Shown here: positions 1 through 64,000 of the stretch, piece after piece | How the letters are laid out: each line of letters opens with the position of its first letter | Position numbering within the stretch: the stretch's first letter is position 1 | Assembly: GCA_965603855.1 (NCBI GenBank) | Contig: OZ272519.1 | Span: 4,379,781 to 4,443,780, forward strand | From: Alphaproteobacteria bacterium | GTDB taxonomy: Bacteria > Pseudomonadota > Alphaproteobacteria > UBA8366 > G965603855 | Reading direction: 5' to 3' | DNA: 64,000 bases | Position numbers and translations under genes: made by a program | Notes under the pieces: model-generated | Database searches by the model: none | Told to the model about the DNA's origin: nothing | What the model saw: the letters and a program-made list of their open reading frames with translations, nothing else

Positions 1-20
1 GGGTATGGAGGCAACCGCCC

Positions 21-530
21 GTGAAACGTCTGTTCGGCATGCTGGTCCTTGCGGCCGCGCTATGTTTTGCGCGTGTACCTGCCTATGCGCAGACAGACCC
101 CGCCTTCATCACCTTCGGCGCCGGCTGGTACGACATCAACAAGCGGGACGACGAAGCCGGCGAGTTCCGTATCGAATACTGGTCCGACGCAAAATGGTGG
201 ATCTTCAAGCCCTTCGCCGGCGTGATGGCAACCACGGATGCCGCAGTGTACGGCCATGCCGGTATTCGCCTGGACGTGTTCTTCGGCAACCGTTTCGTGC
301 TGACCGGCAGTTTCGCCCCCGGCCTCTATCACGAGGGCAACGGTAAGGATCTGGGGCACGTGGTGCAGTTCCGCTCGAACGTCGAAGGCGCCTACCGCTT
401 CGACAACCGCGCGCGTCTTGGCCTTGCGTTCTACCACCTGTCCAACGCCAGCCTCGACGACGACAACCCGGGCACCGAAGTCTTGAGCGTGTTCTACGCC
501 CACCCGATCAAGAGCCTGTTCGGCGACTAG
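21..530 (+). CDS. Acyloxyacyl hydrolase / lipid A 3-O-deacylase (PagL-like) outer-membrane beta-barrel
   Basis: Signal peptide, alternating beta-strand pattern, C-terminal H-L-S-N-A motif (PagL HxSN) and GGAGG RBS before GTG. Confidence 0.8.
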
Positions 531-561
531 CCGCGGGCATCCGGTCCGACGGCCGCGCGGT

Positions 562-575
562 TTGTCCTGGATCAA
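562..575. promoter_or_regulatory. Possible FNR/FixK-type box (TTGTC-N4-ATCAA)
   Basis: Perfect right half-site of TTGAT-N4-ATCAA, about 60 bp upstream of the ABC operon. Confidence 0.4.
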
Positions 576-637
576 GGCACGGCGCGTGCGCACCGGACAA
601 CAGTGACCAACAGACCCTAAAGCTGGAGCGGCCCGCC

Positions 638-1366
<729 letters not shown>

Positions 1367-1374
1367 GCCGGCCG

Positions 1375-3738
1375 ATGCATCCGTTGGACCGCAAGCTTGC
1401 CCGCGACCTCTGGCGCATGAAAGGCATGGCGCTTGCCATCGCGGTGGTGATTGGGGCCGGCCTTGCGACCTTCGTGATGTCGCTGGGCGCGTTGCAGTCG
1501 CTGGACGAGACGCGCGCCGCCTATTACGAGCGTTACCGTTTTGCCGACATCTTCGCCACGGTCAAAAGGGCGCCGCAATCGCTGGGTTCCGAAATCGCGC
1601 GCCTGCCGCACGTCAAGACGGTGCAGACGCGGATCGTCAAGGACGTGATTCTTGACGTGCCGGGTCTCGCCGAACCGGCCACGGGCAGGTTGATCTCGAT
1701 CCCCGAAAGCCGACCGCCGGCATCGAACGATATCGTGATCCGGGTCGGTCGTCGGGTCGCGGCAGGCCGCCCCGACGAGGTCGTCATCGCCGAGTCCTTC
1801 GCCGAGGCCCACGAATTCAAGCCCGGGGACCGGGTCACCGCCATCATCAACGGCCGCAAGCGCGCACTTGACATCGTCGGCGTCGCGCTGTCGCCGGAAT
1901 ATGTCTATTCCATCGCGCCCGGCGCCTTGATGCCCGACGACGCCCGGTTCGGCGTGATGTGGATGGGCGAACAGGCGCTGGCCGCCGCGTTCGACCTGGA
2001 GGAGGCGTTCAACGACATCTCGGTGACCGTTTCCTACGAGGTCTCGCCGGACGAGACGCTGCGCCGCATCGACCTGTTGCTGGAACCCTATGGCGGAACC
2101 GGGGCGATCACCCGCGCGGACCAAACGTCCAACTGGTTCCTGGTCGGCGAGCTGGAGCAGCTTCGAACCATCGCCACGATCATGCCCACCATCTTCCTGG
2201 CGGTGTCCGTGTTCCTGCTCAATCTGGTGGTGGCGCGGCTGGTGGAAACCGAACGCGAGCAGATCGGTCTGTTGAAGGCGTTCGGCTATTCCAACCTGGC
2301 GGTTTCCTGGCACTACCTCAAATTCGTGCTGGCGGTGGTCAGCATCGGCATCCTGTCCGGCTGTCTTGGCGGCGCATGGCTTGCGCACGCGATCACCGTT
2401 CTTTATGCGAAGGTCTATCGCTTCCCGTTCCTGTATTTCGAGCTGGGCGCGAACATCTTCGCCATGGGCGCGGGGCTTGCGATCCTCGCCGCGGTCATCG
2501 GCACCATGGGCGTCATCCTGCGCGCCGCGGCAACCCCGCCGGCGATCGCCATGTCACCGCCCGCCCCGCCGCTCTACCGGCCCGGGCTTCTCAGGGCGCT
2601 TGGGCTCGCGCGCCTCCTGGACCAGCCCAGTCTGATGATCTTCCGGCACGTCACACGCTGGCCCGTCCGCTCGGGCCTGACCCTGCTGGGCATTTCCTTT
2701 GCCGTGGCGGTGCTGATCACGTCGCTGCACTGGCTGGACGCGATCAACTATCTGATGGAGTTCAACTTCTACCGTGCACAGCGCCAGGACGTCACCGTCT
2801 CGCTGGTCGAACCCCAGTCGGGCTCGGCGACGCAGGCTTTGGCCAACCTGCCGGGCGTGCTGGTGGTCGAACCCTATCGCAGCGTCCCCGCACGGTTCCG
2901 GGCCGGCCCCAGGGTGCAGTTGCAGGCGATCACCGGGATCAACCCCGACGCCGCCCTGAACCGCGCCCTGGACATAGACGGCCGGGTCGTCGAGCCGCCG
3001 CCGGGAGGGCTGGTCTTGTCGCAGAAGCTGGCCGAGCTTCTGGAGGTTGCGCCGGGCGACACGGTCACGGTCGAGGTCCTGGAGGCGCGCCGGCCGCATC
3101 GCGACTTCCCGGTCCATGCCTTGGTGAACACCTATCTCGGCAAGCCGGCCTACATGCACATCGATACGTTGAACCGCTTGATGCGCGAGGCGCCTTCGGT
3201 ATCCGGGGCCTATCTGCTGGTCGATCCCGTCGACCGGGGCGCGTTCTACGACACGCTGAAGCAGACGCCCAAGGTCGCGGGCGTCGCCCTTCGGTCCAGC
3301 ATGATCCAGGCCTTCCGCGACACGCTTGAGGAGACCATCGATTTCATCGTCTTCTTCTATGTGCTGTTCGCAGGACTGCTTGCGACCGGCGTCATCTATA
3401 ACGCCATTCGCATCTCGCTGTCGGAGCGCAGCCGGGACCTGGCCAGCCTGCGCGTCCTGGGCTTCACCCGGGCCGAAGTGTCCTACATTCTTTTGGGCGA
3501 GATCGCGCTTTTGACGGCGCTGGCCTTGCCGCTTGGCTGCCTCATCGGTTACGGCCTGTCGCGGTACATGACCGATCTGTTCGAGACCGAGCTCTATCGC
3601 ATCCCGATGGTGATCGAGCATGCCACCTACGGCATTTCGATTGCCGTCGTCGCCGCCGCCAGCGTCTTTTGCGGCCTTCTGGTCCAGCGCAGGATCGATA
3701 GACTGAACCTGATCGCCGCGCTGAGAACGCGGGAGTGA
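1375..3738 (+). CDS. ABC transporter permease, FtsX/MacB-like, two-module
   Basis: Two periplasmic+TM modules; 'ERxREIGLLKAxG'-type motifs (EREQIGLLKAFGY, ERSRDLASLRVLGF). Confidence 0.9.
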   Translation: MHPLDRKLARDLWRMKGMALAIAVVIGAGLATFVMSLGALQSLDETRAAYYERYRFADIFATVKRAPQSLGSEIARLPHVKTVQTRIVKDVILDVPGLAEPATGRLISIPESRPPASNDIVIRVGRRVAAGRPDEVVIAESFAEAHEFKPGDRVTAIINGRKRALDIVGVALSPEYVYSIAPGALMPDDARFGVMWMGEQALAAAFDLEEAFNDISVTVSYEVSPDETLRRIDLLLEPYGGTGAITRADQTSNWFLVGELEQLRTIATIMPTIFLAVSVFLLNLVVARLVETEREQIGLLKAFGYSNLAVSWHYLKFVLAVVSIGILSGCLGGAWLAHAITVLYAKVYRFPFLYFELGANIFAMGAGLAILAAVIGTMGVILRAAATPPAIAMSPPAPPLYRPGLLRALGLARLLDQPSLMIFRHVTRWPVRSGLTLLGISFAVAVLITSLHWLDAINYLMEFNFYRAQRQDVTVSLVEPQSGSATQALANLPGVLVVEPYRSVPARFRAGPRVQLQAITGINPDAALNRALDIDGRVVEPPPGGLVLSQKLAELLEVAPGDTVTVEVLEARRPHRDFPVHALVNTYLGKPAYMHIDTLNRLMREAPSVSGAYLLVDPVDRGAFYDTLKQTPKVAGVALRSSMIQAFRDTLEETIDFIVFFYVLFAGLLATGVIYNAIRISLSERSRDLASLRVLGFTRAEVSYILLGEIALLTALALPLGCLIGYGLSRYMTDLFETELYRIPMVIEHATYGISIAVVAAASVFCGLLVQRRIDRLNLIAALRTRE

Positions 3739-4967
3739 AACGCATGTCGCCGCTGGGCCGCCGAATCGCAATCTGGGGATCCGTCGCCGTCCTGGTCGCC
3801 GCCGGGCTGGTCTACGCGTTCTGGCCCCAGCCCGTGCCCGTCGACATGGCGGCCGTCCTCCGCGGGCCGATGCGGGTCACCATCGACGAGGAAGGCGAGA
3901 CCCGCGTTCACGACGTCTACGTTCTTTCTGCGCCGCTGTCCGGGCAGCTCATGCGGATCGAGAACGAAGTCGGCGATACGGTCGTCGCCGGTGAAACCGT
4001 CCTGGCGACGATCCAGCCGCGCGATCCCAGCCTGTTGGACGTGCGCTCCCTGAGCGAGGGCCAGGCCGCGGTCAAGGCCGCCGAGGCCGCCAGCGCCCTG
4101 GCCGAGGCCGAACTGGAGCGGGAAAAGGCCGCCCTGGCCTTCGCGATCAGCGACCTGGCGCGGGCGGAGCGGCTGCACACCCGCGGCAACATCTCGGAAC
4201 GGTCCCTGGACGCGGCGGAACTGGAGGTCCGAATCCAGCGGGCGGCGGTGAAGTCGGCCGAAGCCGCGCTCCAGGTCAAGACCTTCGAACTTGAGAATGC
4301 GCGCGCCTCTCTGATCACGCCGCACACCGATACTTCGAAGTCCGGCGCGGCCGAGGCCTGTTGCATCGACGTCTATGCCCCGGTCAGCGGCAAGGTCCTG
4401 CGGATCATTCGCGAAAGCGAAAGTGTCGTCCTTGCCGCCGATCCGATCCTGGAGATCGGCGACCCGCGCGATCTGGAGGTGGTCGTCGACCTTCTGTCGA
4501 CCGACGCCGTGAAGGTCGAGGCGGGCGACACGGTTCTGATCGAGGATTGGGGCGGCCAGTCCCTGCGGGGTCGCGTCCGTCGGGTCGAGCCCTACGGTTT
4601 CACCAAGGTCTCGGCCCTGGGGATCGAGGAACAGCGGGTCAACGTCATCGTCGACTTCACCGATCCGCCGGAAATGTGGCAGCGCCTGGGTCACGGCTTT
4701 CGCGTGGAGACCTCGATCGTCACCTGGCAAGCCGACGGCGTTCTGCAGGTTCCGGTCGGTTCCCTGTTCCGCGGCGACAACGGCTGGGCCGTGTTCGTCG
4801 TCGACGGCGACCGCGCGGTGCGCCGCACGCTGGAAATCGGACAGATGAACAGCCAGGCGGCGCAAGTCCTGGACGGGCTGGCCGAGGGCGACCGGGTGGT
4901 CATGCATCCCAGCGACCGGGTGACCGAGGGCGTACGCATTGTGGCGCGCAAGGCCGGCGCGCTCTGA
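3735..4967 (+). CDS. Efflux periplasmic adaptor (HlyD/MFP family)
   Basis: N-terminal TM, lipoyl half-motifs (APLSG, APVSG), coiled coil; GTGA overlap with the permease. Confidence 0.9.
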   Translation: MKRMSPLGRRIAIWGSVAVLVAAGLVYAFWPQPVPVDMAAVLRGPMRVTIDEEGETRVHDVYVLSAPLSGQLMRIENEVGDTVVAGETVLATIQPRDPSLLDVRSLSEGQAAVKAAEAASALAEAELEREKAALAFAISDLARAERLHTRGNISERSLDAAELEVRIQRAAVKSAEAALQVKTFELENARASLITPHTDTSKSGAAEACCIDVYAPVSGKVLRIIRESESVVLAADPILEIGDPRDLEVVVDLLSTDAVKVEAGDTVLIEDWGGQSLRGRVRRVEPYGFTKVSALGIEEQRVNVIVDFTDPPEMWQRLGHGFRVETSIVTWQADGVLQVPVGSLFRGDNGWAVFVVDGDRAVRRTLEIGQMNSQAAQVLDGLAEGDRVVMHPSDRVTEGVRIVARKAGAL

Positions 4968-4976
4968 GGCGTCGTC

Positions 4977-5492
4977 TCAGCGCCGGTCGAACCGGTCGGC
5001 GAGGACCGTCAGGGTCACGACTTTCTTGACGCCGCCGATCCGTTCCAGGGCGTCGCGCACGTGATTGATGGTTTCCAGGGAATCGCCCTCGACATAGACG
5101 ATCATGTCGATCTCGCCACTCAGCGACTGGCTGGTCTTGACCTCCGGAATGCGGGCCACTTCGGGAAGGACCCGTTCGCACAGCGCGCCGCCGAGATACA
5201 ACAGCATGTAGGCGCGCGCGGCGGCCGTCGGGGCAGGTCCGCCAAGCCGGACCGAGTAGCCCGCGATGACGCCCGTTCGCTCCAGCCGGTTGAGGCGCTC
5301 GCGCGTCGCGTTGCGGGACAGCCCGATCGCCTGCGCCAGTGTCGAAACCGGCTCGCGCCCGTTGGCCTGCAGGATACTGACGATCTGGCGGTCGATCCGA
5401 TCCAGGGACCGCAGGGCCGGCGGCGTCTCATCGTTCGTCGGCGGGCTGGCCGGGTTCCTTGAAATCGGCGGGGATCTGCGGTTCGAGGTCAC
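4977..5492 (-). CDS. Lrp/AsnC family transcriptional regulator
   Basis: LDRIDRQIVSILQANGR HTH, 'LNRLERTGVIAGYSV', C-terminal RAM domain. Confidence 0.9.
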   Translation of the reverse strand: MTSNRRSPPISRNPASPPTNDETPPALRSLDRIDRQIVSILQANGREPVSTLAQAIGLSRNATRERLNRLERTGVIAGYSVRLGGPAPTAAARAYMLLYLGGALCERVLPEVARIPEVKTSQSLSGEIDMIVYVEGDSLETINHVRDALERIGGVKKVVTLTVLADRFDRR

Positions 5493-6795
5493 TCTTCCGG
5501 TTCCGGTTCATCCAGGCGTCGACCAGGTATGGAAGGCCGAACAGGGCTGCTGCGCATAATAGCGCCCAACCGAAGACACCGGCAAAGGCGACACAGATCG
5601 CAAAGGCGGCGATGCCGAACAAACGCGCGCCGGGATGCCGCTCGACCTTGATGAATGCGGCAATCGCAAGGACATAGAGAAGAAAGAAGTTCTGTCCCGC
5701 CACCCGCAACAGGTCGGACAGCGTCAGCAATCCGCCGCCGTGCAGGCACAGCACCAGCGCAAACAGAACCGACAGCGCAGCGATCGCCGCACGCGGGGTG
5801 TTGCCGGGACCGGCGACCCGGTGCAGGGCCAAGCCGCGCGGCGCCCATCCGCTGCGCGCGATGTCGAAGATCAGCCGAGAAGCGGCCCACACCGCGCCGT
5901 TCAGGTTGGCGACCACGATGACGACGACAAGGACGGCGACCGCGACGCCCGTCCCCGGCCCGTCCAGCAGCACCCGCTTGAGGATGATCAGAAACGGCGC
6001 GGCCTCCAAGGTCCGGTCGCCGTATTCCACATACGCCTGGACCGCCAGCGCGGTGCCCAGATAAAGCGCCATCACGACGGCGAAGCTGATCGAAACGGCC
6101 AGCGGAAAGTCGCGCCGAGGGTTCTTGAATTCCTCGGTCATGAAGGACAGCATCTCCCAGCCCGTATAGGCGAAGAATGCCAGACCCATGCCGCTCCACA
6201 CGCCGACCCAGGTCGGGTTGCCGACGCTGAAGTCCACGTCCGCCCACCCCGGAACGCAGGCCAGCGCGACCGCGGCCAGGGACAGGACCAGAACCGCCAC
6301 AACGACGTTCTGAATACCGCCGGCGACCCGCGCGCCAAGCCAGGCGGCGCCGATCACAAGACCCAGCAGGATCGCCGCGATCCCGGCCGCCAGCCAGTGT
6401 TCCGGCTCCCGGTCTGTCGCCGACGCGAAACCGCCGGCGGCATATTCCGCGCCGGTCAGGGCAATACCCGGCAGGCCCAGCGAGAACGTTCCCACAAGCA
6501 GGTATGCGCTGCCCGGCCGCAGGCGCGGAAACGCCTGGCCGATGAAGCCGGCAACGCCGCCGGCGTTCGGAAACCGCCGGCCAAGGACCGCGAAGACGAA
6601 CAACAGCGGCAGAACCAGCACGCCGTTGAAAAGCCAGGCATAGACCGCCCAGCCGCCGCTCTGTTGGTAGACCAGTCCGGGCAGCGACAACATGCCGGCA
6701 CCGATGACGATGCCCAAGGCAAGCGATACCGCGCCGTAAAGCCCGATCGTCTTGTTCAGGCCCGTCGCGCCGGCATTGCGCGTCTCGGCAGGCAT
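5428..6795 (-). CDS. APC family amino acid permease
   Basis: TM1 motif IGAGML, FAYTGWE motif, about 12 TM segments; likely ATG at 6795. Confidence 0.9.
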   Translation of the reverse strand: MPAETRNAGATGLNKTIGLYGAVSLALGIVIGAGMLSLPGLVYQQSGGWAVYAWLFNGVLVLPLLFVFAVLGRRFPNAGGVAGFIGQAFPRLRPGSAYLLVGTFSLGLPGIALTGAEYAAGGFASATDREPEHWLAAGIAAILLGLVIGAAWLGARVAGGIQNVVVAVLVLSLAAVALACVPGWADVDFSVGNPTWVGVWSGMGLAFFAYTGWEMLSFMTEEFKNPRRDFPLAVSISFAVVMALYLGTALAVQAYVEYGDRTLEAAPFLIILKRVLLDGPGTGVAVAVLVVVIVVANLNGAVWAASRLIFDIARSGWAPRGLALHRVAGPGNTPRAAIAALSVLFALVLCLHGGGLLTLSDLLRVAGQNFFLLYVLAIAAFIKVERHPGARLFGIAAFAICVAFAGVFGWALLCAAALFGLPYLVDAWMNRNRKSDLEPQIPADFKEPGQPADER

Positions 6796-6805
6796 CAGCG
6801 CCGCT

Positions 6806-8062
6806 CTAGCATGGGACGGCGCCGTCGAAAGGATAGACCTCGTAGACGCACCGGTTCGAAATCGGTGCGGCGCCATGCAGCCGGCCGCGCGGAATGACAA
6901 GACCCTCGCCGTCGGTCAGCCGGACCGACTGGTCGAAGCCGGTCGCCAGGTCCAGCGCGCCGTCCCGAACCACCAGCAATGCGGTCTCGTCCCGAACCTG
7001 GGTGGTCGTGTCCTGGCCGCGCACCGTCTCGACGGTCGCTGCCTGGACCTTGTGCCATTCCTTCAGCGCCCGCTGTGTCGCGTCGCTTGGTTTCAGCCGG
7101 TAGGCGGCGCGCCGATCGGACCAGGTGATCTGTTCCAACAGGTCGGCATCGGCAATCTGCCGCATCAGCCAGTGTTCTTCGAAACCGCGCAGGATCTGGG
7201 GAACGATCCCGGTGCCGATCTCGTCAACAGCCGCCATGATCAGCCGGCGCAGCACGGTTTGTCGGCTGCCAAGGTCGTCGTCTTCCCGCAGCGCGAACTC
7301 GGGCACATAAAGCGCGTCGCCAAAAACCTGGCGCAGCATCGTCGACCATTGGCGCACCGCATGGGCGACGCCCACCTCCATGAAATGGAGCGCGCCCAGG
7401 TGGTGGAAAAGCGACCGCCTTCGGTGCAGCAACAGGCAGAAATGGTTGAACAACGCAAGCGACGAGGCAAGGTAGAGCTCTCTGTGCATGTCGGTATCCG
7501 CGTTCAGACCCACGCTCTCCAGCGTGAACTTGAACGCCGTCCGGTAACCCAGCGGAAGGGTCCCCTGCGCCGTCGACTGCGTCAGCACCGCCCACAGCGC
7601 GCGCTGCACCGGGCCGGCCATCGTGTAGGCGGCACGGGCCGTGTCCGCCGTTTCGCCCAGGTTCTCGCAGGCCCACTGCAGCAGGAACAGTTTCGCCGCC
7701 TCGCGCGGCGCCGCCGCATTCAGGACCGCCGTGCAAACGGCATCGTGCGAAACGGCGGCCGCATCCAGCCGGTCCTCCAGGTGGGACGCAAGCCGGCTTT
7801 TCGACCAGTTTCCCGAAAGATCGACGGCTTCGTCGAGAAAACCGAACGCATGCTCCTCGCACTGGGTGCGCAACAGGCTGCCCACTTGCAGACGATCCTT
7901 CGCGAAAATCGATCCCGCCGGGTCGGCCGCCAGCGGATCGGCACACGATATGGCGTCGCCGAGGCCGGATTCGTTCAAACTGCGCAGGATCCGTTGCGCC
8001 AGCAATGCGCTCGCGCCGGTCGGCGCGCTTGCCTTGATTGCGTCCGTCAATTCCAAACCCAC
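6806..8062 (-). CDS. SznF-like heme-oxygenase-like diiron (HDO) domain + cupin protein with degenerate metal ligands
   Basis: Segments AFGFLDEAVDLSGNW, TLESVGL, YLASSL, LRQVFGD, IVPQILRGFEEH, EQITWSD and GEGLVIPRGRLHGA..CVYEV match the SznF sequence as I recall it; start GTG 8062 (or TTG 8086). Confidence 0.75.
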   Translation of the reverse strand: MGLELTDAIKASAPTGASALLAQRILRSLNESGLGDAISCADPLAADPAGSIFAKDRLQVGSLLRTQCEEHAFGFLDEAVDLSGNWSKSRLASHLEDRLDAAAVSHDAVCTAVLNAAAPREAAKLFLLQWACENLGETADTARAAYTMAGPVQRALWAVLTQSTAQGTLPLGYRTAFKFTLESVGLNADTDMHRELYLASSLALFNHFCLLLHRRRSLFHHLGALHFMEVGVAHAVRQWSTMLRQVFGDALYVPEFALREDDDLGSRQTVLRRLIMAAVDEIGTGIVPQILRGFEEHWLMRQIADADLLEQITWSDRRAAYRLKPSDATQRALKEWHKVQAATVETVRGQDTTTQVRDETALLVVRDGALDLATGFDQSVRLTDGEGLVIPRGRLHGAAPISNRCVYEVYPFDGAVPC

Positions 8063-8200
8063 TGCGTTCCTTGACCGAATGCGCAAGGCCGGAGGATGCA
8101 GATCTGGCCGCTCCGTTTAAATCTGGCAAAATGCACGGTGGATGGTGAAAACGACCAGCGGCGCTCTGACGCCACTGGCGACAGAACGGAGTGTCCGTCG

Positions 8201-8746
8201 ATGGCATGGCGGTTGATAAGGACGATCCTGATCCTGCCGGGCACGGCCTTGGGCCTGATCCCGGGGTTGATCCTGTGGTTGTCCCACGGCACCCGCTTGG
8301 AATGGTCGCCGGCGCCCGTGACAACGGTGCAGTTCTGGTTGGGCTGCCTCGCCCTGGCCGCGGGTCTGGCCCTGGCGGTCTGGACCGTGCGGCTGTTCAC
8401 CACCGTCGGCCAGGGTACGCCGGCGCCGTGGGACCCGCCGCAGGCATTTGTCGTCGTCGGACCCTATGCCCACGTGCGCAACCCGATGATCTCCAGCGTC
8501 GTCGTTATGCTGGCGGGCGAGGCGCTGGTCTTTGGGTCCTGGCCGATCGTCGGTTGGGCCGCAGTCTTTTTCCTGATCAACTGCGTCTATTTCCCCATGG
8601 TCGAGGAGCCGGGCCTGGAGCGCCGGTTCGGCGACGACTACCGGCGCTACAAAGAAAAGGTCCCGCGATGGGTTCCCCGCCTGACGCCTTACCGTCCCGA
8701 ACGGGAGACGGCACAGGCCTTGGCGGGCGACGAGCCTAACCTGTAA
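8201..8746 (+). CDS. Isoprenylcysteine carboxyl methyltransferase / PEMT family membrane protein
   Basis: GTPAPWDPP, GPYAHVRNPM, EEPGLERRFGDDYRRY motifs. Confidence 0.9.
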   Translation: MAWRLIRTILILPGTALGLIPGLILWLSHGTRLEWSPAPVTTVQFWLGCLALAAGLALAVWTVRLFTTVGQGTPAPWDPPQAFVVVGPYAHVRNPMISSVVVMLAGEALVFGSWPIVGWAAVFFLINCVYFPMVEEPGLERRFGDDYRRYKEKVPRWVPRLTPYRPERETAQALAGDEPNL

Positions 8747-8885
8747 TATGACAGTCGCAATTGCGCGCAATCAGCCGACCGGATAGGGGTGCGGAAGAAA
8801 CCGCGGGGCGCCCGCGGCGCCGTCGCGTAACAAATCGCCTAACGGGCGGGAGAACCGATCACTCGACTTTTTGGGGGAAGCGATC

Positions 8886-10196
8886 ATGGGAATTCTGACG
8901 AGGGCGGGAAAGGCCTTTGGCCTTTCCGCCGTCCTTCTGTTTTCGACACTTGCGCCTGCATACGCCCAGGGCGGCTCCCTCGACGGGGCCAACACGGCCT
9001 GGATCCTGACCGCAACGGCACTGGTCCTGTTCATGACCCTGCCGGGACTGGCGCTGTTCTACGGCGGTCTGGTGCAGTCGAAGAACGTGCTGTCGGTGCT
9101 GATGCACTGCTTCGCCATCGCCTGCATGGCGTCGATCCTGTGGCTGGTGGCCGCCTACAGCCTGGCCTTCACCGACGGCGGGCCCGCCAACGCCGTTGTC
9201 GGCGGTCTCGGCAAGATGTTCCTTGCCGGCGTTGGCTGGGACGCACTGGCCGGCGATATTCCCGAAACCGTCTTCTTCATGTTCCAGATGACCTTTGCCA
9301 TCATCACGCCCGCCCTGATCGTCGGAGCCTATCCCGAACGCATCAAGTTCAGCGCCGTCATGCTGTTCAGCGGGCTGTGGCTGCTGGTCGTCTATGCGCC
9401 GGTCTGCCACTGGGTCTGGGGCGGCGGCTTCCTTGGCAACATGGGCGTTCTGGACTTCGCGGGCGGCCTCGTGGTGCACGCAACCGCCGGCGTTTCGGCC
9501 TTGGTGATCGCCAAGGCCCTGGGGCCGCGGCACGGGTTTCCCGCCGACCTGGAACCGCCGCACAACCCCGGCCTTACCATGATCGGCGCGGCGATGCTGT
9601 GGGTCGGCTGGTTCGGCTTCAACGCCGGAAGCGCGCTTGCGGCCGGCGGCAGCGCGGGCATGGCGATGACGGTGACGCATATCTCCGCGGCGACCGCATC
9701 GCTCACCTGGATGGTCATCGAATGGGTCAAGTTCGGCAAGCCGAGCCTGATCGGCATCGTGACCGGCATGGTGGCCGGCCTTGCGACGATCACGCCCGCA
9801 TCGGGCTCGGTCGGGCCGGTCGGCGCCTTGTGCATCGGCATTCTGGCCGGGATCGTCTGTTTCTGGGCCGTCGGCGCGGTCAAACAGCGCCTGAAGATCG
9901 ACGACTCGCTCGACGTCTTCGCGGTCCACGGGGTCGGCGGCATCATGGGGATCATGCTGACGGCGGTTTTCGTGTCGCCCACGTTCGGCGGCGCCGGCTA
10001 TGCCGAGGGCATGGGGCTGGGCAGCCAGCTTGGCGTCCAGTTCGTCGGCGTGATCGCGACCGTCGCCTGGTCGGCGATTGCCAGCTATGTTCTGGTCAAG
10101 ATCGTCGCCGGCACCGTCGGCCTGCGCATGGACGGCGATTCCATCACCGAAGGCCTCGATCTGTCGAGCCATGGCGAACGCAGCTACACCCTGTAA
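8886..10196 (+). CDS. amtB: Ammonium transporter
   Basis: FQMTFAIIT, DFAGGLVVH, GWFGFNAGS, DDSLDVFAVHG motifs; signal peptide. Confidence 0.97.
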   Translation: MGILTRAGKAFGLSAVLLFSTLAPAYAQGGSLDGANTAWILTATALVLFMTLPGLALFYGGLVQSKNVLSVLMHCFAIACMASILWLVAAYSLAFTDGGPANAVVGGLGKMFLAGVGWDALAGDIPETVFFMFQMTFAIITPALIVGAYPERIKFSAVMLFSGLWLLVVYAPVCHWVWGGGFLGNMGVLDFAGGLVVHATAGVSALVIAKALGPRHGFPADLEPPHNPGLTMIGAAMLWVGWFGFNAGSALAAGGSAGMAMTVTHISAATASLTWMVIEWVKFGKPSLIGIVTGMVAGLATITPASGSVGPVGALCIGILAGIVCFWAVGAVKQRLKIDDSLDVFAVHGVGGIMGIMLTAVFVSPTFGGAGYAEGMGLGSQLGVQFVGVIATVAWSAIASYVLVKIVAGTVGLRMDGDSITEGLDLSSHGERSYTL

Positions 10197-10202
10197 CCCT
10201 GA

Positions 10203-10565
<363 letters not shown>

Positions 10566-10697
10566 CGCGCCGCATCGTTCGTCCCGGAAACGCCGGCACC
10601 CGCATCCGACCGTGCGGGTGCCGGCCGTCTTTTGCACCTCGGGACCGCGACACATTGTGAACGGACAAACCCCGGCCGGCGCACTATATTCCCGTGC

Positions 10698-13600
10698 ATG
10701 GCAAAAAGGGGTCTGAAGAGCACGGCCGGGCTCGTTCTCGGCGTCGTCGTCGCCGTTCCTGTCGTCGCCGCATTCGCGATCTGGCTGCTGCGCGACGAGG
10801 TCGCGGAATGGCTGGTCGTCAACTACATAATCCCGGAAACCGGCTTCGAAGCCGCGTTCGACGGGCCGTTCGACGTCGACCTTTCCGATACGCTCGGCGT
10901 CACCGCAAACGACGTCCTGTTCACCGCAACGACGCCGGACAGGACCGTGCGGAGCGCGCAGATCGGACGGCTGCATGTCGCGCTGGACATGGCCCGTCTG
11001 TTGCGCGGGGTTCCCCTTCTCAGGCGGCTGGAGGTGAGCGACGCCGAGGTCGTCCTGCAGGCGGAAGCGCAACCGCCGACGCCCGGTTCCAGGGGTTTCC
11101 GCCTTCCCTTCATCGAGGCGGCGGAACTCAGCAACATCCGGGTCGTACAGCGGGGCGCGGACCCGGGCGCACCGCCGCTGCACCAGATCCAGCTCGTCAA
11201 ACTCCTGGAAAAGACCGAGGGCGGCAAGGTGGTGATCGACGGTTCGGTCCTGTGGGACGGTTCCCAGTTGGCGATCGAAGGCGAGCTTGGCGGGCCTGAA
11301 AACGCGCTTGATCGCTCGACTCCGTTTCCCATGGACCTGGTTGTGAGGGCGCCGGAGTTCACCCTCGATCTGGAGGGGACCGTCGCCGACGTGCTTTCAG
11401 GGCGCGGTCTGGACATGCGGGTCGCGCTGGATGCACCCGACGTGCGCGAATTGGGGCACTACGCCAAGCGGAACGTCCCCGACGTCGGCCCGTTCAAGCT
11501 GTCGGGCACGCTTGTCGGCGATCTGGACCGGATCGGCGTCGCCGACCTCAACGCGGTGATCGGCGGTACGGACAGCTTCCTCGCGAAGGCCGAGGGCACG
11601 ATCGAAGACATCGACGACATGGCCGGCGCCGACGTCGCGCTCAGCCTGTGGATCGCGGATCCCGACCTGTTCCGGGCGAGTATGCCGGAGGGTAAACCGC
11701 CACCGGAATCGATCGAAGTCACAGCCCGCCTCGTGACCGACTACAAGCGCGCCACGATCCAAGACATCGTGGCCGAGGTCAGGTTGCCCGAAGGTTTGAC
11801 GCTGGATGCGGCCGGATCGGTCGGCGCCCCGCACATCAGAGATTTTGACGCGCCCGACGAGATCGACGTCGCGGTCGAGTTCCGGTCGCCGACGACCGCT
11901 GCCGCGGAGACATGGATCGCGCTCGGCGTGCCTGAGATGGGCCCCGTATCGGGATCGGGCCTGCTTAAGGGCAGCCTTGCGGACCTGTCGCTGGTCGACC
12001 TGCAGCTGCGCACGGGCTACGATTCAGGGGCACGCCTTCTGGTTACGGGCAATCTGGAGCATATCGATTTCGACGATCCGTTGGGAACCAACCCGTTGAA
12101 CATCGTGATCCAGGCCGACGACACCGCCGAGCTGTCCACTCTGTTCGAAACCGAGATCCCGTCTCTGGGTCCGGCACTGTTCGAATTCGTTGCCACGTCG
12201 ATCCTGGAGGATGGCGAGGTCGTCGCGAGCCGGTGGGAGGATCTGAAGATCCGAATCGGAACCGCGGATACGGTCTTGATCTCTGCCGAAGGGCGCCTCG
12301 ACGAATGGATCGAAACAGAGGTGGCAGGCAACGAATCCGCCATCCGCGGTCTAGATCTCGACGTTCTGGTGACGGCGGCGGATCTCAGATCTCTGGAACC
12401 GATCCTGGAGGTGGAACTGCCGGCCGGCGGAACGGCGGAAGGCAGCCTTTCGTTAAAGGGCGATTCCGATGCGCTTGCCGTGTCGCTGGGCACCTTCACG
12501 CTGCAGTTCCCCGGCGCGCTGGAGATCGACGTGGCCGGCGGTGTCGGCCGTTATGACGGCACCACGGGCACCTATGACGACGTGAACCTCGTCTTCGAGG
12601 CCGTGGCACCGGACACCGCCGCCGCGCTTGCCGGGCTGGGCGTCGACCTGCCGATCAGCGGCCCCTTGGAGGCGACCATTGTGCTGGCAAACGAGGGCGA
12701 GAGGCTGTCCCTGACCAGGACCGGCCTGCAGTTCGGGCCCCGGGCCGAGCCAACGCTTGCTTATGACGGGTCGGTTGCCAATATCGACGACCTCGCCCAG
12801 TTCACGGCGAACGGCGCCTTTCGCGTCAACATGACCAACCTGACACGCGATCTGACCTCGGGCGAAGGCGTCGACCTCGGTCTGGCCAGCGGCGCCTTTG
12901 CGGTATCCGGGCGCGAGAAGGGATTCTCGATCGACCGTGTCAACGTCGCCTTCGACCGCGTCGGTGCGCTGGCGGTCAGCGGCAGCGGCGAGATCGACCT
13001 CGACGACGCGGATCTGCCGCTTGCGCTGGACGTCTCGATCAGCGCCGACAGCGTCGCGCACCTTGCCGCCGACCCGGACAAAACGGCATTGCCGGCATCT
13101 CCGCTTGCCGCCGACGGCAAGCTCTCCGTCGGCCCGTCGCGGCTCGACTACACAGGGTCGGTGACGCTGGGCAGATCCGATTTCACCACCGATCTGCTGG
13201 TCGACCTGTCCGAGCCGACCGAGGTCACCGCGCGGATCCGCGGCAACGAGGTCTTTCTCGAAGACCTGGGGCTCGAGCTCGACCCCTCCCTCGAGGAAGG
13301 CGAGGACGCCGCTCCTGTCGGCGAGCAGGCGGTTGCCAGCCCGCTGTTGTTCGGCGCGGTGCCGATTCCGATCCGGCGTCTCGGTGACATCGATCTCGCG
13401 CTGTCCATCGAGACCGGGCCGATCGAAGGACGCGACTTCGAGTTGACAAGGCTGAGCGGCTCGTACGACCTCCTGGACGGGCGGCTCAGGGCAAGGACAC
13501 TCGCGGAGTACGACCGTGGCCGGGTGCAGGTCGACGCCGACGTGGACGCCAGCCAGGACCCGCCGACCCTTGCGCTGACGGTCATCGGAGACGATCTGCG

Positions 13601-14270
13601 GGTCGACCATGTCCTCGCCCAGTTCGGCTGGAAACCGGTGCTGGAAGGCGACCTCCACATGAACGTGGACGTGGCCAGCCGCGGCGAGACGCCGCGCGAG
13701 ATCGCCGAAGGCCTCAACGGCACGGCAACCTTGGCGGTAGACAAGGGCCGTATCCAGATCGGCGATTTGGAACGGATCTCGTCCAACCGCTTCCAGGCCA
13801 AACGCGCCCACGCCCGGCGCAGCGAGTGGACCGACCTGAACTGCGGCGTGATCCGGCTCAACATCGAGGACGGCGTTGCCACGACCGACGGCTTGGTGCT
13901 TGCGACGCCCAGCGTGGTGATCGGCGGATCAGGGCAGATCGACCTGCGCGACGAGACCATGGACCTGGTGCTTGCCGCCGACCGCGAGTTCTCAACCGCC
14001 GCCGGTTTCGACAAGCCCGTACGGGTGCACGGACCGATCACCGATCCGGAAGTGACGGCCAATATCTCCGGCCATGTTGGCGATGCCGCGCTGACCGGGG
14101 GTGAGGTCGCCGGAATGGTCGCCCTGCCGTTCATCTTCGTTCCGGTCCGTGTCGCAAGCTTCCTGAGGCCGCAGCTTCGGGAGAACGACACCTCCAGCGC
14201 CTGCCTGTTGAACGGCGAGGTCAACGGCGACACATTCAAAAACGACGATACGCAAGATCCCATCAATTGA
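10698..14270 (+). CDS. AsmA family lipid-transfer-like protein (about 1190 aa)
   Basis: N-terminal TM anchor, repeated beta-groove segments, C-terminal AsmA_2-like region (LNCGVIRLNIEDGVAT...GGSGQIDLRDETMDL). Confidence 0.85.
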   Translation: MAKRGLKSTAGLVLGVVVAVPVVAAFAIWLLRDEVAEWLVVNYIIPETGFEAAFDGPFDVDLSDTLGVTANDVLFTATTPDRTVRSAQIGRLHVALDMARLLRGVPLLRRLEVSDAEVVLQAEAQPPTPGSRGFRLPFIEAAELSNIRVVQRGADPGAPPLHQIQLVKLLEKTEGGKVVIDGSVLWDGSQLAIEGELGGPENALDRSTPFPMDLVVRAPEFTLDLEGTVADVLSGRGLDMRVALDAPDVRELGHYAKRNVPDVGPFKLSGTLVGDLDRIGVADLNAVIGGTDSFLAKAEGTIEDIDDMAGADVALSLWIADPDLFRASMPEGKPPPESIEVTARLVTDYKRATIQDIVAEVRLPEGLTLDAAGSVGAPHIRDFDAPDEIDVAVEFRSPTTAAAETWIALGVPEMGPVSGSGLLKGSLADLSLVDLQLRTGYDSGARLLVTGNLEHIDFDDPLGTNPLNIVIQADDTAELSTLFETEIPSLGPALFEFVATSILEDGEVVASRWEDLKIRIGTADTVLISAEGRLDEWIETEVAGNESAIRGLDLDVLVTAADLRSLEPILEVELPAGGTAEGSLSLKGDSDALAVSLGTFTLQFPGALEIDVAGGVGRYDGTTGTYDDVNLVFEAVAPDTAAALAGLGVDLPISGPLEATIVLANEGERLSLTRTGLQFGPRAEPTLAYDGSVANIDDLAQFTANGAFRVNMTNLTRDLTSGEGVDLGLASGAFAVSGREKGFSIDRVNVAFDRVGALAVSGSGEIDLDDADLPLALDVSISADSVAHLAADPDKTALPASPLAADGKLSVGPSRLDYTGSVTLGRSDFTTDLLVDLSEPTEVTARIRGNEVFLEDLGLELDPSLEEGEDAAPVGEQAVASPLLFGAVPIPIRRLGDIDLALSIETGPIEGRDFELTRLSGSYDLLDGRLRARTLAEYDRGRVQVDADVDASQDPPTLALTVIGDDLRVDHVLAQFGWKPVLEGDLHMNVDVASRGETPREIAEGLNGTATLAVDKGRIQIGDLERISSNRFQAKRAHARRSEWTDLNCGVIRLNIEDGVATTDGLVLATPSVVIGGSGQIDLRDETMDLVLAADREFSTAAGFDKPVRVHGPITDPEVTANISGHVGDAALTGGEVAGMVALPFIFVPVRVASFLRPQLRENDTSSACLLNGEVNGDTFKNDDTQDPIN

Positions 14271-14593
14271 TGGGGTTTAGGGGTTCCAAGGTATCCGGGT
14301 GCCGCCTACCCGGACATGCATTTTCACCGCCCGTCGAAACCGAAATTTAAGACCGGACCGCGATACTCCCCGAATACGTGGGGATGTTAATCACTAATGC
14401 AGGAGCGGAGATCGTGCCGGGCCGCCAGAAGTGCAAGGCCCCCTAGCCACCAAGAGCTGCCGATCCACCGCCTTTACGATCCAACGCGCCGCGGAGCAAA
14501 CCGTGGCCGCGCACACTGCCCCCGTGCCCTCGGCTCGGGGTGCTTCACGGCGCGGCGGATCTGCATCGGCTAGGGAGTGGGCGAGTAGGGCTG

Positions 14594-14632
14594 GCACCCG
14601 GCACGACGTGCGTGCCGGGTGCTTTTTTCTTT
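14594..14632 (+). terminator. Rho-independent terminator
   Basis: 12-bp stem GCACCCGGCACG/CGTGCCGGGTGC followed by TTTTTTCTTT. Confidence 0.85.
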
Positions 14633-14690
14633 CTGCCGCAACGCGACGCGGGCGCAAAGGCGCGCGACCGACGTCTCGGACGGTCGGGTG

Positions 14691-15428
14691 TCAGGCGACC
14701 GCGCCCTCGTTCGCCAGCGACGCCGCCTCTGCCTCGAGCTGGCTGACAAGGTCTTCCGGCAGCGCGAGACGGCCGGCCAGCGCCTCCAGGTAGGCCCGTT
14801 CCATCGGATGGTCGGGATCGATCGCAAGGCGCGAGGCGAGGTAAAGCTCTACCGCCTGTTCCGGTCCATGTGCCAACTCGGCGATGTCCTGCAGGCTTGG
14901 GGGATTGGCGAGGGCGTCAAAGACGAACCCCTTGTCCTCCGCATCCAGCGGCAGGGCTTCCACGCGTTCGAAGATCAGCTTCTGTTCGTCGGCGTCGATG
15001 TGGCGGTCGGCATTGGCTGCCGCGATCATCGCCATCACCAAGGCCAGCTCGAACGGTCGGCCGTTGCGGGCGGGCGCGGCTTCGGGCCGGAACTTCGACT
15101 CTTGCGGCAGCGCCTCTGGCGCCGCGCCGGCCGGCGCGGGTTGCGGTGCCTGTTTCCCCGTTTCCCAGTTCCGGTAGGCCCGGTAGGCCAGTGCGCCCAG
15201 CGCCGCCGCGCCGCCATAGCCGACCACGCCGCCGGCCACTTTTCCGACCGACTTGCGCGCCTTCTTGTTGCCCAGCAGAACGCCCAACAGTCCGCCGGCC
15301 GCAACGCCGCCGGCGACGCCGGTCAGCCCGCTGTTGGCCAAACCGCTCTTGGCGTTCTGAAGGGCGCCGCCGGCCCGGTTGGCCGCGTCAGGGCCGAGAA
15401 ATTGCTCAAGAAGGTTCTGTGGGTTCAT
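14691..15428 (-). CDS. DUF533 / TerB-family (YebE-like) protein
   Basis: Gly-rich amphipathic N-terminus, AMIAAANADRHIDADEQ, ELYLASRLAIDPD. Confidence 0.88.
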   Translation of the reverse strand: MNPQNLLEQFLGPDAANRAGGALQNAKSGLANSGLTGVAGGVAAGGLLGVLLGNKKARKSVGKVAGGVVGYGGAAALGALAYRAYRNWETGKQAPQPAPAGAAPEALPQESKFRPEAAPARNGRPFELALVMAMIAAANADRHIDADEQKLIFERVEALPLDAEDKGFVFDALANPPSLQDIAELAHGPEQAVELYLASRLAIDPDHPMERAYLEALAGRLALPEDLVSQLEAEAASLANEGAVA

Positions 15429-15514
15429 GGTCGTCCTCTCACTTGGTCCGACCAGTCAGATAGGTAGCGAACGCCCGTTTGGCAATCAGCGGAACGCGGC
15501 TGACCGCCTGGGCC

Positions 15515-16516
15515 TCAGGTCCTGCCGAAGGGCGCGATCTGCAGGGCCAGATGCAGGACGGCCATGCCGGGGCATCGGGCAATGCTTGCCGCGACGCGCG
15601 CAACGTCCGGATAGAGGGATTGGGCTTCCCGAAGCAGCGGTTCCGCGTCCCGCGGCCGCTTGTCGTAGACCACACGCTGCGCCCACTTCCGGTAGAGCGC
15701 GGACGCCAGGATAAACTTGCCGCCGCCGTAATCCATGCGCGCAAGCGCTTCGCGCGCCCGCACGATCGCGGCCTCGTAGTCGTCTCTGGTGCAAAGCAGG
15801 AACCTGGCATAATTGCCGTAGCTCCAGGCGCTGTCGGGTTCCATTGCGATCTGCGCGCGGAACATCTGTTCGGCTTTCTCGTATTGCCTGGTGACCATGT
15901 AGTAGTTGATCAGCCCGTCCTGCGCCGTGGAGATCGCCCGTTTGTTCCGGGTGCCGCTCTCGAGCACCATCCTGTAGTGCATTGCAGCGATTTCGACCCG
16001 GCCCAGATCCAGATGGATGTCCGCCCAATTGACGTTCAGCCAGGGGGATTTGGAGCCAAGCCGCTCGGCCTTGGCCAAGGCTTCCTCCGCCTTGCGATGG
16101 CGCTTCATCAATCGATAGAGATGGCCGTAGAGGACGTAGGCATCGGCGTAACTGGGGTCGATTTCGACCGCCTTGTCCAGCGCGGCTTCCGCGGCTTCCA
16201 GCGTCCCGGATCGGAACCTGTGGCTGCCCAGATGTCCGCGCATGATGATATAGCGCGCGATCTCCTTGTAGGCGGGCGCATAGGAGGGGTTTTCCTCAAG
16301 CACTTCCGTGAGCGCGACCCGTGCCGCCTCGAGCTCCCAGGTCATGCCGCGATTGTCGTCCAGAAGGCGTCGGGCACGTTCGAATGTCTCCACGCCGCCT
16401 GCGGACAACGAGGCATCGTTTTCCGTCAGCCGTCCGTTCGCGGCGGAAACCGATCCGACCAACAGGCAAGAGACGGCCAGAACCGCCGCCATCGCAATGC
16501 GTTTCGCGTGAACCAT
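15515..16516 (-). CDS. Secreted tetratricopeptide repeat protein
   Basis: Signal peptide followed by several TPR-like helical repeats. Confidence 0.75.
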   Translation of the reverse strand: MVHAKRIAMAAVLAVSCLLVGSVSAANGRLTENDASLSAGGVETFERARRLLDDNRGMTWELEAARVALTEVLEENPSYAPAYKEIARYIIMRGHLGSHRFRSGTLEAAEAALDKAVEIDPSYADAYVLYGHLYRLMKRHRKAEEALAKAERLGSKSPWLNVNWADIHLDLGRVEIAAMHYRMVLESGTRNKRAISTAQDGLINYYMVTRQYEKAEQMFRAQIAMEPDSAWSYGNYARFLLCTRDDYEAAIVRAREALARMDYGGGKFILASALYRKWAQRVVYDKRPRDAEPLLREAQSLYPDVARVAASIARCPGMAVLHLALQIAPFGRT

Positions 16517-16687
16517 CGCCGAACGGTCGCTCCAGGTCGGGCACTGCATCGGGCGAGGCTAGGCGCGCGCGGCTAACGCCCTGTTAAGCGGCGCAATTGT
16601 CACAAAAGCCACCGATTCCCGCTCCTTTGCCGGCCCGCGCAGGGTCCGCTAACATTACCGGACCATGAAACACACGGGGGAACGTCC

Positions 16688-17116
16688 ATGAACAACGCCG
16701 AGCGTGTCAAACACTGGTTCCGGAACGTGTGGTGCGAGCCGCGCGATGCGTCGCTGATCGACGCACTGCTGGACGACGACCTGCGCCACTATGGCGTGAA
16801 GGCCGACGGACCGGGCGACAAGGCAGACTTCAAGGCGCTGTACGAAGGGGTGCTTGCAACCTTCCGCAACTTCCGCATCGACGTCACCCACACCATCGAA
16901 AGCGGCGACAGCGCCGCCTACTTCGCCGTGGCCAGCGGCATCCACATTCCAACCGGCACGCCGGTCAAGTTCACCGGCACCGGTATCGTGACCTACCGCG
17001 ACGGCAAGACCTACGAGGTCCACGAATCCTGGGATTTCTCGACGCTGCTCAGACAGATCGGCGCGGTGCCGGATGACGCGGTGGCGCAGGCGCTGATCGG
17101 CGGTGCGGGCGGCTAG
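16688..17116 (+). CDS. SnoaL-like ester cyclase (NTF2 fold)
   Basis: FRNFRIDVTHTIESGD, GIHIPTGTPVKFTG, YRDGK motifs. Confidence 0.85.
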   Translation: MNNAERVKHWFRNVWCEPRDASLIDALLDDDLRHYGVKADGPGDKADFKALYEGVLATFRNFRIDVTHTIESGDSAAYFAVASGIHIPTGTPVKFTGTGIVTYRDGKTYEVHESWDFSTLLRQIGAVPDDAVAQALIGGAGG

Positions 17117-17134
17117 GCCGAACGCGGGCGGCGG

Positions 17135-17665
17135 CTAACCTCCGAAGAACCGAAGGGCGTCGCGCTCGATCCGGCTGATCCAGGCCTCCTTGCAGTCCGC
17201 GTAGGCATGGCTGTCATGCGGATGGCTGGCCGCGCATCTGCGCTTCTCGGCCTCGTACTGACGCGCCAGGTCGGGACGCTCCACCAGATAGTCCCGGAAG
17301 GCCAGATGCCGCGCGATTTCGGGATTGCCGTCGTCGTAGCAGTGCAGCTGGCAGAGGCGGCGTCCCGTCGCGGGATCGTCCTTGAAGCAATAGCGCCGGC
17401 CCGGCAGCCCGTATTCGCCGCGCCAGCCGTAACCCAGGGCCTCAATCTGTGGCCGTTTCTCGTCGAGCAAATCCAGGCCGCGCACGACCGGAATCAGGTC
17501 GATGATCGGCTTTGCCCTGATACCGGGGACCGCCGTCGATCCGATGTGGTGGACAACAACCAGGATGTCTTGGAGCGCGGCCGCCAGGGCCCGGCTTTCT
17601 GCCGCGGCAAGCGCGGCCCAGCGCGGATCGTGGGGCACGAGTTCAACCGTGATCGGCGGCGGCAC
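17135..17665 (-). CDS. GrpB family protein (nucleotidyltransferase-like fold)
   Basis: HHIGSTAVPGIRAKPIIDL, HLAFRDYL motifs. Confidence 0.92.
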   Translation of the reverse strand: MPPPITVELVPHDPRWAALAAAESRALAAALQDILVVVHHIGSTAVPGIRAKPIIDLIPVVRGLDLLDEKRPQIEALGYGWRGEYGLPGRRYCFKDDPATGRRLCQLHCYDDGNPEIARHLAFRDYLVERPDLARQYEAEKRRCAASHPHDSHAYADCKEAWISRIERDALRFFGG

Positions 17666-17734
17666 GGGACCTCCTGAACGTCAGTTACCGGCGCAGGTTC
17701 GCCAATTTGAGGCTTCGCGGGCGTTTCGTACAGC

Positions 17735-17926
17735 CTACACCGCCGGCATCGGAACAGGTTCTTGGCATCCGACGAAAAAGGCCGGGAAGGCGAACAGCTC
17801 GTCCTCCATCCGGCCCGCGTTGATCCCTTGGCGCATCGCCATTGCAAACAGGTGGGCCACTTCCTCGCCCTGGTGGCCAACCATGTGAGCGCCCACGAAC
17901 CGGCCCGTCAGCAGATACACGTGCAA
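17735..17926 (-). pseudogene. C-terminal remnant of a pyridine nucleotide-disulfide oxidoreductase (glutathione-reductase-like dimerisation domain)
   Basis: FVGAHMVGHQGEEVAHLFAMAMRQG...LFAFP resembles the 'LGAHllG..aeEvi.lfa.Am..g' signature; no FAD/NAD domains upstream. Confidence 0.6.
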
Positions 17927-17993
17927 CGGGCGGACGGGGAATCAAGTCCACCCGTCGGTCGGACCTGCGCGGTGGAGGCGGCGCGGCGACGTC

Positions 17994-19763
17994 CTATTCG
18001 GGTGCTTTGGTGTCGCTGCGCCACAGCCCGCGAACGGCGACGACGGTGACGGCGACGTCCGGATCGTCCATCTGGTCGCGCACGATCTTCGTCAGATCGT
18101 CCGCGTAAGACCTGGGGAGCGCGTCGTGCGATGCGATGTGGATCATCACCCGATGCTGGCCGCGCGGGCGTGCCATGAACATGATCTCGACGCCTTCGTC
18201 CTGGCCCACCCGATCGTAAAGGGCGCGCGCCACCGCCCGCGTCACCGGGTGGGCTGCCGCCACGTTTTTTCCTTCCTCGATCCCTGCGATCAAGGCGGTG
18301 CTCAGCGGGCCGGCCACCGCAAGCAACAGCGCGACCAGCGCCACACGGGTCACCAGCGCACGCCGGCGAATCCGCGGCAGCGCCCGCTCGGCCGTGACGC
18401 CCAACAACCAGAAAACGAAGTTCGACATCACGATGATGGCGATCAGGTTGGTCACGAACAACAGCGCCGCCCCGTAGGCGTTCACCCACTCGCCCGCGGC
18501 CAGCGAGATGCCGATGGAACAGATCGGCGGGACCAGCGCGGTGGCGATGGCCACGCCGGCGATGGCACCGACGATGTTGGGGCGCGACATGGCGAAGGTT
18601 GCCGCGGCCGCCGCGAACACGGCGATCAAAAGGTCAAGGACATTCGGCCCGCCGCGGGCCAGCACCTCTTCCGACAGGGTTTCGCCTGCCGGGGTGACGG
18701 CGCCAATCGTCATGCTGACCGCCAGTGTCAGCAAGACGCCCAGCCCGATGGATTTGCCGCACATACGCCCCAGCGGCAGGTTAGCCTGGCACAGCGCGAG
18801 GCCGAGCCCGATCATCGGCGTCATCAAGGGGGCGAGCAGCATCGAGCCGATGACCACCGCCGGCGAGTTCTGCATCAGCCCCAGCGATGCAATGGCCGAG
18901 GCAAGCGCCAGCATGCAGACGAAGTCGGGGGCCCATTGCGATCCCATGCGCAGCGAGTAGCGCAGATCGGCGAGGTCGGCGGGATTGATGCGCGGCAGCC
19001 ATTCGGCCAGCGCGGTCAGGCGCAGCGGCGGGGTGCGTTTGACCAGCGCCACGGTCGCCGCGCCGAGGGATTGCCGCAAGGGGCGCAGGTGGCCTGCCGC
19101 ATTGGCGCCTGCCACGATCAAATCGTGATCGTCGAAGAGTTCGATGACACCCCGGTGTTTCAGCCGGTCGACCACGACCTTGATCTCGAAGTCCTGCTGA
19201 TCGAGCCTTTCGTCATGCACCAGAGACTGGATCCAATTGGCGCCCGCGCGCCCGGCCTGCGCACCGCTTTCGTCCTCGACCGCCCCGATGGTGACGCGGG
19301 CGCGCAGGCGCTTGCGCAATGTCTCCACAAGGCGCAGAGCCGGCCGGTCGTGAGCCTCCCCGGTCACCACCATCAAGACGCGCTTCAGGTCGCTTGGCTG
19401 CTTGGCGCCGAACAGCAGGGACAGGGTCTGGCAGGGCGAGGCACGCACCAGTTCGAGTGCGGTCTGCGGCCTGTCGCCCACCGCGGGCAACTCGAAGGCG
19501 CCGGTGACGAGGAGGCGGGCGTCCCGCCTGCGGACCTCGGCCGCGACCGCCTGGACCGGCGCAGGATCTTCGATCGAAATCAAGGTCGCGGAACCGGCAA
19601 GTTTTTCGTCCAGTGCCGCGCGCGCCGCCGCCTCGGCGCGCCCGTCGGACCCCAAGCCCAGACACAGGAAAACGATCTCTTCTCTTTCGCCCGCCAGTGC
19701 CCTGGTCCAGGCGACGACCGTCGCCGCGGTCTCCGGGCTCGGAACAAATCCAATGATGCTCAT
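17994..19763 (-). CDS. DUF389 membrane protein fused to N-terminal universal-stress-like domains
   Basis: NSPAVVIGSMLLAPLMTP and GVAIATALVPP DUF389 motifs; N-terminal alpha/beta USP-like region. Confidence 0.85.
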   Translation of the reverse strand: MSIIGFVPSPETAATVVAWTRALAGEREEIVFLCLGLGSDGRAEAAARAALDEKLAGSATLISIEDPAPVQAVAAEVRRRDARLLVTGAFELPAVGDRPQTALELVRASPCQTLSLLFGAKQPSDLKRVLMVVTGEAHDRPALRLVETLRKRLRARVTIGAVEDESGAQAGRAGANWIQSLVHDERLDQQDFEIKVVVDRLKHRGVIELFDDHDLIVAGANAAGHLRPLRQSLGAATVALVKRTPPLRLTALAEWLPRINPADLADLRYSLRMGSQWAPDFVCMLALASAIASLGLMQNSPAVVIGSMLLAPLMTPMIGLGLALCQANLPLGRMCGKSIGLGVLLTLAVSMTIGAVTPAGETLSEEVLARGGPNVLDLLIAVFAAAAATFAMSRPNIVGAIAGVAIATALVPPICSIGISLAAGEWVNAYGAALLFVTNLIAIIVMSNFVFWLLGVTAERALPRIRRRALVTRVALVALLLAVAGPLSTALIAGIEEGKNVAAAHPVTRAVARALYDRVGQDEGVEIMFMARPRGQHRVMIHIASHDALPRSYADDLTKIVRDQMDDPDVAVTVVAVRGLWRSDTKAPE

Positions 19764-19849
19764 GTCATCCTGCAGGCCGCCGGCTCAAACCGATCAGCCC
19801 CCTCCTCCCTTGTTGTCCGAAGATCCTAGCCGGGACCGGCCCTTGCGCG

Positions 19850-19863
19850 TTGATGGGAATCAA
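19850..19863. promoter_or_regulatory. FNR/FixK box
   Basis: Exact TTGAT-GGGA-ATCAA in a divergent intergenic region. Confidence 0.8.
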
Positions 19864-19899
19864 CGCCCCCGCAGGCTGAAAAACCTGCGGCTGCTTGAT

Positions 19900-19916
19900 A
19901 TGCCGCAGTGCAGCAT
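19900..19916. promoter_or_regulatory. Possible PhaR (AniA) operator
   Basis: Imperfect palindrome ATGCCGCAGTGCAGCAT, TGC/GCA-rich, upstream of a PHA-related gene. Confidence 0.55.
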
Positions 19917-19989
19917 TTTTCGGAATGTGTCATAAGGCAGGCATCCACCGACATTTCGCCGGCGAAGACCGAACGAGGGAGTGCGAGCC

Positions 19990-22137
19990 ATGACCAACGC
20001 GCTGACTGAGTACCTCACCGATGCCGCTCAACGTCAGGTCCTGTTCTGGGACGTGATGCGCGAGCGGGGCAATCAATACATCGAACACATGGCGGAAGAC
20101 GTGCCGCACGTGCTCGATTTCGACTACGAGCTGGTGATGGACGGGAAGGCGCTCAAGCGCCCGGTCAACTACGGCCTGGTGCGGATCCCGCCGCCCAAGG
20201 GCGTGGCGGTCGACCCGAAAAAGCGCCCCTTCGTCGTCATCGATCCCAGGGCCGGGCACGGCCCCGGCATCGGCGGCTTCAAGGCCGACAGCGAGATCGG
20301 CGTCGGCATGCGGGCCGGGCACGCCTGCTATTTCGTCGGCTTCACGCCGGATCCTGAGCCGGGTCAGACGATCGAAGACGTGATGCGCGCCGAGGTCGCC
20401 TTCCTGGAGAAGGTGATCGCGCTGCACCCCGACGCCGAGGGCAAACCGGCGGTGATCGGCAACTGCCAGGCCGGCTGGGCGGTCATGATGCTGGCCTCCT
20501 ATCGCCCCGACCTGTGCGGGCCGCTGATCCTGGCGGGCTCGCCGCTGTCCTACTGGGCCGGTGTCCGCGGTTCCAATCCGATGCGCTATTACGGTGGCCT
20601 CTATGGAGGAAGCTGGCTGGCTGCGCTGACCGGCGACCTTGGCCATGGTATCTTCGACGGCGCGTGGTTGGTTCAGAACTTCGAGGGACTTAACCCCGCG
20701 AACACGCTGTGGTCCAAGCAGTACAATCTCTATTCCAATGTCGACAAGGAACGCGATCGGTACCTCGGCTTCGAGAGGTGGTGGGGCGGTCACGTCACGC
20801 TGAATGCTGAGGAAATGCAGTTCATCGTCGACAAGCTGTTCGTCGGCAACAAGCTCTCGACGGCGGGCATCACCACCTCCGACAACGTGCGGCTCGATAT
20901 CCGCAAGATCCGCTCGCCGATCGTGGTGTTCTGCTCCAAGGGCGACAACATCACGCCGCCGCAGCAGGCGCTGGGCTGGATCCTGGACCTCTATGACAGC
21001 GTCGAGGACATCCAGGCCTCGGGCCAGACGATCGTCTATACGGTGCACGACAATATCGGCCATCTGGGCATCTTCGTTTCGGGCGGCGTTGCGAAGAAGG
21101 AGCATCAGGAATTCGCCTCCAACATCGACATGATCGACTGCCTGCCGCCGGGCCTCTACGAGGCGGTACTGCGGCCGAAGTCGGAGAAGGACGCCAATGC
21201 CGAGCTGGCCGCGAACGACTACATCTCGCGGTTCGAGCCCCGCACGCTCGATGCGATCCGGGCATTGGGCTGCAACGGCCTGGAGGACGAACGCCGGTTT
21301 GCGGCGGTGGAGCGCCTGTCGGACATCAATCTCGGCCTCTACCGCACCTTCGCACAGCCCGTCATCCGCGCGCTGAGCGGCGAGGCGCAGGCCTCGTTTG
21401 CGCGGGAAATGCATCCCATGCGGCTGGGCTATACGGTTCTTTCCGATCGCAATCCCTGGATGGCGACGGTCGCCCGGTCGGCCGAAACGGTGCGCAAGAA
21501 CCGCATGCCGGCGGCCGACAACAACCCCTTCCTGGCCTGGCAGAAGATGGTGGCCGATACCGTCGTGCGTTCGCTTGACGCCTATCGCGACTGGCGCGAC
21601 AGCATGATCGAGCACACGTTCCTCGGGATCTACGGGCAGCCGTGGCTCCAGGCCGCGCTGGGGCTCAACGCCCAGGAAGGGCCGCCGCGGCCCAAACCGG
21701 GCGAGGATCCCGACCATGTGGAGCTGATCGAGCGCAAGATCGCCGAGCTGACCGCCCGCATGGACCAGGGCGGGCCGACCGAGGCGGGCATCCGCGCCCT
21801 GCTCTATATCAAGATCGCCGCGGGCGGCGCCGCGGACGAACGCAGCTTCGCGCTGTTGGAGCGGGCGTGCAGGGAGCACGCGATCGGCCTGGAGGCGTTC
21901 AAGTCGATGGCGCGCGACCAGTACTTCATGCTGGTCCTCGACGAGGACCGCGCGATCGCGACCTTGCCCACGCTGTTCAAGGGGCACGAGGACGAAGCGA
22001 AAGACGTGCTCGACATCGTGCGTCGCGTGATTCTCGCGGGCGACGAACTGACGCCGGAATCGAAGAAGCGGTTGCAGACCATCGAACGGACGCTGACCAA
22101 GCTGGCCGGCTCGAAGGCTGCGATCGCCGCGGCGTGA
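19990..22137 (+). CDS. DUF3141 domain protein (PHA synthase/depolymerase-like alpha/beta hydrolase)
   Basis: DPRAGHGPGIGGFK, nucleophile GNCQAGW, HLGIFVS motifs. Confidence 0.92.
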   Translation: MTNALTEYLTDAAQRQVLFWDVMRERGNQYIEHMAEDVPHVLDFDYELVMDGKALKRPVNYGLVRIPPPKGVAVDPKKRPFVVIDPRAGHGPGIGGFKADSEIGVGMRAGHACYFVGFTPDPEPGQTIEDVMRAEVAFLEKVIALHPDAEGKPAVIGNCQAGWAVMMLASYRPDLCGPLILAGSPLSYWAGVRGSNPMRYYGGLYGGSWLAALTGDLGHGIFDGAWLVQNFEGLNPANTLWSKQYNLYSNVDKERDRYLGFERWWGGHVTLNAEEMQFIVDKLFVGNKLSTAGITTSDNVRLDIRKIRSPIVVFCSKGDNITPPQQALGWILDLYDSVEDIQASGQTIVYTVHDNIGHLGIFVSGGVAKKEHQEFASNIDMIDCLPPGLYEAVLRPKSEKDANAELAANDYISRFEPRTLDAIRALGCNGLEDERRFAAVERLSDINLGLYRTFAQPVIRALSGEAQASFAREMHPMRLGYTVLSDRNPWMATVARSAETVRKNRMPAADNNPFLAWQKMVADTVVRSLDAYRDWRDSMIEHTFLGIYGQPWLQAALGLNAQEGPPRPKPGEDPDHVELIERKIAELTARMDQGGPTEAGIRALLYIKIAAGGAADERSFALLERACREHAIGLEAFKSMARDQYFMLVLDEDRAIATLPTLFKGHEDEAKDVLDIVRRVILAGDELTPESKKRLQTIERTLTKLAGSKAAIAAA

Positions 22138-22185
22138 CGCCCGCAAAGGCGCGTGCCACGTGATGCGCGGCGCCCGAAGCAAAGG

Positions 22186-22217
22186 CCCCCGGAGACACCC
22201 GTCTCCGGGGGTTTTTT
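22186..22217 (+). terminator. Rho-independent terminator
   Basis: CCCCCGGAGAC-accc-GTCTCCGGGGG followed by T6. Confidence 0.9.
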
Positions 22218-22277
22218 CACGTCCGGTGTTCCCGCGCCGCGGCGGCTTTCCGGCAGCCGCGAAACGAGGAAACCGCA

Positions 22278-22430
22278 ATGCCTTCCGAGATCGTCGTTCG
22301 CAACGAGGTCGATGCCGACATCGATGCCATTGCCCAGGTGACGCAGGAGGCGTTTTTCGTATTGTCCTTCGATGGGCGGATGCCGCAGGGTACCGGCATG
22401 TTCCGTGAGAGTTTCAAAGCGGAAGCCTGA
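22278..22430 (+). pseudogene. Internally deleted GNAT (YhbS-like) N-acetyltransferase, 50 codons
   Basis: GAGGA RBS + ATG; MPSEIVVRNEVDADIDAIAQVTQEAF joined directly to FVLSFDGRMPQGTGMFRESFKAEA*, i.e. the typical first and last ~25 aa of the family. Confidence 0.7.
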
Positions 22431-22456
22431 ATGAGGCCTTCGACCATTCGGTCACT

Positions 22457-23845
22457 ATGGGTAACTGGGCGGGAACTGCAATGAGCACGGAATGCAAGCC
22501 GGTCGGTTTCAAGGTCCAGGCCGTGATTTTCGTCGCGTTTGCCACCCTGGCTCTCGCCGCCTGCAGCAGACCGCCGACCGACCGGATCAACATGATGCCG
22601 GTGCCGGAAGTCTTCGAGGAAGGCACCATCGACCCCTTCGTGACGGCGCCCAGCTTCGACCCGCCGGACCGCGCCGAGGTGTTCTACGCCACCGACCGCG
22701 AACCGAGCGTGGACGAGCAGGGGCGCCTCCGCTATCTCAACGAACGCGGCAATGTGCTGCGGCTCGGCGTGGCGCAGGTCGAACCGAACGATCCCAATCT
22801 CACTTGGCAGGACGCGCGCCGCATTTCGCTCTTGCGCAGCCTTGGCGGCGGCTTCCCGATCCGCTTTACCGGAGCCACCGAGTTCGGCGTGCTCGACCGA
22901 ACGGCGACGGAACTCGTCCCGCCGGAGGCCCTGCTTGAGACCGGGCCGCCGGCGAACGAAGTCTTTGCCGAAAAGATCAATGCCTGGCTCGCCAAATCCA
23001 AACGCAAGCACGTCTACATCTACGTTCACGGCTTCCAGGTGATCTTCGAGAACCCGACCCTGGTTGCGACCGAACTGTGGCACTTTCTCGGCTACCAAGG
23101 CGCTTTTGTCGCTTTCGCCTGGCCTTCGACACCGAGCCGTTTCGCCTATCTGCGGGACCTCGATACGGCGTTGGGCTATGCACGACACCTTCGCATCCTG
23201 ATCGAGTACCTTGCCGAGGAAACCGATGCCGAACAGATTCACCTGGTCGGCTACAGCATGGGCGCGCGCATCGTGGTGCGCGCGCTGGCGCAGCTGGCTC
23301 TCAAGCACCAGGGATTATCGACTGAAGAGATCAGGCGAAAGCTGCGTGTCGGGCATGCCGTCCTGGCCGCCAGCGATATGGATCGCGAGGTCGCCCGTAT
23401 GTATCTCGCCGACGGCCTTCTCGAGGTGCCCACGCACCTTACGGTTTATTTGTCCAGCCGCGACAGGGCGCTGGGGGTGGCGCGCTTTCTCACGCGGCGA
23501 AAACGCCTGGGCCAGATGTGGGCCGAGGGCGATCTGTCGCCGGAGGTCGCCGCGTATCTCCACCAGCGCGAGGCGGATCTCAGCGTCGTCTACGTGACCG
23601 ATGCCGAGGGCACCACGGAAGGGCACGGCCACGCCTATTTCCGCGACAGCCCCTGGGTCAGCAGCGACATCCTCATGGCCTTCGCCTACGGACTGCTGCC
23701 GGCAGAACGCGGACTTGAGCGCAATGCGGATGACTCGCCGCTGTGGGCCTTCCCGGAGGATTACGTCGAGCGCTTGCGCAACGTGCTGATCGAGGTCAAT
23801 CCCGACTACCGCGAGGCGCTCGAGCAGGCCAACAAGGGCTCCTGA
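22457..23845 (+). CDS. DUF900 family alpha/beta hydrolase lipoprotein
   Basis: Lipobox LAAC, VFYATDR, YVHGF, GYSMG nucleophile elbow, GHAYF. Confidence 0.88.
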   Translation: MGNWAGTAMSTECKPVGFKVQAVIFVAFATLALAACSRPPTDRINMMPVPEVFEEGTIDPFVTAPSFDPPDRAEVFYATDREPSVDEQGRLRYLNERGNVLRLGVAQVEPNDPNLTWQDARRISLLRSLGGGFPIRFTGATEFGVLDRTATELVPPEALLETGPPANEVFAEKINAWLAKSKRKHVYIYVHGFQVIFENPTLVATELWHFLGYQGAFVAFAWPSTPSRFAYLRDLDTALGYARHLRILIEYLAEETDAEQIHLVGYSMGARIVVRALAQLALKHQGLSTEEIRRKLRVGHAVLAASDMDREVARMYLADGLLEVPTHLTVYLSSRDRALGVARFLTRRKRLGQMWAEGDLSPEVAAYLHQREADLSVVYVTDAEGTTEGHGHAYFRDSPWVSSDILMAFAYGLLPAERGLERNADDSPLWAFPEDYVERLRNVLIEVNPDYREALEQANKGS

Positions 23846-23892
23846 TCATGCGCGCCGTTTTGGGAGTGGCGCGCAGCGTGACGTCAGGATCA

Positions 23893-25116
23893 CTAGCCGA
23901 CGTCGAGACCGGCCGGCGCGAAGATCTCGACGGTGTTCTCGATGTTGTGAAGGTCGAACCGGCCGAGTGTGCGCCAATCGCCCGGCAGGAGCTCGACGAA
24001 CGCGGATGACACGAGAACCGCTTCGCCAAGCTCCCGGCATTTGCCTTCGATGCGCGCCGCTTCGTTGGCGGCCCTTCCGATCACCGTGAAATCGAGCCGG
24101 CTGGGCGTGCCCACGTTTCCGTACATGACCGTGCCGACGTGGAGGCCAAACCCGAACTCTATGGGCTCTTCCCCTCGTTCGCGCCTGACCCGATTGATCT
24201 CCCGGCCCTTGCGCAAGGCATCCGCCGCGGCGTCCAGCGCAGCGCGGCACGCCTTCTCGTCTTCGCCGAACCGCTCGAACGGAAAGATGGCAAGCGACGC
24301 GTCGCCGATGAACTTCAGCACCTCGCCGCCGTATTCCGCGACGGTTCCGGCGGTCGTTTCGTAGTACTGATTGAGAACGCCGAGATACTGATGCAAGCCA
24401 TACTGCTCCGCCAGCTTGGACGACCGGCGCAGGTCGCAGAACAGGATCACCGCCTCGATCGTGCTGCCGTCGCCGCGCTGGACCTGGCCTGACAGGACCC
24501 GACGGCCCGAGTAGGAGCCGAGGTACGTGTCGAGGACGTCCGCAACGAGCTTGCGTTGGGCGAACTGCTTGAACAGCACACTCAGCGGCAGGCGCATCCG
24601 CCTCAACAGACCGAGGTCATCTTCGCTGAAGCCCGAAGGCGCGCTGGACGCCCAGGCGAAAACGACCCCCTCCTGATGCTCGACAGGTGCCGTTCGGTCC
24701 GGGAAGTTGGTCAACTGGGCGAAGTAGTCCGTGCCCCCCTGTTCTCTCAAGTCCCGCAGGATCGGGAATGCGTCCGACCCTGATCCGGCGACAAGCCGGT
24801 ACCGCCCCTCGTCCTCGCCGCTGTCGTAGATCGGTCGAATGGGGCTCGCGAGCCAGTCTTGGTGCTGCGACGTCCCGCGACCGAACGCCCCCGTCTCGAC
24901 GCCGCCGCCCGCAGACCAGTTGTAGGACCCGATCGCATGCAATGGGTGAAGAATGGGCAGCCCCACATGCATGCGCTGGAGTTTGACGCCGGCGTCGGCA
25001 AGGCGTTCGACCAGTTCCAGTTGGAACGTCGGAATGTCACGGTCGGCAAAGGACTGTTCGTAAAGCCAGTTCTGAAGCGCATCATATGCATGATCCGATC
25101 GATCGCCGGCGACCAT
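23893..25116 (-). CDS. Class III adenylate/guanylate cyclase
   Basis: ILFCDLRRS, KFIGDASL, GLHVGTVMYGNVG..RLDFTVIGRAANEAARIE. Confidence 0.93.
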   Translation of the reverse strand: MVAGDRSDHAYDALQNWLYEQSFADRDIPTFQLELVERLADAGVKLQRMHVGLPILHPLHAIGSYNWSAGGGVETGAFGRGTSQHQDWLASPIRPIYDSGEDEGRYRLVAGSGSDAFPILRDLREQGGTDYFAQLTNFPDRTAPVEHQEGVVFAWASSAPSGFSEDDLGLLRRMRLPLSVLFKQFAQRKLVADVLDTYLGSYSGRRVLSGQVQRGDGSTIEAVILFCDLRRSSKLAEQYGLHQYLGVLNQYYETTAGTVAEYGGEVLKFIGDASLAIFPFERFGEDEKACRAALDAAADALRKGREINRVRRERGEEPIEFGFGLHVGTVMYGNVGTPSRLDFTVIGRAANEAARIEGKCRELGEAVLVSSAFVELLPGDWRTLGRFDLHNIENTVEIFAPAGLDVG

Positions 25117-25381
25117 GGGCGGCCCTCACTTGTTTCGAACACAGCCGGTTTCGATGACACTGACGCCACATGGATATGTGCCGCTTGGCGTTTGTCAATG
25201 ACGCCGAAGGGACCGAGCGGACGGTCGCGCTTTGATGTGCCAGGAAATCGCATTGCCTTCTTGTCCGTTATCGCCCAGACTGCGCCCGGCTCTGGTTGAC
25301 AATCACGCAAATAACGTAGTCCGCGCCAACGTGCATGCCCACCTTTCGGGCCATTCACGCTTGAATCCAAGGGGAGTTCAG

Positions 25382-25660
25382 ATGACAGAGAGCAATGGGT
25401 CCGGCAACGCATACTGGAAGGAGAACATCCGACTTGTGATGTTCTGTCTGGCCATCTGGGCGTTTGTTTCCTTTGGATTGGGCATCCTCTTCAGGCCCAT
25501 GCTGATGGGCATCTCCATCGGTGGCGCGGATATCGGGTTCTGGTTCGCGCAGCAAGGCTCGATCTACGTCTTTCTGGCGCTGATCTTCTTCTACGCCACG
25601 CGCATGAATGCGATCGACCGCAAACATGGCGTCGAAGAAACCGAACAAGAAGACAAGTAA
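25382..25660 (+). CDS. DUF4212/DUF485 small membrane partner of ActP
   Basis: YWKENIRL, GFWFAQQGSI motifs; directly upstream of the SSS transporter. Confidence 0.9.
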   Translation: MTESNGSGNAYWKENIRLVMFCLAIWAFVSFGLGILFRPMLMGISIGGADIGFWFAQQGSIYVFLALIFFYATRMNAIDRKHGVEETEQEDK

Positions 25661-25669
25661 GCGGGGAGC

Positions 25670-27448
25670 GTGCCGGAAATGGACCAATTGACTCTTATCT
25701 ATCTCGTCGTCGGCGCGTCGTTCGCGCTGTATTTCGGTATCGCAATCTGGGCGCGTGCCGGTTCGACCAGCGAATTCTACGCAGCAGGGCGCGGCATCAA
25801 CCCGGTTGCCAACGGCATGGCAACGGCGGCGGACTGGATGTCGGCTGCGTCTTTCATTTCCATGGCCGGCCTCATTGCCTTCAGGGGCTATGACGCATCG
25901 GTGTTCCTGATGGGCTGGACCGGCGGCTACGTTTTGTTGGCGATGCTGCTGGCGCCTTATCTGCGCAAGTTCGGCAAGTTCACCGTGCCCGAATTCATCG
26001 GCGACCGGTTCTACAGCCAAGGCGCGCGGATCGTGGCGGTGATCTGTCTGATCGTGGCCTCGATCACCTATGTGATCGGGCAGATGAAGGGCGTGGGCGT
26101 CACCTTCTCGCGTTATCTGGAGGTGGATGCCACGACCGGTCTCTTGATCGGCACGGGCATCGTTTTCGTCTATGCGGTCCTGGGCGGCATGAAGGGCATC
26201 ACCTATACCCAGATCGCCCAATATTGCGTCCTGATCACCGCCTACACGATCCCAGCGGTCTTCATCTCCCTGCAGCTGACCGGGAACTTCCTGCCGCAGC
26301 TGGGCCTGGTGGCCGAGCATTCCGGGTCGGGCCAACCGCTTCTTGGAAAGCTCAATCAGGTGATCACGGACCTTGGCTTCCGAGAATACACGGCGGAGAC
26401 CACCAATATGCTCAATATGGTGCTCTACACGCTGTCCTTGATGATCGGGACGGCGGGTCTGCCGCACGTCATCATCCGGTTCTTTACGGTGCCGAAAGTC
26501 GCGGATGCACGGTGGTCGGCCGGTTGGGCCCTGGTGTTTATCGCCCTGCTGTATACCGTTGCGCCCGCGGTCGGCTCGATGGCCCGGCTCAATCTGGTGG
26601 AGACCATCTTCCCGAACGGCGCATCGGAACAAAGCCTCGCCTATGAACAAAGGCCGGAATGGTTCAAGAACTGGGAGACGACAGGCCTTCTGAAGTTCGA
26701 GGACAAGAACGGCGACGGGTTCATCCAGTACTATGACGACAAGAGCGAAGCGTTTGCCGCAACCGCCCAGGCGAACGGATGGAACGGCAGCGAACTCCAG
26801 GTCGACCGCGACATCATGGTTCTGGCCAATCCGGAGATTGCCGGCCTTCCCGACTGGGTGATCGCGGTCGTCGCGGCGGGTGGTTTGGCAGCGGCACTGT
26901 CGACTGCCGCCGGGTTGTTGATGGCAATTTCATCTGCGGTCAGCCACGACCTGCTCAAAGGGACATTCATGAAAGGAATCTCCGAGCGGCAGGAGTTGAT
27001 GTGGGCGCGAATATCGATGTCCGTCGCCATCGTGATCGCAGCGGTCCTAGGGTTAAATCCACCAGGCTTTGCGGCCCAGACAGTGGCCCTGGCGTTCGGG
27101 CTCGCAGCGTCATCGATCTTCCCGGCACTGATGATGGGGATCTTCTCAAAGCGGGTGAACAACACTGGCGCGACGGCCGGCATGGTGGCCGGATTGCTGT
27201 GCACGCTGGTCTACATCTTCACCTACAAGGGTTGGTTCTTCATCCCGGGCACCAACATGCTGGACAACACCACGGCGAACCATGTGCTCGGCATCGCGCC
27301 GGAGGCGTTCGGTGCGGTCGGTGCGGCGATCAACTTCATCGTGGCCTATGCAGTGTCATTCGCCACGGCGGAACCGCCGAAGCACGTTCAGGATCTCGTC
27401 GAGAGCATCCGGGTTCCCAGAGGTGCCGGCGCCGCCGTAGATCACTGA
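25670..27448 (+). CDS. actP: Sodium:solute symporter, ActP-like monocarboxylate permease
   Basis: NGMATAADWMSAASFISM, GTAGLPHVIIRFFTV motifs. Confidence 0.9.
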   Translation: MPEMDQLTLIYLVVGASFALYFGIAIWARAGSTSEFYAAGRGINPVANGMATAADWMSAASFISMAGLIAFRGYDASVFLMGWTGGYVLLAMLLAPYLRKFGKFTVPEFIGDRFYSQGARIVAVICLIVASITYVIGQMKGVGVTFSRYLEVDATTGLLIGTGIVFVYAVLGGMKGITYTQIAQYCVLITAYTIPAVFISLQLTGNFLPQLGLVAEHSGSGQPLLGKLNQVITDLGFREYTAETTNMLNMVLYTLSLMIGTAGLPHVIIRFFTVPKVADARWSAGWALVFIALLYTVAPAVGSMARLNLVETIFPNGASEQSLAYEQRPEWFKNWETTGLLKFEDKNGDGFIQYYDDKSEAFAATAQANGWNGSELQVDRDIMVLANPEIAGLPDWVIAVVAAGGLAAALSTAAGLLMAISSAVSHDLLKGTFMKGISERQELMWARISMSVAIVIAAVLGLNPPGFAAQTVALAFGLAASSIFPALMMGIFSKRVNNTGATAGMVAGLLCTLVYIFTYKGWFFIPGTNMLDNTTANHVLGIAPEAFGAVGAAINFIVAYAVSFATAEPPKHVQDLVESIRVPRGAGAAVDH

Positions 27449-27463
27449 TCGACCTGGAGATAT

Positions 27464-29299
27464 ATGGTCGCCGAATCAGACGTCTTTCTTGAGTTCGCGT
27501 CCCGGCGGCATCCGCTTGATCTGCTTCCACCGGACGTGCGCGTGGAGCTGGCGCAAGCCGTCGACCAGCTCCACGCCGCGGCGGACGAAGCGATTTACGA
27601 GATCGGCACGCCGCTCTCGGGGCTCTATTTCATCCTTTCAGGAGCCGTCAAAATCGTCGATCCGACGGGCGAGGTATTGAGCCACCTCACCGCGGGCGAT
27701 GTGTTTGGCGAACGCGGATTGCTCCGCGATATGCCGGCGCCAAATCGGGCCGTCGCCACACAGGACAGTTCCCTATACCTGCTGCCGAAGCAAAACTTCG
27801 ACCGTCTGCTGCGCGGATATCCGGAGTTTCGCGGGTATTTCAACCCCCACAGGCTCGCTCAGCCGCCGGCCGTCGATGACAAATCACTGTTCTCCACGCG
27901 GCTCGGCGACCTGATGTCGGTCAGCCCCGTCGTGGTGTCACCGGAAACATCGGCACGGGATGCTGCGAGACTTCTCAGCGACAACAGAATCTCGTGTCTG
28001 CCCGTCGTGCGGGACGATCGGCTGACCGGAATTGTCACGACCCGTGATTTTGCCAAGGGGATCGTTGCCAAAGGCGCAAGCACCGACACACCGGTCGGCG
28101 AAATCATGACGCCGGAACCCGTGACCCTTGCGTCCGATGCCCTCGCCTATGACGCCCTTCTGGCGCTGGTGGAAAATGGCATTGGACATCTGCCGGTGAC
28201 CGAAAACGGCCGCTTGAGAGGCGTGCTCACGATCACGGACCTGATCCGCTATCAGTCTCTTTCCAACATATTCCTGGTCATGGAGATTGCGGAAAAACGC
28301 TCCATCGAGGATCTCGCTGGCGTCATTTCCAACGTCCCGCAACTCCTGGCCCAGCTCAACGGCACCGGGTTCGATGCCGACAAGATCGGCCGGATCATCA
28401 CCAGCATCACCGATGCGCTGACCGTTCGGCTGATCGAACTCGCCGAAATCCAGTTCGGTGCGGCACCTGTTCCTTATCTTTGGCTTGCCTGCGGGTCGCA
28501 GGGGCGGCGCGAGCAAACGGGTGTGTCCGATCAGGACAACTGCCTGATCCTCTCCGACGACTTCGACGCAGACCAGCATGCGGACTATTTCGAGACGCTT
28601 GCCAAATTCGTGTCCGACGGGCTCGACGCCTGCGGCTACTACTACTGCCCTGGCGAAATGATGGCGACGACGCCGCGCTGGCGGCAACCGGTCAGCCGCT
28701 GGCGCGAATACTTCCGCGGATGGATCGCGCAGCCCGATCCGAAGGCTCAAATGCTTGCCAGTGTGATGTTCGATCTGCGGCCGATCGCCGGGGACGTCGC
28801 GTTGTTCGAAGGCCTGGTCGAGGAGACCCTGTCTCTCGCCAGCGCCAACACCATCTTTCGCGCGCACATGATCTCGAATTCGCTCAAGCACGTGCCGTCG
28901 CTCGGTCTTTTCAGCGGGTTTTCACTGATCCGAAAGGGCGAACACAAGGATACGCTGGACCTGAAGCTTGGCGGCGTGGTGCCGATCGTCGATCTGGCGC
29001 GCGTGTATGCGCTTCAAGGGGCCATCAGCGAAGTCAACACGCTTGACCGCCTTCGTCTGTCCATCGAAGCAAAGACGGTCAGCGAAAGCGGTGGTCGCGA
29101 CCTGATCGATGCCTATCGTCTGGTCGCCAATGTTCGTTTGGACCACCAGGCGCGACAGGTCCGGGCGGGCTTGAAGCCCGACAATTTCATGTCCCCGAAC
29201 ACGCTGTCCGAACTCGAACGCAGCCACCTGCGCGATGCTTTTGTCGTGATCAAGACGATGCAATCCGCCTTGGCCCAATCTCAGGCCACGCTCCGCTAA
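27464..29299 (+). CDS. cNMP-binding + 2xCBS + DUF294 nucleotidyltransferase-like protein
   Basis: FGERGLL cNMP domain, two CBS domains, GSQGRREQTGVSDQDN NTase motif, DLKLGG substrate-binding domain. Confidence 0.92.
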   Translation: MVAESDVFLEFASRRHPLDLLPPDVRVELAQAVDQLHAAADEAIYEIGTPLSGLYFILSGAVKIVDPTGEVLSHLTAGDVFGERGLLRDMPAPNRAVATQDSSLYLLPKQNFDRLLRGYPEFRGYFNPHRLAQPPAVDDKSLFSTRLGDLMSVSPVVVSPETSARDAARLLSDNRISCLPVVRDDRLTGIVTTRDFAKGIVAKGASTDTPVGEIMTPEPVTLASDALAYDALLALVENGIGHLPVTENGRLRGVLTITDLIRYQSLSNIFLVMEIAEKRSIEDLAGVISNVPQLLAQLNGTGFDADKIGRIITSITDALTVRLIELAEIQFGAAPVPYLWLACGSQGRREQTGVSDQDNCLILSDDFDADQHADYFETLAKFVSDGLDACGYYYCPGEMMATTPRWRQPVSRWREYFRGWIAQPDPKAQMLASVMFDLRPIAGDVALFEGLVEETLSLASANTIFRAHMISNSLKHVPSLGLFSGFSLIRKGEHKDTLDLKLGGVVPIVDLARVYALQGAISEVNTLDRLRLSIEAKTVSESGGRDLIDAYRLVANVRLDHQARQVRAGLKPDNFMSPNTLSELERSHLRDAFVVIKTMQSALAQSQATLR

Positions 29300-29311
29300 G
29301 GGGGAAATCGG

Positions 29312-29833
29312 ATCCTCTTCAATCTACTGGGAACCGTCATCATCGGAGTTGGGGCCGCCGGCACCGTTCTGATGGTGTTTCGCGTGATTGGACGCCGTGC
29401 GCCGCGTTGGCTTATCCCGACGGCGGCCGCACTCTCCATGTTCGGATTTCAGATATGGAATGGCTATACCTGGCACGAGCGAACGGCCGCCGCTCTGCCC
29501 GATGGCGTTCGTGTGGTGAAAACCTACGACCAGCGCAGTTTCTTCAGCCCCTGGACATTCATTGTGCCGCAGGTGAACCGGTTCGCTGCGGTCGATCTTG
29601 CGTCGGTTCAGCGAAATCGGCATGCGCCCGATTATGCGTTGGCGAGGATCTACCTCTTTGCCCGCTTTCAGCCGGCGGGATCGGGCATGCAGATCTTCGA
29701 TTGCGCGAATGTGCGCCGGGCCGATCTTGGCCCGACCGTCAAATTCGGGGACAATGGGCTGCCGGAGAACGCCGCGTGGACTGTCGTCGACGCGAACGAC
29801 CTCATCTTGAGAACGGTGTGCGACGCATCATAA
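29312..29833 (+). CDS. Hypothetical membrane-anchored protein (apparent ATC start; first in-frame ATG at 29372)
   Basis: Hydrophobic ILFNLLGTVIIGVGAAGTVLMVF leader, PRWLIP..MFGFQIWNGYTW; coupled position in the operon. Confidence 0.7.
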   Translation: MLFNLLGTVIIGVGAAGTVLMVFRVIGRRAPRWLIPTAAALSMFGFQIWNGYTWHERTAAALPDGVRVVKTYDQRSFFSPWTFIVPQVNRFAAVDLASVQRNRHAPDYALARIYLFARFQPAGSGMQIFDCANVRRADLGPTVKFGDNGLPENAAWTVVDANDLILRTVCDAS

Positions 29834-29866
29834 GCCGACAGGGACCCACTTCAGAAAAGAGCTTTC

Positions 29867-30253
29867 ATGCCGAAATCGGTACTCATCGTCGATGACGAGG
29901 CCAGCATCGTGTTGTCCCTTCGCCATCTGATGCAGCGGGAAGGGTATGACGTCCGCGTCGCGGGCGATGGCGAGACGGCGCTTGCGGAGGTCGCGGCCGC
30001 GCCGCCCGATCTCATTCTGCTGGACGTGATGATCCCCAAGCGCGACGGGTATGACGTTTGCCAGACCATCCGCGCCAATCCTGACTGGAACGACCTCAAG
30101 ATCGTCATGGTCACCGCAAAGGGGCGTGAGATCGAGGCCGAAAAAGGCCTGGCACTCGGAGCCGATGCCTACGTCACCAAGCCGTTCTCGACCCGGGACC
30201 TGGCGAAACAGGTCCGCGACCTTCTGGACGGCGCCGTGCCGGATGATGCTTGA
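29867..30253 (+). CDS. Single-domain response regulator (receiver only)
   Basis: VDDE, LLDVMIP phospho-Asp, VTAKG, YVTKPF. Confidence 0.95.
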   Translation: MPKSVLIVDDEASIVLSLRHLMQREGYDVRVAGDGETALAEVAAAPPDLILLDVMIPKRDGYDVCQTIRANPDWNDLKIVMVTAKGREIEAEKGLALGADAYVTKPFSTRDLAKQVRDLLDGAVPDDA

Positions 30254-32381
30254 GCACTGGAGCCTGCGCCGGCGCGTCTTCCTGTTTTTCGCCTTTTTCG
30301 GGCTCGGCAGTTCTGTGGCCATTGCGATCGCGATGTGGCTTGCCGCGGCGCGCATCGGTGAAACCGCAACACCGCATCTCGTCTTGTTCGGCGGCCTCGC
30401 CGCCTTCGCCATCATGGGCCTGGCGTACTGGGGCTGGCGCCTGTTCGACGACAACGTCGCACGTCCGATCGAAGCGATCGTGGGAAACGTCCGCAGCACG
30501 GTCCACGCGGGCGGCGTTCCCCGCCTCTCCGAGACCCAGGCACGCTACCTTGGCGGGCTGGGAGCCGTCGTGCATGAGGCGACAGAGGCGCTGGTGCGCG
30601 CGCGCGGCGACATCGAAGCCGAAGTTGAACAAGCCATCGAAGAGGCAAACGGTCAGAAGAACCGGCTGGAAGCGGTGTTGCGCGATCTCGACCAGGGCGT
30701 GGTGATCTGCACGCTGGACCACAAGACGCTTCTCTACAATCGAAAGGCGCTCCAGATCCTGCATGTCTCCGGCGACCTCGGGCTTGGCCGCAGCCTTTTC
30801 GGCGTCATCACTGCACAACCGATCCGGCATGCGCTTGAACGTCTGGTCCATCGGTTCGAGGAGGAACACTATTCCGACCAGCCCGAAGGCCTCAGCACGC
30901 TTATGGTGTGCGCCACCAGCGACGGACATTCGACATTGCAGGGGCGGCTGTCTCTGGTTCTGGATGCCTCGGAAACGAAGCCGGTCGGCTATGTCGCGAC
31001 GTTCGAGGATGTGACGCACACCCTTGCGTTGCACGCCAAACGCGACCGGCTGCTGCGCGAGGCGACCGAGGCTTTGCGCCGGCCCGTGGCAAACCTGCGC
31101 GCCGCCACCGAGATGATGACCGAAGACGCCAAGATGGACAAAGAAGCGCGGGCCGACTTCGAAAGGGTCCTGGGTTCCGAGGTCATCGACCTGTCGGAGC
31201 GTCTTGACCGACTGGAGGCGGATTCCCGCGAACTCCTGACGGGCGCCTGGCCCATGAGCGACGTCGCGTCGGTATCGCTGTTCAACTGTATCATCCGGCG
31301 CGACTCGGAAGACCGCGACCTGACCGTCGAGATCGCAGGTGAATCGGTCTGGATGCACTGTGACAGTCTCACGATCGTCGAGCTTCTCGATCGAATGATG
31401 AACCGGATTTCGCAGCAGACCGGGCTGCGCGCCTTCACCCTTGAGGCCAGTCAGGCTGAAAGAAAGGTCTACATCGATATGCGCTGGAAAGGCGACGTCG
31501 TTTCCATGAGCGCGGTCGATGGCTGGCTGAGCGAGGGGCTTGACGCCAGTCTCGGGGGCATATCGGGGCGTGACGTGCTCGACAGGCACAGATCGGAGTT
31601 TTGGTGTGAAGCCGGCCCGAATGGAGGGGCTCAGCTGCGCCTGCCGCTCGCACCGCCATCCAGGCGCCATGCGCACCTATCCGAAGGGACGGTTAGCTGG
31701 CCCTCGGAGCGGCCGGAGTTCTATGATTTCGATCTGCTGGAACAGGTCGATCCCGCCGCGATCGACGACACGCCGCTCAGGGCGCTCACCTATGTCGTGT
31801 TCGATACCGAGACCACGGGCCTCGAGCCGTCACGCGGCGACGAAATCGTCTCGATCGCCGGCGTGCGGATCGTCAACGGACGTGTCCTGCGCGGAGAGAT
31901 ATTCGATCAACTGGTCAACCCGGGGCGCCAGATCCCCAACGCATCGAGCAAGGTGCATGGCATTACCGACGGGATGGTCGCCGAGGCGCCGGCGATCGCG
32001 GACGTTCTCCCGCGCTTTCATGCCTTCTCGCGCGATGCGGTCTTCGTGGCGCACAATGCGGCTTTTGACATGCGCTTCCTGACGCTGAAGCAGGACGCCT
32101 GCGGCGTGCGTTTCGACAATCCGGTCCTGGACACGGTTTTGCTGGGGGCGCATCTCTACGGAACCACCGAAAGCCTCAGCCTCGATTCGCTGATCGCCCG
32201 GTTCGGCATCGAAATTGCCGAGGAGGATCGCCACACGGCGCTGGGAGACGCGCTTGCCACCGCCGCGCTGTTCGTTCGGTTCCTGGATACGCTCGAAGCG
32301 ACGGGCATACGAACGCTGCGCGATGCCGTGGAGGCATCGAACAAGGTGGTCGCCATCCGGCGGCGGCAGTCGAAATACTGA
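30243..32381 (+). CDS. TM-PAS-pseudo-HisKA-DEDDh 3'-5' exonuclease fusion
   Basis: Two TM helices, PAS-like QGVVICTLDHKTLLYN, DHp-like TEALRRPVANLRA, exonuclease FDTETTGL / HNAAFD / HTALGDA. Confidence 0.85.
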   Translation: MMLEHWSLRRRVFLFFAFFGLGSSVAIAIAMWLAAARIGETATPHLVLFGGLAAFAIMGLAYWGWRLFDDNVARPIEAIVGNVRSTVHAGGVPRLSETQARYLGGLGAVVHEATEALVRARGDIEAEVEQAIEEANGQKNRLEAVLRDLDQGVVICTLDHKTLLYNRKALQILHVSGDLGLGRSLFGVITAQPIRHALERLVHRFEEEHYSDQPEGLSTLMVCATSDGHSTLQGRLSLVLDASETKPVGYVATFEDVTHTLALHAKRDRLLREATEALRRPVANLRAATEMMTEDAKMDKEARADFERVLGSEVIDLSERLDRLEADSRELLTGAWPMSDVASVSLFNCIIRRDSEDRDLTVEIAGESVWMHCDSLTIVELLDRMMNRISQQTGLRAFTLEASQAERKVYIDMRWKGDVVSMSAVDGWLSEGLDASLGGISGRDVLDRHRSEFWCEAGPNGGAQLRLPLAPPSRRHAHLSEGTVSWPSERPEFYDFDLLEQVDPAAIDDTPLRALTYVVFDTETTGLEPSRGDEIVSIAGVRIVNGRVLRGEIFDQLVNPGRQIPNASSKVHGITDGMVAEAPAIADVLPRFHAFSRDAVFVAHNAAFDMRFLTLKQDACGVRFDNPVLDTVLLGAHLYGTTESLSLDSLIARFGIEIAEEDRHTALGDALATAALFVRFLDTLEATGIRTLRDAVEASNKVVAIRRRQSKY

Positions 32382-32383
32382 AT

Positions 32384-32632
32384 ATGGCGATCCGGAGAAA
32401 ACCGATGGCGCGAGCCCCCCGTGTTGGCGAAGGGGCGGTGGCCGCAACGCTTCTGGGCATTGTGTTGCTCAACAGCCCGCTCGTCGACCTGTTCGACCAG
32501 GGCGCTGCGGTTGCCGGGATCCCGGCATTCGTCGCCTATGTCTTCGCAGCCTGGGCCCTGCTGATCGGACTGTTGGCCTGGACGATGCGGCGCCGCCCGG
32601 CCGAGCGGCCGAACGACGGCACCGAGAACTGA
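32384..32632 (+). CDS. Small two-TM protein preceding the SSS kinase
   Basis: Two hydrophobic segments (LLGIVLLNSPL; GIPAFVAYVFAAWALLIGL) in the operon. Confidence 0.75.
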   Translation: MAIRRKPMARAPRVGEGAVAATLLGIVLLNSPLVDLFDQGAAVAGIPAFVAYVFAAWALLIGLLAWTMRRRPAERPNDGTEN

Positions 32633-32642
32633 GCGACGCGTC

Positions 32643-35333
32643 ATGTTCTCCACTTGGCAGCTTGTTCTCGTCGCTGTCCTTTACATGCTGGTTCTGTTCG
32701 GCGTCGCCTATTATGCGGACAAGCGCGCGGAGCGCGGCCGCGGTCTTGTAAACCATCCGGCCATCTACACGCTCTCGATCGCGGTCTACTGCACCAGCTG
32801 GACCTTCTACGGCAGCGTTGGCCGGGCGACGCAATCGGGCTTGGGATTTCTGCCGATCTATCTGGGCCCGACCCTGGCGTTCGGGTTCGGCTGGTTTCTG
32901 ATCCGCAAGATCGTCGTGATTGCCAAGGCCCAGCGAACGACCTCGATCGCGGACTTCATCGCGGCCCGCTACGGCAAGAGCCAAGGCGTCGCCGGGCTGG
33001 TCGCGCTGATCGCGGTGGTCGGGACCGTTCCCTACATCGCGCTGCAGCTGAAGGCGGTGTCGACCAGTCTGGACGTCCTGGCCGGTGATCCGACCGTGAC
33101 GACGTCAAGCGCGTCCGACGGGACGTCGCTGATCGTTGCCATTGCGCTTGCCGTGTTCGCGATGCTGTTCGGGGCCCGCCATATCGACGCCACCGAGCAA
33201 CACGAGGGGGTCATCGTCGCGATCGCGTTCGAGTCGGTGGTCAAGCTGGCCGCCTTCCTGGCGGTCGGTGTGTTCGTCACTTTCATGCTGCATGACGGCT
33301 TTGGCGACTTGTTCGCCCGCGCCGGCGAGCATCCGGAGATTGCCCGCCTGCTCAGCTTCGAAGCGGCGGCGCCGGGCTGGGTGGTGCTTACCGTGCTTTC
33401 GGCCGTAGCGATCGTGTGCCTGCCGAGGCAGTTTCAGGTGACCGTCGTCGGCAACGTCGACCAGAACCACATCCGGACCGCCATCTGGCTGTTTCCGCTT
33501 TATCTCCTTCTCATCAACGTCTTTGTTCTGCCGATCGCGCTTGCCGGCCTCTTGCGGTTTTCCGACGGGTCGATCGATGCCGATGCCTTCGTCCTGGCGC
33601 TGCCGATGGCGGAGGGGGCCGGGGCTCTGGCGCTGGCGGTGTTCATCGGCGGGCTTTCGGCGGCGACGGCCATGGTGATCGTTGCCACGATCACGATCAG
33701 CATCATGGCATCGAACGATCTGGTGATGCCCGTTCTTCTGCGGTTCGGGCCGCGCCGGCTCAGGCAGACATCCGATCTGACGCGGCTGCTGCTTGGTGTG
33801 CGTCGTGCCGCGATGGTGCTCACGCTGACGCTTGGCTACCTCTATTTCAGAATGGTCGACGCCTCCACCGCGCTGGTCTCGATCGGGCTGGTGGCGTTCG
33901 CGGCCGCGGCGCAGTTTGCCCCGGTCCTGTTCGGCGCGCTGTTCTGGCGCGGCGGAACGCGGATCGGCGCGATCGCCGGATTGAGCGCCGGTTTCCTGGT
34001 CTGGGGCTACACCCTGTTCGTGCCGTCCCTGCTGCCGGCGGAGTTTGCCAACGAAGGCCTGTTCGGCATCGACGCGCTGCGGCCCTATGCGCTGTTCGGT
34101 CTCCGGGATCTCGATCCCATTACGCATGCGCTGTTCTGGAGCATGCTGGCCAACATCGGAGGTTTCGTAACGGTCTCGCTGTGCACCAGTCCCAGCATGA
34201 TCGAAAGAACCCAGGCGACCTTGTATGTCGAGGCGCTGAACCCGGAGAGCGCCCAGGCGGCCGCGGTCGTGTCCGGCGGCGGCCCGAAGATGGAGGCACT
34301 TAAGGACCTTGGAGAGCGTTTCGTCGGTCGAGAGGCCACCGGGCGCGCGCTTGAAGACTATGCACGGCGTCAGAACCTCGATCTGGCCGCGACGACGACC
34401 GCCGATGCGGAGATGGTGCGGATCGTCGAACGGCTGATCGCCGGAGCCGTCGGAGCGGCGTCGGCGCGGGTGGCCGCCGCCTCGATGCTTCAGCGTGAGG
34501 ACGCCAAGACCGAGGACATCCTGCGCATGCTGGATGAAACGAGTGAGGTTCTGGAATACAGCCGTCGCCTCGAACAGAAGGGCCGGGCGCTGGAGACGGC
34601 GACCCGGGAGCTCAGGCAGGCGAACGAGCGCCTGAAGGAACTAGACGTGCTCAAGGACGAGTTTCTCTCAACGGTGACGCATGAGCTGCGAACGCCGTTG
34701 ACGTCGATCCGGGCGCTGACGGAGTTGATGTTCGACGAGCCCGACATGGACAGCGCGCAGCGGCAGGAATATCTCGGCGTGGTGATCAGCGAGAGCGAGC
34801 GGCTGACCCGTCTCATCAATCAGGTTCTCGATGCCGCGAAAATCGAAGCGGGCCAGATGGACTGGCAGGTCGAACGCTTCGATCTCGGCGCCCTCGTGCG
34901 ACAGGCGGCGGAAAGCATGCGCGGCCTGTTCGAGGCCGACGGCGTGGGCCTGACGATTTCCGTGCCCCCATCCGCCGTTCCCGTCAACGGGGACAAGGAC
35001 AAGGTTTCCCAGGTGGTGCTCAATCTTCTTTCCAATGCGCTCAAATTCAGTCCCAAGGCCACCGGGCGTGTGACCGTCACCCTGGCGCCGGATCGGGACT
35101 TCCCGTCCGTCCGCGTGTCGGACAACGGCCCCGGTATTCCCGAGGACCAGCGCGAAGCGATCTTCGACCGGTTTCACCAGACGGCCTCGGACGCATCGGG
35201 CAACCCCGCCGGCACCGGGCTGGGGCTCGCGATCAGCCGGATGATCGTGGAGTATCTCGGCGGGCGGATCTGGGTCGACCACAGCGGTGCGGACGGCAGC
35301 CAGTTTGTGTTTACGTTGCCGGCGGGCGAGTGA
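32643..35333 (+). CDS. SLC5/SSS-fused sensor histidine kinase (CrbS/CbrA-like)
   Basis: YCTSWTFYGSVG SSS N-terminus, LPRQFQV, H-box THELRTPL, NLLSNALKF, DNGPG, GTGLGL. Confidence 0.92.
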   Translation: MFSTWQLVLVAVLYMLVLFGVAYYADKRAERGRGLVNHPAIYTLSIAVYCTSWTFYGSVGRATQSGLGFLPIYLGPTLAFGFGWFLIRKIVVIAKAQRTTSIADFIAARYGKSQGVAGLVALIAVVGTVPYIALQLKAVSTSLDVLAGDPTVTTSSASDGTSLIVAIALAVFAMLFGARHIDATEQHEGVIVAIAFESVVKLAAFLAVGVFVTFMLHDGFGDLFARAGEHPEIARLLSFEAAAPGWVVLTVLSAVAIVCLPRQFQVTVVGNVDQNHIRTAIWLFPLYLLLINVFVLPIALAGLLRFSDGSIDADAFVLALPMAEGAGALALAVFIGGLSAATAMVIVATITISIMASNDLVMPVLLRFGPRRLRQTSDLTRLLLGVRRAAMVLTLTLGYLYFRMVDASTALVSIGLVAFAAAAQFAPVLFGALFWRGGTRIGAIAGLSAGFLVWGYTLFVPSLLPAEFANEGLFGIDALRPYALFGLRDLDPITHALFWSMLANIGGFVTVSLCTSPSMIERTQATLYVEALNPESAQAAAVVSGGGPKMEALKDLGERFVGREATGRALEDYARRQNLDLAATTTADAEMVRIVERLIAGAVGAASARVAAASMLQREDAKTEDILRMLDETSEVLEYSRRLEQKGRALETATRELRQANERLKELDVLKDEFLSTVTHELRTPLTSIRALTELMFDEPDMDSAQRQEYLGVVISESERLTRLINQVLDAAKIEAGQMDWQVERFDLGALVRQAAESMRGLFEADGVGLTISVPPSAVPVNGDKDKVSQVVLNLLSNALKFSPKATGRVTVTLAPDRDFPSVRVSDNGPGIPEDQREAIFDRFHQTASDASGNPAGTGLGLAISRMIVEYLGGRIWVDHSGADGSQFVFTLPAGE

Positions 35334-35365
35334 TTGTCGAGGAAACGCCGGGGAACTGCCGGCCC

Positions 35366-35426
35366 GCCCTGCGAAGCGCGCAAGCGCGAAGCGGGGCGGC
35401 GCGCCTGAGTGGAGAAAGCTCGAACC
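35366..35426. repeat. Degenerate copy of tRNA-Arg 3' end plus flank (att-like scar), copy A
   Basis: 56/61 nt identical to 37027-37087 by manual comparison; resembles 37154-37205 (GGCGCGCC...TCGAACC). Confidence 0.75.
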
Positions 35427-35700
35427 GGGTGTTCGTGTCTTTCGCGGGATGCAATGCGGCCCTGGAAGCCGCGAACCCGGCGTTCATGCCGATGCCAACG
35501 GTCTCACCTTAGACCGCACTTCCGATCTTGGGGGTGAGGCGGATGCGGCATATAGCGCGCCATTCTTCCCGGATCTGCCAAGTGCAGACGAACAAGAAGA
35601 ACACGACGAGCATCCCCGTTCTCGTTAATCAGCGGAAGACGACGCGCTTGCGCTCTGGAGAGGGCGAGCAAGGACGCACGGCATGGCTGCAGCACACAGT

Positions 35701-36288
35701 TTACGGGGCCGCAGAACCCTCAGCGAGACGGCAGATCAAGTCCACATGTGTTTCGAGCCATTCGCGATCGAGCGGTAGACCGGCAATCAGCTTTCGGAAA
35801 TAGGGCACTGCAATCGCCATCTGCACGAGATAATCGACGGGTACGCCGGGCGACAACTCGCCTCGCGCTTCGGCGGCGGCAAAAATCGCTTTCGTGAACG
35901 CCATCCGCTCCTTCATGAAATCATTGATGACGGCGCGCGCCTCCTGATCGGTGGCCGCCGCGGCAATCACCTGCGGCGCAATCTGGCCCCAGGGTGTTTC
36001 GTTGAGAGCTGCCAACAGAATTCCCAGCAACCAGGTCAAGTCCGCGCGCAGCGGCCCGTCGGTTTGTGGAGCGATGTAGGTCGGCGTGGCGGCGCGCTTG
36101 AAGGCATCGTTGCGCATCCGGCTGATCTCTGGCCAATGCCGGTAAAGCGTGCTCCGAGAAATACCGGTTCTTGCACTGACCGAGGCATGGGTGACCGCCA
36201 GAACGCCTTCATCGCGAAGGATGTTTTGTGCGGCATCCAAAGCCTGATTCCGCGTTGCCGTCAGGCGAGGGTCTTCCGGTTTGCTCAT
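35701..36288 (-). CDS. TetR/AcrR family transcriptional regulator
   Basis: N-terminal HTH VSARTGISRSTLYRHW; TetR_C-type C-terminus. Confidence 0.93.
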   Translation of the reverse strand: MSKPEDPRLTATRNQALDAAQNILRDEGVLAVTHASVSARTGISRSTLYRHWPEISRMRNDAFKRAATPTYIAPQTDGPLRADLTWLLGILLAALNETPWGQIAPQVIAAAATDQEARAVINDFMKERMAFTKAIFAAAEARGELSPGVPVDYLVQMAIAVPYFRKLIAGLPLDREWLETHVDLICRLAEGSAAP

Positions 36289-36300
36289 AGAATTCTATTT

Positions 36301-36339
36301 ACGATACATTTTGTTGCGTAGCGATACAAATTGTCCTAT
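36301..36339. promoter_or_regulatory. Tandem putative TetR operators
   Basis: ACGATACA-TTT-TGTTGCGT and GCGATACA-AAT-TGTCCTAT, both variants of a CGATACA-N3-TGTATCG palindrome, in the tetR/cyt c' divergent region. Confidence 0.55.
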
Positions 36340-36454
36340 ACCCTTCTCTCGGACGGTTTGCGGCCTCGCCTGGGGTGCTGAAATCTTCCGGGTATGAACG
36401 CAGGAGATCAAGTGCTCGCTGGATACGCATCCTGACCTGAACAGGGGAGACGAC

Positions 36455-36937
36455 ATGCTAAAATCACTTTCTATCGCGACCGCCGGCGCCGCGATTGCAC
36501 TCAGCGTTGCGGCCCAGGTCGGCTTTGCGGCCGATCCCGAGCCGTTCGCCAATGAGATCAAGGCCCGCAAGGCCGTCATGCAGATCCAGGCCTTTAACCT
36601 CGGCACCCTCGGTGCCATGGTGAAGGGCCAAATCCCCTACGATGCAAAGGTGGCGCAGGACGCGGCCGACAACCTGAATGCCGCCGTGAACATGAAGAAC
36701 GGCGCGATGTGGCCCGAGGGCTCGGACCTCGGCGCGCTCGGCGCGCGCACGCGCGCGAAGCCGGAGGCTTGGACGATGTATCCCAAGGTCGCCGAGCAGA
36801 GCATGGCGCTCAAGGAAGCCGCCGCGAAGATGGCGGCAGAAGCCGGCAATGGCCTCGACGCGGTCAAGGCCAACATGAAGGCCATCGGTCAGAGCTGCGG
36901 GGGCTGCCATGACATCACGCGCGGCCCGAAGAATTAG
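36455..36937 (+). CDS. Cytochrome c' / c556 (class II)
   Basis: Signal peptide, IKARKAVM, RAKPEAW, single C-terminal CGGCH. Confidence 0.93.
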   Translation: MLKSLSIATAGAAIALSVAAQVGFAADPEPFANEIKARKAVMQIQAFNLGTLGAMVKGQIPYDAKVAQDAADNLNAAVNMKNGAMWPEGSDLGALGARTRAKPEAWTMYPKVAEQSMALKEAAAKMAAEAGNGLDAVKANMKAIGQSCGGCHDITRGPKN

Positions 36938-37026
36938 AACCAACCGCACGCGCATTTCCCGGCTCGCCTGCACCGCCGGAGCGGCAACCGAGCCCGCCAT
37001 GCCGATACGCGCGCGATAGCGGGGTT

Positions 37027-37087
37027 GCCCTGCGAAGCGCACGAGCGCGAAGCGGGGCGGCGCGCCTGAGGGGAAAAAGTTCGAACC
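37027..37087. repeat. Degenerate copy of tRNA-Arg 3' end plus flank (att-like scar), copy B
   Basis: Direct repeat of 35366-35426. Confidence 0.75.
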
Positions 37088-37180
37088 CGCGTCAGCCCTG
37101 CTACGCCAAGGCTTCGCAGGGCACTCCTTCGTCTAACGCGCTTCGCGTGGCTTGCCACCCGAAGCTCGAAGAGCGAAGGG

Positions 37181-37257
37181 TGGCGCGCCCGGCAGGACTC
37201 GAACCTGCGACCCCTTGATTAGGAATCAAGTGCTCTATCCGGCTGAGCTACGGGCGC
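37181..37257 (-). tRNA. tRNA-Arg (anticodon CCT)
   Basis: GCGCCCG acceptor stem, TAGCTCAGCCGGATAGAGCA D-arm, CTTGA-TTCCTAA-TCAAG anticodon arm, GGTTCGAGTCC T-loop, encoded CCA. Confidence 0.97.
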
Positions 37258-37315
37258 GCGTGAGTGAGCTATAGCAAAGCCGGCCGCCGGGCGGTAGGGC
37301 GAACGGCAGGCCCGT

Positions 37316-37744
37316 TCAGAGGATCTCGACCACCTCGATCTGGAAGGTCAGGTCCTCGCCCGCCAGCGGATGGTTGCCGTCCAGCGTGACGGTGTCGTCG
37401 GTCATCTCCACGATGGTCAGCACAAACACCTGGCCGCCATCGCCGGTCGCCTGGACCTGGCTTCCCACGCCCAACTCGACGTCTTGGGGCATCAACGAAC
37501 GCTCGACGATCTGGATCGCCTCATCCCGGCGCGGGCCATAGGCGTTCTCCGCCGTGATCTCCACCGTCGCCTTGTCGCCGACGGCCATGCCGACGATGGC
37601 GTCCTCCAGGTGGGGAATGATGCTTTTCTCGCCGATCTTGAACTGCAGCGGGTCGCGCCCGGCCGACGAGTCGAACTCGGTGCCGTCCTTCAGCGTGCCG
37701 GTGTAGTGAATGCGGACGGTGTCCCCGACGGCAACCTGCGCCAT
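37316..37744 (-). CDS. FKBP-type peptidyl-prolyl isomerase (SlyD/FkpB-like, no His tail)
   Basis: VRIHYTGTLKDGTEFDSS, DGNHPLAGEDLTF. Confidence 0.95.
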   Translation of the reverse strand: MAQVAVGDTVRIHYTGTLKDGTEFDSSAGRDPLQFKIGEKSIIPHLEDAIVGMAVGDKATVEITAENAYGPRRDEAIQIVERSLMPQDVELGVGSQVQATGDGGQVFVLTIVEMTDDTVTLDGNHPLAGEDLTFQIEVVEIL

Positions 37745-37877
37745 GGCATGTCTCCTTTGGTCCCAGTGCAAACGCGTCCTGGTCGATCTGGCGACATACC
37801 GAATTCCTGGTCGGCCGACAGGCGATCACGGAGCGCACCGTATCAGCGCCGGCCCGCCCTGGCAACGCAACCGCGGG

Positions 37878-37910
37878 CAAACGAAAAGAGCCGCCCTTTT
37901 GGGGCGGCTC
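37878..37910 (-). terminator. Rho-independent terminator
   Basis: GAGCCGCCCC-aaa-AGGGCGGCTC followed by TTTTCGTTT on the minus strand. Confidence 0.85.
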
Positions 37911-37961
37911 TCCACGAAGTGGGCAAAGCCCTCTTCCGTGATCTCTTCAGATCGCGGGTTC

Positions 37962-38039
37962 TTACACCGTCCGCAGAGGCTGCTCCATGGCCGGCGAAAA
38001 ACACCCGGTTGAGGGCGTTGCACGCAAATCGCTAGACAT
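37962..38039 (-). CDS. Unannotated 25-aa small ORF (MSSDLRATPSTGCFSPAMEQPLRTV)
   Basis: Preceded by AGAAAGGAGGTGATCCA, with GGAGG 7 nt from ATG; own promoter-like element and terminator. Confidence 0.6.
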   Translation of the reverse strand: MSSDLRATPSTGCFSPAMEQPLRTV

Positions 38040-38118
38040 TGGATCACCTCCTTTCTGTTGTTAAAGCCAGAGTGGGCGCGGACGGGGCATGGAACCCACG
38101 CCGTCTGCCCAGGGTGCA

Positions 38119-38145
38119 GATTGGACGATTCTCCGCGTCTGTCAA
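38119..38145 (-). promoter_or_regulatory. Putative sigma70 promoter for the sORF transcript
   Basis: Exact TTGACA (38145-38140) with CAATCT 16 nt downstream. Confidence 0.5.
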
Positions 38146-39362
38146 TGGGGGGCCGGGACCGGGTCTTTCAAAAAGCCGTCAGAAAACCTGACGTCGGCGG
38201 CGCCCGCGAAGGCCGCCAGCCGGCCAAGCTCGTCCTCCAGGCCGGCCCGGCGCCGGGCGGTGAGCGAAAGACCGGGCTCCAGCCAAAGGCCCGTCACCCC
38301 AAGCGCGCCGTCCTCGCGGGACCGTTTCATGTCGATCCGGCCGACGAAGCGGTCCTTTTCAATGAGCGGAAAGACGTAATAGCCGAACTGGCGCCGCGGC
38401 TCCGGCACGAACACCTCGATCCGGTAGCGGAAGCCGAACAGACGCTCGGTCCGGCCGCGGTCGCGGATCAGGGGATCGAACGGGCTCAAGACCCGGATCC
38501 CGCCGGGCACCGGCGGCAGGGCGGCGACGCGCGCCTCCAGGTCCGGCGCCGCATAGACCGGCTGCGGCCTTGCCCCGTCCGCCGTTTCCACCTCGGCCCT
38601 GACAACGTCGCGGCCGAGCCGGCTTTCGCACCATGCGGACGCCTCGGCCGCCGACAGCTTGCCCCAGAAGTCGGCGAGCGCGCCCGGCGTGGCGAAACCC
38701 AGCCGGTCGAGCGCGGCGCGACAGGCCCAGTCCACCAGCGCCGGGTCCGTGGGCGGCGGACCCCGGTGTTCGGCCGGGATCACCCGTTCGGTCAGGTCGT
38801 AGACCTTCTGGAAGCCCTCGCGCCGGCAGACGGCGAGCGCACCGGTCCGCCACAGGAACTCCAGCGCCGTCTTCGACGGGTGCCAGTCCCACCAGCCCTG
38901 GGCGTTCTTCTTCTTTCCGTCGCCCAGCTCGCGCGCCATCACCGGTCCGTTGCGGCGCACATGCGCCAGCAGGTCGTCCAAGCCGGCCTCGAAGCCCCCG
39001 CGGCGCCAGGCGCGCCAGCGCTTGAGCAGCGCCTCGCGATGGCGGGCGAACCGGGCCTGCCAGTAGGGATAGAACCGGGTCGGAATGACGGCGGCGTCGT
39101 GGGTCCAGTTCTCGAACAGGCTGCGTTCGCGCTCCAACAGGTGGGCGAGCTGTTCGCGCCGGTAGGTCTGGTTGCGCGCGAACAGGATCATGTGGTGCGC
39201 GCGCTCGACCGTGTTGATGCTGTCCACCTGGACATAGCCGAGCCCTTCGATCAACGCCTGCAGCCCGGCGCGCGTGAGCCGCCGGCGGCGCGGCGCCGCC
39301 AGGCCCTGAGACGCGATCAACAGGCGGCGCGCGTCGCGGTTGGAAATCCACAGGCGGGTCAT
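38142..39362 (-). CDS. YcaQ/AlkZ-like winged-helix DNA glycosylase
   Basis: VQVDSINTVERAH, LFENWTHDA, LSPFDPL, YRIEVFVPEPRRQFGYYV. Confidence 0.92.
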   Translation of the reverse strand: MTRLWISNRDARRLLIASQGLAAPRRRRLTRAGLQALIEGLGYVQVDSINTVERAHHMILFARNQTYRREQLAHLLERERSLFENWTHDAAVIPTRFYPYWQARFARHREALLKRWRAWRRGGFEAGLDDLLAHVRRNGPVMARELGDGKKKNAQGWWDWHPSKTALEFLWRTGALAVCRREGFQKVYDLTERVIPAEHRGPPPTDPALVDWACRAALDRLGFATPGALADFWGKLSAAEASAWCESRLGRDVVRAEVETADGARPQPVYAAPDLEARVAALPPVPGGIRVLSPFDPLIRDRGRTERLFGFRYRIEVFVPEPRRQFGYYVFPLIEKDRFVGRIDMKRSREDGALGVTGLWLEPGLSLTARRRAGLEDELGRLAAFAGAADVRFSDGFLKDPVPAPH

Positions 39363-39438
39363 GGACCGCAGTCTCGCCTGCCCGCTCGCGATACTCAATG
39401 CGCGATAGGCCAGGCCGATCGGGGTAGACTGTCGAAGC

Positions 39439-39765
39439 ATGACCTCGATCCTCGCCTTCGTCGGCGCGGCGGTCGCCGAGATCGCCGGCTGTTTCGCTTT
39501 CTGGGGCTGGGCCCGGCTGGACAAACCGGTCTGGTGGCTGATCCCGGGCGTCGCGTCGCTGGCGCTGTTCGCCTGGGCGCTGACCCATGTGGAAAGCGCC
39601 TATGCCGGCCGCGCGTTCGCGGCCTATGGCGGCGTCTATATCGCCGCCTCGCTCGCCTGGCTGTGGCTGGTGGAAGGCGCCCGGCCCGACCGCTGGGACC
39701 TGATCGGCGCGGCGGTCTGCCTGGGCGGCGCGGCGATCATCCTGTTCGGGCCGAGAGGCGCGTGA
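39439..39765 (+). CDS. ynfA: YnfA family SMR-like membrane protein
   Basis: [30 protein letters not shown]. Confidence 0.92.
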
Positions 39766-39850
39766 GTGCTCGGAAACACCGGAACCCCCTCACCCGGCCG
39801 ACTTCATTCTCATAGCAAATCGGAAAGACACAAGGGGGTTCGGGCGTTGC

Positions 39851-40192
39851 CTATTCCAGCACCGACAGGTCGAGCTCCAGCATTCCGCCCATCCAGATGG
39901 CGTGGTCGGTGTGGTCCTTGAGGTCGTCGCCGGTCAGCGCATGGGCGAAGACGATCAGGTCCCGGCGGTTGAGCGCCAGCCAGGAGAACACGGCACCCGC
40001 CTTGTCCGGCGGGAAGGCGAGCTGGCAGCTCCACATGGGATGCGGGCCGACCGGACGTTCGTGCATGCGCCCCATCGCGATGGCGAACCGGTCGCGGGCG
40101 GCCTCGCAGACCGCCCGTGCGCGCTCCACCGTCCCGGCGTCGAAATAGACATGGGCGTGAAAGCCCTTCAGCGTTTCCGTCTCAGGCGGCAT
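39851..40192 (-). CDS. DOPA 4,5-dioxygenase family protein
   Basis: FHAHVYFD, GRMHERPVGPHP, DHTDHAIWMG. Confidence 0.9.
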   Translation of the reverse strand: MPPETETLKGFHAHVYFDAGTVERARAVCEAARDRFAIAMGRMHERPVGPHPMWSCQLAFPPDKAGAVFSWLALNRRDLIVFAHALTGDDLKDHTDHAIWMGGMLELDLSVLE

Positions 40193-41828
40193 CGCCGCCC
40201 TCCGGAAGCACGTAGTCCTTGAACTGCTCCCGCAGTTTCGTCTTCTGCAGCTTTCCGGTCGCGCCGTGCGGCAGCTCGTCCACGAACTCCACCGCATCGG
40301 GCAGCCAGAACCTGGCCACCTTGTCGGAAAGATACGTCCGAAGCTCGTCCGGCGTCACGCTGGCATCCTCGCGCAGGACCGCGACCAGCAAGGGCCGTTC
40401 GCCCCAGCGCGGGTGCGCGATGCCGATCACCGCGGCCTCGGCCAGCGCCGGATGGCCGACGGCGGCGTTCTCCAGGTCGATCGAGCTGATCCATTCGCCG
40501 CCCGACTTGATCATGTCCTTGGTCCGGTCGACGATGGTCATATAGCTGTCCGCGTCGATCGTCGCGACGTCGCCGGTGCGGAACCAGCCGTCGTCGGTGA
40601 GCGCCGCGGCTGTGCCCGCATCGTCCTTGTAATAGCCCGCCGCGACGTAGGGTCCGCGGACCAGGATCTCGCCGCGGGTCTCACCGTCGTGCGGCACCGC
40701 ATTGCCGTCTTCGTCGACCAGTTTCATGTCGACGGAGAAAAGCCGGCGGCCCTGGCGGGTCTTGATATCGACCGCCGCGTCGTCGGACAGCCCGGCCATG
40801 TCGGACCTGAGCTGGCTCACCGTGGCCACGGGGCTGGTCTCGGTCATGCCCCATCCGTGGACGAAGTTGACGCCGTACTTGGTCTCGAAAGCCTCGATCA
40901 TCGAACGCGGCGGCGCGGCGCCGCCGACCACGACGCCTTCCAGTTTGTCGGGCGCGGTACCGCGTTTCTCGAACTCGGCCAACAGGCCGAACCAGATCGT
41001 CGGCACGCCCCAGGCCGAGGTGACGCCCTCGGCCTGCATCAGGTCGAACAGGCTGGCCCCGTCCATGCCCGCGCCGGGGAAAACGAGGTTCGCCCCGACC
41101 AGCGGCCCGGCGTAGGGCAGCCCCCAGGCATTGACGTGGAACAGCGGCACGACCGGCATGATGGTGTCCCGGGGCGTCGCATTGCAGCCGTCCAGCACCG
41201 CCACCGACATGGCGTGCAGCACCGACGAGCGGTGCGAATAAAGAACGCCCTTGGGATGGCCGGTGGTGCCCGAGGTATAGCAAAGCCCGCAGGCGGTGTT
41301 TTCGTCGAACGTGGGCCAGTCGATCCGGTCGGATTCCCCCTCCAGGAAAGCCTCGTAGGAGATCAGACTGGCCAGGTCCGATTCCGGCAGGGCCTCCGCG
41401 TCGGCCAGCGCGACGACCGCCTCCACGGTCTTGAAGTGGCTGCCCAGCTTCTCCGCCAGCGGCAGGAAGGTGAGGTCCATGAACAACAGCCGGTCCTCGG
41501 CATGGTTCAGCACATAGACGATCTGTTCCGGGAACAGGCGCGGGTTGATCGTATGGCAGACCGCGCCGATGCCGGCGACGGCGTAATAGAGCTCGAAATG
41601 CCGGTAGGTGTTCCAGGCGATGGTGGCGACCCGGTCGCCGGGCTTGATCCCGTAGGCGACAAGCGCATTGGCCAGCTTGGCGATGCGGCCCCGCGCCTCG
41701 GCATAGCTGTAGCGGTGGATGTCGCCCTCGACCCGGCGGGACACCACATTGCCGGTTGGATGGACCTCCGCGCCATAGTCGATGAGCTGCGAAACCAACA
41801 AGGGCCGGTCCATCATCAGGCCGCGCAT
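40182..41828 (-). CDS. Long/medium-chain acyl-CoA ligase (DmdB-like)
   Basis: [14 protein letters not shown]-binding motif, [26 protein letters not shown]. Confidence 0.93.
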
Positions 41829-41980
41829 GGTCCTCTCCTCCCATGAAGCCGTTTTCGTGTCTTTATGGGGGAATTGTCCGCCCGATCGGGCCGCGGGGCA
41901 AGCCGGATGAGGGTCCCGCGCAACAATACGCAAAACCCCTCGCCCGGCCCGGGAGAGGGGGGTTCTGTGAAGCCGCCTAC

Positions 41981-42355
41981 TCAGTTACAGGGAAAGCGGT
42001 CTTTCAGGGTCGCCATGAGGTTTTCGGCGGCGGCCTTGTTGCGGTCTTCGAAATGCTGGTTGTACCAGTACATGAAGGCCCAGCGCACCTCGTCGTCGCG
42101 GTTCTGTTCGGGCAGGCAGATGCCCGCGTCGGGCCCGACCGCACCGGCAAGGACCAGGGCGTCGGTGAAGCCGCGCAGGTACTGCTCGCACTCCGCCTCG
42201 GCCGCCGCGCCCCAGCGCGCGTCATTGTCGGATTCGTTGCACGGGTTGTAGAGCTCGCTGGCCGTGTAGCTGGAGAGCTCCGCCGCGCCGGCCGCCCAAC
42301 AGGTCGCCGACACCGCCAGCACGGCCGACGCAAGGATGCCCAATGGTCTGTTCAT
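41981..42355 (-). CDS. Rap1a/Tai-like secreted four-Cys protein
   Basis: Signal peptide; ELYNPC..., CEQYLRGFTD, ICLP, FPC C-terminus. Confidence 0.75.
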   Translation of the reverse strand: MNRPLGILASAVLAVSATCWAAGAAELSSYTASELYNPCNESDNDARWGAAAEAECEQYLRGFTDALVLAGAVGPDAGICLPEQNRDDEVRWAFMYWYNQHFEDRNKAAAENLMATLKDRFPCN

Positions 42356-42371
42356 GTCTCGCCTCCCGCGC

Positions 42372-44714
42372 TTATTCGCTGCGTTCTCGGGCATAGGCCC
42401 GCAGCGCCCGGTCCATCACCGCACGGTGTTGCTCGTTGCTGACGAACTTGGGCGAGTTCACCTTCGCCCAAAGGGTCGTGTCCGCCATGTTCTGGTGGCA
42501 GCCCATGCACAGCCCGGTGCGTTCGACCTTGGCCCGGACCGCGGCCGGCAACGGACCGGTCAGCGGCCAGTGCGAGCCGATCGAGACCAGTTGCTCGTCG
42601 TCGCGGGTGACGATCTGCGACAGGTCATGGTCCAGCGACGGCACCGGCTGGGACTGGAACTGGGACTGCTCGGGGATGATCTCGCCCATTGCGGTTTCCA
42701 GGTCCACCACGAAGCCGTCTTCGTAGCCGCGCAGGAAGCGGCCGTCCTCGATGCCGTAGCCCAGCGCCTTCGGGTTGTTGTGGCAGCTTTCGCAGGATCG
42801 CGCGTTGCGGCCGGCGGTGTGCGGCTGCACGGCGGCATGGTCCAGACCCTTGCCTTCCGGCGTGTTCCAGGTCTCGTTATGGACGACCGTGTTGCCGTTC
42901 TTGTCGATGACCGTGGTGATCACCTGACAGCCCGGCATCATCGGGCTGACTCGGCCCTCGCCGTTGATGCCGAGGATCGGCGTCTCCCACCGCAGATACG
43001 AGCGGGTCTCGCTGACCTTGCCTGCGCTCTTGATGCCGTTGGTGCCGAGTTCGGCGTCCGCGGTCAGGCCGTTGTCGCCGCGCGAGTTCGCGTTCTCGAT
43101 CCAGTCGACGTCTGTCTTGCCTTCGGAATAGTCGACGGTGACGTGGCAGCCGTAGCATTGCGGCGCCCAGTCGGCGTGGCAGGCGTAGCACTCCATGCTT
43201 TCCATGTGCTTGCCCACGTTGCCCATGGCGACCTGCGCATTGGGCGACTTCCACTCGTTGTCGATCGAAAGCTGTTTCAGCACCGGGACGTCGAAGTCGA
43301 GGCCCGACGCGGAATGCAGGATCACCTTCTTGCCGTCCTTGACGACGTTGCCCAGCGGGTTGCCGCGGGCGCTGATCAGATAGCCGTCCTGCGGATCGTA
43401 CTCGGTCGCGAACACCATGTAGTCGGGCAGCTCGTCGGTCAGGCCGCGCGGCTCGTCGCCGATATCCATCTGGTGTTCTTCGCCATGACCCAGCGGCAGC
43501 TCCCACGGGAACTTGGCGACGGTGCCGTGACAGTCCTCGCACTCGATCTCGACCTGCGCCAGCGTGGTGCCCGGCAGGTTGCCGTCGCCGTGCATGTCGA
43601 TCGAGGTGTGGCAGTCCTGGCACAACAGGCCGCCCTGCGGGTTGCCGGGCCGGCTCTGGACCTGGTGATGCAGGTCGTCCTTGATGAAGAGATAGTTCTT
43701 CGTGTGCAGCTTGGGCTGCTTGCCGCCGGTCGGGCTGTACGGGCTGCCGTAGGGGAATTCCATGATCCCCTGATAGCTGACGCCGATGCGCTTGCCGCGG
43801 TTGTGGCAGGAACTGCAGGATTCGTTCGGGATACCCGAATAGGTCAGCCCGTTGTGCGTCACCTTGGATTTCCGCGTGCCTTGCAGGCGGTGCACCAACA
43901 GCTTGCCCGGCTGTTCCTTGTTGATGGTCGGGTCGCCGCCTTCGTACAGCCCCTCGTTGCTGTAGGGCACGTGGCAGGACGAACAGCCCGCGCCGCGGTA
44001 GTCGCCGCGCTTCTCGCGTCCGTTCACGCCGACGTGGCAGCGCTGGCACTGCTGGCGCGAATAGGTGATGCCCGCAAGGTTCGGATGGCGCGGGATCTCG
44101 TTCACGTCGACTTCCGGAACCTGCTTCATCTGTTCCGGGATCTGGTCGCGGTGTTCTTCGACGAACTTGGTCATGTAGGCCTTGTAGGCATCCGTGCCGA
44201 CCGACGGCTCCGGACCGTCCTCGTCGACCAGGTCGTAGTTGCCCCAGACCACCTTGAAGTCTTTCTGCAGGCCCCAGGACCACAGGTTGCCCTGCAGCTT
44301 GCCGGCCTCGGTGTTCATCAACGACATCTCAAGACGCCGGGAGTAGCCGTCATGGCACTGCCCGCAGGCATTCTGCGAGACGCCGACGGCGCCGGGATCG
44401 GGATAGAAAAGGTGCGGCCCGCCCGCCTCGGTCAGTTCCCCAGGCGCACCGCTGTGCGCCGCGTCCTTGGTGGTCGCGGTGGGATTGCCGCCGTGACAGA
44501 CAACACAGCCGCCGGGATCGTTGAAATCGGCGCCCATCGCCTCGATGGTTTCCTGCATCTCACCGTCGGTGAAACGCTCGATCCCCTCGTGGCAGGACTG
44601 GCATCCCTTGGCGTTCGCCGCCTCGGCCGAAACCGTGTCGAACTGCTGCGCACCGGCCGGTGCCGCCAGGGTGAGTCCGATGATCAGACCTGAGAGAAGC
44701 GCCAGCTTTTTCAC
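42372..44714 (-). CDS. Periplasmic dodecaheme c-type cytochrome
   Basis: Signal peptide after GTG 44714; 12 CxxCH motifs counted (CQSCH, CVVCH, CGQCH, CQRCH, CSSCH x2, CQDCH, CEDCH, CYACH, CYGCH, CESCH, CMGCH). Confidence 0.92.
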   Translation of the reverse strand: MKKLALLSGLIIGLTLAAPAGAQQFDTVSAEAANAKGCQSCHEGIERFTDGEMQETIEAMGADFNDPGGCVVCHGGNPTATTKDAAHSGAPGELTEAGGPHLFYPDPGAVGVSQNACGQCHDGYSRRLEMSLMNTEAGKLQGNLWSWGLQKDFKVVWGNYDLVDEDGPEPSVGTDAYKAYMTKFVEEHRDQIPEQMKQVPEVDVNEIPRHPNLAGITYSRQQCQRCHVGVNGREKRGDYRGAGCSSCHVPYSNEGLYEGGDPTINKEQPGKLLVHRLQGTRKSKVTHNGLTYSGIPNESCSSCHNRGKRIGVSYQGIMEFPYGSPYSPTGGKQPKLHTKNYLFIKDDLHHQVQSRPGNPQGGLLCQDCHTSIDMHGDGNLPGTTLAQVEIECEDCHGTVAKFPWELPLGHGEEHQMDIGDEPRGLTDELPDYMVFATEYDPQDGYLISARGNPLGNVVKDGKKVILHSASGLDFDVPVLKQLSIDNEWKSPNAQVAMGNVGKHMESMECYACHADWAPQCYGCHVTVDYSEGKTDVDWIENANSRGDNGLTADAELGTNGIKSAGKVSETRSYLRWETPILGINGEGRVSPMMPGCQVITTVIDKNGNTVVHNETWNTPEGKGLDHAAVQPHTAGRNARSCESCHNNPKALGYGIEDGRFLRGYEDGFVVDLETAMGEIIPEQSQFQSQPVPSLDHDLSQIVTRDDEQLVSIGSHWPLTGPLPAAVRAKVERTGLCMGCHQNMADTTLWAKVNSPKFVSNEQHRAVMDRALRAYARERSE

Positions 44715-44821
44715 AACGGTCCCCCTTCGTCGCTGTGTCGCGCGGCACCCCCTTGCAGGCGGGACTCGCCGCACTTCTAGTCCATCCGTTCTATATCCTC
44801 CGCCGATTCCAGACCGCACAC

Positions 44822-44904
44822 TCTGACCTGGGTCAGAAAACCCGCAGATTTGCGCGGGAGAAACGTAACTTTGCGGTGCTGGCGTGTGGATTGACGCACG
44901 TCAT
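44822..44904. promoter_or_regulatory. Crp/Fnr-type palindromes in the cytochrome/fnr divergent region
   Basis: TCTGAC-CTGG-GTCAGA (44822-44837) and TTGAC-GCAC-GTCAT (44891-44904). Confidence 0.55.
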
Positions 44905-44972
44905 GGCTCCGTCGCCCGGAATCGCCTCATTTGTGGCGGAAAAGAACAGTTCGTTCGTTGCAGGGAGACCCG

Positions 44973-45803
44973 ATGTCGACGCAGTCACACGATCAGGATC
45001 TGAACGGCACGGTGGATCTGCCGTGCGATACGTGCCGCGTCGAAGCCCGCTGTCGGTTGCCGGACCATCTCGTGGCGCTGGCCGACCTCGGCCCGCACCA
45101 CCCGTTGGACCATCAGAACGTGCCGCGCGGCCATCTGTTGATGCGCGACACGGACGATTCTCACGATTTGTGGATCATCGTTTCCGGCCTTGCGGTGATA
45201 CAATATGTCCTACCCGACGGGCGGCGGCAGATCTTGGATTTCCGTTTTCCAGGCGAGATATTGTGTCCGGGCCTGATCGGCCAACACTCGGAATTGTCGG
45301 CACAAACCGTCTGTCCGACGGAGCTGTGCCACATCAACGGCCGCGACCTGGCGGAGATCGCCGTGCACCGGCCGAAACTGGTGGAGGAACTGTTCGATAT
45401 CGCCTGTGCCCAGATCAAGCGCGCGAACCTGCAGATGCTGCTTCTGGGCCGGCTGACGGTGCCCGAACGCATCGCCACCTTCCTGTTGGAGATGGCCGAG
45501 CGCGCCGGACAGCCACGGCGCGACGGCGTGGAGATCGACCTGCCGATGAACCGGGACGACATCGCCGATTACCTGGGTCTCAACCCCGAGACCGTCAGCC
45601 GATCGCTGACCCGGCTGAAGAAGGCGGGCGTGATCATCCTGCCGCAGCCCGGCCGGGCGGTGCTGTCCGACGCGGAGGCGCTGCAGGGCATGACGCCGTT
45701 CACCGAAGGACACCGGCCATTCGTCGAGAAGAGCGGCATTCACCGGGAAATGGTACAGCCGCGGATGGCGGTCTGCCCTGTCCGTCACGACCATGACGGC
45801 TGA
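44973..45803 (+). CDS. Crp/Fnr family regulator with N-terminal Cys cluster
   Basis: C-x2-C-x5-C N-terminus, DGRRQILDF, recognition helix LGLNPETVSR. Confidence 0.92.
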   Translation: MSTQSHDQDLNGTVDLPCDTCRVEARCRLPDHLVALADLGPHHPLDHQNVPRGHLLMRDTDDSHDLWIIVSGLAVIQYVLPDGRRQILDFRFPGEILCPGLIGQHSELSAQTVCPTELCHINGRDLAEIAVHRPKLVEELFDIACAQIKRANLQMLLLGRLTVPERIATFLLEMAERAGQPRRDGVEIDLPMNRDDIADYLGLNPETVSRSLTRLKKAGVIILPQPGRAVLSDAEALQGMTPFTEGHRPFVEKSGIHREMVQPRMAVCPVRHDHDG

Positions 45804-45821
45804 GACCGCGGAACCTCGCTC

Positions 45822-47822
45822 GTGATCGCTGAAATCGGACATTTCGCCCTGATGCTCGCGCTTGCGGTCGCGCTCGTCCAGATGAGCGTGCCCATGATCG
45901 GTGCCCAGACCGGCCGGGCCGGCTGGATGGCGACCGCGACGCCGGCCGCACAGCTACAGTTCGTGCTGATCGCGATTTCGTTCGCCGCGCTGACGCGGGC
46001 CTACGTGGTTTCGGACTTTTCGCTGATCAACGTCGCGGAGAACTCCCACTCGGCAAAGCCGATGCTCTACAAGATCACCGGCGTCTGGGCGAACCACGAA
46101 GGCTCGATGCTGTTGTGGGTCCTGATCCTGGCGCTGTTCGGCATGCTGGTCGCCAGTTTCGGCCGCAACCTGCCGCCGCGGCTGAAGGCGCGTGTGCTGG
46201 GCGTTCAGGGCATGATCGGCGTCAGCTTCATCTTGTTTATCCTGGCGACGTCGAATCCCTTTACCCGCATACCCTTTCCGCCGATGGACGGCCGCGGCAT
46301 GAACCCGCTGTTGCAGGACCCGGGCGTCGCCTTCCACCCGCCGTTCCTCTACATGGGCTATGTGGGCCTGTCGGTGTCGTTCTCCTTTGCGGTCGCCGCC
46401 CTGATCGAAGGCCGGCTCGACGCCGCCTGGGCGCGCTGGGTCCGGCCCTGGACCCTGCTTGCCTGGAGCACGCTGACCATGGGCATCGCCATGGGAAGCT
46501 GGTGGGCCTATTACGAGCTCGGCTGGGGCGGCTGGTGGTTCTGGGACCCGGTCGAGAACGCGTCTTTCATGCCGTGGCTGCTGGCGACCGCGCTGTTGCA
46601 CTCGGCGATCGTCGTCGAAAAGCGCGACACCTTGAAGAAATGGACCGTTCTCCTGGCGATCCTGGCCTTTTCGCTCAGCCTCGTCGGCACGTTCCTGGTC
46701 CGCTCGGGCGTGTTGAGCTCGGTGCACGCCTTCGCCACGGATCCCGCCCGCGGCGTCTTCATTCTGGCGATCCTGGCGATCGCCATCGGCGGCTCGCTGG
46801 TGCTTTATGCCTGGCGGGCGCCTGCCTTGCAGGCCGGCGGCCTGTTCGCGCCGGTCTCGCGCGAAGGCGGCCTGTTGTTGAACAACCTCTTGATGGCGAC
46901 CTCCTGCGCCACCGTCCTTCTGGGCACGCTCTATCCCCTGGGCATCGACGTGCTCGGCGGCGGCAAGGTTTCGGTCGGACCGCCCTACTTCAACGCCACC
47001 TTCGTGCCGCTGATGGTGCCGATGATCGTCGCCATGGGCGTCGGACCGCTGTTGCCCTGGAAGCGCGGCGACCTGGCGGGTGCGATGCAGCGGCTGCGCT
47101 GGGCGCTGGCTGCGGCGCTTGCGGCGGTCGCGTTCACGCTGTGGGTCCGCTGGGGCGGGCCGGTCCTGGCGGCGTTGGGCATGGGGCTTGCGGCGTGGCT
47201 GGGCATGGCGACGCTGGTGGAACTTGCCGAGCGCATCAAGCTGTTCCGGGCGCCGGCGGGCGAATCGCTGCGCCGGGCGCGCCATCTGCCCCGCGCGGCC
47301 TACGGCATGACGCTGGCGCATCTGGGGCTTGCCGTCACGATCGCCGGCATCACCGGGATCTCCGCCTGGAAGACCGAATCGATCCAGGCGCTGTCGCCGG
47401 GTGAGGCAGCAGAGGTGGACGGATACTCCTTCGAGCTGGTCGATGTTCAGGACATGCCCGGTCCCAACTACCAGACCCGGATCGCCACCGTACGGGTCAG
47501 CCGCGACGGCGAACCGGTCGCGGTCCTGTTCCCCGAGAAACGCTGGTACCCGGTCCAGCGCCAGGACACCACCGAGGCGGCCATCCATTCCAGCGGCATG
47601 GGCGACGTCTATGCGGCGATCGGCGATCCCAGCGGCGACGGGCGCTGGGTCACGCGTTTCTATTCGAACCCGACGGTGCCCTGGATCTGGCTCGGGTCCC
47701 TGATCATGGTGCTTGGCGGGCTGGTTTCGCTCACCGACCGGCGCCTGCGCGTCGGCGCGCCCAAGCGTAAGACCGCGCGCGTTACGCATCAGACCGCAGC
47801 GGCCGGCGGCGTCGGCGACTAG
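45822..47822 (+). CDS. ccmF: Cytochrome c heme lyase
   Basis: WANHEGSMLLW, HPPFLYMG, WGGWWFWDPVEN (WWD motif), SVHAFA. Confidence 0.97.
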   Translation: MIAEIGHFALMLALAVALVQMSVPMIGAQTGRAGWMATATPAAQLQFVLIAISFAALTRAYVVSDFSLINVAENSHSAKPMLYKITGVWANHEGSMLLWVLILALFGMLVASFGRNLPPRLKARVLGVQGMIGVSFILFILATSNPFTRIPFPPMDGRGMNPLLQDPGVAFHPPFLYMGYVGLSVSFSFAVAALIEGRLDAAWARWVRPWTLLAWSTLTMGIAMGSWWAYYELGWGGWWFWDPVENASFMPWLLATALLHSAIVVEKRDTLKKWTVLLAILAFSLSLVGTFLVRSGVLSSVHAFATDPARGVFILAILAIAIGGSLVLYAWRAPALQAGGLFAPVSREGGLLLNNLLMATSCATVLLGTLYPLGIDVLGGGKVSVGPPYFNATFVPLMVPMIVAMGVGPLLPWKRGDLAGAMQRLRWALAAALAAVAFTLWVRWGGPVLAALGMGLAAWLGMATLVELAERIKLFRAPAGESLRRARHLPRAAYGMTLAHLGLAVTIAGITGISAWKTESIQALSPGEAAEVDGYSFELVDVQDMPGPNYQTRIATVRVSRDGEPVAVLFPEKRWYPVQRQDTTEAAIHSSGMGDVYAAIGDPSGDGRWVTRFYSNPTVPWIWLGSLIMVLGGLVSLTDRRLRVGAPKRKTARVTHQTAAAGGVGD

Positions 47823-47838
47823 GGATGGAGTTCGGGTG

Positions 47839-48372
47839 ATGCAGCAGCGTCTGGTAGTGCTGGTCCCTGTGGTCGTGTTCCTGGCCATGGCCGCGGTGTT
47901 TTTCCTGGGCCTGGGGCGCGACCCGAAGATCGTGCCGTCGGCGCTGATCGACCAGCCGGTGCCGATTTTCGAACTGCCCACCATCGACGGGGCGGCAACG
48001 GGCCTCGCCAGCGCGGACCTGACCGGTGCCGTGACCGTGGTCAACGTGTTCGCGTCCTGGTGCATTCCCTGCAGGGCCGAGCACGGCCTTTGGATGGACG
48101 TTGCCGAGCAGGGCGACGTTCGGCTGATCGGCATCAACTACAAGGACGAGGCGGGCGCGGCGGCGCGCTGGCTCGAGGAACTTGGCGATCCCTACGAGCG
48201 CATCGGCGCCGACCGGGACGGCCGGGTCGGGATCGACTGGGGCGTCTACGGCGTGCCGGAGACCTTCATCGTCGATCGGACCGGTCGCATCCGCTACAAG
48301 CATGTCGGCCCGGTCAGCGAGGAAACCTGGCGCGAGGTCATCCAGCCGACCATCGCAAGCCTCAGTTCCTGA
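47839..48372 (+). CDS. ccmG: Periplasmic thiol:disulfide oxidoreductase
   Basis: NVFASWCIPC, GVYGVPETF. Confidence 0.95.
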   Translation: MQQRLVVLVPVVVFLAMAAVFFLGLGRDPKIVPSALIDQPVPIFELPTIDGAATGLASADLTGAVTVVNVFASWCIPCRAEHGLWMDVAEQGDVRLIGINYKDEAGAAARWLEELGDPYERIGADRDGRVGIDWGVYGVPETFIVDRTGRIRYKHVGPVSEETWREVIQPTIASLSS

Positions 48373-48374
48373 TC

Positions 48375-48839
48375 ATGCGTCGTTTGCTCGTCTTCTGTTT
48401 GCTTTTGCTGGCGCCGCTGTCGGCGCCGGCCGTGGAGCCGGACGAGATCCTGAAGGATCCGGCGCTGGAGGCCCGGGCGCGCGAGATCGGCAAGAACCTG
48501 CGCTGCCTGGTCTGCCAGAACCAGTCGATCGACGATTCCAACGCCGCCTTGGCGAAGGACCTTCGGGTCCTGGTGCGCGAACGGCTGGTGGCCGGCGACA
48601 GCAACGACGAGACGATCGAATTCGTCGTCGCGCGGTACGGCGACTACGTGCTCTTGAAGCCGCCGTTCAAGCCGACGACCTATTTCCTTTGGTTCGGTCC
48701 GCTGGTGCTGCTGGCGCTGGCGCTGTTGGGGGTCTGGGGCTTCTACCGCAGCCAGCGGCGCGCCAAGCCCCCCGCCGCCGCCATGAGCGAGGAAGAGCAC
48801 GCACTGGCCAAATCGCTGTTGAAAGACGACCCGCAATGA
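48375..48839 (+). CDS. ccmH: Cytochrome c biogenesis protein CcmH/CycL
   Basis: LRCLVCQNQSIDDSNA, RYGDYVLLKP. Confidence 0.95.
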   Translation: MRRLLVFCLLLLAPLSAPAVEPDEILKDPALEARAREIGKNLRCLVCQNQSIDDSNAALAKDLRVLVRERLVAGDSNDETIEFVVARYGDYVLLKPPFKPTTYFLWFGPLVLLALALLGVWGFYRSQRRAKPPAAAMSEEEHALAKSLLKDDPQ

Positions 48840-50251
48840 CCCTGTGGCTGATCCTGGGCGCGATGGCCGCGCTGACCGCGGGATTGGTCTTGTGGCCCAT
48901 GCTGGCCCGGCGTTCCGAGACGGATGCGACCGCGGACGCCGACCTTGCCATCTATCGCGACCAGCTCAAGGAGATCGACCGCGACGTCGAGCGCGGGCTG
49001 CTCAACGCCGACGAGGCGACGGCGGCGCGCGGCGAGATCGAACGGCGGGTCCTGGGCACCCGCGCGCTGAAGGGCGAGGCCACCGTCGACGCGCGGCGCA
49101 GCCCGATCGGCGCCGCGATCGTGGTGGTGTTGGTCTGCGGCACGGCGGGCGGGCTTTACGCCTGGCTGGGGGCGCCCGGCGTCCCCGACCAGCCGCTGGC
49201 GGCGCGCCTGACCCAACAACAGCAACAGCAGGCCCAGGGCGGCGACATCGACAGCCGGATCGAGATCCTTGCAGAGAAGGTCAAGGAGGACCCGGACAAC
49301 CTCGACCAGTGGTTCCTGCTGGGCCGGTCCTATGCCTTCGTCGAGCGTTACGCCGAGGCGGCAGAGGCCTACCGGCGCGCCGTCGAACTCAGCGACAACG
49401 ACCCGCGGATCCTGTCCACCTATGCCGAGGCGGTCGTCTTGGCCAATGGCAACAAGGTGACCCAAACCGCCCACCTGGCCTTCACGGAGGTCAACCGGGC
49501 GCTGCCGGACGAGCCCCGCGCGCGTTACTACCTGGCGCTCTACCAAGCCCAACAGCAGAACTACCGGGCGGCGATGGACGGCTGGCTGGCGCTTTTGGAA
49601 GATTCGCCGCCGGACGCGGGCTGGGTGCCTTTGCTGCGCGCACGCATCACCGACATGGCGACTTTCCTCGATATCGACGTAGCCACGGTGTTGCCCGACG
49701 CCCCGGCACAGGCCGCGGCGGCGGCGCCGGCAACAGGCGTCGACCCGATCACGGCGCTGGAGACGCGGCTCGCCGCCAACCCCAAGGATTACGAAGGCTG
49801 GCTGTCGCTTGCCCGCGCCAAGGCGGCGATGGGCGACCGGGACGGCGCCGTCGCGGCGCTGGACGAGGTGTCGCGGCTCTATCCCGGGGCGCCCTTCGTC
49901 CAACAGGAGATCGGCCGCGCCCGGGCGGAACTGGGCCTTGCCGACGGTGGCGGCGTGGCGTCCGGCCGGCGCGGGCCTTCGGCCGAGGACATGGCGGCGG
50001 CCCGCGAGATGACGCCGGAGGAACAGGCCGAGATGATCAGCGGCATGGTCGAAGGCCTTGCTGCGCGGTTGGAGGAGCAGCCCAACGACCTGGAAGGCTG
50101 GATCATGCTGATCCGTTCCTACGGCGTGCTGGAACGGCCCGACGAAGCAAAGGCGGCGGTCGACCGGGCGCTTGCCGCCTTCGACGGCCGGCCCGACGCG
50201 CAAACCGCGATCCGCCGCACCGCCGCACAGTTGGGCGTCTCCACCCAATAA
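48836..50251 (+). CDS. ccmI: Cytochrome c biogenesis TPR protein CcmI/CycH
   Basis: IYRDQLKEIDRD, ARGEIERRVL, TPR repeats; ATGA overlap with ccmH. Confidence 0.92.
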   Translation: MTLWLILGAMAALTAGLVLWPMLARRSETDATADADLAIYRDQLKEIDRDVERGLLNADEATAARGEIERRVLGTRALKGEATVDARRSPIGAAIVVVLVCGTAGGLYAWLGAPGVPDQPLAARLTQQQQQQAQGGDIDSRIEILAEKVKEDPDNLDQWFLLGRSYAFVERYAEAAEAYRRAVELSDNDPRILSTYAEAVVLANGNKVTQTAHLAFTEVNRALPDEPRARYYLALYQAQQQNYRAAMDGWLALLEDSPPDAGWVPLLRARITDMATFLDIDVATVLPDAPAQAAAAAPATGVDPITALETRLAANPKDYEGWLSLARAKAAMGDRDGAVAALDEVSRLYPGAPFVQQEIGRARAELGLADGGGVASGRRGPSAEDMAAAREMTPEEQAEMISGMVEGLAARLEEQPNDLEGWIMLIRSYGVLERPDEAKAAVDRALAAFDGRPDAQTAIRRTAAQLGVSTQ

Positions 50252-50307
50252 CGGTTAAAAATCAACTGGTTGGACAAGAGCCCTTGCGCATCCGCGCGGA
50301 TAGGAGC

Positions 50308-50338
50308 TTGACATTGCGTATAGTTAATTAGCTATTTA
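50308..50338 (+). promoter_or_regulatory. Putative sigma70 promoter with overlapping ArsR operator
   Basis: TTGACA at 50308; palindrome ATAGTTAATTAGCTAT at 50320-50335. Confidence 0.6.
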
Positions 50339-50343
50339 CCTAT

Positions 50344-50661
50344 ATGCATCTGTCCCGGAACGACATGCTCCTGGCCCTGCGGGCGCTTGCCAACGACCGG
50401 CGCCTGATCATCCTGGACTGGCTGAAGGACCCGCTGGTGCATTTCTCCGCCACGGCCGAGGGCGACCTCGTCGAAGACGGCGTCTGCGGCCTGGCGATCG
50501 CCGACAAGCTGGGGATAAGCCAGCCCACCGCCAGCGCGCACCTGAAGATCCTGTTGGAGGCGGGCCTCGTGCGCGCGACGCGGATCAAGCAGTGGACCCT
50601 CTACCGCCGCGACGAGGCGCGGCTTGCCGCGATCGCGGACGCGGTTCGCGAGAACCTGTAG
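50344..50661 (+). CDS. ArsR/SmtB family regulator
   Basis: LRALANDRRLIILDWL, GISQPTASAHLKIL. Confidence 0.92.
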   Translation: MHLSRNDMLLALRALANDRRLIILDWLKDPLVHFSATAEGDLVEDGVCGLAIADKLGISQPTASAHLKILLEAGLVRATRIKQWTLYRRDEARLAAIADAVRENL

Positions 50662-50772
50662 GGGCCCTCGCGCGCCTGCGGCATGCGGCCCGCTTGACGC
50701 AAACCCTGCAATCGCTGAGTGTGCAATGCAACAAAATCCGCCTCGATCGGTTGGCCTGAGGGGTCGTACGTC

Positions 50773-51831
50773 ATGCTGCATCGCATTGTCTTCGCGTTCG
50801 TCTGCGGGGTTCTTTGGCTTGCCCCAAGCCTGCAGGCGCGGGCCGCCGAGCCCCTACCCGCACTGGGCGCCGATCCTGCCGCCACGTCTGTTTCCGGTCT
50901 TTCGTCGGGCGCCTATATGGCGGTCCAGTTCCACGTCGCCCATTCCCAGAGCGTGATCGGCGTCGGCGTCGTCGCCGGCGGGCCTTACGGCTGCGCCGAA
51001 AGCTGGCTTGCGCGCACCATGCCCTGGCTGCCCGGCATCGCCTGGGCCAACGCCATGCAGGCCCAGTACGGCTGCATGCAGACCACGATGGGCGCGCCCA
51101 ATGCCGCGCGGCTGGCCGAACGGGCGGCGGCGCTGGCCGAGGCCGGCATGATCGACCCGTTGGAAGGCCTCGCCCAGGATCCGGTTTATTTGTTCTCGGG
51201 CGCCGGCGACGACATCGTGATCGAAGAGGTGGTCGCCGCCGCGCAGGACTTCTACAAGGCCGCCGGCACGCCCGCGGACAAGGTGGAGTTCCTGTACGGC
51301 TCGCCCGCCGCCCACGCCTTCGTCACCCAGGACGTGGGGTCGTCCTGCGGCACCGCCGGCAGTCCTTTCATGAACGACTGCGACTACGACCAGGCCGGCG
51401 CCATCCTCAAGCTGATCTACGAAGACATCGACCAGCGGGCGGACGCGCCCGCCGGACGGTTCGTGGAATTCGACCAGGCGGAGTTCCTGGAAGACCCCAC
51501 CAGCCTGGGCATGGCCGAGGACGGCATTGTCTATATCCCGCCTGTCTGCGAAACCGGTCCCGGTTGCCGCGTCCATATCGCGCTGCACGGTTGCCGCCAG
51601 CACCGCGGCCTCGTCGGCACCGCCTTCATCGAAGGGACGGGGTATGCCAACTGGGCCGACGAGGGCCGCCTGATCGTCGTGTTCCCGCAGACCATCGACA
51701 GCCCGGGAAACCCGCGCTCGTGCTGGGACTGGTGGGGCTACAGCGCGACCGATTTCCGCTCGCGGAACGCGCCGCAGATCCGGGCGCTGAAGGCCATGGT
51801 CGACCGCCTGACCGCGCCGCCCCCTCAATAG
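50773..51831 (+). CDS. Secreted PHB depolymerase-family esterase (catalytic domain only)
   Basis: Signal peptide, GLSSG lipase box, ALHGCRQ, CWDWWGY. Confidence 0.88.
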   Translation: MLHRIVFAFVCGVLWLAPSLQARAAEPLPALGADPAATSVSGLSSGAYMAVQFHVAHSQSVIGVGVVAGGPYGCAESWLARTMPWLPGIAWANAMQAQYGCMQTTMGAPNAARLAERAAALAEAGMIDPLEGLAQDPVYLFSGAGDDIVIEEVVAAAQDFYKAAGTPADKVEFLYGSPAAHAFVTQDVGSSCGTAGSPFMNDCDYDQAGAILKLIYEDIDQRADAPAGRFVEFDQAEFLEDPTSLGMAEDGIVYIPPVCETGPGCRVHIALHGCRQHRGLVGTAFIEGTGYANWADEGRLIVVFPQTIDSPGNPRSCWDWWGYSATDFRSRNAPQIRALKAMVDRLTAPPPQ

Positions 51832-51844
51832 GCGCGGCGCTGTC

Positions 51845-52945
51845 CTAGGCCGGCGTCGACCCCGCCTGCTGCCGCATCCTTTCGGCGAACGCGTTGCGGA
51901 TGCGCGCGCCTTCGGCATCGAAGAAGAAGCTGAGCAGCACGTAGCGGCTGCCCTTGGTCACGGGCGCGGCCTCGTGCATCAAGGAACAGGAAAACACCAC
52001 CGCCGCGCCCGACGGCGGCTTGTAGGCGCCGCCGCCGAACTCGGGAAAGGTGAGCTCACCGCCCTCGTATTCCTCGCTGTTCAGGTTCAGCGTCATGGCG
52101 AACTGGCGGTGCGCGGTCGCGTCCAGCGTGTTGTCCCGGTGCGGCCGGAAATAGCCGCCGGTCTCCGCGTCATAACGCACCAGCTTGAATTCCTCGGCAT
52201 GGGCGATCTTGCACTGGAAGGCGACCGCGATCTCGGGGATCACCCGGCGACCCAGGATCCGGAGCAGCCGCTGCTGCATTTCCGGCTCCTGCACCTGATG
52301 GTCCATGCGCCGTTTCATGCCGTAGTTGGGCGAATTGACCATCTCGCCGTCGACCGCCCGCCAGGTGCCGCCCTCTTCCTTGTCGTGCGTTTCGAAATAG
52401 TCGATCAGCTCGCGGCATTCCGCCGGCGACAGCGCATTGGGAACGACCAGGATCGGTGCATGCGGCGGCGCATCGAACTGCTGCGGCCGGCCGATTTCTT
52501 CCACTGCCGCCAGGGTGCGGTCCACCAGCGGCCCGTCCGACGGCTCCAGCCTGGAATGGACACGCTGCGTCGGATCCAGGACATAACAGACCAGTCGGTC
52601 CGCTGCGCCGTAGCTGGCGGCGATCGAGTGGTCGGGATCGGAGACCATGAAGTTGCCGGGTTCCTGCCGGGCGGCGAATTCCGCGGTCGCCTCCACGGTG
52701 TCACCGCTGACGGTGAAGACCTGGGCGCCGGCCTCGCGCAGCAGTTCGCGCGCCTCGGTAAAGCCGTCCAGCGTCGCCACCACTTCCGGGTCGCTGTGAT
52801 CGGGATAGAACAGCACCACCAGCGCACCGCCCAGCGCCCGGTCGTAAAGGCTGACCATGTTGCCGTCCTTCTTGACGAAGGTGATGTCCGGCGCCCGCTC
52901 GCCCGGTGCGAGCCCGGCCTGGCCGGTGTCCGCCGCGGCGCTCAT
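51845..52945 (-). CDS. Redoxin (AhpC/TSA-like)-2OG-Fe(II) oxygenase fusion, copy 2
   Basis: GERAPD Prx-like N-domain; HRDNT, LMHEA, GSRYVLL facial triad and Arg. Confidence 0.85.
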   Translation of the reverse strand: MSAAADTGQAGLAPGERAPDITFVKKDGNMVSLYDRALGGALVVLFYPDHSDPEVVATLDGFTEARELLREAGAQVFTVSGDTVEATAEFAARQEPGNFMVSDPDHSIAASYGAADRLVCYVLDPTQRVHSRLEPSDGPLVDRTLAAVEEIGRPQQFDAPPHAPILVVPNALSPAECRELIDYFETHDKEEGGTWRAVDGEMVNSPNYGMKRRMDHQVQEPEMQQRLLRILGRRVIPEIAVAFQCKIAHAEEFKLVRYDAETGGYFRPHRDNTLDATAHRQFAMTLNLNSEEYEGGELTFPEFGGGAYKPPSGAAVVFSCSLMHEAAPVTKGSRYVLLSFFFDAEGARIRNAFAERMRQQAGSTPA

Positions 52946-53997
52946 TCGGCTTCTCCCGCCTGTTGTTGGGCCATCTGGCGGCGCACCGCCTGACGCATCT
53001 GCTCGCCCTCCTCGTCATACAGAAACGTCAGCAGGACGTATCGGCTGCCGGTTTCCACGTCGGTCGCCTCGTGCATCAGCGAACAGGAGAAAACCACCGC
53101 CTCGCCGGCCGCCGGCTTGTAGGCCGCCCCGCCGTACTCGGGAAACCGCAGCCGGCCGCCTTCGTACTCGTCGCTGTTCAGGTTCAGCGTCATGGCAAAG
53201 CGGCGGTGCGCGTTCGACGGCATGGTGTTGTCGCGGTGCGGCCGGAAATAGCCGCCCGGGTCCGCGTCGTATCGAACGATCTTGAGCTCTTCGACGCGTG
53301 TCATCTTCGCCTGGAACGCCCGGAAGATCTCGGGGAAGATCCGGCTCCCGAACGCCTTCGTCAGCATCTCGACCAGCGCCGGATCGCGCACCAGGCAATC
53401 GTGCCGGCGTTTGGATTTGTGGTTGATCTTGCGTACCGGCTTGCCGCCTTCCAGCGTGTAGGTGCCGCTTTCGGCGCTGCCTTCGGTGTTGAAATAGTCG
53501 ATCAGCCGCGCGCATTGCTCGGGGCTGAGCGCCCTGGGGATGCTGAGGACCGGGGGGTGGCGCGGCACCGAGAAACGCGCCGGGACCGGCGTTTCGCGGA
53601 CCACGGCTGCGGCGCGGTCTGCAAGCGGCGCCTCGCCGGCCTCCAGACGGGCCAGGATCCGCTGGTTCGCGTCAAGCACCAGCGCCAGCGCCGCGCCGCC
53701 GGTGCCGAACTGCGCCGCGATCCGGCCGTCGGGGTCGGGCGCCGCAAGGACGCGGTCGTCAAGCCCGGCGCCGTCGGCGCCGATCACGAACAGGTGCGCG
53801 CCCGCTTCCAGCATTGCCGGTGCCGCCGCCGCAAGCGCCGTGATCTCGGCGGCGGAACCGTTGCCGGCGGCGGGAAGAAAGAACAGCGCCAGCGGGCCGC
53901 CGGTTGCCTCGGAATAGAGGCTCTTCACCGCGCCCGCGGCGTCGTTGAACTGGAAATTGGGCGCGCGGTCGCCCGCCTCCAGGAATGTCGTCTGCAT
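52942..53997 (-). CDS. Redoxin (AhpC/TSA-like)-2OG-Fe(II) oxygenase fusion, copy 1
   Basis: GDRAPNF Prx-like N-domain; HRDNT, LMHEA, GSRYVLL. Confidence 0.85.
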   Translation of the reverse strand: MQTTFLEAGDRAPNFQFNDAAGAVKSLYSEATGGPLALFFLPAAGNGSAAEITALAAAAPAMLEAGAHLFVIGADGAGLDDRVLAAPDPDGRIAAQFGTGGAALALVLDANQRILARLEAGEAPLADRAAAVVRETPVPARFSVPRHPPVLSIPRALSPEQCARLIDYFNTEGSAESGTYTLEGGKPVRKINHKSKRRHDCLVRDPALVEMLTKAFGSRIFPEIFRAFQAKMTRVEELKIVRYDADPGGYFRPHRDNTMPSNAHRRFAMTLNLNSDEYEGGRLRFPEYGGAAYKPAAGEAVVFSCSLMHEATDVETGSRYVLLTFLYDEEGEQMRQAVRRQMAQQQAGEAE

Positions 53998-54109
53998 GGG
54001 TCTGTCCTTCCCCCTTAGGGGGCATCCGCCTTCGCACCACGCCTAAGACTTGTACTGCGATGGGTCCTCATGTCAATTGGCGGTCCCCGAACGGTCCCGA
54101 GGTGCCCTC

Positions 54110-55207
54110 TTGCCCCGCCACCGCCCCGTCCTGCGGATCAGCCTGATCGCGATCCTGGCCTTCGCGGCCGTGGCCGGCGCGGTCATTGCCGCCATCAACT
54201 ACGTGGACCCGGTGCGGATCCAGTACAAGCGCCTGACCGCCGACAGTCCCTATGCTTATGACGAGATCGACCCCCGCTATCTGAAGACGGATCCGGCCGC
54301 GCTGATCACGCTGGGCGATCCGGGCGCGCTTGCCGCCGCGCGCAGCCGTCTGGCGGATGCGATCTGGGGTCCGCAGGGCGAGGGCCGGGACCGCCGCGCC
54401 GGACGGGCGGGGCCGGCAGACCTCCCGGCGTTCGAAGGCGTCGCGAACCTTGGCCGGATCGAAGAGCTGGTTGCGCCGGTCTATCGCTATACGGCGCATG
54501 CTTTCCACCTGGTGCCCCGCCGCGGCAACGGCGCCTTGGTCATCTATGCGCACGGTTATGCCGGGACGTTCCAGATGCATGCCGCCCATCTGGCGCGCCT
54601 GGTCGAGGCGGGCTACGGCGTGCTCGCGGTCAACTATCCGGGCTACGGCAAGGGCACCTTTCCCACCGACTACGCCCATCAGCGTTTCCTCGAAGCGGAG
54701 CCGTTGCCGTTGCGCATCGTGGTCGAACCGGTGGTGATGGCGCTCAATACCCTCGCCGACGACGGCCTCTACACGCGCATCCATATGATCGGGTTCTCGG
54801 CCGGCGGCTGGCTGACCGCGCTGATCGCCGCGGTCGATCCGCGCATCGCCGCCAGTGCCGCGGTCGCCGGCGTCTATCCGCTCTATCTGCACGAAGGACT
54901 GGAGCGCCAGCCGCCGGCAGAGCATTTCTATCCGCCGCTCACCGCCGCCGCTGGCTATCTCGATCTCTTTGTGATGGGCGCCGCGGGGCCGGGACGCGCC
55001 CAGCTCCAGGTGTTCAACCGCTACGACCGCTGTTGCTACCGAAACCGCAAGGGCACGCTCTATGCGGCGGCCGTCGACGATGCGGTCCGGGCGCTGGGAC
55101 TGGGCGGCCGGTTCGCGGTCTGGATCGACGAGTCACACCCGCACCACCACATTTCCGACGCGGCGATGGACGTCATCATGGAGCACCTGGCCAGGTCCGC
55201 CGAGTGA
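54110..55207 (+). CDS. Membrane-anchored alpha/beta hydrolase
   Basis: N-terminal TM, YAHGY oxyanion, GFSAGG nucleophile elbow; TTG start after GAGGT. Confidence 0.7.
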   Translation: MPRHRPVLRISLIAILAFAAVAGAVIAAINYVDPVRIQYKRLTADSPYAYDEIDPRYLKTDPAALITLGDPGALAAARSRLADAIWGPQGEGRDRRAGRAGPADLPAFEGVANLGRIEELVAPVYRYTAHAFHLVPRRGNGALVIYAHGYAGTFQMHAAHLARLVEAGYGVLAVNYPGYGKGTFPTDYAHQRFLEAEPLPLRIVVEPVVMALNTLADDGLYTRIHMIGFSAGGWLTALIAAVDPRIAASAAVAGVYPLYLHEGLERQPPAEHFYPPLTAAAGYLDLFVMGAAGPGRAQLQVFNRYDRCCYRNRKGTLYAAAVDDAVRALGLGGRFAVWIDESHPHHHISDAAMDVIMEHLARSAE

Positions 55208-55309
55208 TCCGATGCCTTCGCCACGCGCGAAGACCTGACTGCGCGAAGTCAGCAGGCCGTCTGAAAGGCCTGATAAGGGGCGTCTTTGGCCGCCGGTCGT
55301 TTTCGCCGT

Positions 55310-55900
55310 CTACCGCACCAGGAAATCGGCCAGGTGGGTGTTGATGTTCTTGGTCATGACGGTATCCAGGTCGGCCATCATCTTTTCCGTCATCTCGTAC
55401 CAGACGCGCTCGCGCTCGGCCAAGGTGATGTCCTCCAGCACCGTCTGCGACCGCCGGACCTCGCCCCGGGCCGACGCCGAAATGCGGCGGCTGACGTTCT
55501 CCGCTTCCAGGGTCATGACGATCAGCCCGTCGTAGCGTTCCGACTGTTCCGTCGTGACCAGCCCCTGAATGCCCGACTTCATCTCCAGCTTGGTCTCCGC
55601 GACGCTGGCTTCGATGATGCTGACGGTCAGCCGCCCGTCGGTGCCGACCGCTTCCAGACGGTCCTTCGCCCAGCGCGCGGCGGTCTGGCCCGGATCGATG
55701 GGGAACTCGTGCTCGACGAAGCCTTGCTTGCGCGGCGATCCGTAGAGGTTGTCGACGACGATTTCCGCCACATCCAGGCGGATGCGGTCGCGGTTGAGGA
55801 AGGTGATCTCCGCGAACTCGTCTGCCGGCGGCGGCGTCTCGCAGCCAACCAGGACGACAGCCGCCGCCGCAAGGGTCCAAAGGGCTGATCGCATCGGCAT
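55310..55900 (-). CDS. Hypothetical lipoprotein
   Basis: Lipobox LVGC; conserved-looking alphaproteobacterial hypothetical. Confidence 0.7.
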   Translation of the reverse strand: MPMRSALWTLAAAAVVLVGCETPPPADEFAEITFLNRDRIRLDVAEIVVDNLYGSPRKQGFVEHEFPIDPGQTAARWAKDRLEAVGTDGRLTVSIIEASVAETKLEMKSGIQGLVTTEQSERYDGLIVMTLEAENVSRRISASARGEVRRSQTVLEDITLAERERVWYEMTEKMMADLDTVMTKNINTHLADFLVR

Positions 55901-55954
55901 CGCTCTCCCGTGTCAGATCGTCATTGGGCCCGGGTCCGGCGCCGTGCCGGCGCC

Positions 55955-56866
55955 CTAGACCAGGTCTTCGTCCGAAAAACCGTAGGTCGCATTGCAGAAC
56001 TGGCAGGTCATCGTGATCAGTCCGTCTTCCTTCAGGGTCTCCCGCTCGGCCGCCGGGATGCCCTGCAGCACCGAGACCATCTTCTCGCGCGAACAGCGGC
56101 AGCCGAATTCCAGAGGTTTCGGTGTGAAGACCCGAACGCCGTCCTCGTGAAACAGGCGGAACAGAAGGTCGTTCGCCGGCAGCGCCTCGGCGGTCAGCTC
56201 CTGCGGCGAGGTGCTGCCCATCAGCGTGATCGCCCGGCGCCAGTCGTCCTCCTTGTCGTCGTCCATCACAACGTCCTCGTCCGGCAGCCGCTGCAGCATC
56301 AACGCACCGGCGCGCCAGGTGCCGGTCTCGTCATGGCAGGCCGAAATCTTGACCGCGGCGGAAAACTGGTCGGACTGTTGGAAGTGGTGGTGGATGCAGT
56401 CGCTCAGGTGCTGGCCCTGCAGCTCGACGATGCCCTGATAGCGGTCCTCCTTGCCGGTCTGGTCGACGGTCAGGGCCAGGTAGCCGGCGCCCAGCAGGCG
56501 TGGGATCGGCGCCTGGTCGGTCTCTTCCTTCGGCGGGATCTCGCCCTTCACTTCGGCATAGCCGCGCAGCTTGCCGGCGCTGGTCACGTCCGCAACGATC
56601 ATCGGGACCGGCCCGTCGCCCTTGGCCTGCAGCGTGAAGACGCCGTCATACTTCAAGGCCGTCGCCAGGGCCGCGCCAAGCGCCAGGAACTCGCCCAGCA
56701 GTTGGCCGACCGGTTCGGGATAGGCATGGCGCGACAGGATGGTATCGGCGGCCGCGCCCAGACGGGTCAGGCGCCCATGGATGCCCGGCCTGTCGATCAG
56801 GAACGGCAGCACCATGTCGTCGATGTCGCGCACCGGATCGCTCGGTGTGCGGCGGCCTTCCATCAT
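55955..56866 (-). CDS. hslO: Hsp33 redox-regulated chaperone
   Basis: YQGIVEL, GALMLQRLP, C-x-C ... C-x2-C zinc switch (CRCS, CQFC). Confidence 0.95.
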   Translation of the reverse strand: MMEGRRTPSDPVRDIDDMVLPFLIDRPGIHGRLTRLGAAADTILSRHAYPEPVGQLLGEFLALGAALATALKYDGVFTLQAKGDGPVPMIVADVTSAGKLRGYAEVKGEIPPKEETDQAPIPRLLGAGYLALTVDQTGKEDRYQGIVELQGQHLSDCIHHHFQQSDQFSAAVKISACHDETGTWRAGALMLQRLPDEDVVMDDDKEDDWRRAITLMGSTSPQELTAEALPANDLLFRLFHEDGVRVFTPKPLEFGCRCSREKMVSVLQGIPAAERETLKEDGLITMTCQFCNATYGFSDEDLV

Positions 56867-56899
56867 GCGGGGTGCCCTGCCGCCGGCCACACGAGCGGC

Positions 56900-58099
56900 T
56901 CAGCCATCACCGCCACCCCAGTTCTCGGCCACCTTGGTCAGGATGGCGACCGCCTCGTCGATGTGGCGTTCCTCGATGTTGAGCGGCGGCAGCAGTCGCG
57001 TCACGTTGTCGCCCGCGGTCACCGTCAACAAACCTTCGTTGCGCAACGCCGCCTGCAGATCGGTGTTGGTGACGACGCACTTGATGCCCTGCATCAGACC
57101 GGCGCCGCGCAGCGACTCGAACACCGCCGGATAACGCGCGACCAGGTCCGAAACCTTGTCCCACATGATCTTGCCGAGCCTGTCCACGTTGTCGAGGAAG
57201 CCGTCCTCCAAGATGACGTCCAGCACCGCGTTGCCGACGGCCATGGCAAGCTGGTTGCCGCCGAAGGTGGTGCCGTGCACGCCCGGCGTGAAACCGCGCG
57301 AGGCCTCTTCGGTCGCCAGGATCGCGCCGATCGGAAAACCGCCGCCCACGCCCTTGGCGGTCGACATGATGTCGGGTTCCGCGCCCGCCCACTGGTGCGC
57401 CCACATCTTGCCGGTCCGTCCGTTGCCGGACTGAACCTCGTCGAAAGCCAGGAACAGGTCGAACTCGTCCGCCGCGGCGCGCAGGCCCCGCAAATAGTCC
57501 AGCTTGGCCGCGTGAATGCCGCCCTCGCCCTGGATCGGCTCGACCAGGATGGCCGCGGTCTCCTCGGTGATCGCGGCCCTGAGGGCGTTCAGGTTGCCGA
57601 ACGGCACGTTGTCGAAGCCGTCGACGGGCGGACCGAAACCGTCGAGATATTTCGGGTTGGCCGACGCCGAGATCGTCGCCAGCGACCGGCCGTGAAACGC
57701 CCCTTCCACCGTGATGACGCGCCAGCGTTCGGAATGACCCCGGACATGCTGTGCCCGCCGCGCCAGCTTGATGGTGCCTTCCAGCGCCTCGACGCCGGTG
57801 CTGCAGAAGAAGACGCGGTCTGCGAAACAGGTCGCGACCAGACGTTCGGCAAGGCGGGTCTGGCCCGGGATCTCGTACAGGTTGGCCGTGTGCCACAGCT
57901 TCTCCGCCTGGTCCTTCAAGGTCTTGACCAGGTGCGGATGTGCGTGCCCGAGGCAGGTCACCGCAATGCCGGAACAAAAGTCGAGATAAGCCCGACCGTC
58001 CGCTGTGTAGAGATAGGGGCCGTCGCCCCGTTCGAAGGCGATATCGGCGCGCCGGTAGTTGTCCATCAATGCGGCACTCATGGGATCCGCGCTCACCAC
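56900..58099 (-). CDS. argD: Acetylornithine aminotransferase
   Basis: YLDFCSGIAV, FHGRS, EPIQGEGG, DEVQSG, STAKGVGGG PLP-lysine motif. Confidence 0.92.
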   Translation of the reverse strand: MVSADPMSAALMDNYRRADIAFERGDGPYLYTADGRAYLDFCSGIAVTCLGHAHPHLVKTLKDQAEKLWHTANLYEIPGQTRLAERLVATCFADRVFFCSTGVEALEGTIKLARRAQHVRGHSERWRVITVEGAFHGRSLATISASANPKYLDGFGPPVDGFDNVPFGNLNALRAAITEETAAILVEPIQGEGGIHAAKLDYLRGLRAAADEFDLFLAFDEVQSGNGRTGKMWAHQWAGAEPDIMSTAKGVGGGFPIGAILATEEASRGFTPGVHGTTFGGNQLAMAVGNAVLDVILEDGFLDNVDRLGKIMWDKVSDLVARYPAVFESLRGAGLMQGIKCVVTNTDLQAALRNEGLLTVTAGDNVTRLLPPLNIEERHIDEAVAILTKVAENWGGGDG

Positions 58100-58166
58100 T
58101 GTTCATGAAGGTTGGGGGTGCCGGATTTGTGCCGCGACCCAGGGGGCGAAGTCAATGCCGTGCCGA

Positions 58167-58994
58167 TCAGGCCTTCAGGCGGTAGCCGCGTCGGATCATC
58201 ACATGGCAGACGCCCCATGCCACAACGATCAGACCGGCCAGGACCGCCGCGCCGGTCAACGGGTCGGCGTCGGCCCTGCCGGTCATGCCGAAACGCATCC
58301 CGTCGATCACGTAGAACAGCGGGTTCAGCTCCAACAGCGGCCGCCAGGCCGGCGGCAGCCGGTCCAGCGAAAAGAAGGTGCCCGACAGGAACAACAGCGG
58401 CATCACCAGGAACGTCTCGAACGCGGCCAGGTGGTCCCACTTGTAACAGACGATGCCGGCGATCCGGCCCAGCAAGGCGACCAACACCGAGCCAAGAACC
58501 GCAAAGGCAACCAGGGCAAGCGGCACGGCGGGAACGACCACGGTGAACGGTGACAGCGTGGCCCAGACCACCGCCGCGACGACCAGGCCGGACGCCGCCG
58601 ACGCCGCCACATAGGCCGCCAGCATTTCCGCGGGCGTCAGCGGCGCGGTCAGAAGATCGGTGATGATGCCTTCCAGCTTGTCCATCACCAGCGACACGGA
58701 CGCCGACTGGAACGCGCGCATCATCATGGCGCTGGCGATCAGACCGGGGATCAGGAATTCCATGAACGGCAAGCCCGCCATCATCATCGGAACGCCGGCC
58801 GGCCGAACCAGCGTGAACAACACCGCGAACAGGAACGTCTGTCCCACCGGCGCGACGATCGTATAGGTCCACAGCTTGAGGTCGCGGTTGAGCTCACGCC
58901 GCAACAGCGTGAGCACGCCGATGCGGTTCATCACGCGGAACTTGCGCGCCCGCGGCCCCGAAAACGGCGGTGCGGCGGTGCTTGGCGCGCTCAT
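58167..58994 (-). CDS. ABC-2 type permease (YadH-like), copy 2
   Basis: FLIPGL, PLLFLSGTFFS, LNPLFYVIDGMR. Confidence 0.88.
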   Translation of the reverse strand: MSAPSTAAPPFSGPRARKFRVMNRIGVLTLLRRELNRDLKLWTYTIVAPVGQTFLFAVLFTLVRPAGVPMMMAGLPFMEFLIPGLIASAMMMRAFQSASVSLVMDKLEGIITDLLTAPLTPAEMLAAYVAASAASGLVVAAVVWATLSPFTVVVPAVPLALVAFAVLGSVLVALLGRIAGIVCYKWDHLAAFETFLVMPLLFLSGTFFSLDRLPPAWRPLLELNPLFYVIDGMRFGMTGRADADPLTGAAVLAGLIVVAWGVCHVMIRRGYRLKA

Positions 58995-59000
58995 GCGCCT

Positions 59001-59822
59001 TCAGGCCTTCAGGTTGTAACCGGTGGAGACCAGGCGCCAGGCCGCCGTCCACAGGACGACGTTGATGCCCAGCATCACGGCCACGCCCAGGGCCGGCGCG
59101 GCGTCCGACTGGCCGATGAAGCCGTACCGGAACCCGTCGATCATGTAGAAGAACGGGTTGAACAGCGCCAGCGTCTGGATCGTCTCGGGCAGGCGGTTGA
59201 TCGAATAGAACGTGCCCGACAGGAAGGCGAAAGGGGTGATGACGAAGTTCGTGACCGCCTGTATGTGATCGAACTTCTCCGCCCAGATGCCGCCCAGCAT
59301 GCCCAGCAGCGACAGCATCATCGAACCCATGACCGCGTGATACAAAACGAAGCCCCAATGGGCGACCGACAGATCGACGAAGACGCTCATGCCCAGCCCC
59401 GCCGCCAGGCCGACGACGACGCCGCGGGTGGTCCCGCCCAGCGCATAGGCGCAGACGAACTCGCCGGGCGAGATCGGCGGCATCAGCACATCGACGATGT
59501 TGCCCTGGATCTTGGAGATCATGATCGACGAGGAGGTGTTGGCAAACGCGTTCTGCGCCATGGTCATGACGATCAAGCCCGGCGCCAGGAACAGTGCGAA
59601 GGCAACGCCGTTCACCGTCTCAACCGCGCGCCCCAGGGCCAGCGTGAAGATCGCCAGGAACAATAAAGAGGTGACCACCGGCGCCGCGACGGTCTGCGTG
59701 AACACCTTGACGAAGCGCCGCACCTCCTTGAGGTAAAGGGTCCACAGGCCGACCCAGTTGACGGCGCCGTAGCGGCGCGGCACGGGACGGCCGGTCTGGT
59801 GCGGGAATTCGGTGGTCGCCAT
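59001..59822 (-). CDS. ABC-2 type permease (YadH-like), copy 1
   Basis: LYLKEVRRF, FANTSSS, FLSGTFYS, NPFFYMIDGFRYG. Confidence 0.92.
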   Translation of the reverse strand: MATTEFPHQTGRPVPRRYGAVNWVGLWTLYLKEVRRFVKVFTQTVAAPVVTSLLFLAIFTLALGRAVETVNGVAFALFLAPGLIVMTMAQNAFANTSSSIMISKIQGNIVDVLMPPISPGEFVCAYALGGTTRGVVVGLAAGLGMSVFVDLSVAHWGFVLYHAVMGSMMLSLLGMLGGIWAEKFDHIQAVTNFVITPFAFLSGTFYSINRLPETIQTLALFNPFFYMIDGFRYGFIGQSDAAPALGVAVMLGINVVLWTAAWRLVSTGYNLKA

Positions 59823-59894
59823 GGCGGCGCGCACCATACTGACGAGGCCGTAGGCCCGCAAGCGAAAGCGCGGGAGCAATCCGGTGGGAAAGGC

Positions 59895-60482
59895 ATGACG
59901 CAAAAGGGTGCCCGATCGGAAACGCGGCGGCGGCGCACGCCCCGGCGGATGACGCCGGACCGGCTGCACCGGATCGCGCTCCACTACCTGGAACGCTATG
60001 CAAGTTCGACGGAGAACCTGCGCCGGGTCCTGATGCGCCGGATCGCACGCGCGGCCCACGCGCACGGGACCGACCCGGACGAGGGCGCGGCCATGGTCGA
60101 GGCGCTGGTCGCGCGGCTTGCGCAGGCCGGCCTCCTGGACGATGCCGCCTATGCCCGCGCCAAGTCCGAGAGCCAGAGCCGTGCCGGAAAACCGGCGCGC
60201 GCGATCGCACAGTATCTGCGCGCGAAGGGCGTCGACCGGGCGGACATCGAAACCGCGCTTGCGGCGCTGGCGGAACGGGACGCGGACGTGGAGCGGACCG
60301 CGGCGGTGCGGTACGCGCGGCGCCGCCGGCTGGGGCCCTGGCGCAAAAGCGGCCGGCAGGAGAACCGCGACCGCGACCTCGCCGCCATGGCTCGCCGCGG
60401 GTTCGACTACGGCACCGCGCGTGCGGTGATCGACGCGCCGGATGCCGATACCCTGCTCGCGACGCTTGACGGGCGGGACTGA
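59895..60482 (+). CDS. recX: Regulatory protein RecX
   Basis: ALHYLERYASS, LLDDAAYA, AMARRGFD. Confidence 0.88.
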   Translation: MTQKGARSETRRRRTPRRMTPDRLHRIALHYLERYASSTENLRRVLMRRIARAAHAHGTDPDEGAAMVEALVARLAQAGLLDDAAYARAKSESQSRAGKPARAIAQYLRAKGVDRADIETALAALAERDADVERTAAVRYARRRRLGPWRKSGRQENRDRDLAAMARRGFDYGTARAVIDAPDADTLLATLDGRD

Positions 60483-60490
60483 CGGCGGCG

Positions 60491-60958
60491 CTACAGCGGC
60501 AGCGCCGTGGTGTATTTGACCCGGCGGAGCGAGAACCGCGAACTGACCGCGGCGATATAGGGAAGACGCAACAGGCGCGTCGAGATCAACCGTTCATAGG
60601 CCTCGATGTCCTGCACGACGATGCGCAACAGATAGTCGCGGTCGCCGGTGACCGCATAACATTCCAGCACCTCCGGCGCCGACGCCACGAACCGCTCGAA
60701 GTCGGCGACGTTCTCTTCCGAGTGGCGGCTCAGCGTTACCGACGCGAAGACGCCAAGCGTCAGCCCGACCGATTTAGGGTCGACCAGGTTGACGGCGCCG
60801 ACCAGGACCCCGTCCTCGCGCAGCCGCTTGATCCGGCGCCAGCAGGGCGACAGCGACAGCCCGACCCGGTCCGCCACCTCCTGGGTCGAGAGCCCCGCAT
60901 CGGCCTGCAGCAGGTCAAGGATCTGGCGGTCTTTTTCGTCGATCTCGGTTTGAGGCAA
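60491..60958 (-). CDS. Lrp/AsnC family regulator (probable phhA regulator)
   Basis: VGLSLSPCWRRIKRL, ECYAVTGDRDYLL; divergent from phhA. Confidence 0.93.
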   Translation of the reverse strand: MPQTEIDEKDRQILDLLQADAGLSTQEVADRVGLSLSPCWRRIKRLREDGVLVGAVNLVDPKSVGLTLGVFASVTLSRHSEENVADFERFVASAPEVLECYAVTGDRDYLLRIVVQDIEAYERLISTRLLRLPYIAAVSSRFSLRRVKYTTALPL

Positions 60959-61083
60959 AGCTTTCCTCTAATCGGCAAAATACAGAAAGAAACTGGTCTC
61001 AAAACTACGAAATCGCGACCATTTAGGCAAGAAATACCCCCGAACCCGCGCCATACTGGGCATTCAGGATTGGAGCGTGCCGA

Positions 61084-61935
61084 ATGAGCAAGGGTGCCGA
61101 ACACGTCATCGACCAGGGCTGGGACGCCTATACGACCGACGAACACGCGGTCTGGCGACGGCTTTACGAACGCCAGGAACGGCTGTTGCCGGGCCGGGTC
61201 GTTCCCGCCTTCATGGACGGGCTGCGCCGCCTGAAGGTGGCGGCCGGCGGCATCCCCGACTTCCGTCGCCTGAACGAGGTGCTGCACGGGGCGACCGGCT
61301 GGCAGGTGGTCGCCGTGCCGGGCCTCATTCCCGACGACGCTTTCTTCGACCTCTTGGCGAACCGCATGTTCCCGTCGGGCAATTTCATCCGCCGTCCCGA
61401 CCAGATGGACTATCTGGAAGAACCGGACGTGTTTCACGACGTCTTCGGACACGTGCCTTTGCTGATGAACCCGGTCTTCGCCGATTTCATGGCCGCCTAC
61501 GGCGAAGCCGGCCTGAAGGCCGACGGCGACGGCGTGCTCAGCCGGCTGGCGCGGCTCTACTGGTACACGGTCGAATTCGGCCTGTTCTGCACGCCGGAAG
61601 GCCTGCGCATCTACGGCGCCGGCATCGTCTCCTCGCACAGCGAGACGCTGTTCAGCCTCGCCTCGGACTCGCCCAACCGGATCCGGCTCGACCGCGACCG
61701 CGTGCTGCGCACCAAGTACCGGATCGACGATTTCCAGGAGACCTACTTCGTCATCGACCGGTTCGAGGCGCTGTTCGACACGCTGGGCAGCGATCTGGGC
61801 GCGGCCCTGGCGCGCGCCGTGGCCTCGCCCGACTTTCATCCCTGGGACGTCCTGGACACCGACGACGTCATCACCCGCGGCACCGGCGCCTATGCCACCG
61901 CCCGGCGCGCCGGCGCAGAGGGCGCCGCGGCGTAA
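61084..61935 (+). CDS. phhA: Phenylalanine 4-monooxygenase
   Basis: EPDVFHDVFGHVPLL, LYWYTVEFGL, YGAGIVSS. Confidence 0.96.
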   Translation: MSKGAEHVIDQGWDAYTTDEHAVWRRLYERQERLLPGRVVPAFMDGLRRLKVAAGGIPDFRRLNEVLHGATGWQVVAVPGLIPDDAFFDLLANRMFPSGNFIRRPDQMDYLEEPDVFHDVFGHVPLLMNPVFADFMAAYGEAGLKADGDGVLSRLARLYWYTVEFGLFCTPEGLRIYGAGIVSSHSETLFSLASDSPNRIRLDRDRVLRTKYRIDDFQETYFVIDRFEALFDTLGSDLGAALARAVASPDFHPWDVLDTDDVITRGTGAYATARRAGAEGAAA

Positions 61936-61953
61936 GATCAGGCGGCAGCCACG

Positions 61954-62056
61954 CCCTTCGTGACGGGCCTTCGGCCCTCCTCAGGGTGAGGTGAATGCCG
62001 GTGCGCTTCGGTTCTCCTCACCCTGAGGAGACCGCGAAGCGGTCGTCTCGAAGGGT
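61954..62056. repeat. Alphaproteobacterial palindromic (REP/MITE-like) element
   Basis: CTCCTCAGGGTGAGG...CCTCACCCTGAGGAG...GTCTCGAAGGG inverted arms; related copy at 63575-63698. Confidence 0.8.
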
Positions 62057-62068
62057 ATGGCAGCCGGC

Positions 62069-62488
62069 TCACTCCCCTGCCCGTTCGATCGCGTCCATGT
62101 CCGCATCGGAAAACCCGAAATGGTGCCCGACCTCGTGGATCAACACGTGGCGGACCAGGTGGCTGAGCGATTCGCCCGTCTCGGCCCAGTAGTCCAGGAT
62201 CGGCCTGCGGTAAAGAAACACCATGTCCACGTCCTCGGCGATGTCGGTGACCGAGCGGTGCGCCAGGGCGCGCCCGACATAGAGGCCCAACAGGTCGAAC
62301 GGCGATTCCAGCTTCATCTCGCGGCAGGTCTCCTCGTCGGGGAAATCGTCCACCCGCAGCACCAGGCCCTCCAGGTGCGCCGCCAGCGGCGCAGGGATCG
62401 TCGCCAGCGCCCGTTCGCCCAGCGCGGCCAGGTCGTCCAGGCTGGGCGGCGCGTCGCATGCGTAGGGTTCGGCGGTCTTGTCGGTCAT
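62069..62488 (-). CDS. Zincin-like metallopeptidase (DUF1025 family)
   Basis: LLGLYVG, FLYRRPIL, HEVGHHFG. Confidence 0.9.
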   Translation of the reverse strand: MTDKTAEPYACDAPPSLDDLAALGERALATIPAPLAAHLEGLVLRVDDFPDEETCREMKLESPFDLLGLYVGRALAHRSVTDIAEDVDMVFLYRRPILDYWAETGESLSHLVRHVLIHEVGHHFGFSDADMDAIERAGE

Positions 62489-62607
62489 GGCGGCGATCCT
62501 AGCCTGTTTGCGCGGCCGTGCGAGCCCCGGCCCGATCGCGATGGGCAAAGCGCGGCGCGAAATCTATATTGTGCCGCACACGTCCATCGCCCGGAGACCA
62601 TAGCCCG

Positions 62608-62904
62608 ATGATCCAACCCCTGGACACCGCCGCGCGGGAGGCCGCGCTTGCCGGCCTCGACGGCTGGCAGACGGCCGCCGACCGCGACGCCATCACGCGA
62701 AGCTTCGCGTTCAAGAACTTCGTCGAAGCCTGGGGCTTCATGACCCAGGTGGCGATGGAGGCCGAGAAAGCCGACCACCATCCCGAATGGTCCAACGTGT
62801 ACAACCGGGTCGAGATCCTGCTGTCGACGCACGACGCCGGCGGGCTGACCGAACGCGACATTGCCCTGGCCAAGGCGATCGACCGCATTGCGGGCGCGCG
62901 CTGA
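62608..62904 (+). CDS. phhB: Pterin-4-alpha-carbinolamine dehydratase
   Basis: [27 protein letters not shown]. Confidence 0.95.
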
Positions 62905-62908
62905 CGCC

Positions 62909-63520
62909 GTGGCGCGGCGTTTCCTTCCTCTTGCCGTGTTGGCGCTCCTCGCGGCACCGGCGGCCGCCGACTTCCGGGACGGCTTGATCGCCGTCCAGCG
63001 GGAAGACTACGAGACGGCGCGTCAGGAATTCATGGCCATGCACCAGGCGGGCGATGCCCGCGGCACCTTCATGCTGGGCGTCATGGCCGAGCGTGCATGG
63101 GGGCTGCCGCCCGCCCCCGACCGCGACTTGTACCCCTACATCGACCAGGCAATTGAGTGGTACGGGCGCGCCGCCGACGCCGGGGTCTCTTCGGCGCACT
63201 TCAACTTGGGAATTATTCACCTTGAAGGACGCGGCGTCGAACGCGACTACACGGCAGCGTTTGCTTCCTTCAGTGCCGCAGCAGATCTGGGACATGGTGG
63301 AGCAATGAACAATCTAGGTTCGATGTACGAAAACGGGATTGGCGTGCGAAGGGACATCGTAGAAGCAATGAAGTGGTATGTGCTGGCGGGCGAATACATG
63401 CGCGGCGAAGACGTGAAGATCTCCCACAGCAATACGCTACGGCTGCAGGAGAGCCTTTCGGCGAAGGAGATCGCCGAAGCAAAGGCCCGCACCGACGCCT
63501 GGCGCGCCGCGCATCCCTAG
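62909..63520 (+). CDS. Secreted Sel1-repeat protein
   Basis: Signal peptide; AHFNLGIIHLEGRGVERD and AMNNLGSMYENGIGVRRD repeats. Confidence 0.9.
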   Translation: MARRFLPLAVLALLAAPAAADFRDGLIAVQREDYETARQEFMAMHQAGDARGTFMLGVMAERAWGLPPAPDRDLYPYIDQAIEWYGRAADAGVSSAHFNLGIIHLEGRGVERDYTAAFASFSAAADLGHGGAMNNLGSMYENGIGVRRDIVEAMKWYVLAGEYMRGEDVKISHSNTLRLQESLSAKEIAEAKARTDAWRAAHP

Positions 63521-63574
63521 CAGAGACCCGAACACCCTCACCCGGCCGGCGCTCACGCGCGGAGATCTTCAACA

Positions 63575-63698
63575 CCCTCATGCTGAGGAGCGGTGCGCAG
63601 CACCGCGTCTCGAAGCACATGGCTGATGAAAGCTCCAATTCGCCGCCCGCAGCCACGCCCTTCGAGACGCGCCCTCCGGGCGCTCCTCAGGGTGAGGG
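63575..63698. repeat. Alphaproteobacterial palindromic (REP/MITE-like) element
   Basis: CCTCATGCTGAGGAG...GTCTCGAAGCA ... CCCTTCGAGAC...CTCCTCAGGGTGAGG. Confidence 0.8.
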
Positions 63699-63775
63699 AA
63701 CGGGCTAGGCTATGGGGTTCTTTCCCTCTCGTTGGAGGGAGAGGGGTTGGGGTGAAGAGGTTACCGGCCCCTGCC

Positions 63776-64000
63776 CTACTTCGGTTGCATCCTCAGCGCG
63801 CTGTCCAGCCGGACCGTGGTGCCGTTCATCACCGGGTTGTCGATCATGTGCAGCACCATCGAGGCGAATTCCTCCGGCAGGCCGAAGCGGCGCGGGAACG
63901 GCAGGGTCGATGCGAGGGATTCCTGGACCTTGGCCGGCATGCCCAGCAGCATCGGCGTCGCGAACAGGCCCGGCGCGATCGCCAGCACGCGCACGCCGAT
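63776..64000 (-). CDS. SDR family 3-hydroxyacyl-CoA dehydrogenase (HSD10-like), C-terminal part, truncated by the window edge
   Basis: IAPGLFATPML, PFPRRFGLPEEF, NGTTVRLDSALRM. Confidence 0.88.
   Translation of the reverse strand: MGVRVLAIAPGLFATPMLLGMPAKVQESLASTLPFPRRFGLPEEFASMVLHMIDNPVMNGTTVRLDSALRMQPK

Follow-up and report, generated by a model that had tools for sequence, protein, structure and literature searches.

A SznF-like protein without most ligands of both iron sites in an amino-acid permease and Lrp operon of an alphaproteobacterium

Genes and features of the locus

The window, by which we mean the whole analysed stretch of 64,000 nucleotides, contains three open reading frames on the minus strand that encode a SznF-like protein, an APC permease, and an Lrp/AsnC regulator. 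The operon and its borders comprise the following features:

6806..8086, minus strand: SznF-like three-domain protein (truncated N-terminal domain, HDO helical bundle, cupin), from the ORF, the SznF match, the AF2 model, and Foldseek
6796..6805, minus strand: spacer of 10 bp between the stop codon of the SznF-like gene and the ATG of the permease gene, from the sequence
5428..6795, minus strand: APC-superfamily amino-acid permease of 455 aa (stop at 5428, ATG at 6795), from Pfam and NCBIfam
4977..5492, minus strand: Lrp/AsnC-family regulator of 171 aa, overlapping the 3' end of the permease gene by 65 bp, from Pfam
8087..8200, no strand: intergenic region shared with a divergent PEMT-family gene (ATG at 8201), from the sequence

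The tight packing of the three genes, with a 10-bp gap followed by a 65-bp overlap, had been described in a first-pass annotation and is reproduced by the ORF coordinates, and Pfam agrees with its assignment of the transporter and the regulator. The SznF-like frame ends with TAG at 6806-6808 and comprises 426 aa if counted from the TTG at 8086, but the GTG at 8062, which is preceded by AAGGA and would result in 418 aa, is the more probable start. The permease matches AA_permease_2 in Pfam (E 1e-34), and its closest curated NCBIfam model is the YjeH-type PRK11021, although the score is under the cut-off of this model. The regulator contains the AsnC HTH and ligand-binding domains. The operon is presumed to be transcribed from a promoter within 8087..8200; a scan did not reveal any sigma-70-like consensus site upstream of the operon, the only match being inside the permease gene. 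Within this region, the block 8163-8183 is replaced in a relative from marine sediment that is otherwise about 99% identical. The immediate neighbours of the operon are a MacB-type ABC permease, HlyD, the divergent PEMT-family membrane methyltransferase, AmtB, GlnK, and an AsmA-like protein. An ATP-grasp gene is not among them, as the first-pass annotation had stated. The opposite strand of the SznF-like gene also carries an ORF of 440 aa.

The end-to-end homology to SznF that had been proposed from the letters alone is firmly supported. In a phmmer search against the PDB the best match is SznF (6m9r, E 2e-53), and residues 30-419 pair with SznF residues 74-463, the numbering being shifted by 44 throughout, from which it follows that about 45 N-terminal residues are missing, as had been suspected. 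The AF2 model (pLDDT 81.9, pTM 0.85) has SznF chains as its top Foldseek matches (TM 0.82-0.84). The end-to-end match and the predicted fold together indicate the three-domain architecture and fold of SznF/StzF, the N-nitrosourea synthase of Streptomyces achromogenes (PDB 6M9R, 6VZY), with an N-terminal domain that is about 45 residues short; the two proteins are about 30% identical over 390 residues in an almost gapless alignment. The match to PF14518 (Haem_oxygenas_2, HDO superfamily) is borderline, with 27.4 bits in the hmmscan of the protein and 29.1 bits in the six-frame search of the genome at a gathering threshold of 28.9, compared to 115 bits for an intact homolog (L003/L004). The segments that would once have bound the metal are those in which the model has its lowest confidence (pLDDT 50-67 versus 70-81 in an intact control), and pLDDT falls below 50 at residues 173-178.

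Residues at the two former metal sites

The first-pass annotation had claimed that both metal centres are lost, and this was reproduced almost letter for letter, including the motifs that it had quoted (LTQSTAQG, GYRT, LREDDDLGS, TQVRD, GEGLVIPRGRLHGA). All these features are on the minus strand and were placed by alignment:

7562..7585, minus strand: LTQSTAQG, residues 168-175, replacing the family motif IDEYGYGV (E215->S171)
7538..7549, minus strand: GYRT, residues 180-183, replacing KHST (H225->Y181)
7265..7291, minus strand: LREDDDLGS, residues 266-274, replacing EHxHIDxHH (H311->R267, D315=D271, H318->S274)
6989..7003, minus strand: TQVRD, residues 362-366, replacing the cupin motif THxHD (H407->Q363, H409->R365)
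6869..6883, minus strand: RLHGA, residues 402-406, in which the third cupin His is kept (H448 = H404)

Based on the phmmer alignment, and with SznF positions given first, three of the seven diiron ligands of the HDO domain are kept (E189=E145, E281=E237, D315=D271) while E215, H225, H311, and H318 are replaced by Ser, Tyr, Arg, and Ser, respectively. The 3-His site of the cupin reads Q/R/H, with only one His left, and the cupin residue Y459 is retained as Y415. The substrate anchor D185 on aux helix 2 is conservatively changed to E141, and A190 and M193 have become T146 and T149, whereas the homologs from the related cassettes described below all read D/A/M at these three positions. New acidic and His residues (H234, E263, E268-D270) are clustered on the ligand-bearing helices.

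The ligand list of SznF used here matches the literature (PMC13133933, PMC11705231), and the functional meaning of the losses is drawn from published work (PMC11705231, PMC13133933, PMC7848743). A single Ala substitution at any of the lost ligand positions abolishes SznF activity, each position being individually essential (PMC11705231). We infer that the window protein is unable to act as a diiron N-oxygenase or as an Fe-cupin forming the N-N bond. Judged from its sequence, it would be classed as a pseudoenzyme, since it is clearly homologous to an active enzyme but has lost essential residues.

SznF homologs with a dead HDO domain and an intact cupin are already known. In ChmM of the chalkophomycin pathway, which goes with an NRPS/PKS-associated cluster of SznF homologs, most HDO iron ligands are lost while the scaffold is kept (PMC10849742). 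The window protein resembles ChmM in this respect, with four of seven HDO ligands lost, but ChmM has kept the three cupin histidines (PMC10849742). In addition, ChmM is paired with the YqcI/YcgG heme N-oxygenase ChmN in its biosynthetic cluster, whereas a search for this family (PF08892) in the window genome did not give any match. PstoRohS, an HDO N-oxygenase, is inactive by nature and carries an Arg where the last His ligand would be; its activity returns with R225H (PMC13133933). The window protein shares a natural His-to-Arg change at a diiron ligand position, which is inactivating in PstoRohS (PMC13133933). However, PstoRohS is a single-domain HDO protein with a single substitution, while in the window protein four HDO and two cupin ligands are gone and the second shell is remodelled wholesale. 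In a limited search of the literature, a SznF homolog dead at both sites was not found described.

The combination is also rare in sequence data. Among 52 homologs from genome contigs, 49 contain all ten ligands, all contain the complete set of seven diiron ligands, and none is devoid of both sites. In a set of 152 representatives, which stand for about 15 billion proteins, only the window protein is without most ligands of both sites. The nearest other representative (P0050) has three changed HDO ligands and no cupin His, but it belongs to a different subfamily and context and was set aside as a second doubly degenerate member. A word-indexed search for relatives with the same substitutions resulted in only two homologs, both intact and about 34% identical; the exhaustive phmmer search did not reveal any representative more than 34% identical, and a scan of metagenome contigs for the same substitutions remained empty. 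The SznF-like protein is known from one species-level lineage only.

The losses are by no means confined to the ligands, which the first-pass annotation had not noticed. While the ligand losses stand, 47% of the highly conserved positions are replaced as well: only 53% of 122 such columns are kept, compared to 83-100% in the 52 homologs. A loss targeted at the ligands was rejected because the four of ten ligands that are kept correspond to what is found at the columns invariant in 52 other sequences, where 24 of 54 (44%) are kept. Most of the replaced conserved residues belong to the first and second shell of the diiron site.

Ancestry of the gene and present selection

The operon is related to a conserved alphaproteobacterial cassette that consists of genes for an Lrp regulator, SznF, a small Rieske protein, and a YjeH-like APC permease, as for example in Azospirillum cavernae. 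SznF, Rieske, and APC genes occur together, with or without Lrp, at seven loci (L005, L010, L012, L034, L045, L053, L058), while an eighth (L016) contains SznF and APC genes but no Rieske match. As an empirical regularity, 44 of 54 loci have the Rieske gene directly downstream of the SznF homolog. The operon of the window shares its gene order and orthologous permease and Lrp genes with these cassettes (e.g. L012, L034, L045, L058, L005), and the order SznF-...-APC-Lrp is that of L058. Identity amounts to 55-60% between its permease and those of the L005 and L058 cassettes, and its Lrp is 43-59% identical to cassette Lrps, including 53-59% to the Lrp adjoining the intact SznF of L009. In relatives, the permease orthologs mostly accompany a SznF homolog (G011, G021), and G006 retains only a fragment of the permease. 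In G011, the same cassette is under destruction by IS elements.

At the position of the 10-bp spacer, the related cassettes contain a gene of about 110 codons for the Rieske protein (Pfam Rieske). A Rieske ortholog is absent from the whole window genome, the best match (E 1e-3) being located inside a frame of 367 aa. A contig of the sediment relative crosses the same SznF-permease junction ungapped (X7, piece 6664-6814). The SznF-like gene therefore descends in place from the SznF gene that belonged to an accessory cassette of alphaproteobacteria, and the Rieske gene and the first about 45 codons have been lost in the window lineage. The cassette ancestry and the clean loss of the Rieske gene had not been noticed in the first-pass annotation. 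Compared to SznF itself, the locus does not contain adjacent Rieske, methyltransferase, or ATP-grasp genes but the permease and Lrp genes instead. The other cassette SznFs have all retained the ten ligands together with D185, A190, M193, and Y459, while in the window copy six ligands, the N-terminus, and the neighbouring Rieske gene are gone and evolution has been about ten times faster.

The intact cassette SznFs are 53-61% identical to each other but only 29-34% to the window protein, whose terminal branch (5.4-6.2) is about ten times longer than the branch of the co-inherited permease (0.57), which is of ordinary length. The composition has moved to codons rich in GC (Ala, Arg, Thr), a shift that relaxed constraint would be expected to cause, and because the replacements appear to be driven by mutation, relaxation fits better than directed adaptation. 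The SznF-like gene has preserved its reading frame and the fold of its product, and the operon has preserved its spacing.

At present, the protein sequence is under strong purifying selection. Compared to the about 99% identical sediment population in marine-sediment metagenomes, the gene shows ten synonymous and one non-synonymous difference and no indels. This corresponds to a pN/pS of about 0.035 and a binomial P of about 1e-5 under neutrality (309 synonymous and 885 non-synonymous sites), based on the 11 differences listed from short metagenome contigs; a few further differences near contig ends are unlisted, but the result stays significant even if four extra differences are added that are all non-synonymous. 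The neighbouring genes have synonymous to non-synonymous ratios of 11:5 and 11:9. To L005, 373 residues align without gaps, and indels are not more common than between intact homologs. The frame that had been recorded as intact is thus also protected, and an open frame, no excess of indels, a non-neutral pattern, and a pN/pS far below 1 do not describe a unitary pseudogene in decay, for which dN/dS would be near 1. The hunt for a sister species among reads at 80-85% likeness resulted mostly in short spurious pieces and in one collinear contig (X8), which at 260 bp is of insufficient length for use.

Possible roles of the SznF-like protein

Because both iron sites and the Rieske gene have been lost while selection still protects the protein, it probably performs a different job beside the amino-acid transporter. 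On balance we favour that a former N-nitrosating enzyme has passed through a period of relaxed evolution and is now conserved without being an oxygenase, probably binding a ligand as a partner of the transporter and the regulator. The pseudo-enzyme reading of the first-pass annotation is in this way supported as far as a dead homolog under purifying selection is concerned, with the sensing or binding of a ligand as the likelier role, while its option of a partner subunit is not. A cassette SznF lost the Rieske gene, its N-terminus, and most of its ligands during the relaxed phase on the long branch, and the resulting SznF-fold protein, metal-free or differently metallated, would work together with the permease and Lrp. 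The mechanism that we prefer is the non-catalytic binding of an arginine-like amino acid, which might adjust how the permease exports or imports or else how Lrp responds. Binding could make use of the kept acidic alpha-ammonium anchor (D185->E141), E145, and the cupin pocket with H404 and Y415, and the new arginines R182, R267, and R365 may plug the old metal sites against the retained carboxylates. However, both substrate determinants M193 and A190 have been changed to Thr, which counts against a binding role.

SznF-type enzymes are studied for the formation of N-N bonds and because they serve as models for labile diiron cofactors. That a natural copy is still constrained without the iron sites and the presumed electron donor indicates a selectable function of the scaffold that does not depend on oxygen chemistry. 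The window protein would give structural studies a naturally made apo-like SznF fold and provide a test case for the origin of pseudoenzymes, in which a partner gene was lost, a relaxed burst followed, and constraint was then renewed. It also draws attention to the intact Lrp-SznF-Rieske-permease cassette, whose product, once identified, would probably show what the dead copy binds.

Alternatively, the protein might have acquired a new chemistry on the amino acid handled by the permease, which we regard as possible though rather doubtful. Such a reaction could be metal-independent or could use a site built from E145, E237, and D271 together with H234, E263, E268-D270, and Y181, of which H234, E263, and E268-D270 could in principle build a new metal site. 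The strong purifying selection on the whole protein, the retention of three acidic ligands and one cupin His, the new acidic/His cluster on the ligand-bearing helices, and the kept tight linkage to the transporter would all be in agreement with a new activity. However, the Rieske redox partner is gone, the replacements favour GC-rich codons and are spread over all conserved positions instead of representing a focused redesign, and the model is least confident at just the old metal-binding segments (pLDDT 50-67 compared to 70-81 in the intact control). In addition, a family of such proteins that would indicate an established new activity was not found.

A more specific version of ligand binding appears rather improbable to us. 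The protein would be a metal-free receptor for an N-oxygenated or N-nitroso arginine derivative, of the kind that the intact cassettes of neighbouring bacteria would make, and would form, together with the permease and Lrp, a module for sensing, uptake, or detoxification. If true, an enzyme would have turned into a detector of its own former product.

It is harder still to explain the gene as a non-functional relic, a decaying ORF whose frame happens to have stayed open in GC-rich DNA or is kept only because its translation is coupled to that of the permease. The very long branch with half of the conserved residues lost, the drift in composition to GC-rich codons, the 5' truncation, the loss of the Rieske gene, and the IS elements destroying the same cassette in G011 would fit such decay. 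The stop-free frame is weak evidence for selection, because 7-14% of neutral simulations under GC-rich equilibrium remain stop-free (P 0.07-0.14), and the 440-aa ORF on the opposite strand shows how easily frames stay open in this DNA. However, ten synonymous differences to one non-synonymous (P ~1e-5), with a ratio lower than in the neighbouring genes, are not expected for a relic, and translational coupling alone would leave the identity of the amino acids unprotected. Despite hundreds of substitutions, there is no frameshift or excess of indels. GC2 has not drifted (0.47 compared to 0.56-0.59 expected from simulation for neutral decay under GC-rich equilibrium), and the replacements are milder than in neutral simulation (BLOSUM -0.49 versus -0.88 +/- 0.2).

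Dead paralogs commonly partner live ones, which would speak for the suggestion in the first-pass annotation that the protein is a partner subunit of an active SznF encoded elsewhere. The dimerisation of SznF through its N-terminal domain (PMC7848743) points in the same direction, but the SznF-like gene is the sole SznF homolog in the complete 4.98-Mb genome (one contig, 98%-complete), the six-frame search did not reveal any other PF14518 protein, and neither a YqcI/YcgG oxygenase nor a Rieske ortholog is encoded. This pairing is hence refuted for the present genome unless the partner is borne on a plasmid absent from the assembly, and the N-terminal dimerisation domain of the window protein is itself truncated.

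The SznF homolog and its metal sites

Three minus-strand open reading frames occupy positions 4977-8086 of the window, and their tight packing, with a 10-bp gap and a 65-bp overlap, is as the first-pass annotation had described it.

Open reading frames of the operon
6806-8086, minus strand: SznF-like protein, 426 aa from TTG 8086, TAG stop
5428-6795, minus strand: APC-superfamily permease (Pfam AA_permease_2, E 1e-34)
4977-5492, minus strand: Lrp/AsnC regulator (Pfam), overlapping the permease 3' end by 65 bp

The likelier start of the SznF-like frame is the GTG at 8062, just preceded by AAGGA, and 10 bases separate its TAG stop from the permease ATG (6795). The closest NCBIfam model of the permease is the YjeH-type PRK11021, with a score under the model cut-off. 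The operon flanks are unrelated and contain a MacB-type ABC permease and HlyD on one side, and a divergent PEMT-family membrane methyltransferase, AmtB, GlnK, and an AsmA-like protein on the other.

Searched with phmmer against all PDB sequences, the window protein matches SznF (6m9r, 6vzy) at E 2e-53. Residues 30-419 correspond to SznF 74-463 at an offset of 44 throughout, which confirms the suspected N-terminal deficit of about 45 residues. An AlphaFold2 model based on a 53-sequence alignment (pLDDT 81.9, pTM 0.85) has only SznF chains as top structural matches (TM 0.82-0.84, E 1e-25). The diiron site in the HDO domain of SznF is built by E189, E215, H225, E281, H311, D315, and H318, the cupin iron is bound by H407, H409, and H448, Y459 is also essential, and one alanine substitution at a ligand position is enough to abolish the respective activity (PMC13133933, PMC11705231). 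The corresponding residues of the window protein are E145, S171, Y181, E237, R267, D271, and S274 in the HDO domain and Q363, R365, and H404 in the cupin, while Y459 is retained as Y415. The alignment and the ligand map thus bear out in every detail the claim of a full-length SznF homolog that has lost both metal centres. A control model of the intact homolog from locus L005, computed with the same 53 sequences, reaches a pLDDT of 90.6, and 70-81 at the metal-binding segments, compared to 50-67 in the window model, which is uncertain at residues 45-59 as well. The remodelled regions are therefore the least determined.

An exhaustive phmmer search of 1.84 billion representatives yielded 163 relatives, none exceeding 34% identity. 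The best 150 of these and two proteins from a word-indexed search were aligned, and three classes are common among the 152: both sites intact, HDO intact with a cupin devoid of its histidines, and HDO degenerate with an intact 3-His cupin. The last class is known from ChmM and its relatives, which act together with a YqcI/YcgG heme N-oxygenase (PMC10849742). In contrast to ChmM, both domains are degenerate in the window protein, the only one in this comparison in which most ligands of both sites are missing; the doubly dead form is represented by one species-level lineage. The seven HDO ligands are present in each of 52 homologs from GTDB species genomes, and the full set of ten in 49 of them. 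Many of the representatives P0003-P0152 combine the seven HDO ligands with none or one cupin histidine, the mirror image of ChmM. A partial second doubly degenerate homolog, P0050, is found in a different context (L064, 2447-3775), on a metagenome contig where its neighbours encode a JmjC protein and a luciferase-like monooxygenase; its HDO positions H225, E281, and D315 are changed to R, Q, and G, and it has no cupin histidine.

The ancestral cassette

A small Rieske gene directly follows the SznF homolog in 44 of 54 genomic loci. A unit of Lrp, SznF, Rieske, and APC permease is present in a set of Alphaproteobacteria including Azospirillum cavernae, other Azospirillaceae, several MAGs, and the contig of the SznF-family representative P0001.

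Intact cassettes, each with a ten-ligand SznF, a Rieske protein of about 110 aa, and a YjeH-like permease
L012, 6279-9901
L034
L045
L058, 6866-10406; order SznF-Rieske-APC-Lrp, matching the window
L005, 310-3408

None of these five contains methyltransferase or ATP-grasp genes, and M193, which has been proposed to select the N-methyl group, is retained in the cassette SznF proteins. Identity to the cassette counterparts is 55-60% for the window permease and 43-59% for the window Lrp. The Rieske gene is absent from the 10-bp junction, and a genome search found no ortholog elsewhere in the genome. A Dongiaceae locus (L016) has SznF and permease, and no match to Rieske or Lrp was found there. Across 60 genomes of the window's order the permease ortholog mostly co-occurs with a SznF homolog. 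In one of them, G011 (L004, 6357-12459), the cassette is under destruction by IS elements, and in G006 from the same genus a permease fragment is all that remains, with no SznF match. Given this pattern of co-occurrence and decay, the cassette is accessory and patchily distributed, and the window trio descends from it. At L004, the SznF gene is 5'-truncated, with transposase genes upstream of it, and the permease gene is interrupted by an IS1595-type transposase. A 3.1-kb contig (L009, G021:C394), which encodes the nearest intact SznF along with the most similar Lrp, is titled "uncultured Flavobacteriales", although the genome search places G021 in the window's own alphaproteobacterial order; this may be a labelling or binning problem. 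In Jeongeupia chitinilytica (L036, 6791-10222) the SznF-homolog frame continues for 1144 codons, perhaps because a stop was lost or because the gene is fused to those downstream, and in J. naejangsanensis (L056, 6860-8335) naive frame extension crossed one in-frame stop.

Probable past relaxation and present constraint

Among themselves, the SznF proteins of intact cassettes share 42-68% identity (53-61% in the nearest group), whereas the window protein reaches only 29-34% with any of them; no comparable deficit is seen for the permeases. In maximum-likelihood trees, the SznF-like protein of the window has a terminal branch of 5.4-6.2 substitutions per column, where the median is 0.18-0.48, while that of the window permease (0.57) is exactly the median, and in the other cassettes SznF and permease branches are alike in length. 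Of 122 columns conserved to 90% or more, 53% are retained in the window protein and 83-100% in every other sequence; of the 54 columns invariant in the 52 other sequences it retains 44%, and of the ligand positions four of ten. The loss is general and does not single out the ligands. By domain, retention is 59% (N-terminal), 48% (HDO), and 75% (cupin), with the HDO losses concentrated in motifs that surround the diiron site. The composition is enriched in Ala, Arg, Thr, and Leu and depleted in Tyr, Phe, Ile, Asn, and Lys, beyond the shift in homologs from equally GC-rich genomes. This pattern indicates that constraint was relaxed for a time under GC pressure.

A decaying pseudogene is a rival reading. 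Neutral simulation from the family consensus needs about 335-364 substitutions to reach the observed retention, and 7-14% of the runs stay stop-free under a GC-rich equilibrium (0 of 300 at 66% GC), so that an open frame says little by itself. However, the observed GC2 of 0.47 resembles neighbouring genes and not the 0.56-0.59 predicted under the GC-rich equilibrium, and the replacements are milder than neutral ones (mean BLOSUM62 -0.49 versus -0.88 +/- 0.2). Given indel rates in bacterial pseudogenes, indels are expected amid hundreds of neutral substitutions. The window protein has no more of them than the intact homologs have among themselves, and aligns to L005 over 373 consecutive residues ungapped, which is hard to reconcile with neutral decay. 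Decisive evidence is provided by public reads from four marine-sediment metagenomes, which contain a population of about 99% identity. Over 6893-8086, 10 of the 11 listed differences are synonymous (nine third-position, one Leu first-position), the exception being A62T. Indels are absent, and the junctions match. Relative to 309 synonymous and 885 non-synonymous sites, this gives a pN/pS of about 0.035. The list omits a few differences close to contig ends, but four more non-synonymous changes would raise the ratio only to about 0.17. The neutral probability of at most one non-synonymous change among 11 is about 1e-5. Coverage extends to all six changed ligand codons, and the sediment relative shares them without a difference. 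The SznF-like protein is therefore under purifying selection at present, and a decaying pseudogene is strongly disfavoured. The corresponding synonymous to non-synonymous counts are 11:5 for HlyD and 11:9 for the permease (5428-6795), a far higher non-synonymous share than 10:1; three adjacent permease differences (5457-5459) lie inside the overlap with Lrp. A 260-bp contig of the public metagenome run X8, collinear with 6918-7164 at roughly 80-85% identity, may represent a more distantly related version of the dead SznF gene; it has 91 unalignable bases mid-stretch and is too short for analysis.

Proposed history and role

We propose that the redox chemistry (Rieske partner, ligands, and second shell) would have been lost first, that a near-neutral burst of change followed, and that constraint was then renewed. 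The protein is interpreted as an SznF-family pseudoenzyme, or a repurposed enzyme, that is dead at both sites, derives from the cassette, and is under selection. Concerning its role, we favour a metal-free ligand-binding protein acting with the permease and Lrp, because the anchor of the substrate alpha-ammonium group, D185, is conservatively changed to E141, E145, H404, and Y415 remain, and new arginines (R182, R267, R365) are found at or beside ligand positions. The D185L variant of SznF is almost 4000 times slower (PMC7848743), and in the HDO N-oxygenase RohS the natural replacement of a ligand histidine by arginine renders the enzyme inactive (PMC13133933). Alternatively, a new catalytic activity is possible, perhaps at a candidate site of E145, H234, E237, E263, and D271. 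A silent partner of an active SznF or a ChmM-type half-enzyme is excluded, since the complete genome (one contig, 98% complete) encodes no second SznF homolog, other PF14518 protein, YqcI/YcgG family member, or Rieske ortholog, and the cupin reads Q363/R365/H404. The interpretation in the first-pass annotation is supported in part: of its three readings, the co-opted pseudoenzyme is favoured, new chemistry is less probable, and the partner subunit falls.

The SznF-like gene has the lowest GC3 (0.80) and the lowest share of C at fourfold sites (0.33 versus 0.46 in the pooled neighbours) of nine genes tabulated. Seven of its ten synonymous differences (six third bases, one Leu first base) have A/T on the plus strand in the window strain and G/C in the sediment population. 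These features suggest that selection on codon usage is weak or that expression is low. In the intergenic region towards the PEMT gene, 11 of the 21 bases of the block 8163-8183 are replaced in the sediment relative, while the coding DNA on either side is nearly identical, and this could be a regulatory difference.

Follow-up and report, generated by a model that had tools for sequence, protein, structure and literature searches.

The DUF294/COG2905 proteins form a large family that has been without a settled function since 1999, and their exonuclease partner is a strongly regulated CrbS/CrbR target in the acetate switches of Pseudomonas and of the Vibrio type. A stretch of 64,000 nucleotides from an alphaproteobacterium (hereafter the window) places such a nucleotidyltransferase (NTase) and exonuclease between a solute symporter and a transporter-like histidine kinase. 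What, then, do these two enzymes do there, and how might the kinase act on them? We used profile searches, structural models and gene neighbourhoods across genomes to investigate these questions. The features concerned are as follows:

23893-25116, minus strand: class III cyclase, divergent upstream gene (PF00211, 38 bits; cut-off 21.9)
25382-25660, plus strand: DUF4212/TIGR03647 small subunit of a Na+/solute symporter, 92 aa, two TM segments (PF13937, 114 bits; TIGR03647, 110 bits)
25670-27448, plus strand: large subunit of a VC_2705-family Na+/solute symporter, 592 aa (TIGR03648, 833 bits)
27464-29299, plus strand: sensor nucleotidyltransferase, 611 aa, cNMP-CBS-CBS-DUF294-DUF294_C (Pfam, invariant motifs, AF2, Foldseek)
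27572-27814, plus strand: cNMP-binding domain of the NTase (Pfam)
27905-28258, plus strand: CBS pair of the NTase (Pfam)
28331-28744, plus strand: DUF294 nucleotidyltransferase domain of the NTase (Pfam)
28853-29278, plus strand: DUF294_C helical domain of the NTase (Pfam)
29372-29833, plus strand: 153-aa protein, TM-anchored at its N terminus, with two conserved Cys in a probably periplasmic domain
29867-30253, plus strand: single-domain receiver, 128 aa, OmpR/PhoB-like (PF00072, 103 bits)
30243-32381, plus strand: pseudo-histidine-kinase::DEDDh exonuclease fusion, 712 aa (PF00929, AF2, Foldseek, H-box alignment)
30264-30440, plus strand: TM hairpin of the fusion
30696-31010, plus strand: PAS domain of the fusion
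31014-31229, plus strand: His-less DHp of the fusion
31257-31652, plus strand: degenerate CA of the fusion
31788-32375, plus strand: DnaQ-type exonuclease domain of the fusion
32384-32632, plus strand: 82-aa protein with two TM segments, positional analogue of CbrX, 10 nt before the kinase gene
32643-35333, plus strand: SLC5-type sensor histidine kinase, 896 aa (PDB 10ED match, Pfam)
32646-34217, plus strand: SLC5 domain of the kinase
34653-34853, plus strand: HisKA domain of the kinase
34989-35324, plus strand: HATPase_c domain of the kinase

The locus is a real eight-gene operon: its eight ORFs all lie on the plus strand with intergenic spacing of -11 to +72 nt (in gene order 9, 15, 72, 33, -11, 2 and 10 nt), which upholds the co-oriented, tightly spaced layout of the original prediction. 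The domain assignments made there were likewise all recovered by Pfam and NCBIfam, the catalytic motifs of the NTase and the DEDDh domain are intact as claimed, their residues being invariant among homologues, and no DNA-binding regulator lies within the operon, the receiver being single-domain in all checked orthologues. The ActP label, on the other hand, pointed to the wrong family. At 143 bits the symporter protein stays far below the cut-off of the ActP equivalog TIGR02711 (1099), and the further ActP model NF006903 is also missed (189 bits against 750), whereas the large subunit reaches 833 bits with TIGR03648 (cut-off 321) and the small subunit 110 bits with TIGR03647 (cut-off 26). The small-subunit gene directly precedes that of the large subunit with a 9-nt gap, which is the two-subunit arrangement of the VC_2705/DUF4212 symporters. 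Related VC_2705-type symporters take up lactate or D-alanine: mutant fitness links Sama_1522/1523 and Psest_0346/0347, which like the window symporter combine TIGR03648 with TIGR03647, to the use of D,L-lactate and D-alanine, and the DUF4212/symporter genes are cofit with an adjoining COG2905/RNase T gene (bioRxiv 10.1101/072470).

The NTase combines PF03445, PF10335 and a CBS pair (162, 143 and 107 bits in Pfam), and thus belongs to DUF294/COG2905; its G344-S345, D356-Q357-D358 and D437 are invariant in an alignment of 37 homologues. Foldseek searches with its AF2 model (pLDDT 90) recovered the GlnE structures 1v4a (E 1.1e-8) and 3k7d (E 2.7e-8) as well as DrrA 6yx5 (TM 0.66 on target), with no nucleic-acid polymerase in the top 50 matches. 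The modelled nucleotidyltransferase plus helical fold, common to GlnD, GlnE and DrrA, resembles that of the protein AMPylators GlnE and DrrA, and such a fold might transfer NMP to a protein; the GlnD-like fold proposed at the outset is in keeping with these matches, though sequence identity to GlnE, GlnD and DrrA is 12-14%. In GlnD and GlnE, too, a hydrolytic partner stands beside the transferase or is fused to it, regulatory ligand-binding domains are attached, and the same logic appears in the window pair, but their partner is an HD or second nucleotidyltransferase domain, whereas here it is a DEDDh exonuclease. Gating by a cyclic nucleotide did not hold up as a family trait: the cNMP domain is absent from 16 of the 37 homologues, and the phosphate-binding Arg is variable among the 21 that bear the domain. 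The window cassette itself reads FGE...NRA, the canonical pattern being Gly-Glu and Arg-[ST]-Ala. Membership in a CBASS/Pycsar-like anti-phage defence system was considered and rejected, as the PADLOC models (CD-NTase/Pycsar) gave only generic DEDDh matches and marginal ones on the cNMP domain (E ~5e-4), and no defence-specific nucleotidyltransferase or effector.

The sixth gene, whose start at 30243 is confirmed by a database copy (P0001), encodes by sequence and model a membrane-anchored PAS-DHp-CA pseudo-histidine-kinase joined to a DnaQ-type DEDDh domain that is intact. The exonuclease domain (PF00929, 122 bits; PDB match 2p1j, E 2e-30) carries the Exo I, II and III motifs, with D521, E523, D609, H664 and D669 invariant among 50 homologues, and is nearest to DNA proofreading exonucleases by both sequence and Foldseek. 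In the AF2 model (pLDDT 83) this part matches the PolC, epsilon and DinG exonucleases; the kinase part matches WalK (E 1e-18), followed by VicK, YF1 and ThkA. A phospho-acceptor His is present in none of the 78 relatives spanning the H-box region, the position being mostly Glu across the scaffold family and Glu in the window protein. Pfam detects no HATPase_c in the fusion, and at the N, G1 and G2 boxes of the family consensus neither the Asn nor DxGxG nor GxGxG is conserved. Having the TM-PAS-DHp-CA fold without the His, the protein is therefore a pseudokinase. Among 247 representatives of the fusion collected at E<=1e-30, nearly all of 680-745 aa, a pseudokinase module of about 500 aa is almost always followed by an exonuclease of about 200 aa; we found no published description of this architecture in the literature.

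The receiver retains the pattern DDE...LLD...T...KPF in 63 orthologues and with it the acidic pocket, the Asp that accepts the phosphoryl group, and the Thr and Lys, and its stop codon falls 0-16 codons past the domain in all orthologues, with no output domain. Residues 2-525 of the kinase match the CbrA SLC5-STAC structure (PDB 10ED, E 1.9e-74); residues 500-680, where a STAC domain would follow, gave no Pfam or PDB sequence match, and HATPase_c ends at residue 894 of 896. This kinase shares with CbrA, CrbS and RpuS the N-terminal SLC5 sensor, the HisKA/HATPase core and the link to organic-acid uptake, but it has neither the PAS domain of CbrA nor the C-terminal receiver of CrbS. Identification as CrbS was rejected on the latter ground and on length, the 42 orthologues being mostly of 895-930 aa (one of 849). 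Furthermore, CbrA, CrbS and RpuS use DNA-binding regulators, whereas the adjoining window receiver has no DNA-binding domain. The 82-aa protein, for which a PDB sequence search gave no match, occupies the position of CbrX, likewise a small two-TM ORF directly before its kinase, and a gene of this kind precedes the kinase gene in several relative loci; CbrX and the SLC5 domain of CbrA purify together (PMC13022988).

This gene set recurs across dozens of unrelated genomes, beyond what chance would give, with receiver, pseudokinase::exonuclease, SLC5 kinase and DUF294 clustered in alpha-, beta- and gammaproteobacteria and in other phyla. Across 47 well-flanked loci (at least 5 kb on each side), the receiver is found in 36 and the SLC5 kinase in 31, and 44 have the kinase or DUF294. 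The 153-aa protein, which has no Pfam, NCBIfam or PADLOC match, is encoded after DUF294 in 11 of these loci, all of the alphaproteobacterial type. The functional coupling of NTase and exonuclease suggested by the original prediction is borne out: DUF294 is present in 30 of the 47 loci and adjoins the exonuclease in 30, and a single Exo-CBS-DUF294-DUF294_C polypeptide occurs at one relative locus (L098) and in at least 120 clusters with all four Pfam domains. Since the two are fused into one protein in these relatives, they work together, and the fusions indicate a shared substrate. Co-occurrence of the whole system holds for the neighbourhood across phyla, but at the genome level kinase and DUF294 co-occur at chance within the order: among 91 genomes each is found in 41 and both in 20, against 18.5 expected. 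Thus, the kinase-receiver pair is not tied obligatorily to the enzyme pair; 21 of the 41 kinase-bearing genomes have kinase and receiver without any DUF294, and the receiver therefore has other targets there. There are relatives with TM-PAS-Exo or Exo-DUF294 fusions that have no DHp on which a receiver could dock. The same genome also encodes a second pair, CBS-DUF294 and PAS-exonuclease, divergent from another SSF transporter. As for the upstream cyclase, the divergent gene is present as described, but its supposed link to the module found no support: it is beside the module in 0 of the 47 loci and absent in relatives of 79% and 60% identity, and its protein has about 25 matches across this genome, of which the gene itself is one.

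The position of the receiver gene immediately upstream of the fusion in 33 of the 47 loci, with an 11-nt overlap in the window, argues for a receiver-pseudokinase complex. When the pseudo-DHp profile was compared with the kinases of the genome, the operon's own kinase was the best match (39.8 bits, E 3.7e-10) and the runner-up reached only 17.8 bits. Together with the His-less DHp/CA scaffold, these observations make control of the DEDDh domain by the kinase, as envisaged in the original prediction, plausible. In Caulobacter, the pseudokinase DivL, whose structure 4q20 is among the PDB matches, reads the phosphorylated single-domain receiver DivK. There, as in the window, a histidine kinase scaffold with a replaced His is combined with a single-domain receiver, but in DivL a Tyr takes the place of the His and the regulated partner is the kinase CckA, whereas the window scaffold has Glu and is covalently joined to an exonuclease.

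We propose that the SLC5 domain of the kinase and its small two-TM partner would sense a solute or its flux, whereupon the kinase would autophosphorylate and pass the phosphoryl group to the receiver. The membrane-anchored pseudokinase would offer its His-less DHp as a docking site for the phosphorylated receiver, which would bind there in reverse signalling of the DivL-DivK kind, and thereby switch the fused DnaQ-type exonuclease. Exonuclease and cNMP/CBS-gated NTase would oppose each other on one nucleotidylated substrate, by the writer/eraser logic of GlnD and GlnE, and the state of this substrate would set the activity or expression of the adjoining SSS transporter. Our guess is that the substrate may be a protein hydroxyl-NMP at the membrane, with the two symporter subunits, the kinase and the receiver as candidates. 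We regard it as likely that in this operon a two-subunit symporter is joined to a two-component pathway whose output is enzymatic and non-transcriptional. The mechanism as a whole falls just short of an even chance, and its protein-substrate part is more tentative; that the NTase adds at least one NMP to a membrane-associated protein and the receiver-switched DEDDh exonuclease acts as a protein de-nucleotidylase is conceivable but on balance doubtful. We know of no DEDDh enzyme that removes NMP from a protein. Still, such an eraser has a chemical precedent: exonucleases of the DnaQ type cleave TMP p-nitrophenyl ester (Hamdan 2002, as cited in PMC6390093), an aryl-O-NMP like Tyr-O-NMP. In the original interpretation overall, the coupling and the layout without a DNA-binding regulator stand, and ActP, the cyclase link and cNMP gating as a family trait do not.

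Rather than a protein, the pair might modify a nucleic-acid 3' end, the NTase adding untemplated nucleotides to an RNA (for example a small RNA, a tRNA-like end or the mRNA for the symporter), the exonuclease trimming them and the kinase tuning the balance. In tRNA end turnover, the CCA-adding enzyme adds and RNase T removes the 3' end, and here too a Pol-beta-superfamily nucleotidyltransferase and a DEDDh exonuclease act against each other on one end, as the window pair may. The window exonuclease is of the DnaQ/RNase_T family, whose nearest solved relatives act on nucleic acids, a protein that combines NTase and 3'-5' exonuclease is reminiscent of a proofreading polymerase, and mRNA degradation has been speculated upon (PMC9927547). 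However, the 50 best fold matches of the NTase include GlnE and DrrA but neither CCA-adding nor poly(A) enzymes, and the protein belongs to another subfamily than the CCA-adding enzyme, with no RNA-binding domain or RNA partner evident. As searches within and around the operon also turned up neither an RNA family nor a conserved structured element, and a membrane-anchored exonuclease would be odd for a general RNA enzyme, we consider this rather unlikely. A small linear or cyclic nucleotide messenger, made by the NTase, degraded by the exonuclease and gating the transporter, would fit the nucleotide-binding cNMP and CBS domains, and a synthase-degrader fusion suits a signal controlled by a futile cycle. 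Among DEDDh enzymes, Orn degrades pGpG and pApA. That enzymes such as Orn hydrolyse dinucleotides is documented (PMC6390093). Against this stand the lack of an evident receptor domain, be it in the transporter or in any other product of the operon, and the PADLOC CD-NTase/Pycsar result, marginal and confined to the cNMP domain. To our knowledge, moreover, GlnE/DrrA-type nucleotidyltransferases are not known as messenger makers, and with no such precedent we find a messenger very improbable.

Other readings concern the wiring. RetS forms a heterodimer with GacS, and in this style the pseudokinase DHp might heterodimerise with the kinase DHp, blocking the kinase or recruiting the exonuclease, and the receiver would be a phosphate sink or feed an unlinked target. 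The specific similarity of the pseudo-DHp to the DHp of the operon kinase, the membrane anchoring of both proteins and the other roles that the receiver has in the 21 genomes without DUF294 would agree with this, but the placement of the receiver gene directly before the pseudokinase, with its overlap, makes it improbable. Alternatively, the system could be an ordinary transcriptional one, in which the SLC5 kinase also phosphorylates a distant DNA-binding regulator, this regulator drives the operon, and the enzyme pair is co-regulated cargo like that of the CrbS/CrbR regulon in Pseudomonas. CrbS/CrbR, CbrA/CbrB and RpuS/RpuR use DNA-binding regulators (PMC5715377, PMC9100948), the receiver itself is of the OmpR/PhoB type, and an OmpR-type DNA-binding regulator is encoded beside the symporter genes in at least one relative locus, so a distant partner of this kind is possible in this genome. 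Yet no such regulator is found in the operon or in the 79%-identical relative, receivers beside this kinase family are single-domain wherever checked, and a His-less kinase scaffold on an exonuclease is hard to explain as cargo; we give this arrangement a low probability.

In P. putida KT2440, PP_0354 is a cNMP-CBS-DUF294 NTase and PP_0353 an RNase_T-family exonuclease (PMC9927547, PMC5715377, 10.64898/2026.09.07.749794), a CrbS/CrbR target pair without settled function, with Pflu5625 as the equivalent in P. fluorescens. Like the window pair, it goes with a kinase of the SLC5 type (MxtR/CrbS) and with the uptake of monocarboxylates. However, it is controlled transcriptionally via ErdR/CrbR and Pfam shows only an RNase_T match in PP_0353, whereas the window exonuclease sits on a His-less scaffold with a bare receiver, and receiver, fusion, kinase and symporter share one operon. 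P. putida grows less well on pyruvate when pp_0353 is deleted, just as it does without actP-I, and loss of either pp_0353 or pp_0354 leaves growth on acetate unaffected (PMC9927547); with the cofitness of the symporter genes, these genetics speak for the proposed module. The defects described in a more recent preprint for mutants of PP_0353 and of PP_0354 are only moderate (10.64898/2026.09.07.749794), which speaks against it. Nucleotidylation is an old idea, put forward by Aravind & Koonin 1999 (cited in PMC5715377) and taken up again in the same preprint (bioRxiv 10.64898/2026.09.07.749794).

The locus and its relatives put the NTase-exonuclease pair directly behind a transporter-like kinase, via a receiver and a dead-kinase scaffold, and support a kinase-controlled, non-transcriptional module tied to SSS transporters that adds and removes a nucleotide, for which a protein, an RNA 3' end and a nucleotide signal are the substrate candidates. 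If the substrate is a protein, the exonuclease would represent a new class of eraser for nucleotidylation, and the two-component pathway would have covalent control of nutrient uptake as its output. The de-nucleotidylase reading, if true, would amount to a GlnD-like covalent switch on solute uptake that involves no DNA-binding step.

All eight genes of the operon lie on the plus strand and are separated by gaps of -11 to 72 nt (in order, 9, 15, 72, 33, -11, 2 and 10 nt), which bears out the co-oriented, tightly spaced arrangement of the original prediction. Pfam, NCBIfam and additional domain searches assign the products as follows:

Genes of the operon, with the source of each assignment
25382-25660, plus strand: DUF4212/TIGR03647 small subunit (Pfam, NCBIfam)
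25670-27448, plus strand: sodium:solute symporter of the VC_2705 family (Pfam, NCBIfam)
27464-29299, plus strand: cNMP-binding domain, two CBS domains, DUF294 and DUF294_C (Pfam)
29372-29833, plus strand: 153-aa protein matching no family (Pfam, NCBIfam)
29867-30253, plus strand: 128-aa receiver (Pfam)
30243-32381, plus strand: 712-aa protein with a C-terminal RNase_T/DEDDh domain (Pfam)
32384-32632, plus strand: 82-aa two-helix membrane protein (domain searches)
32643-35333, plus strand: 896-aa protein with HisKA and HATPase_c (Pfam)

The one negative gap is an 11-nt overlap between the receiver gene and the gene for the 712-aa exonuclease fusion, whose chosen start codon is the same as that of its database copy, P0001. 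The symporter had previously been labeled ActP; this is incorrect, as it scores 833 bits with TIGR03648 (VC_2705) versus 143 bits with the ActP equivalog, the cut-off of which is 1099. Among symporters of this two-subunit type, those that have been characterised play a part in the use of D,L-lactate and D-alanine, not specifically acetate (bioRxiv 10.1101/072470). The 153-aa protein is anchored at its N-terminus and has two conserved cysteines besides a QPWT...RF.A.D motif; it is probably periplasmic. Among the loci compared, its family is confined to the alphaproteobacterial version of the operon, where it is placed between DUF294 and the receiver.

A promoter scan found none, terminator-like sites were no commoner than background, and alignment of the sequences preceding DUF4212 at seven loci revealed no conserved operator-like motif. 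An Rfam search recovered only a tRNA, outside the operon, and PADLOC no defence signature. The upstream flank codes for a DUF900 alpha/beta hydrolase (22457-23845) and, farther out, for a 718-aa DUF3141 protein (19981-22137; 947 bits). Downstream (35701-37257) are genes for a TetR-family protein (minus strand) and a cytochrome c', as well as a tRNA gene on the minus strand (37184-37257); relatives have none of these three conserved beside the module.

The architecture of the 712-aa protein was delineated with an AlphaFold model built from 50 homologues (mean pLDDT 83):

Regions of the fusion protein in the AlphaFold model
Residues 8-89: TM hairpin
Between the TM hairpin and the PAS domain: long signalling helix
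Residues 152-256: PAS domain
Residues 258-329: two-helix DHp hairpin
Residues 339-470: alpha/beta CA-like domain
Between the CA-like domain and the exonuclease: disordered linker
Residues 516-711: exonuclease domain

In Foldseek searches the top matches of the model are the whole sensor kinases WalK, VicK, YF1 and ThkA, and those of its last domain are the PolC, epsilon and DinG exonucleases. The H-box, S-H-E-L-R-T-P in kinases, reads T-E-A-L-R-R-P in the window's protein; a histidine occupies this position in none of the 78 relatives covering the region, most of which have a glutamate. Further, no HATPase_c model matches the fusion, and the N, G1 and G2 boxes are absent from the family consensus. 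Given this kinase-like fold devoid of the H-box histidine and of any recognizable ATP-binding motifs, the scaffold is a pseudo-histidine-kinase. The exonuclease that it bears is of the DnaQ type and is intact, as had been predicted, with all five residues (D, E, D, H, D) of the DEDDh motif invariant in the 50 aligned homologues. Residues 1-516 of the fusion, searched against the full library, retrieved 247 representatives at E<=1e-30, with lengths of 680-745 aa in nearly all cases; hence, the scaffold essentially always carries an exonuclease behind it.

Relatives of the fusion number at least 573 when one genome is scanned per species; they come from alpha-, beta- and gammaproteobacteria, Desulfobacterota, Nitrospirota and Magnetococcales. 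Neighbours were counted at the 47 loci having at least 5 kb on both sides of the fusion:

Genes found beside the fusion
Orthologous receiver: 36 of 47 loci, in 33 directly upstream
SLC5 kinase: 31 of 47
DUF294: 30 of 47
Kinase or DUF294: 44 of 47
Symporter large subunit: 21 of 47
153-aa protein: 11 of 47
Cyclase: 0 of 47
TetR gene: 0 of 47

One 79%-identical relative has all eight genes in unchanged order, with different flanks. The orthologous receivers all stop 0-16 codons past the receiver domain and all retain the acidic pocket, the phospho-acceptor Asp, the Thr and the Lys; an apparent receiver fusion at one locus (L050) was rejected as a 692-aa shadow frame. A compact variant from Candidatus Thiodiazotropha (L081/L082, 6210-14130) comprises a receiver, a 78-aa protein, the SLC5 kinase, the pseudokinase::exonuclease, a second receiver and a CBS-DUF294 protein. 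It has no transporter nearby, its DUF294 protein lacks the cNMP domain, and the second receiver gene directly precedes that DUF294 gene.

The first 525 residues of the SLC5 kinase match the CbrA SLC5 domain (PDB 10ED, E 1.9e-74), the structure of which was determined by cryo-EM (PMC13022988), while its STAC region obtained no match in sequence searches. The 82-aa two-helix protein is conserved among loci of beta- and alphaproteobacteria. Encoded 10 nt upstream of the kinase, it corresponds in position to CbrX, a protein that co-purifies with the SLC5 domain of CbrA, and it showed no sequence match to any PDB chain, including CbrX in 10ED. A pseudo-DHp profile derived from 50 homologues was run over every ORF in the 4.98-Mb genome that contains the window. 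The operon's own kinase scored 39.8 bits (E 3.7e-10), against 17.8 bits for the runner-up among the genome's kinases, of which there are at least 24. The pseudokinase and kinase families have in common the pattern LR-P...N/S-(I/L)RA..E.....PDM....R..F......ES..L..L.

This specific similarity, the shared pattern and the 11-nt overlap of the receiver and pseudokinase genes together point to a mechanism in which the receiver, phosphorylated by the SLC5 kinase, would dock on the histidine-less DHp of the pseudokinase. Such docking would resemble the binding of DivK to DivL. As a rival, a DHp heterodimer of the pseudokinase with the SLC5 kinase, comparable to RetS/GacS, would account equally well for the resemblance of the two DHp domains. 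Non-transcriptional wiring of the module is supported. At the same time, at one relative locus (L063, 11815-12489, minus strand) an OmpR-type regulator combining a receiver with the DNA-binding Trans_reg_C domain is encoded between the DUF294 and DUF4212/symporter genes, which suggests that in some lineages the output branches and includes a transcriptional arm, and keeps a branched or distant transcriptional output in play for the window's own genome. Across 91 genomes of the order, the SLC5 kinase occurs in 41, DUF294 in 41 and both in 20 versus 18.5 expected by chance; thus, at the genome level the two are found together no more often than chance would give. Only physical adjacency is significant, with the two genes within 6 kb in 12 of the 20 genomes having both. 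As 21 genomes of the order possess the kinase plus receiver without DUF294, the link of the kinase to DUF294 is frequent but facultative. The pseudokinase form is found in 5 of the 91 genomes and adjoins DUF294 in all five.

The nucleotidyltransferase motif is likewise intact, with GS...DQD and a third Asp invariant in 37 homologues. Its coupling to the exonuclease is apparent at a locus from the same order (L098, 2132-4261, minus strand), where a DEDDh exonuclease, a CBS pair, DUF294 and DUF294_C form a single 709-aa protein. The genes adjoining it code for DUF4212, the symporter, the SLC5 kinase and the receiver. When the fused protein was used as the database query, at least 120 clusters were listed, from Pelagibius, Kiloniellaceae, Rhodospirillaceae, Devosiaceae and others, and all of these contain the four Pfam domains at 98-100% coverage. 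Such fusions are strong evidence that the two enzymes act in one complex on one substrate. Another locus of the order (L096) combines a receiver, a kinase and DUF294 with a TM-PAS-exonuclease protein lacking the DHp/CA region. A second module lies outside the window at 3.34 Mb in the same genome (C1:3339871-3345100; L093, 6869-12103). Here a 654-aa SSF-family transporter is divergent from a 488-aa CBS-CBS-DUF294-DUF294_C protein followed by a PAS-RNase_T exonuclease, with no kinase, receiver or DHp/CA scaffold; hence, the pair tracks SSS transporters twice in one genome.

CBS/cNMP matches aside, the best Foldseek matches of the nucleotidyltransferase model (pLDDT 90) are both halves of Escherichia coli GlnE (1v4a, 3k7d) and Legionella DrrA (6yx5), and no nucleic-acid polymerase is among the best 50. 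GlnE and DrrA add AMP to proteins or take it off. GlnD and GlnE are themselves writer-plus-eraser enzymes, and the writer/eraser logic originally proposed thus has a precedent in the family. DnaQ-type exonucleases hydrolyse the p-nitrophenyl ester of TMP (Hamdan 2002, as cited in PMC6390093), an aryl-O-NMP chemically like Tyr-O-NMP; by this analogy, removal of NMP from a protein by the exonuclease would be chemically credible, albeit without precedent for the fold. A nucleotidylated protein is an unproven candidate for the substrate. The mechanism originally proposed is partly supported: the non-transcriptional wiring and the coupling of the two enzymes are supported, the cyclase input is not. 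The divergent cyclase gene (23893-25116, minus strand) is real, but its role as the cNMP supplier is not upheld, since it is absent from all relative loci (0/47), close relatives included. Its product matches about 25 places in the 4.98-Mb genome, seven of them full-length with 31-36% identity, including a tandem pair at about 1.976-1.979 Mb. The cNMP domain is itself missing from 16 of the 37 nucleotidyltransferase homologues, and those that have it differ at the phosphate-binding Arg.

MxtR/ErdR (CrbS/CrbR) is already known to target the nucleotidyltransferase-exonuclease pair directly, for reasons that have gone unexplained, and the idea of protein nucleotidylation is already in print (PMC5715377; 10.64898/2026.09.07.749794). 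Our literature search turned up no publication that deals with the pseudokinase::exonuclease fusion, with a link between it and a single-domain receiver, or with the Exo-DUF294 fusion, and none in which pseudokinase, histidine kinase, exonuclease and receiver domain appear together. The symporter genes are cofit with a neighbouring COG2905/RNase T gene (bioRxiv 10.1101/072470). In Pseudomonas putida, growth on pyruvate is impaired when either the exonuclease gene or actP-I is lost, and losing the exonuclease or the nucleotidyltransferase gene causes no defect on acetate (PMC9927547); a later preprint describes only moderate defects for both mutants (10.64898/2026.09.07.749794). The operon is a real and conserved signalling module, and the published genetics match an opposed pair of enzymes that helps the transporter.

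Follow-up and report, generated by a model that had tools for sequence, protein, structure and literature searches.

What is the role of a small RNA in which a perfect complement to the 3' end of 16S rRNA runs directly into the start codon of a 25-codon reading frame? Such a locus lies on the minus strand of an alphaproteobacterial genome (assembly GCA_965603855.1), in a stretch of 64,000 nucleotides from contig OZ272519.1 that we call the window. An earlier note on this DNA had suggested that the RNA traps 30S subunits or slows their escape from initiation, and that it may be a ribosome sponge or hibernation-type regulator, or an extremely highly translated microprotein gene. The locus thus raises the question of which of its parts matter: the pairing with the ribosome, the peptide or the structure of the RNA.

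The 17-nt complement to the 16S rRNA tail

Direct reading of the minus strand at 38056 to 38040 gave AGAAAGGAGGTGATCCA, or AGAAAGGAGGUGAUCCA in the RNA, an extended Shine-Dalgarno (SD) sequence that is perfectly complementary to the 3' tail of 16S rRNA over 17 nt and ends directly before an AUG. The 16S tails of both rrn operons of the same genome were also read directly and are complementary to this 17-mer, confirming what the earlier note had seen. These two operons have identical 16S 3' regions and carry two tRNAs in the 16S-23S spacer. The 16-mer AGAAAGGAGGTGATCC is present three times in the 4.98-Mb genome. Two of the copies belong to the two 16S genes, whose 3' ends they form, and outside the rrn operons the sole such site genome-wide is 38056-38040 on the minus strand.

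We then determined the contiguous complementarity to the 16S tail at all 9,638 GGAGG cores of the whole genome. This census found seven runs of 12 nt, one of 13 nt and one of 14 nt, and a run of 17 nt at this locus only. The second-longest run (GGAGGTGATCCAGC, 14 nt, C1:2742714, minus strand) and the third-longest (GGAGGTGATCCAG, 13 nt, C1:3059347, minus strand) are both without the GAAA 5' part. The duplex between the extended SD and the 16S tail was predicted at -31.3 kcal/mol, compared with -9.2 kcal/mol for the canonical AGGAGG.

Architecture of the unit

The other parts of the unit were read on the same strand. A candidate -35 box (TTGACA, 38140 to 38145) contains the TGA stop of the upstream neighbour, an AlkZ-like DNA glycosylase gene, and is followed by two candidate -10 boxes (AATCTG at 38122-38117 or CAATCT at 38123-38118), all by sequence reading. 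The -35 box is perfect and the -10 box is poor, and a consensus scan called no promoter at the locus. Transcription probably starts near 38110, where a 5' leader hairpin begins (GGGCAGACGG...CCGUCCGCGCCC, 38074 to 38110) with a folding energy of -19.7 kcal/mol by itself. The CA-rich AACAAC (38057 to 38062), which is predicted to be unpaired and has the family consensus CAACAA, adjoins the SD (38040 to 38056) on its 5' side. The 25-codon ORF, MSSDLRATPSTGCFSPAMEQPLRTV, occupies 37962 to 38039, with its ATG at 38039 to 38037 and its TAA at 37964 to 37962.

Two hairpins lie within this frame. Codons 7-14 form AACGCCC-UCAACC-GGGUGUU (38000 to 38019) in both MFE and ensemble folds, and relatives have a hairpin at the same position with a different sequence. 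The second, GGAG-CAGC-CUCU (CCAUGGAG-CAGC-CUCUGCGG, 37971 to 37990), was identified by covariation as described below; its 5' arm is at 37990-37983, its CAGC loop at 37982-37979 and its 3' arm at 37978-37971. In folds of the 3' domain we found two further hairpins, GCGAUCU-GAAG-AGAUCAC (37955-37938) and GGGC-UUU-GCCC (37931-37921), and the relatives likewise have two. The pre-terminator strand ACUUCGUG (37913 to 37920), which in the family is the 3' half of a long-range helix, leads into a Rho-independent terminator, GGAGAGCCGCCC-CAAAA-GGGCGGCUCUUUU (37885 to 37913), with 10-12 bp and a U-tract, which aligns with the terminator of the Rfam family RF01867.

Taking the probable start, the unit runs from 38110 to 37885 and measures 226 nt, close to the ~230 nt estimated before. 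Each element that the earlier note had listed (TTGACA, the leader hairpin, the 25-codon ORF, the two downstream hairpins and the strong terminator) was recovered on the minus strand, and its structural reading, a stand-alone structured transcript with a giant SD and a micro-ORF, appears right. A 73-codon GTG ORF without a Pfam hit (37826-38047, minus strand) overlaps the unit in another frame and is most likely a high-GC artefact.

Relation to CC2171 and the rre small mRNAs

When the window was scanned with Rfam at gathering thresholds, a tRNA alone was found. In an E-value scan, 37888-38063 on the minus strand was aligned to RF01867 with 46.1 bits (E 1.8e-8). The Rfam check that the earlier note had called for had two sides: the score falls below the gathering score of the family (75 bits), yet the alignment covers the model from end to end (positions 1-159). 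On sequence grounds, the locus is an RF01867 homologue outside the curated boundary of the family. The RF01867 consensus starts with cAAcaAucGAAAGGAGGUGAUCCAGUGUCU and includes GAAAGGAGGUGAUCCAGUGUCU; it carries the anti-16S stretch, which makes the giant SD a property of a known family. The model matches 23 of 41 genomes of the same order, with nine above the cut-off. CC2171 is reportedly a Caulobacter sRNA described by Landt et al. in 2008. It has been validated by Northern blot in Methylorubrum extorquens, where its role was stated as unknown (bioRxiv 10.1101/2022.01.24.477521). RF01867/CC2171 and our locus both carry the 5' module CAACAAnnGAAAGGAGGUGAUCCARUGUCU, have internal hairpins and a reading frame of ~24 codons, and end in the terminator. 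CC2171-type members encode the peptide MSHCH..R.WIVA and form a strong helix, CAUUGUC:GACAAUG, whereas our locus has only a degenerate form of this helix and carries the hairpin with the CARC loop as its middle domain.

The rre small mRNAs are a second published match. The rreB mRNA of Bradyrhizobium is 165 nt long and combines an anti-16S region of 17 nt with an ORF of 14 codons that starts with GUG (Hahn et al., RNA Biol 2017;14:1353, PMC5711450). It appears in the P100 fraction and binds strongly to 30S subunits, with which it sediments; its translation is weak, being suppressed by the extended SD and the GUG start; removal of the start codon stabilises the RNA, and Northern blots reveal a 60-nt ORF-derived fragment (PMC5711450). 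Overexpression left growth unchanged, and the RNA is far scarcer than ribosomes (PMC5711450). The 30S binding, the weak translation and the start-codon-dependent decay are measurements on B. japonicum rreB only (GUG, 14 codons). Analogues with 16-17 nt of complementarity, some of them with ATG starts, were listed across Alphaproteobacteria, in Caulobacterales, Rhizobiales, Rhodobacterales (rreR, 18 codons) and Rhodospirillales, and their contexts are not conserved (PMC5711450). Synthetic RreB and RreR were unstructured, overproduction was without phenotype, and the function of the rre RNAs was called elusive (PMC5711450). We found no literature after 2017 on this function.

By the rre criterion of at least 16 nt of perfect complementarity ending at or in the start codon, the locus falls within the group, having 17 nt and its AUG at 38039. 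Like the rre RNAs, it has a perfect complement to the 16S 3' end (16-17 nt in the group) that extends up to the start codon, with a short ORF, a structured body, an intrinsic terminator, a single copy per genome and a context that is not conserved between families, and it is probably a stand-alone small transcript as they are. It differs in that the ORF has 25 codons rather than 14 (rreB) or 18 (rreR), and its peptide is unrelated to the rre peptides. The start is AUG and the complementarity ends one base earlier, whereas that of rreB includes the G of GUG; the AUG may permit more translation than rreB's GUG. The unit measures ~226 nt compared with 165 nt in rreB, the difference being an extra 37-nt 5' leader hairpin, and its GGAG-CARC-CUCY hairpin lies within the ORF rather than 10-11 nt past the stop as in 18-codon rreR-like members. 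These comparisons indicate that the locus is a divergent member of the published class of rre small mRNAs and CC2171 and is not novel as an element. The earlier note had itself named a match to an already characterised family as grounds for refutation, and RF01867 and the rre class are that match.

Distribution and genomic context

We scanned 401 sampled genomes of the class with the pattern GAAAGGAGGTGATCNNRTG, which excludes 16S. Homologues outside rrn operons, which the earlier note had proposed to look for, were found in 65 of these genomes, almost always in one copy, and the reversed control gave 0. A scan of named genomes yielded at least 120 matches, 80 by name among the matches listed. 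The named carriers include Mesorhizobium, Chelativorans, Aminobacter, Hyphomonas, Henriciella, Hyphomicrobium and Aestuariivirga, as well as Pelagibacterium, Ahrensia, Geminicoccaceae, Pontivivens and a few Woeseiaceae MAGs. From these searches, 165 unique elements were collected as the comparative set. Our own genome is the sole representative of its family among the genomes searched. At three loci, the same 15-nt anti-16S module precedes small proteins of 49-57 codons with a signal-peptide-like N-terminus and a common motif, A(F/M)AE(C/G)(G/N), for example MSIGIKTLAVASVLLFGSAVSGAAFAECGG; the giant SD is thus not confined to mini-ORFs of ~25 codons.

Downstream of the unit are an FKBP-type isomerase gene (37744-37316) and a tRNA. 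An FKBP or AlkZ-like neighbour was found at none of the 50 homologous loci examined, and neighbour genes were common only to close relatives. The unit appears autonomous and not the leader of a particular gene.

Promoter, leader hairpin and transcription

In relatives, a promoter of the form CTTGnn-N17-CATATT lies ~45 nt upstream of GAAAGG. These boxes are absent from this locus at the relatives' position, and nothing but TTGACA, 90 nt upstream, resembles a promoter box. The 37-nt leader hairpin occupies the space of the relatives' promoter, and it is missing in the relatives read through because their promoter sits there. Judged from the letters of these loci, it is the one feature of the locus that is lineage-specific, unlike the relatives read through. 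We considered that the hairpin might be a repeat element and rejected this, as it has a single copy genome-wide. A terminator-like hairpin with a U-run (CGTCAGGTTTTCTGACG GCTTTTTGAA, 38177-38193, minus strand) was also seen within the last ~50 nt of the AlkZ-like CDS, a short way before the unit's candidate promoter.

Two marine metatranscriptomes contained short contigs from near-identical relatives that cover the unit alone. One (X23, 193 nt) spans 37903-38095 with six mismatches and four gaps, and the other (X20) spans 37950-38052 with one mismatch. A 318-nt RNA-seq contig also matched the element of a Mesorhizobium-type homologue. The contigs of these relatives attest presence in RNA and carry neither transcript ends nor levels. 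The organism's own sequencing runs are DNA, and its expression is inferred from the relatives and the environmental contigs. One run, X4, gave short contigs over 37759-38045 that are broken at GATC sites and go on with unrelated letters, a pattern resembling that of a proximity-ligation (Hi-C-type) library rather than of RNA.

Selection on the reading frame

Next, we compared the 5' module in 49 elements that had been found without an ORF constraint. CAACAA at -8 to -3 is 63-94% conserved, the second codon is UCU in ~90%, and the start codon is GTG in 26 and ATG in 23. The anti-16S complementarity ranges from 14 to 18 nt, with a mode of 17, and the invariant part of the family is a 15-nt anti-16S stretch plus the start codon. 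In the full set of 165 elements, the start codon sets a frame of 18-29 codons in 96% and of no fewer than 18 in any, whereas the off frames end within this range in only 10% and 6%. The start frame is thus open and tightly limited in length against scattered off frames, which indicates that its openness and the position of its stop are both selected.

The peptide behaves differently from the frame that encodes it. The 25-aa peptide has no Pfam match, and the residues that recur across clades are only MS(S) and those encoded by the hairpin. Within clades the peptide is conserved, as in Mesorhizobium (MSSDFVFQNVASADCTFGKQSSR), and two of the three substitutions between an environmental relative and the ORF in the window are synonymous. 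We determined variability by codon position in codons 5-18 of two gap-free groups, and found no third-position excess (1.54/1.58/1.61 at positions 1/2/3 in 23 members; 1.55/1.48/1.00 in 13). A conserved-peptide reading was dropped, as there is no Pfam hit and no codon periodicity and the 'EQPL' motif proved to be RNA. As far as alignments can tell, the peptide is hypervariable and selection is on the length of the ORF, not on the peptide. The comparison of peptide with structure that the earlier note had suggested thus sets a hypervariable peptide against a covarying hairpin in the 165-element set.

A covarying hairpin that ignores the frame

The motif in question is an 11-mer, G[GA][AG]GCA[AG]CC[UC][CU], found at +56 to +66 from the AUG in 77 of the 165 elements. 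Of these elements, 53 have it in frame 0 (E/K/G-Q-P), 12 in frame 1 (G-A-A) and another 12 in frame 2 (S-S/N-L). Five rreR-like members with 18 codons carry it beyond the stop, at a distance of 10-11 nt. We performed a covariation test that was anchored on GCARCC only and scored eight stem levels around the CARC loop. Stem cells were paired in 86.3%, compared with 70.3% in shuffles, and 0 of 500 shuffles reached this level; with partners slid along the sequence, 42-59% were paired. Compensatory changes were found in seven of the eight pairs of the stem (for example GGAG:CUCU, GAAG:CUUC and GGGG:CCCC), and seven of the eight levels are paired at this locus. The difference in two environmental RNA contigs is a G-to-A variant of the loop (CAAC). 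The 'EQPL' peptide motif is a frame-independent, covarying RNA hairpin.

We defined an MSS/CARC subgroup by AUG UCN AGY together with an 8-bp GGAG-CARC-CUCY hairpin ~49-68 nt past the A of the AUG. The locus fits this subgroup, with AUG UCU AGC and the hairpin at 37990-37971. MSS-type elements were also present in bins labelled as non-alphaproteobacterial, namely two Woeseiaceae, Gammaproteobacteria, 'Klebsiella' and 'Bacillaceae' MAGs. In both Woeseiaceae copies the architecture is complete, down to the CARC hairpin. The elements in Gammaproteobacteria, 'Klebsiella' and 'Bacillaceae' bins could reflect either binning contamination or genuine spread.

Long-range pairing and access to the SD

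An intrinsic terminator is present in 140 of the 165 elements, and the median unit is ~190 nt. In 140 elements we compared native with swapped partners for a long-range helix between codons 2-6 and the pre-terminator strand. The native helices were more stable (-8.26 versus -6.01 kcal/mol, p = 4e-18), and 87% of the elements did better with their own partner. At this locus the helix, which in RF01867 joins codons 3-5 to the pre-terminator strand, is degenerate (GCGA:UCGU plus UG:CA) and does not surpass swapped partners, at -5.6 kcal/mol versus -5.9 kcal/mol when swapped.

In the predicted ensemble of the 226-nt RNA, the SD core GGAGGU pairs with GCCUCU of the 3' arm of the CARC hairpin (unpaired probability at most 0.18) and UCCA pairs with UGGA, and AGAAA is mostly free (0.55-0.95). 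The internal pairing of the SD with CCUCU was predicted at -14.9 kcal/mol. Across 140 elements, accessibility was 0.37 for the SD core and 0.63 for the start codon, versus 0.29 and 0.45 in composition-matched mononucleotide shuffles. Both are more accessible than in the shuffles, so masking is not selected family-wide. That an anti-SD mimic masks the SD as a rule of the family was dropped on the same result. The local covarying hairpin, whose 3' arm it primarily is, accounts better for the CCUCU stretch, and the closed form predicted at this locus may be real for this locus alone. In modelling, two alternative partners are available to CCGUCCGC of the leader, namely the leader's own 5' arm GCAGACGG and a near-duplicate, GCGGACGG, 3' of the hairpin. 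The CCGUCCGC:GCGGACGG pairing extends the closed form, and the two predicted states are ~4.5 kcal/mol apart. If the leader toggled between folding on itself and clamping the closed form, a further input could be added.

Discussion

The 18-29-codon frame upheld in 96% of the 165 elements, the conservation of the peptide within clades such as Mesorhizobium and the two synonymous substitutions of three in the environmental relative would suit a genuine microprotein gene that acts through its 25-aa peptide and has the giant SD only to set the level of expression; RreB and RreR were also treated as conserved small proteins by Hahn et al. (PMC5711450). We nevertheless regard such a gene as unlikely. 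Between clades just MS(S) and the hairpin-encoded residues recur, 'EQPL' is read as SSL or GAA(F/S) in 24 of 77 elements because the RNA hairpin falls in another frame, and there is neither a third-position excess in variability nor a Pfam hit. RreB and RreR are themselves unstructured and silent on overproduction (PMC5711450). A trans-acting regulatory RNA, with the CCUCU/GGAG hairpin or another loop pairing with mRNAs or titrating a protein and with the anti-16S stretch and the ORF as secondary features, seems improbable. CU-rich anti-SD motifs are used by many alphaproteobacterial sRNAs, and the Rfam annotation as an sRNA, the covarying hairpin and the structured 3' domain agree with this idea. 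However, the family invariant is the 15-nt anti-16S stretch with the start codon and not a loop, the length of the ORF is under selection, and we know of no targets. In addition, rreB was found on 30S subunits (PMC5711450).

The position of the RNA, on the same strand as the FKBP-type isomerase gene (37744-37316) and ~140 nt upstream of it, and its attenuator-like layout of leader peptide and terminator could suggest a cis-acting leader or attenuator of this gene. It resembles the trpL/rnTrpL attenuators of Sinorhizobium, in which a translated short ORF remodels the downstream RNA, a terminator comes next and the released RNA may have a life of its own. Unlike such attenuators, the locus has no conserved downstream operon and no regulatory codons, and its giant SD is not an attenuator feature. 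The FKBP gene has its own SD, its presence beside the element is not shared by any of the 50 homologous loci, with synteny only among close relatives, and contexts are not conserved according to Hahn et al. (PMC5711450). The missing synteny largely refutes an attenuator of the FKBP gene, which we consider very improbable. An origin by chance or from a piece of an rrn operon, finally, would account for the 17 nt of the plus strand that are identical to the 16S 3' end. The identity ends exactly at 17 nt, the flanks are unrelated to 16S or ITS, fewer than 0.001 copies of a given 17-mer are expected by chance in 5 Mb, and the identical architecture is kept in 165 elements. The 17-nt boundary, the unrelated flanks and the conserved architecture rule such an origin out, and we give it practically no weight.

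With high confidence, we conclude that the whole is best explained as an rre-type small mRNA, a relative of CC2171 and of rreB and rreR, that would dock on 30S subunits and use its ORF as a track. We propose that it is made as a monocistronic unit of ~226 nt from its own candidate promoter to its own terminator. By analogy with rreB, the CA-rich single strand and the 17 nt would dock the RNA on 30S subunits via the whole free 16S tail, far more tightly than any normal mRNA. The duplex would reach the base before the AUG and leave no spacer, so that initiation would need partial melting and would be slow; initiation and escape would both be inefficient, and the RNA would mostly sit on the 30S subunit. 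The 25-codon frame would then be a track rather than a message. A translating ribosome would melt the GGAG-CARC-CUCY hairpin and stop within a few codons of it, which would remodel the RNA and probably trigger its decay. The start-codon-dependent instability of rreB and its 60-nt ORF-derived fragment fit such coupling of translation to decay. By the same analogy, we infer that the locus would behave like rreB and that translation would act as a switch.

The rreB experiments also bear on what the earlier note had suggested, as far as the analogy holds (PMC5711450). Trapping of 30S subunits or slow escape agrees with them. Bulk sequestration of ribosomes by a sponge is unlikely and appears disfavoured, as overexpression of rreB was harmless and the RNA is far below the number of ribosomes. 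An extremely highly translated microprotein appears disfavoured as well, given that translation of rreB is weak.

We also put forward, tentatively and with less than even confidence, that the rre/CC2171 RNAs are devices that report on or act on free 30S subunits, with the ORF kept so that a ribosome melts the hairpin and stops. The complement of the 16S tail and the GGAG-CARC-CUCY hairpin would then be the invariant parts, the hairpin being an intramolecular copy of the SD:anti-SD helix, kept at its distance from the AUG while the frame drifts. If this were true, each RNA would be a single-use, ribosome-triggered switch and not a microprotein gene.

As far as the literature we reached shows, four points are new: the frame-independent covarying GGAG-CARC-CUCY hairpin, the quantitative evidence that the length of the ORF but not its peptide is under selection, the result that masking of the SD is not selected, and the lineage-specific leader hairpin. 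For annotation, such loci should be labelled as rre/CC2171-like ncRNA or small mRNA, and neither as a hypothetical gene nor as an rRNA fragment. Among the unexplained RNAs of Alphaproteobacteria, the rre/CC2171 class is one of the most conserved; about one-sixth of the sampled genomes carry it, with one copy each, and it has the strongest possible pairing between an mRNA and the ribosome. To this class, our locus is a divergent addition from a marine-sediment lineage. Selection targets the anti-16S stretch, the length of the ORF and an RNA hairpin that ignores the frame, and not the peptide, a pattern that directs attention to the mechanics between RNA and ribosome and away from a microprotein.

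Follow-up and report, generated by a model that had tools for sequence, protein, structure and literature searches.

A 12-heme cytochrome c and an Fnr-type regulator adjoin the ccmFGHI heme-attachment genes in an alphaproteobacterial genome

The 64,000-nucleotide stretch of alphaproteobacterial DNA analyzed here (hereafter, the window) contains, between positions 41981 and 50251, a gene for a 12-heme cytochrome c that is divergent from a gene for an Fnr-type regulator, which, in turn, is followed by the ccmF, ccmG, ccmH and ccmI genes of cytochrome c maturation. Comparison with related loci demonstrates that the link between the cytochrome and the lyase genes is real and conserved, yet in this genome the lyase does not serve the cytochrome alone. 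With moderate confidence, we interpret the locus as a redox module for low-oxygen conditions that is fused to the heme-attachment operon of the cell.

The cytochrome gene (42372..44714, minus strand) encodes 780 amino acids and has a GTG start preceded by a GGGGGA ribosome-binding site. Its stop codon is separated by 16 bp from the start of a gene on the same strand for a Rap1a-fold protein of 124 amino acids with a signal peptide and four invariant cysteines (41981..42355, minus strand). Across an intergenic region of 258 bp lies the gene for the 276-aa Crp/Fnr-type regulator with a four-Cys motif of the [4Fe-4S] type (44973..45803, plus strand). The remaining genes, all on the plus strand, are ccmF (45822..47822; TIGR00353, 672 bits against a cut-off of 569; CcmF_C, 418 bits), ccmG, also known as DsbE (47836..48372; TIGR00385, 182 bits, cut-off 123), ccmH with its RCxxC motif (48369..48839; PF03918, 173 bits), and ccmI, which encodes a TPR apocytochrome chaperone (48836..50251; TIGR03142, 88 bits, cut-off 29, with an additional match to PF23914). 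These coordinates and family matches bear out the gene arrangement described in an earlier note on this DNA, namely, a cytochrome with 12 CxxCH motifs divergent from an Fnr-type gene that heads ccmF-G-H-I; the 18-bp gap given there between fnr and ccmF is exact (fnr stop at 45803, ccmF GTG start at 45822).

The cytochrome carries a Sec-type signal peptide and is periplasmic. The 12 CxxCH motifs, at residues 39, 71, 118, 224, 245, 301, 366, 393, 510, 521, 642 and 737 (781-aa numbering), are all conserved in 78 homologues and are interrupted by heme-free stretches of about 90–117 amino acids between motifs 3 and 4, 8 and 9, 10 and 11, and 11 and 12. Another 15 conserved histidines lie outside the motifs, a number that could, in principle, make all 12 hemes bis-His. 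A search of the protein for non-canonical heme motifs (CXXCK, CXnCH or a spaced Cys pair) yielded none, the only other cysteine being Cys597, in the context PGCQ. Thus, the unusual heme site that the earlier note had associated with dedicated lyases did not materialize, and with CxxCH at every one of the 12 sites, the need for a special lyase is not obvious.

Domains of the c7 and MtrC-like electron-transfer types are recognizable in the cytochrome, including a single-domain match to PF22113 (41 bits, residues 220–399). Among the family models, that of ExtM (NF040943) matches best, albeit partially, spanning residues 202–655 of the cytochrome and positions 127–510 of the 599 in the profile; because the match, at 227 bits, falls far short of the equivalog cut-off of 800, we consider ExtM a distant relative rather than an orthologue. 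In the PDB, neither a sequence search (E up to 1) nor a profile search (E up to 10) detected a relative. An AlphaFold2 model built from an alignment of 74 sequences (pLDDT 59, pTM 0.56) was too poor for locating Cys597 or the distal ligands, and a Foldseek search of the PDB with this low-quality model returned nothing under E = 2.

ExtM (GSU2935; NCBIfam NF040943) belongs to the extHIJKLMNOPQS cluster of Geobacter sulfurreducens. Like the protein in the window, it is a periplasmic cytochrome of large size with multiple hemes, and it, too, is uncharacterized. In Geobacter, the gene immediately upstream of extM is mccsep/extKL, whose product, MccSep, reduces polysulfide and has a heme with His/Cys ligation (PMC13510729). 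The gene contexts of the two cytochromes differ: in the window, the cytochrome has no porin, rhodanese or MccSep beside it and is accompanied, instead, by the Rap1a-fold partner, the Fnr-type regulator and the ccm genes.

Several characterized families were considered as potential homes for the cytochrome and rejected. NrfA can be discarded given the lack of CXXCK among the 12 motifs and of a family match; MccA/SirA, given the lack of CX15CH or CX12NKGCH, the presence of 12 hemes instead of the octaheme pattern, and, again, no family match. There was no match to OTR (TIGR04315) and no membership in the HAO family. The MtrA/MtrC/OmcA alternative is incompatible with a TIGR03507 score of 18 bits against a cut-off of 209 and with the absence of a porin gene beside the module in three loci. 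As for MccSep (ExtKL), its chains (9wt8 and 9wt9) were present in the library searched but were not matched by sequence or profile, and the cytochrome has a single free Cys. The earlier note, which could not place the protein in NrfA, HAO, MccA, OTR or MtrA, is therefore supported on this point and, judging from its sequence, the 12-heme cytochrome belongs to no characterized family.

The family as a whole is large, with more than 2500 homologues in a protein search (the close ones 66–94% identical) and matches in 262 genome stretches. Across alphaproteobacterial and gammaproteobacterial orders, the cytochromes remain 66–80% identical, and this similarity includes the heme-free stretches of about 100 amino acids. 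Among the carriers are taxa and habitats of the sulfur cycle (Beggiatoa-like bacteria, Thiotrichales, Chromatiales and Woeseia). In the order of the host, the cytochrome was found in only 3 of 40 relatives and hence is an accessory gene.

The lone invariant cysteine outside the heme motifs, Cys597, offers a clue to the function. Across representatives of the superfamily, Cys597 and the heme-10 motif co-vary: both are present in 47 proteins and both missing in 15, with the heme motif alone in 12 and the Cys alone in 4 (Fisher p = 7e-6, a statistic that ignores phylogeny). This co-variation suggests that Cys597 probably gives heme 10 a His/Cys ligation and that sulfur chemistry is a possibility. 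His/Cys heme ligation is a hallmark of cytochromes that convert sulfur compounds. With such enzymes (TsdA, SoxAX, DsrJ and MccSep), the cytochrome in the window shares the periplasmic location and a single conserved non-motif Cys tied to one heme; it differs in that its sequence resembles none of theirs, and a Cys ligand at heme 10 is, in this case, a prediction. MccSep, furthermore, is a pentaheme protein that combines a Cys ligand with a Sec or Cys nucleophile, whereas a second Cys or Sec that could serve as the nucleophile is missing here. A role of the cytochrome as a terminal reductase or oxidase is possible. No gene for a quinol dehydrogenase or a partner reductase was found in the module in the three loci inspected, and in the absence of the former, electrons would probably be delivered via soluble cytochromes or the bc1 complex.

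Alternatively, the cytochrome might have no enzymatic activity and instead store or conduct electrons in the periplasm, as a buffer in anoxia, as could be argued from the sufficiency of the 15 conserved histidines for bis-His ligation at every heme, the c7-type and MtrC-like domains, and a module devoid of partner reductase or quinol dehydrogenase genes. We find this alternative doubtful because the high identity across orders extends through the heme-free stretches, the lone invariant Cys goes with one particular heme, and the partner protein is nearly always present.

This partner matches PF18602 (Rap1a/Tai4; 56 bits, cut-off 27.7), and its four cysteines, Cys52, Cys69, Cys93 and Cys136, are 97–100% conserved. 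The Rap1a/Tai4 immunity proteins of type VI secretion systems have the same domain but not the same genomic setting: in 77 of the 80 related loci, the gene directly upstream of the partner gene, on the same strand, is that of the cytochrome, and no genes for T6SS components or the cognate amidase effector were detected near the partner among the Pfam-annotated neighbors in three loci. Tentatively, the cytochrome can be viewed as a soluble periplasmic protein that might be partnered by the four-Cys Rap1a-fold protein.

The regulator matches PF00027 (cNMP_binding), PF13545 (HTH_Crp_2) and PF00325 (Crp), all above the respective cut-offs, but misses the models of all named families, with 127 bits for FixK (cut-off 300), 94 for FnrL (300) and 75 for Fnr (228). 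The same genome encodes four other Crp/Fnr paralogues; in the tree, the regulator groups apart from these four and together with cytochrome-linked Fnrs of other genomes (SH-aLRT 83). By these comparisons, it is a separate paralogue and not an orthologue of the named Fnr, FnrL or FixK. The cysteines of the regulator are spaced as in E. coli FNR (Cys18-x2-Cys21-x5-Cys27 plus Cys119), which suggests oxygen sensing via a [4Fe-4S] cluster; each of the four is conserved in 35–46 of the 52 cytochrome-linked Fnrs.

Candidate binding sites for such a regulator are present in the divergent promoter region. An imperfect palindrome of the FNR/FixK type identified by reading the sequence, CTGACCTGGGTCAG (44823..44836, no strand assigned), with two mismatches to TTGA-N6-TCAA, is centered 115 bp upstream of the cytochrome start and may serve the cytochrome promoter; an FNR/FixK-type box of the TTGA-N6-TCAA form, TTGACGCACGTCAT (44891..44904, no strand assigned), is centered 75 bp upstream of the fnr ATG. 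Boxes of this form with at most one mismatch occur in 47 of the 52 cytochrome-fnr intergenic regions, against 4.5 expected from shuffled sequences (maximum 13), and perfect boxes number 24 compared to the expectation of 0.19. Judged only from spacing and motifs, fnr and ccmF would be co-transcribed under oxygen control.

The ccm genes themselves resemble those of the canonical System I (ccmABCDEFGHI). CcmF, CcmG, CcmH and CcmI pass their family cut-offs; the WWD motif of CcmF, WGGWWFWDPVEN, and His172, His260, His302 and His500 show no variation among the 70 CcmF proteins compared; and CcmH retains an intact RCxxC motif, reading LRCLVC. The difference from System I lies in the layout, which is split, with FGHI placed behind the Fnr gene and an extra ccmG after ccmE. 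The earlier note had reported ccmABCDE to be absent; this holds for the window but not for the genome, where these genes (C1:4335766-4339142) are located 87 kb upstream of ccmFGHI, in a locus that reads ccmA-B-C-D-E-G and lacks F, H and I. The ccmG gene in that locus is very divergent and is one of two copies in the genome. In the same order, the ccmABCDEFGHI cluster is contiguous in all 11 relatives checked over its whole length, as it is in 2 other genomes; fnr is upstream of ccmF in none of the 29 same-order relatives with the locus in hand. When the flanks were compared with those of order relatives for signs of insertion or replacement, no synteny was detected beyond the ccm genes.

The notion of a lyase set that the cytochrome owns does not survive in its original form. 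In the genome, which is a single contig and 98% complete, ccmF, ccmH and ccmI are each present in a single copy; a second ccmF, the search for which the earlier note had proposed, does not exist, given that only one CcmF_C match was obtained. Neither is the F-G-H-I order unusual, as the note had it: ccmF is followed by ccmG and then by ccmH and/or ccmI in 29 of 29 same-order relatives for which the locus was available. Being the only ones in the genome, these genes must also mature PufC, the OTR-type octaheme protein and all the mono- and diheme cytochromes; the OTR-type protein is encoded at C1:1361268-1362992 (TIGR04315, 635 bits against a cut-off of 375). The earlier note had named, as jointly contradicting its reading, a cytochrome from a characterized family and a lack of other ccm genes; these are, indeed, the only ccmF, ccmH and ccmI of the genome, but the cytochrome falls outside the characterized families.

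The association of the cytochrome, Fnr and the lyase is nevertheless conserved well beyond this genome, and on this point, the earlier proposal gains strength. Across the 80 related loci that were fetched and on which the linkage counts rest, fnr is divergent from the cytochrome gene in 52, and ccmF adjoins the module in 45. Close relatives, with cytochromes 86% and 93% identical, keep the fnr-ccmFGHI arrangement, and in one of these, fnr and ccmF overlap by 4 bp. In 36 other loci, the cytochrome is adjoined by private ccmF-H-I sets without ccmG. The 11 tested genomes of this fnr-ccmF-H-I type all encode 2–3 copies of ccmF, compared to a single copy in each of the 4 tested genomes with other locus types. 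Carriers with two lyase sets include Roseibium aggregatum and Shimia. A second, independent type of adjacency, with ccmFGHI downstream of the partner gene, was observed in 5–6 Rhodospirillales.

Phylogenetic analysis connects the lyase genes in the window with the private sets. In the unrooted CcmF tree, which includes 29 order relatives, the private CcmF proteins form a single clade (support 100/100) that the CcmF from the window joins at 100/99, to the exclusion of the order relatives; placement of this CcmF with its own order is, however, rejected only at the borderline by the AU test (p = 0.053). By sequence identity, CcmF is about equidistant, with 60–66% to order relatives and 57–65% to private copies. 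CcmI, in the likewise unrooted tree of its family, groups with the private clade at 100/99 support and a branch length of 0.43, and is 41–49% identical to private CcmI versus 29–40% to those of its own order. Strictly discriminating positions are few (in CcmF, 3 module-like versus 2 housekeeping-like; in CcmI, 2 versus 0). The CcmG of the window nests among those of its own order, and the second ccmG, on a branch of length 2.95, is not placed by the CcmG tree. Given that the ccm cluster is contiguous in the relatives and that the FGHI genes in the window are detached from it and are sister to the private trios, the window most likely shows the source arrangement from which the mobile cassette arose.

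The opposite direction of transfer would make the lineage of the window an early recipient, which acquired a cassette with ccmF(G)HI horizontally and later lost the native ccmF, ccmH and ccmI, the ccmG after ccmE being a remnant. The ccmA-B-C-D-E-G locus fits such deletions from a contiguous cluster, and CcmI is clearly closer to the private proteins than to its counterparts within the order. The affinities of ccmG are difficult to reconcile with this scenario: the copy within the FGHI set is the one that nests in its own order and the copy after ccmE is the aberrant one, and moreover, ccmG is found in none of the private cassettes seen elsewhere. In addition, the branch of CcmF is not accelerated (0.27, compared to 0.49 for the stem of the private clade). 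We accordingly regard acquisition followed by loss as unlikely and retain the source arrangement as the preferred reading.

That the adjacency is incidental, with an accessory cytochrome/Fnr island lying beside ordinary housekeeping ccmFGHI and no functional coupling between the two, accords with the ccm set being the only copy in the genome, the F-G-H-I arrangement being typical of this bacterial order, the presence of the cytochrome in only 3 of 40 order relatives and the lack of flanking synteny, but seems quite improbable because ccmFGHI is never detached from ccmABCDE in the relatives checked, the fnr-ccmF junction is kept in close relatives (with overlapping stop and start codons in one), the same order recurs with private copies in 36 fetched loci, where all tested genomes hold an extra ccmF, and a second, independent adjacency type exists.

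If the locus is, indeed, a low-oxygen module fused to the heme-attachment operon, a plausible scenario can be outlined. The Fnr-type regulator would sense oxygen through its [4Fe-4S] cluster, bind the TTGA-N6-TCAA-type boxes in the divergent promoter region, and activate the unit of the cytochrome and its Rap1a-like partner on one side and its own transcription unit on the other side, with transcription reading over the 18-bp gap into ccmF-G-H-I. Synthesis of the 12-heme apoprotein would thereby be coupled to extra capacity of the lyase (CcmF/H), the chaperone (CcmI) and the thiol reductase (CcmG). In this lineage, FGHI would have been detached from the contiguous ccm cluster and placed behind the regulator of the cytochrome.

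The closest functional parallels are NrfA with NrfEFG in E. coli and SirA with SirEFG in Shewanella, where a multiheme cytochrome is similarly linked to CcmF-, CcmH- and CcmI-type proteins and regulation is anaerobic, as is predicted for the module. The composition of NrfEFG (F, H and I without G) is that of the private sets in other genomes, although the CcmF of the window is not NrfE (TIGR03145, 648 bits against a cut-off of 927). The differences are that NrfA and SirA have a CXXCK or CX15CH site whereas the cytochrome in the window has CxxCH throughout, and that NrfEFG is an additional set whereas the set in the window is the only one in its genome and includes ccmG. To our knowledge, the dedicated heme lyases described so far (NrfEFG, SirEFG and CcsA1) all serve non-canonical heme sites. 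A CcmF-H-I trio tied to a cytochrome with canonical sites only suggests a different reason for a private lyase, possibly the supply that a substrate with 12 hemes needs or the specificity of CcmI as a chaperone. A literature search for dodecaheme cytochromes, for paralogues of ccmF and for dedicated lyases in Rhodobacterales turned up no description of this module.

A broader scenario is possible, although as a whole we put it forward only tentatively. The window might capture the birth state of a mobile cassette, in which housekeeping FGHI moved under the Fnr of an accessory cytochrome; the cytochrome, the Rap1a-fold partner, fnr and ccmF-H-I would then have spread horizontally, as a self-sufficient unit, among marine Alphaproteobacteria and Gammaproteobacteria. 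Under this scenario, the cytochrome would be a new His/Cys-heme sulfur enzyme (acting on polysulfide, thiosulfate or tetrathionate) with which the CcmI-type chaperone has co-evolved; such co-evolution, if real, would explain why the lyase is carried along despite the canonical CxxCH sites. The genome offers a naturally occurring intermediate between lyases of the housekeeping and the private kind. The family of the cytochrome occurs very widely among bacteria of marine sediments, and the predicted His/Cys heme provides a testable handle on its function; should the cytochrome act on sulfur compounds at low oxygen, a previously unrecognized enzyme would join those involved in coastal sulfur cycling.

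The gene content of the module bears out the earlier, sequence-only description in every detail readable from the sequence. The window genome is a single contig (C1) of 4.98 Mb, 98% complete, on which the window occupies C1:4379781-4443780; positions without a contig prefix count within the window. The cytochrome (42372-44714, minus strand; 780 aa, 12 CxxCH motifs) starts with GTG, with GGGGGA ahead of the start codon, carries a Sec-type signal peptide (MKKLALLSGLIIGLTLAAPAGA) and includes stretches of about 90-117 aa without a heme motif. Sixteen bases beyond its stop codon is the gene for the partner (41981-42355, minus strand; 124 aa), a Rap1a-domain protein (PF18602, 56 bits) with a signal peptide and four invariant cysteines. 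Across an intergenic region of 258 bp, a divergent gene encodes a Crp/Fnr protein (44973-45803, plus strand; 276 aa) in which Cys18-x2-Cys21-x5-Cys27 and Cys119 match the spacing of E. coli FNR. The fnr stop and the ccmF start (45822) are separated by 18 bases, and ccmG (start 47836), ccmH (start 48369) and ccmI (48836-50251) follow on the plus strand with small gaps or 4-bp overlaps; all four ccm products pass their family cut-offs. Terminator-like sites from fnr to ccmI are not above chance, and fnr and ccmF would be co-transcribed.

The earlier note had taken this lyase set to be the cytochrome's own. The genome contains only one CcmF_C match, and no second ccmF, ccmH or ccmI was found by tblastn with the window proteins and the CcmH and CcmI of order relatives (genomes from the same bacterial order) as queries, so that the window ccmFGHI is the sole housekeeping set. 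The ccmA, B, C, D and E genes are clustered 87 kb upstream (C1:4335766-4339142, on the same contig), where a second ccmG/DsbE-like gene comes directly after ccmE (C1:4335766-4336392, minus strand). Its product is very divergent: it is 48% identical to the window CcmG and cannot be placed in the CcmG tree, where its branch length is 2.95. The gene could be left over from a ccmABCDEFGHI cluster that was formerly contiguous, or be a paralogue unrelated to it. Only three open reading frames in the genome contain three or more CxxCH motifs: the 12-heme cytochrome, an OTR-family octaheme cytochrome (C1:1361268-1362992, minus strand; TIGR04315, 635 bits) and the reaction-centre tetraheme cytochrome PufC (C1:274610-275749, minus strand; NF040706, 445 bits). 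Apart from the 12-heme cytochrome, the octaheme protein, which appears to have a C-terminal transmembrane helix, is the genome's one large multiheme protein. Given the pufC gene, the organism is likely to be phototrophic (purple or aerobic anoxygenic). All three multiheme proteins, as well as the mono- and diheme cytochromes, must depend on the one CcmFGHI for maturation. The earlier interpretation is partly supported: the proposed module is real and conserved and its cytochrome uncharacterised, but the lyase is not a dedicated second set, and the cytochrome contains no atypical heme site that would call for one.

Nor is the F-G-H-I order unusual: in all 29 order relatives for which the locus was available, ccmG and then ccmH and/or ccmI come after ccmF. 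What sets the window lineage apart is the location. The genes ccmA-B-C-(D)-E-F-G-H-I are contiguous in 11 of 11 order relatives (19 kb examined) and in two other genomes, and in none of the 29 relatives does an fnr lie in the 1.5 kb upstream of ccmF; only in the window lineage is FGHI detached behind a cytochrome-linked fnr, the old locus being A-B-C-D-E-G. The same fnr-ccmFGHI arrangement occurs in metagenomic relatives with 86% and 93% identical cytochromes, in one of which fnr and ccmF overlap by 4 bp. The window also contains two tandem paralogous fusions of an AhpC/TSA redoxin with a 2OG-Fe(II) oxygenase (51845-52945 and 52942-53997, minus strand; the first was checked against Pfam), and this pair adjoins the module in the 86% identical relative (L164).

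Linkage of the cytochrome to lyase genes is not accidental. Of 80 cytochrome loci from other species, 77 have the partner gene after that of the cytochrome, 52 a divergent fnr and 45 an adjoining ccmF, the majority order among these 45 being ccmI<-ccmH<-ccmF<-fnr / cytochrome->partner, without ccmG. These "private" sets, found in other marine bacteria, have the same composition as NrfEFG. They are additional copies: all 11 tested genomes whose cytochrome-adjacent set lacks ccmG carry 2-3 copies of ccmF, and all four tested genomes of other types carry one. In a second type of adjacency (5-6 Rhodospirillales), the partner gene is followed by the sole ccmFGHI, the CcmF of which falls with the housekeeping group. 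One private cassette encodes an 805-aa fusion of CcmF with CcmH (L163:6450-8867; Cytochrom_C_asm, CcmF_C and CcmH). A cytochrome-bearing order relative (L160, G035:C110:2034-5872) has an extra ccmG-F-H-I set on a contig different from that of the cytochrome, which could be a further private-lyase variant or contamination (4%).

The cytochrome-fnr intergenic region contains a TTGA-N6-TCAA box with at most one mismatch in 47 of 52 loci (shuffled controls: mean 4.5, maximum 13), and 24 perfect boxes were observed against 0.19 expected. The window has TTGACGCACGTCAT (44891-44904) with its centre 75 bp ahead of the fnr ATG, and the palindrome CTGACCTGGGTCAG (44823-44836) with its centre 115 bp ahead of the cytochrome start; either position would fit a promoter whose box is near -41.5. 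Between the two boxes, immediately upstream of the cytochrome-side one on the minus strand, is a GC-rich hairpin followed by TTTT (44841-44858); hairpins of this kind are no more numerous in the divergent promoter region than by chance. Most cytochrome-linked Fnrs retain the four-Cys motif, and the window Fnr groups with them, away from its four same-genome paralogues, with modest support (SH-aLRT 83). The window Fnr is predicted to sense O2 and to regulate its own gene. Elsewhere in the window, a perfect FNR box (TTGATGGGAATCAA, 19850-19863), between divergent DUF389 (17994-19763, minus strand) and DUF3141 (19981-22137, plus strand) genes, may mark a further member of an Fnr/FixK regulon.

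The cytochrome, which the earlier note could not assign to a known family, passes none of the family models for NrfA, HAO, MccA, OTR and MtrA/C. ExtM (NF040943) is the best-matching family, with 227 bits (cut-off 800). The N-terminal region is c7-like, residues 220-399 contain an MtrC-type domain (PF22113), and the C-terminal half is beta-rich, with residues 490-670 matching the NCBIfam ExtN and ExtO models. Sequence and profile searches of a PDB library that contains MccSep detected no relative. The family comprises more than 2500 protein-search matches (1274 representative clusters at 50% identity), and its close members share 66-80% identity over the 80 loci retrieved, which span Rhodospirillales, Kiloniellales, Rhodobacterales, Hyphomicrobiales and gammaproteobacterial sulfur-cycle taxa. 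Only 3 of 40 order relatives carry the cytochrome gene, which is therefore accessory and has spread horizontally.

Outside the heme motifs the cytochrome has one cysteine, Cys597 (context MMPGC). It is invariant among the close relatives, and its behaviour relative to heme motif 10 (C521-x-x-C-H) is a new observation. Of 78 superfamily representatives covering both sites, 47 combine the cysteine with the heme motif, 15 lack the two, 12 have the heme motif alone and 4 the cysteine alone (Fisher's test p = 7e-6, without phylogenetic correction); several of the last four look damaged. In six distant homologues of similar length (P0125, P0126, P0133, P0137, P0138, P0143), the heme-10 motif and the PGC cysteine have been lost jointly, and in four of the 12 heme-only representatives (P0176, P0190, P0203, P0223) the cysteine is replaced by glycine (PGGQ). 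The simplest explanation of this co-variation is that Cys597 ligates heme 10 or packs against it. TsdA, SoxAX, DsrJ and the polysulfide reductase MccSep all have a His/Cys heme as their catalytic signature. The gene for the newly described MccSep is immediately upstream of that for ExtM in Geobacter (PMC13510729). By analogy, sulfur chemistry via a His/Cys heme is a lead for the cytochrome, not a demonstration.

In the unrooted CcmF tree (IQ-TREE, LG+C20), the private proteins form one clade (100/100) with a long stem (0.49-0.60), joined to the window CcmF by a 100/99 branch, outside of which are 29 order relatives (a clade of their own, 98/96) and 22 other housekeeping CcmF. The CcmI tree, also unrooted, repeats this result independently and more clearly: window and private CcmI group together (100/99, branch length 0.43), and the window CcmI shares 41-49% identity with the private copies vs 29-40% with those of its own order. 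An AU test against grouping of the window CcmF with its own order gave p = 0.053, and strictly discriminating alignment positions between the groups are few. The in-operon CcmG nests among those of the order. The private CcmF proteins look active because the WWD motif and the four functional histidines are kept. A third CcmF in three Roseobacter-group genomes (L095, L098 and L101 in G008, G003 and G007, respectively) forms a separate long-stemmed clade (100/100), apart from both housekeeping and cytochrome-linked copies; it could be a further dedicated lyase that serves some other cytochrome.

Three findings are specific to this window: the ccm cluster is split, the window CcmF and CcmI are sister to the private clade, and Cys597 co-varies with heme 10. 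Alternatively to an origin of the arrangement in the window's own line of descent, this lineage might have been an early recipient of the cassette that later lost the native F, H and I. Under the local origin that we favor, the FGHI half of the native cluster would have been relocated, or duplicated with reciprocal loss, beside the cytochrome and fnr in or near the window's lineage, and the private cassette of other bacteria would derive from such a cytochrome-fnr-FGHI arrangement.
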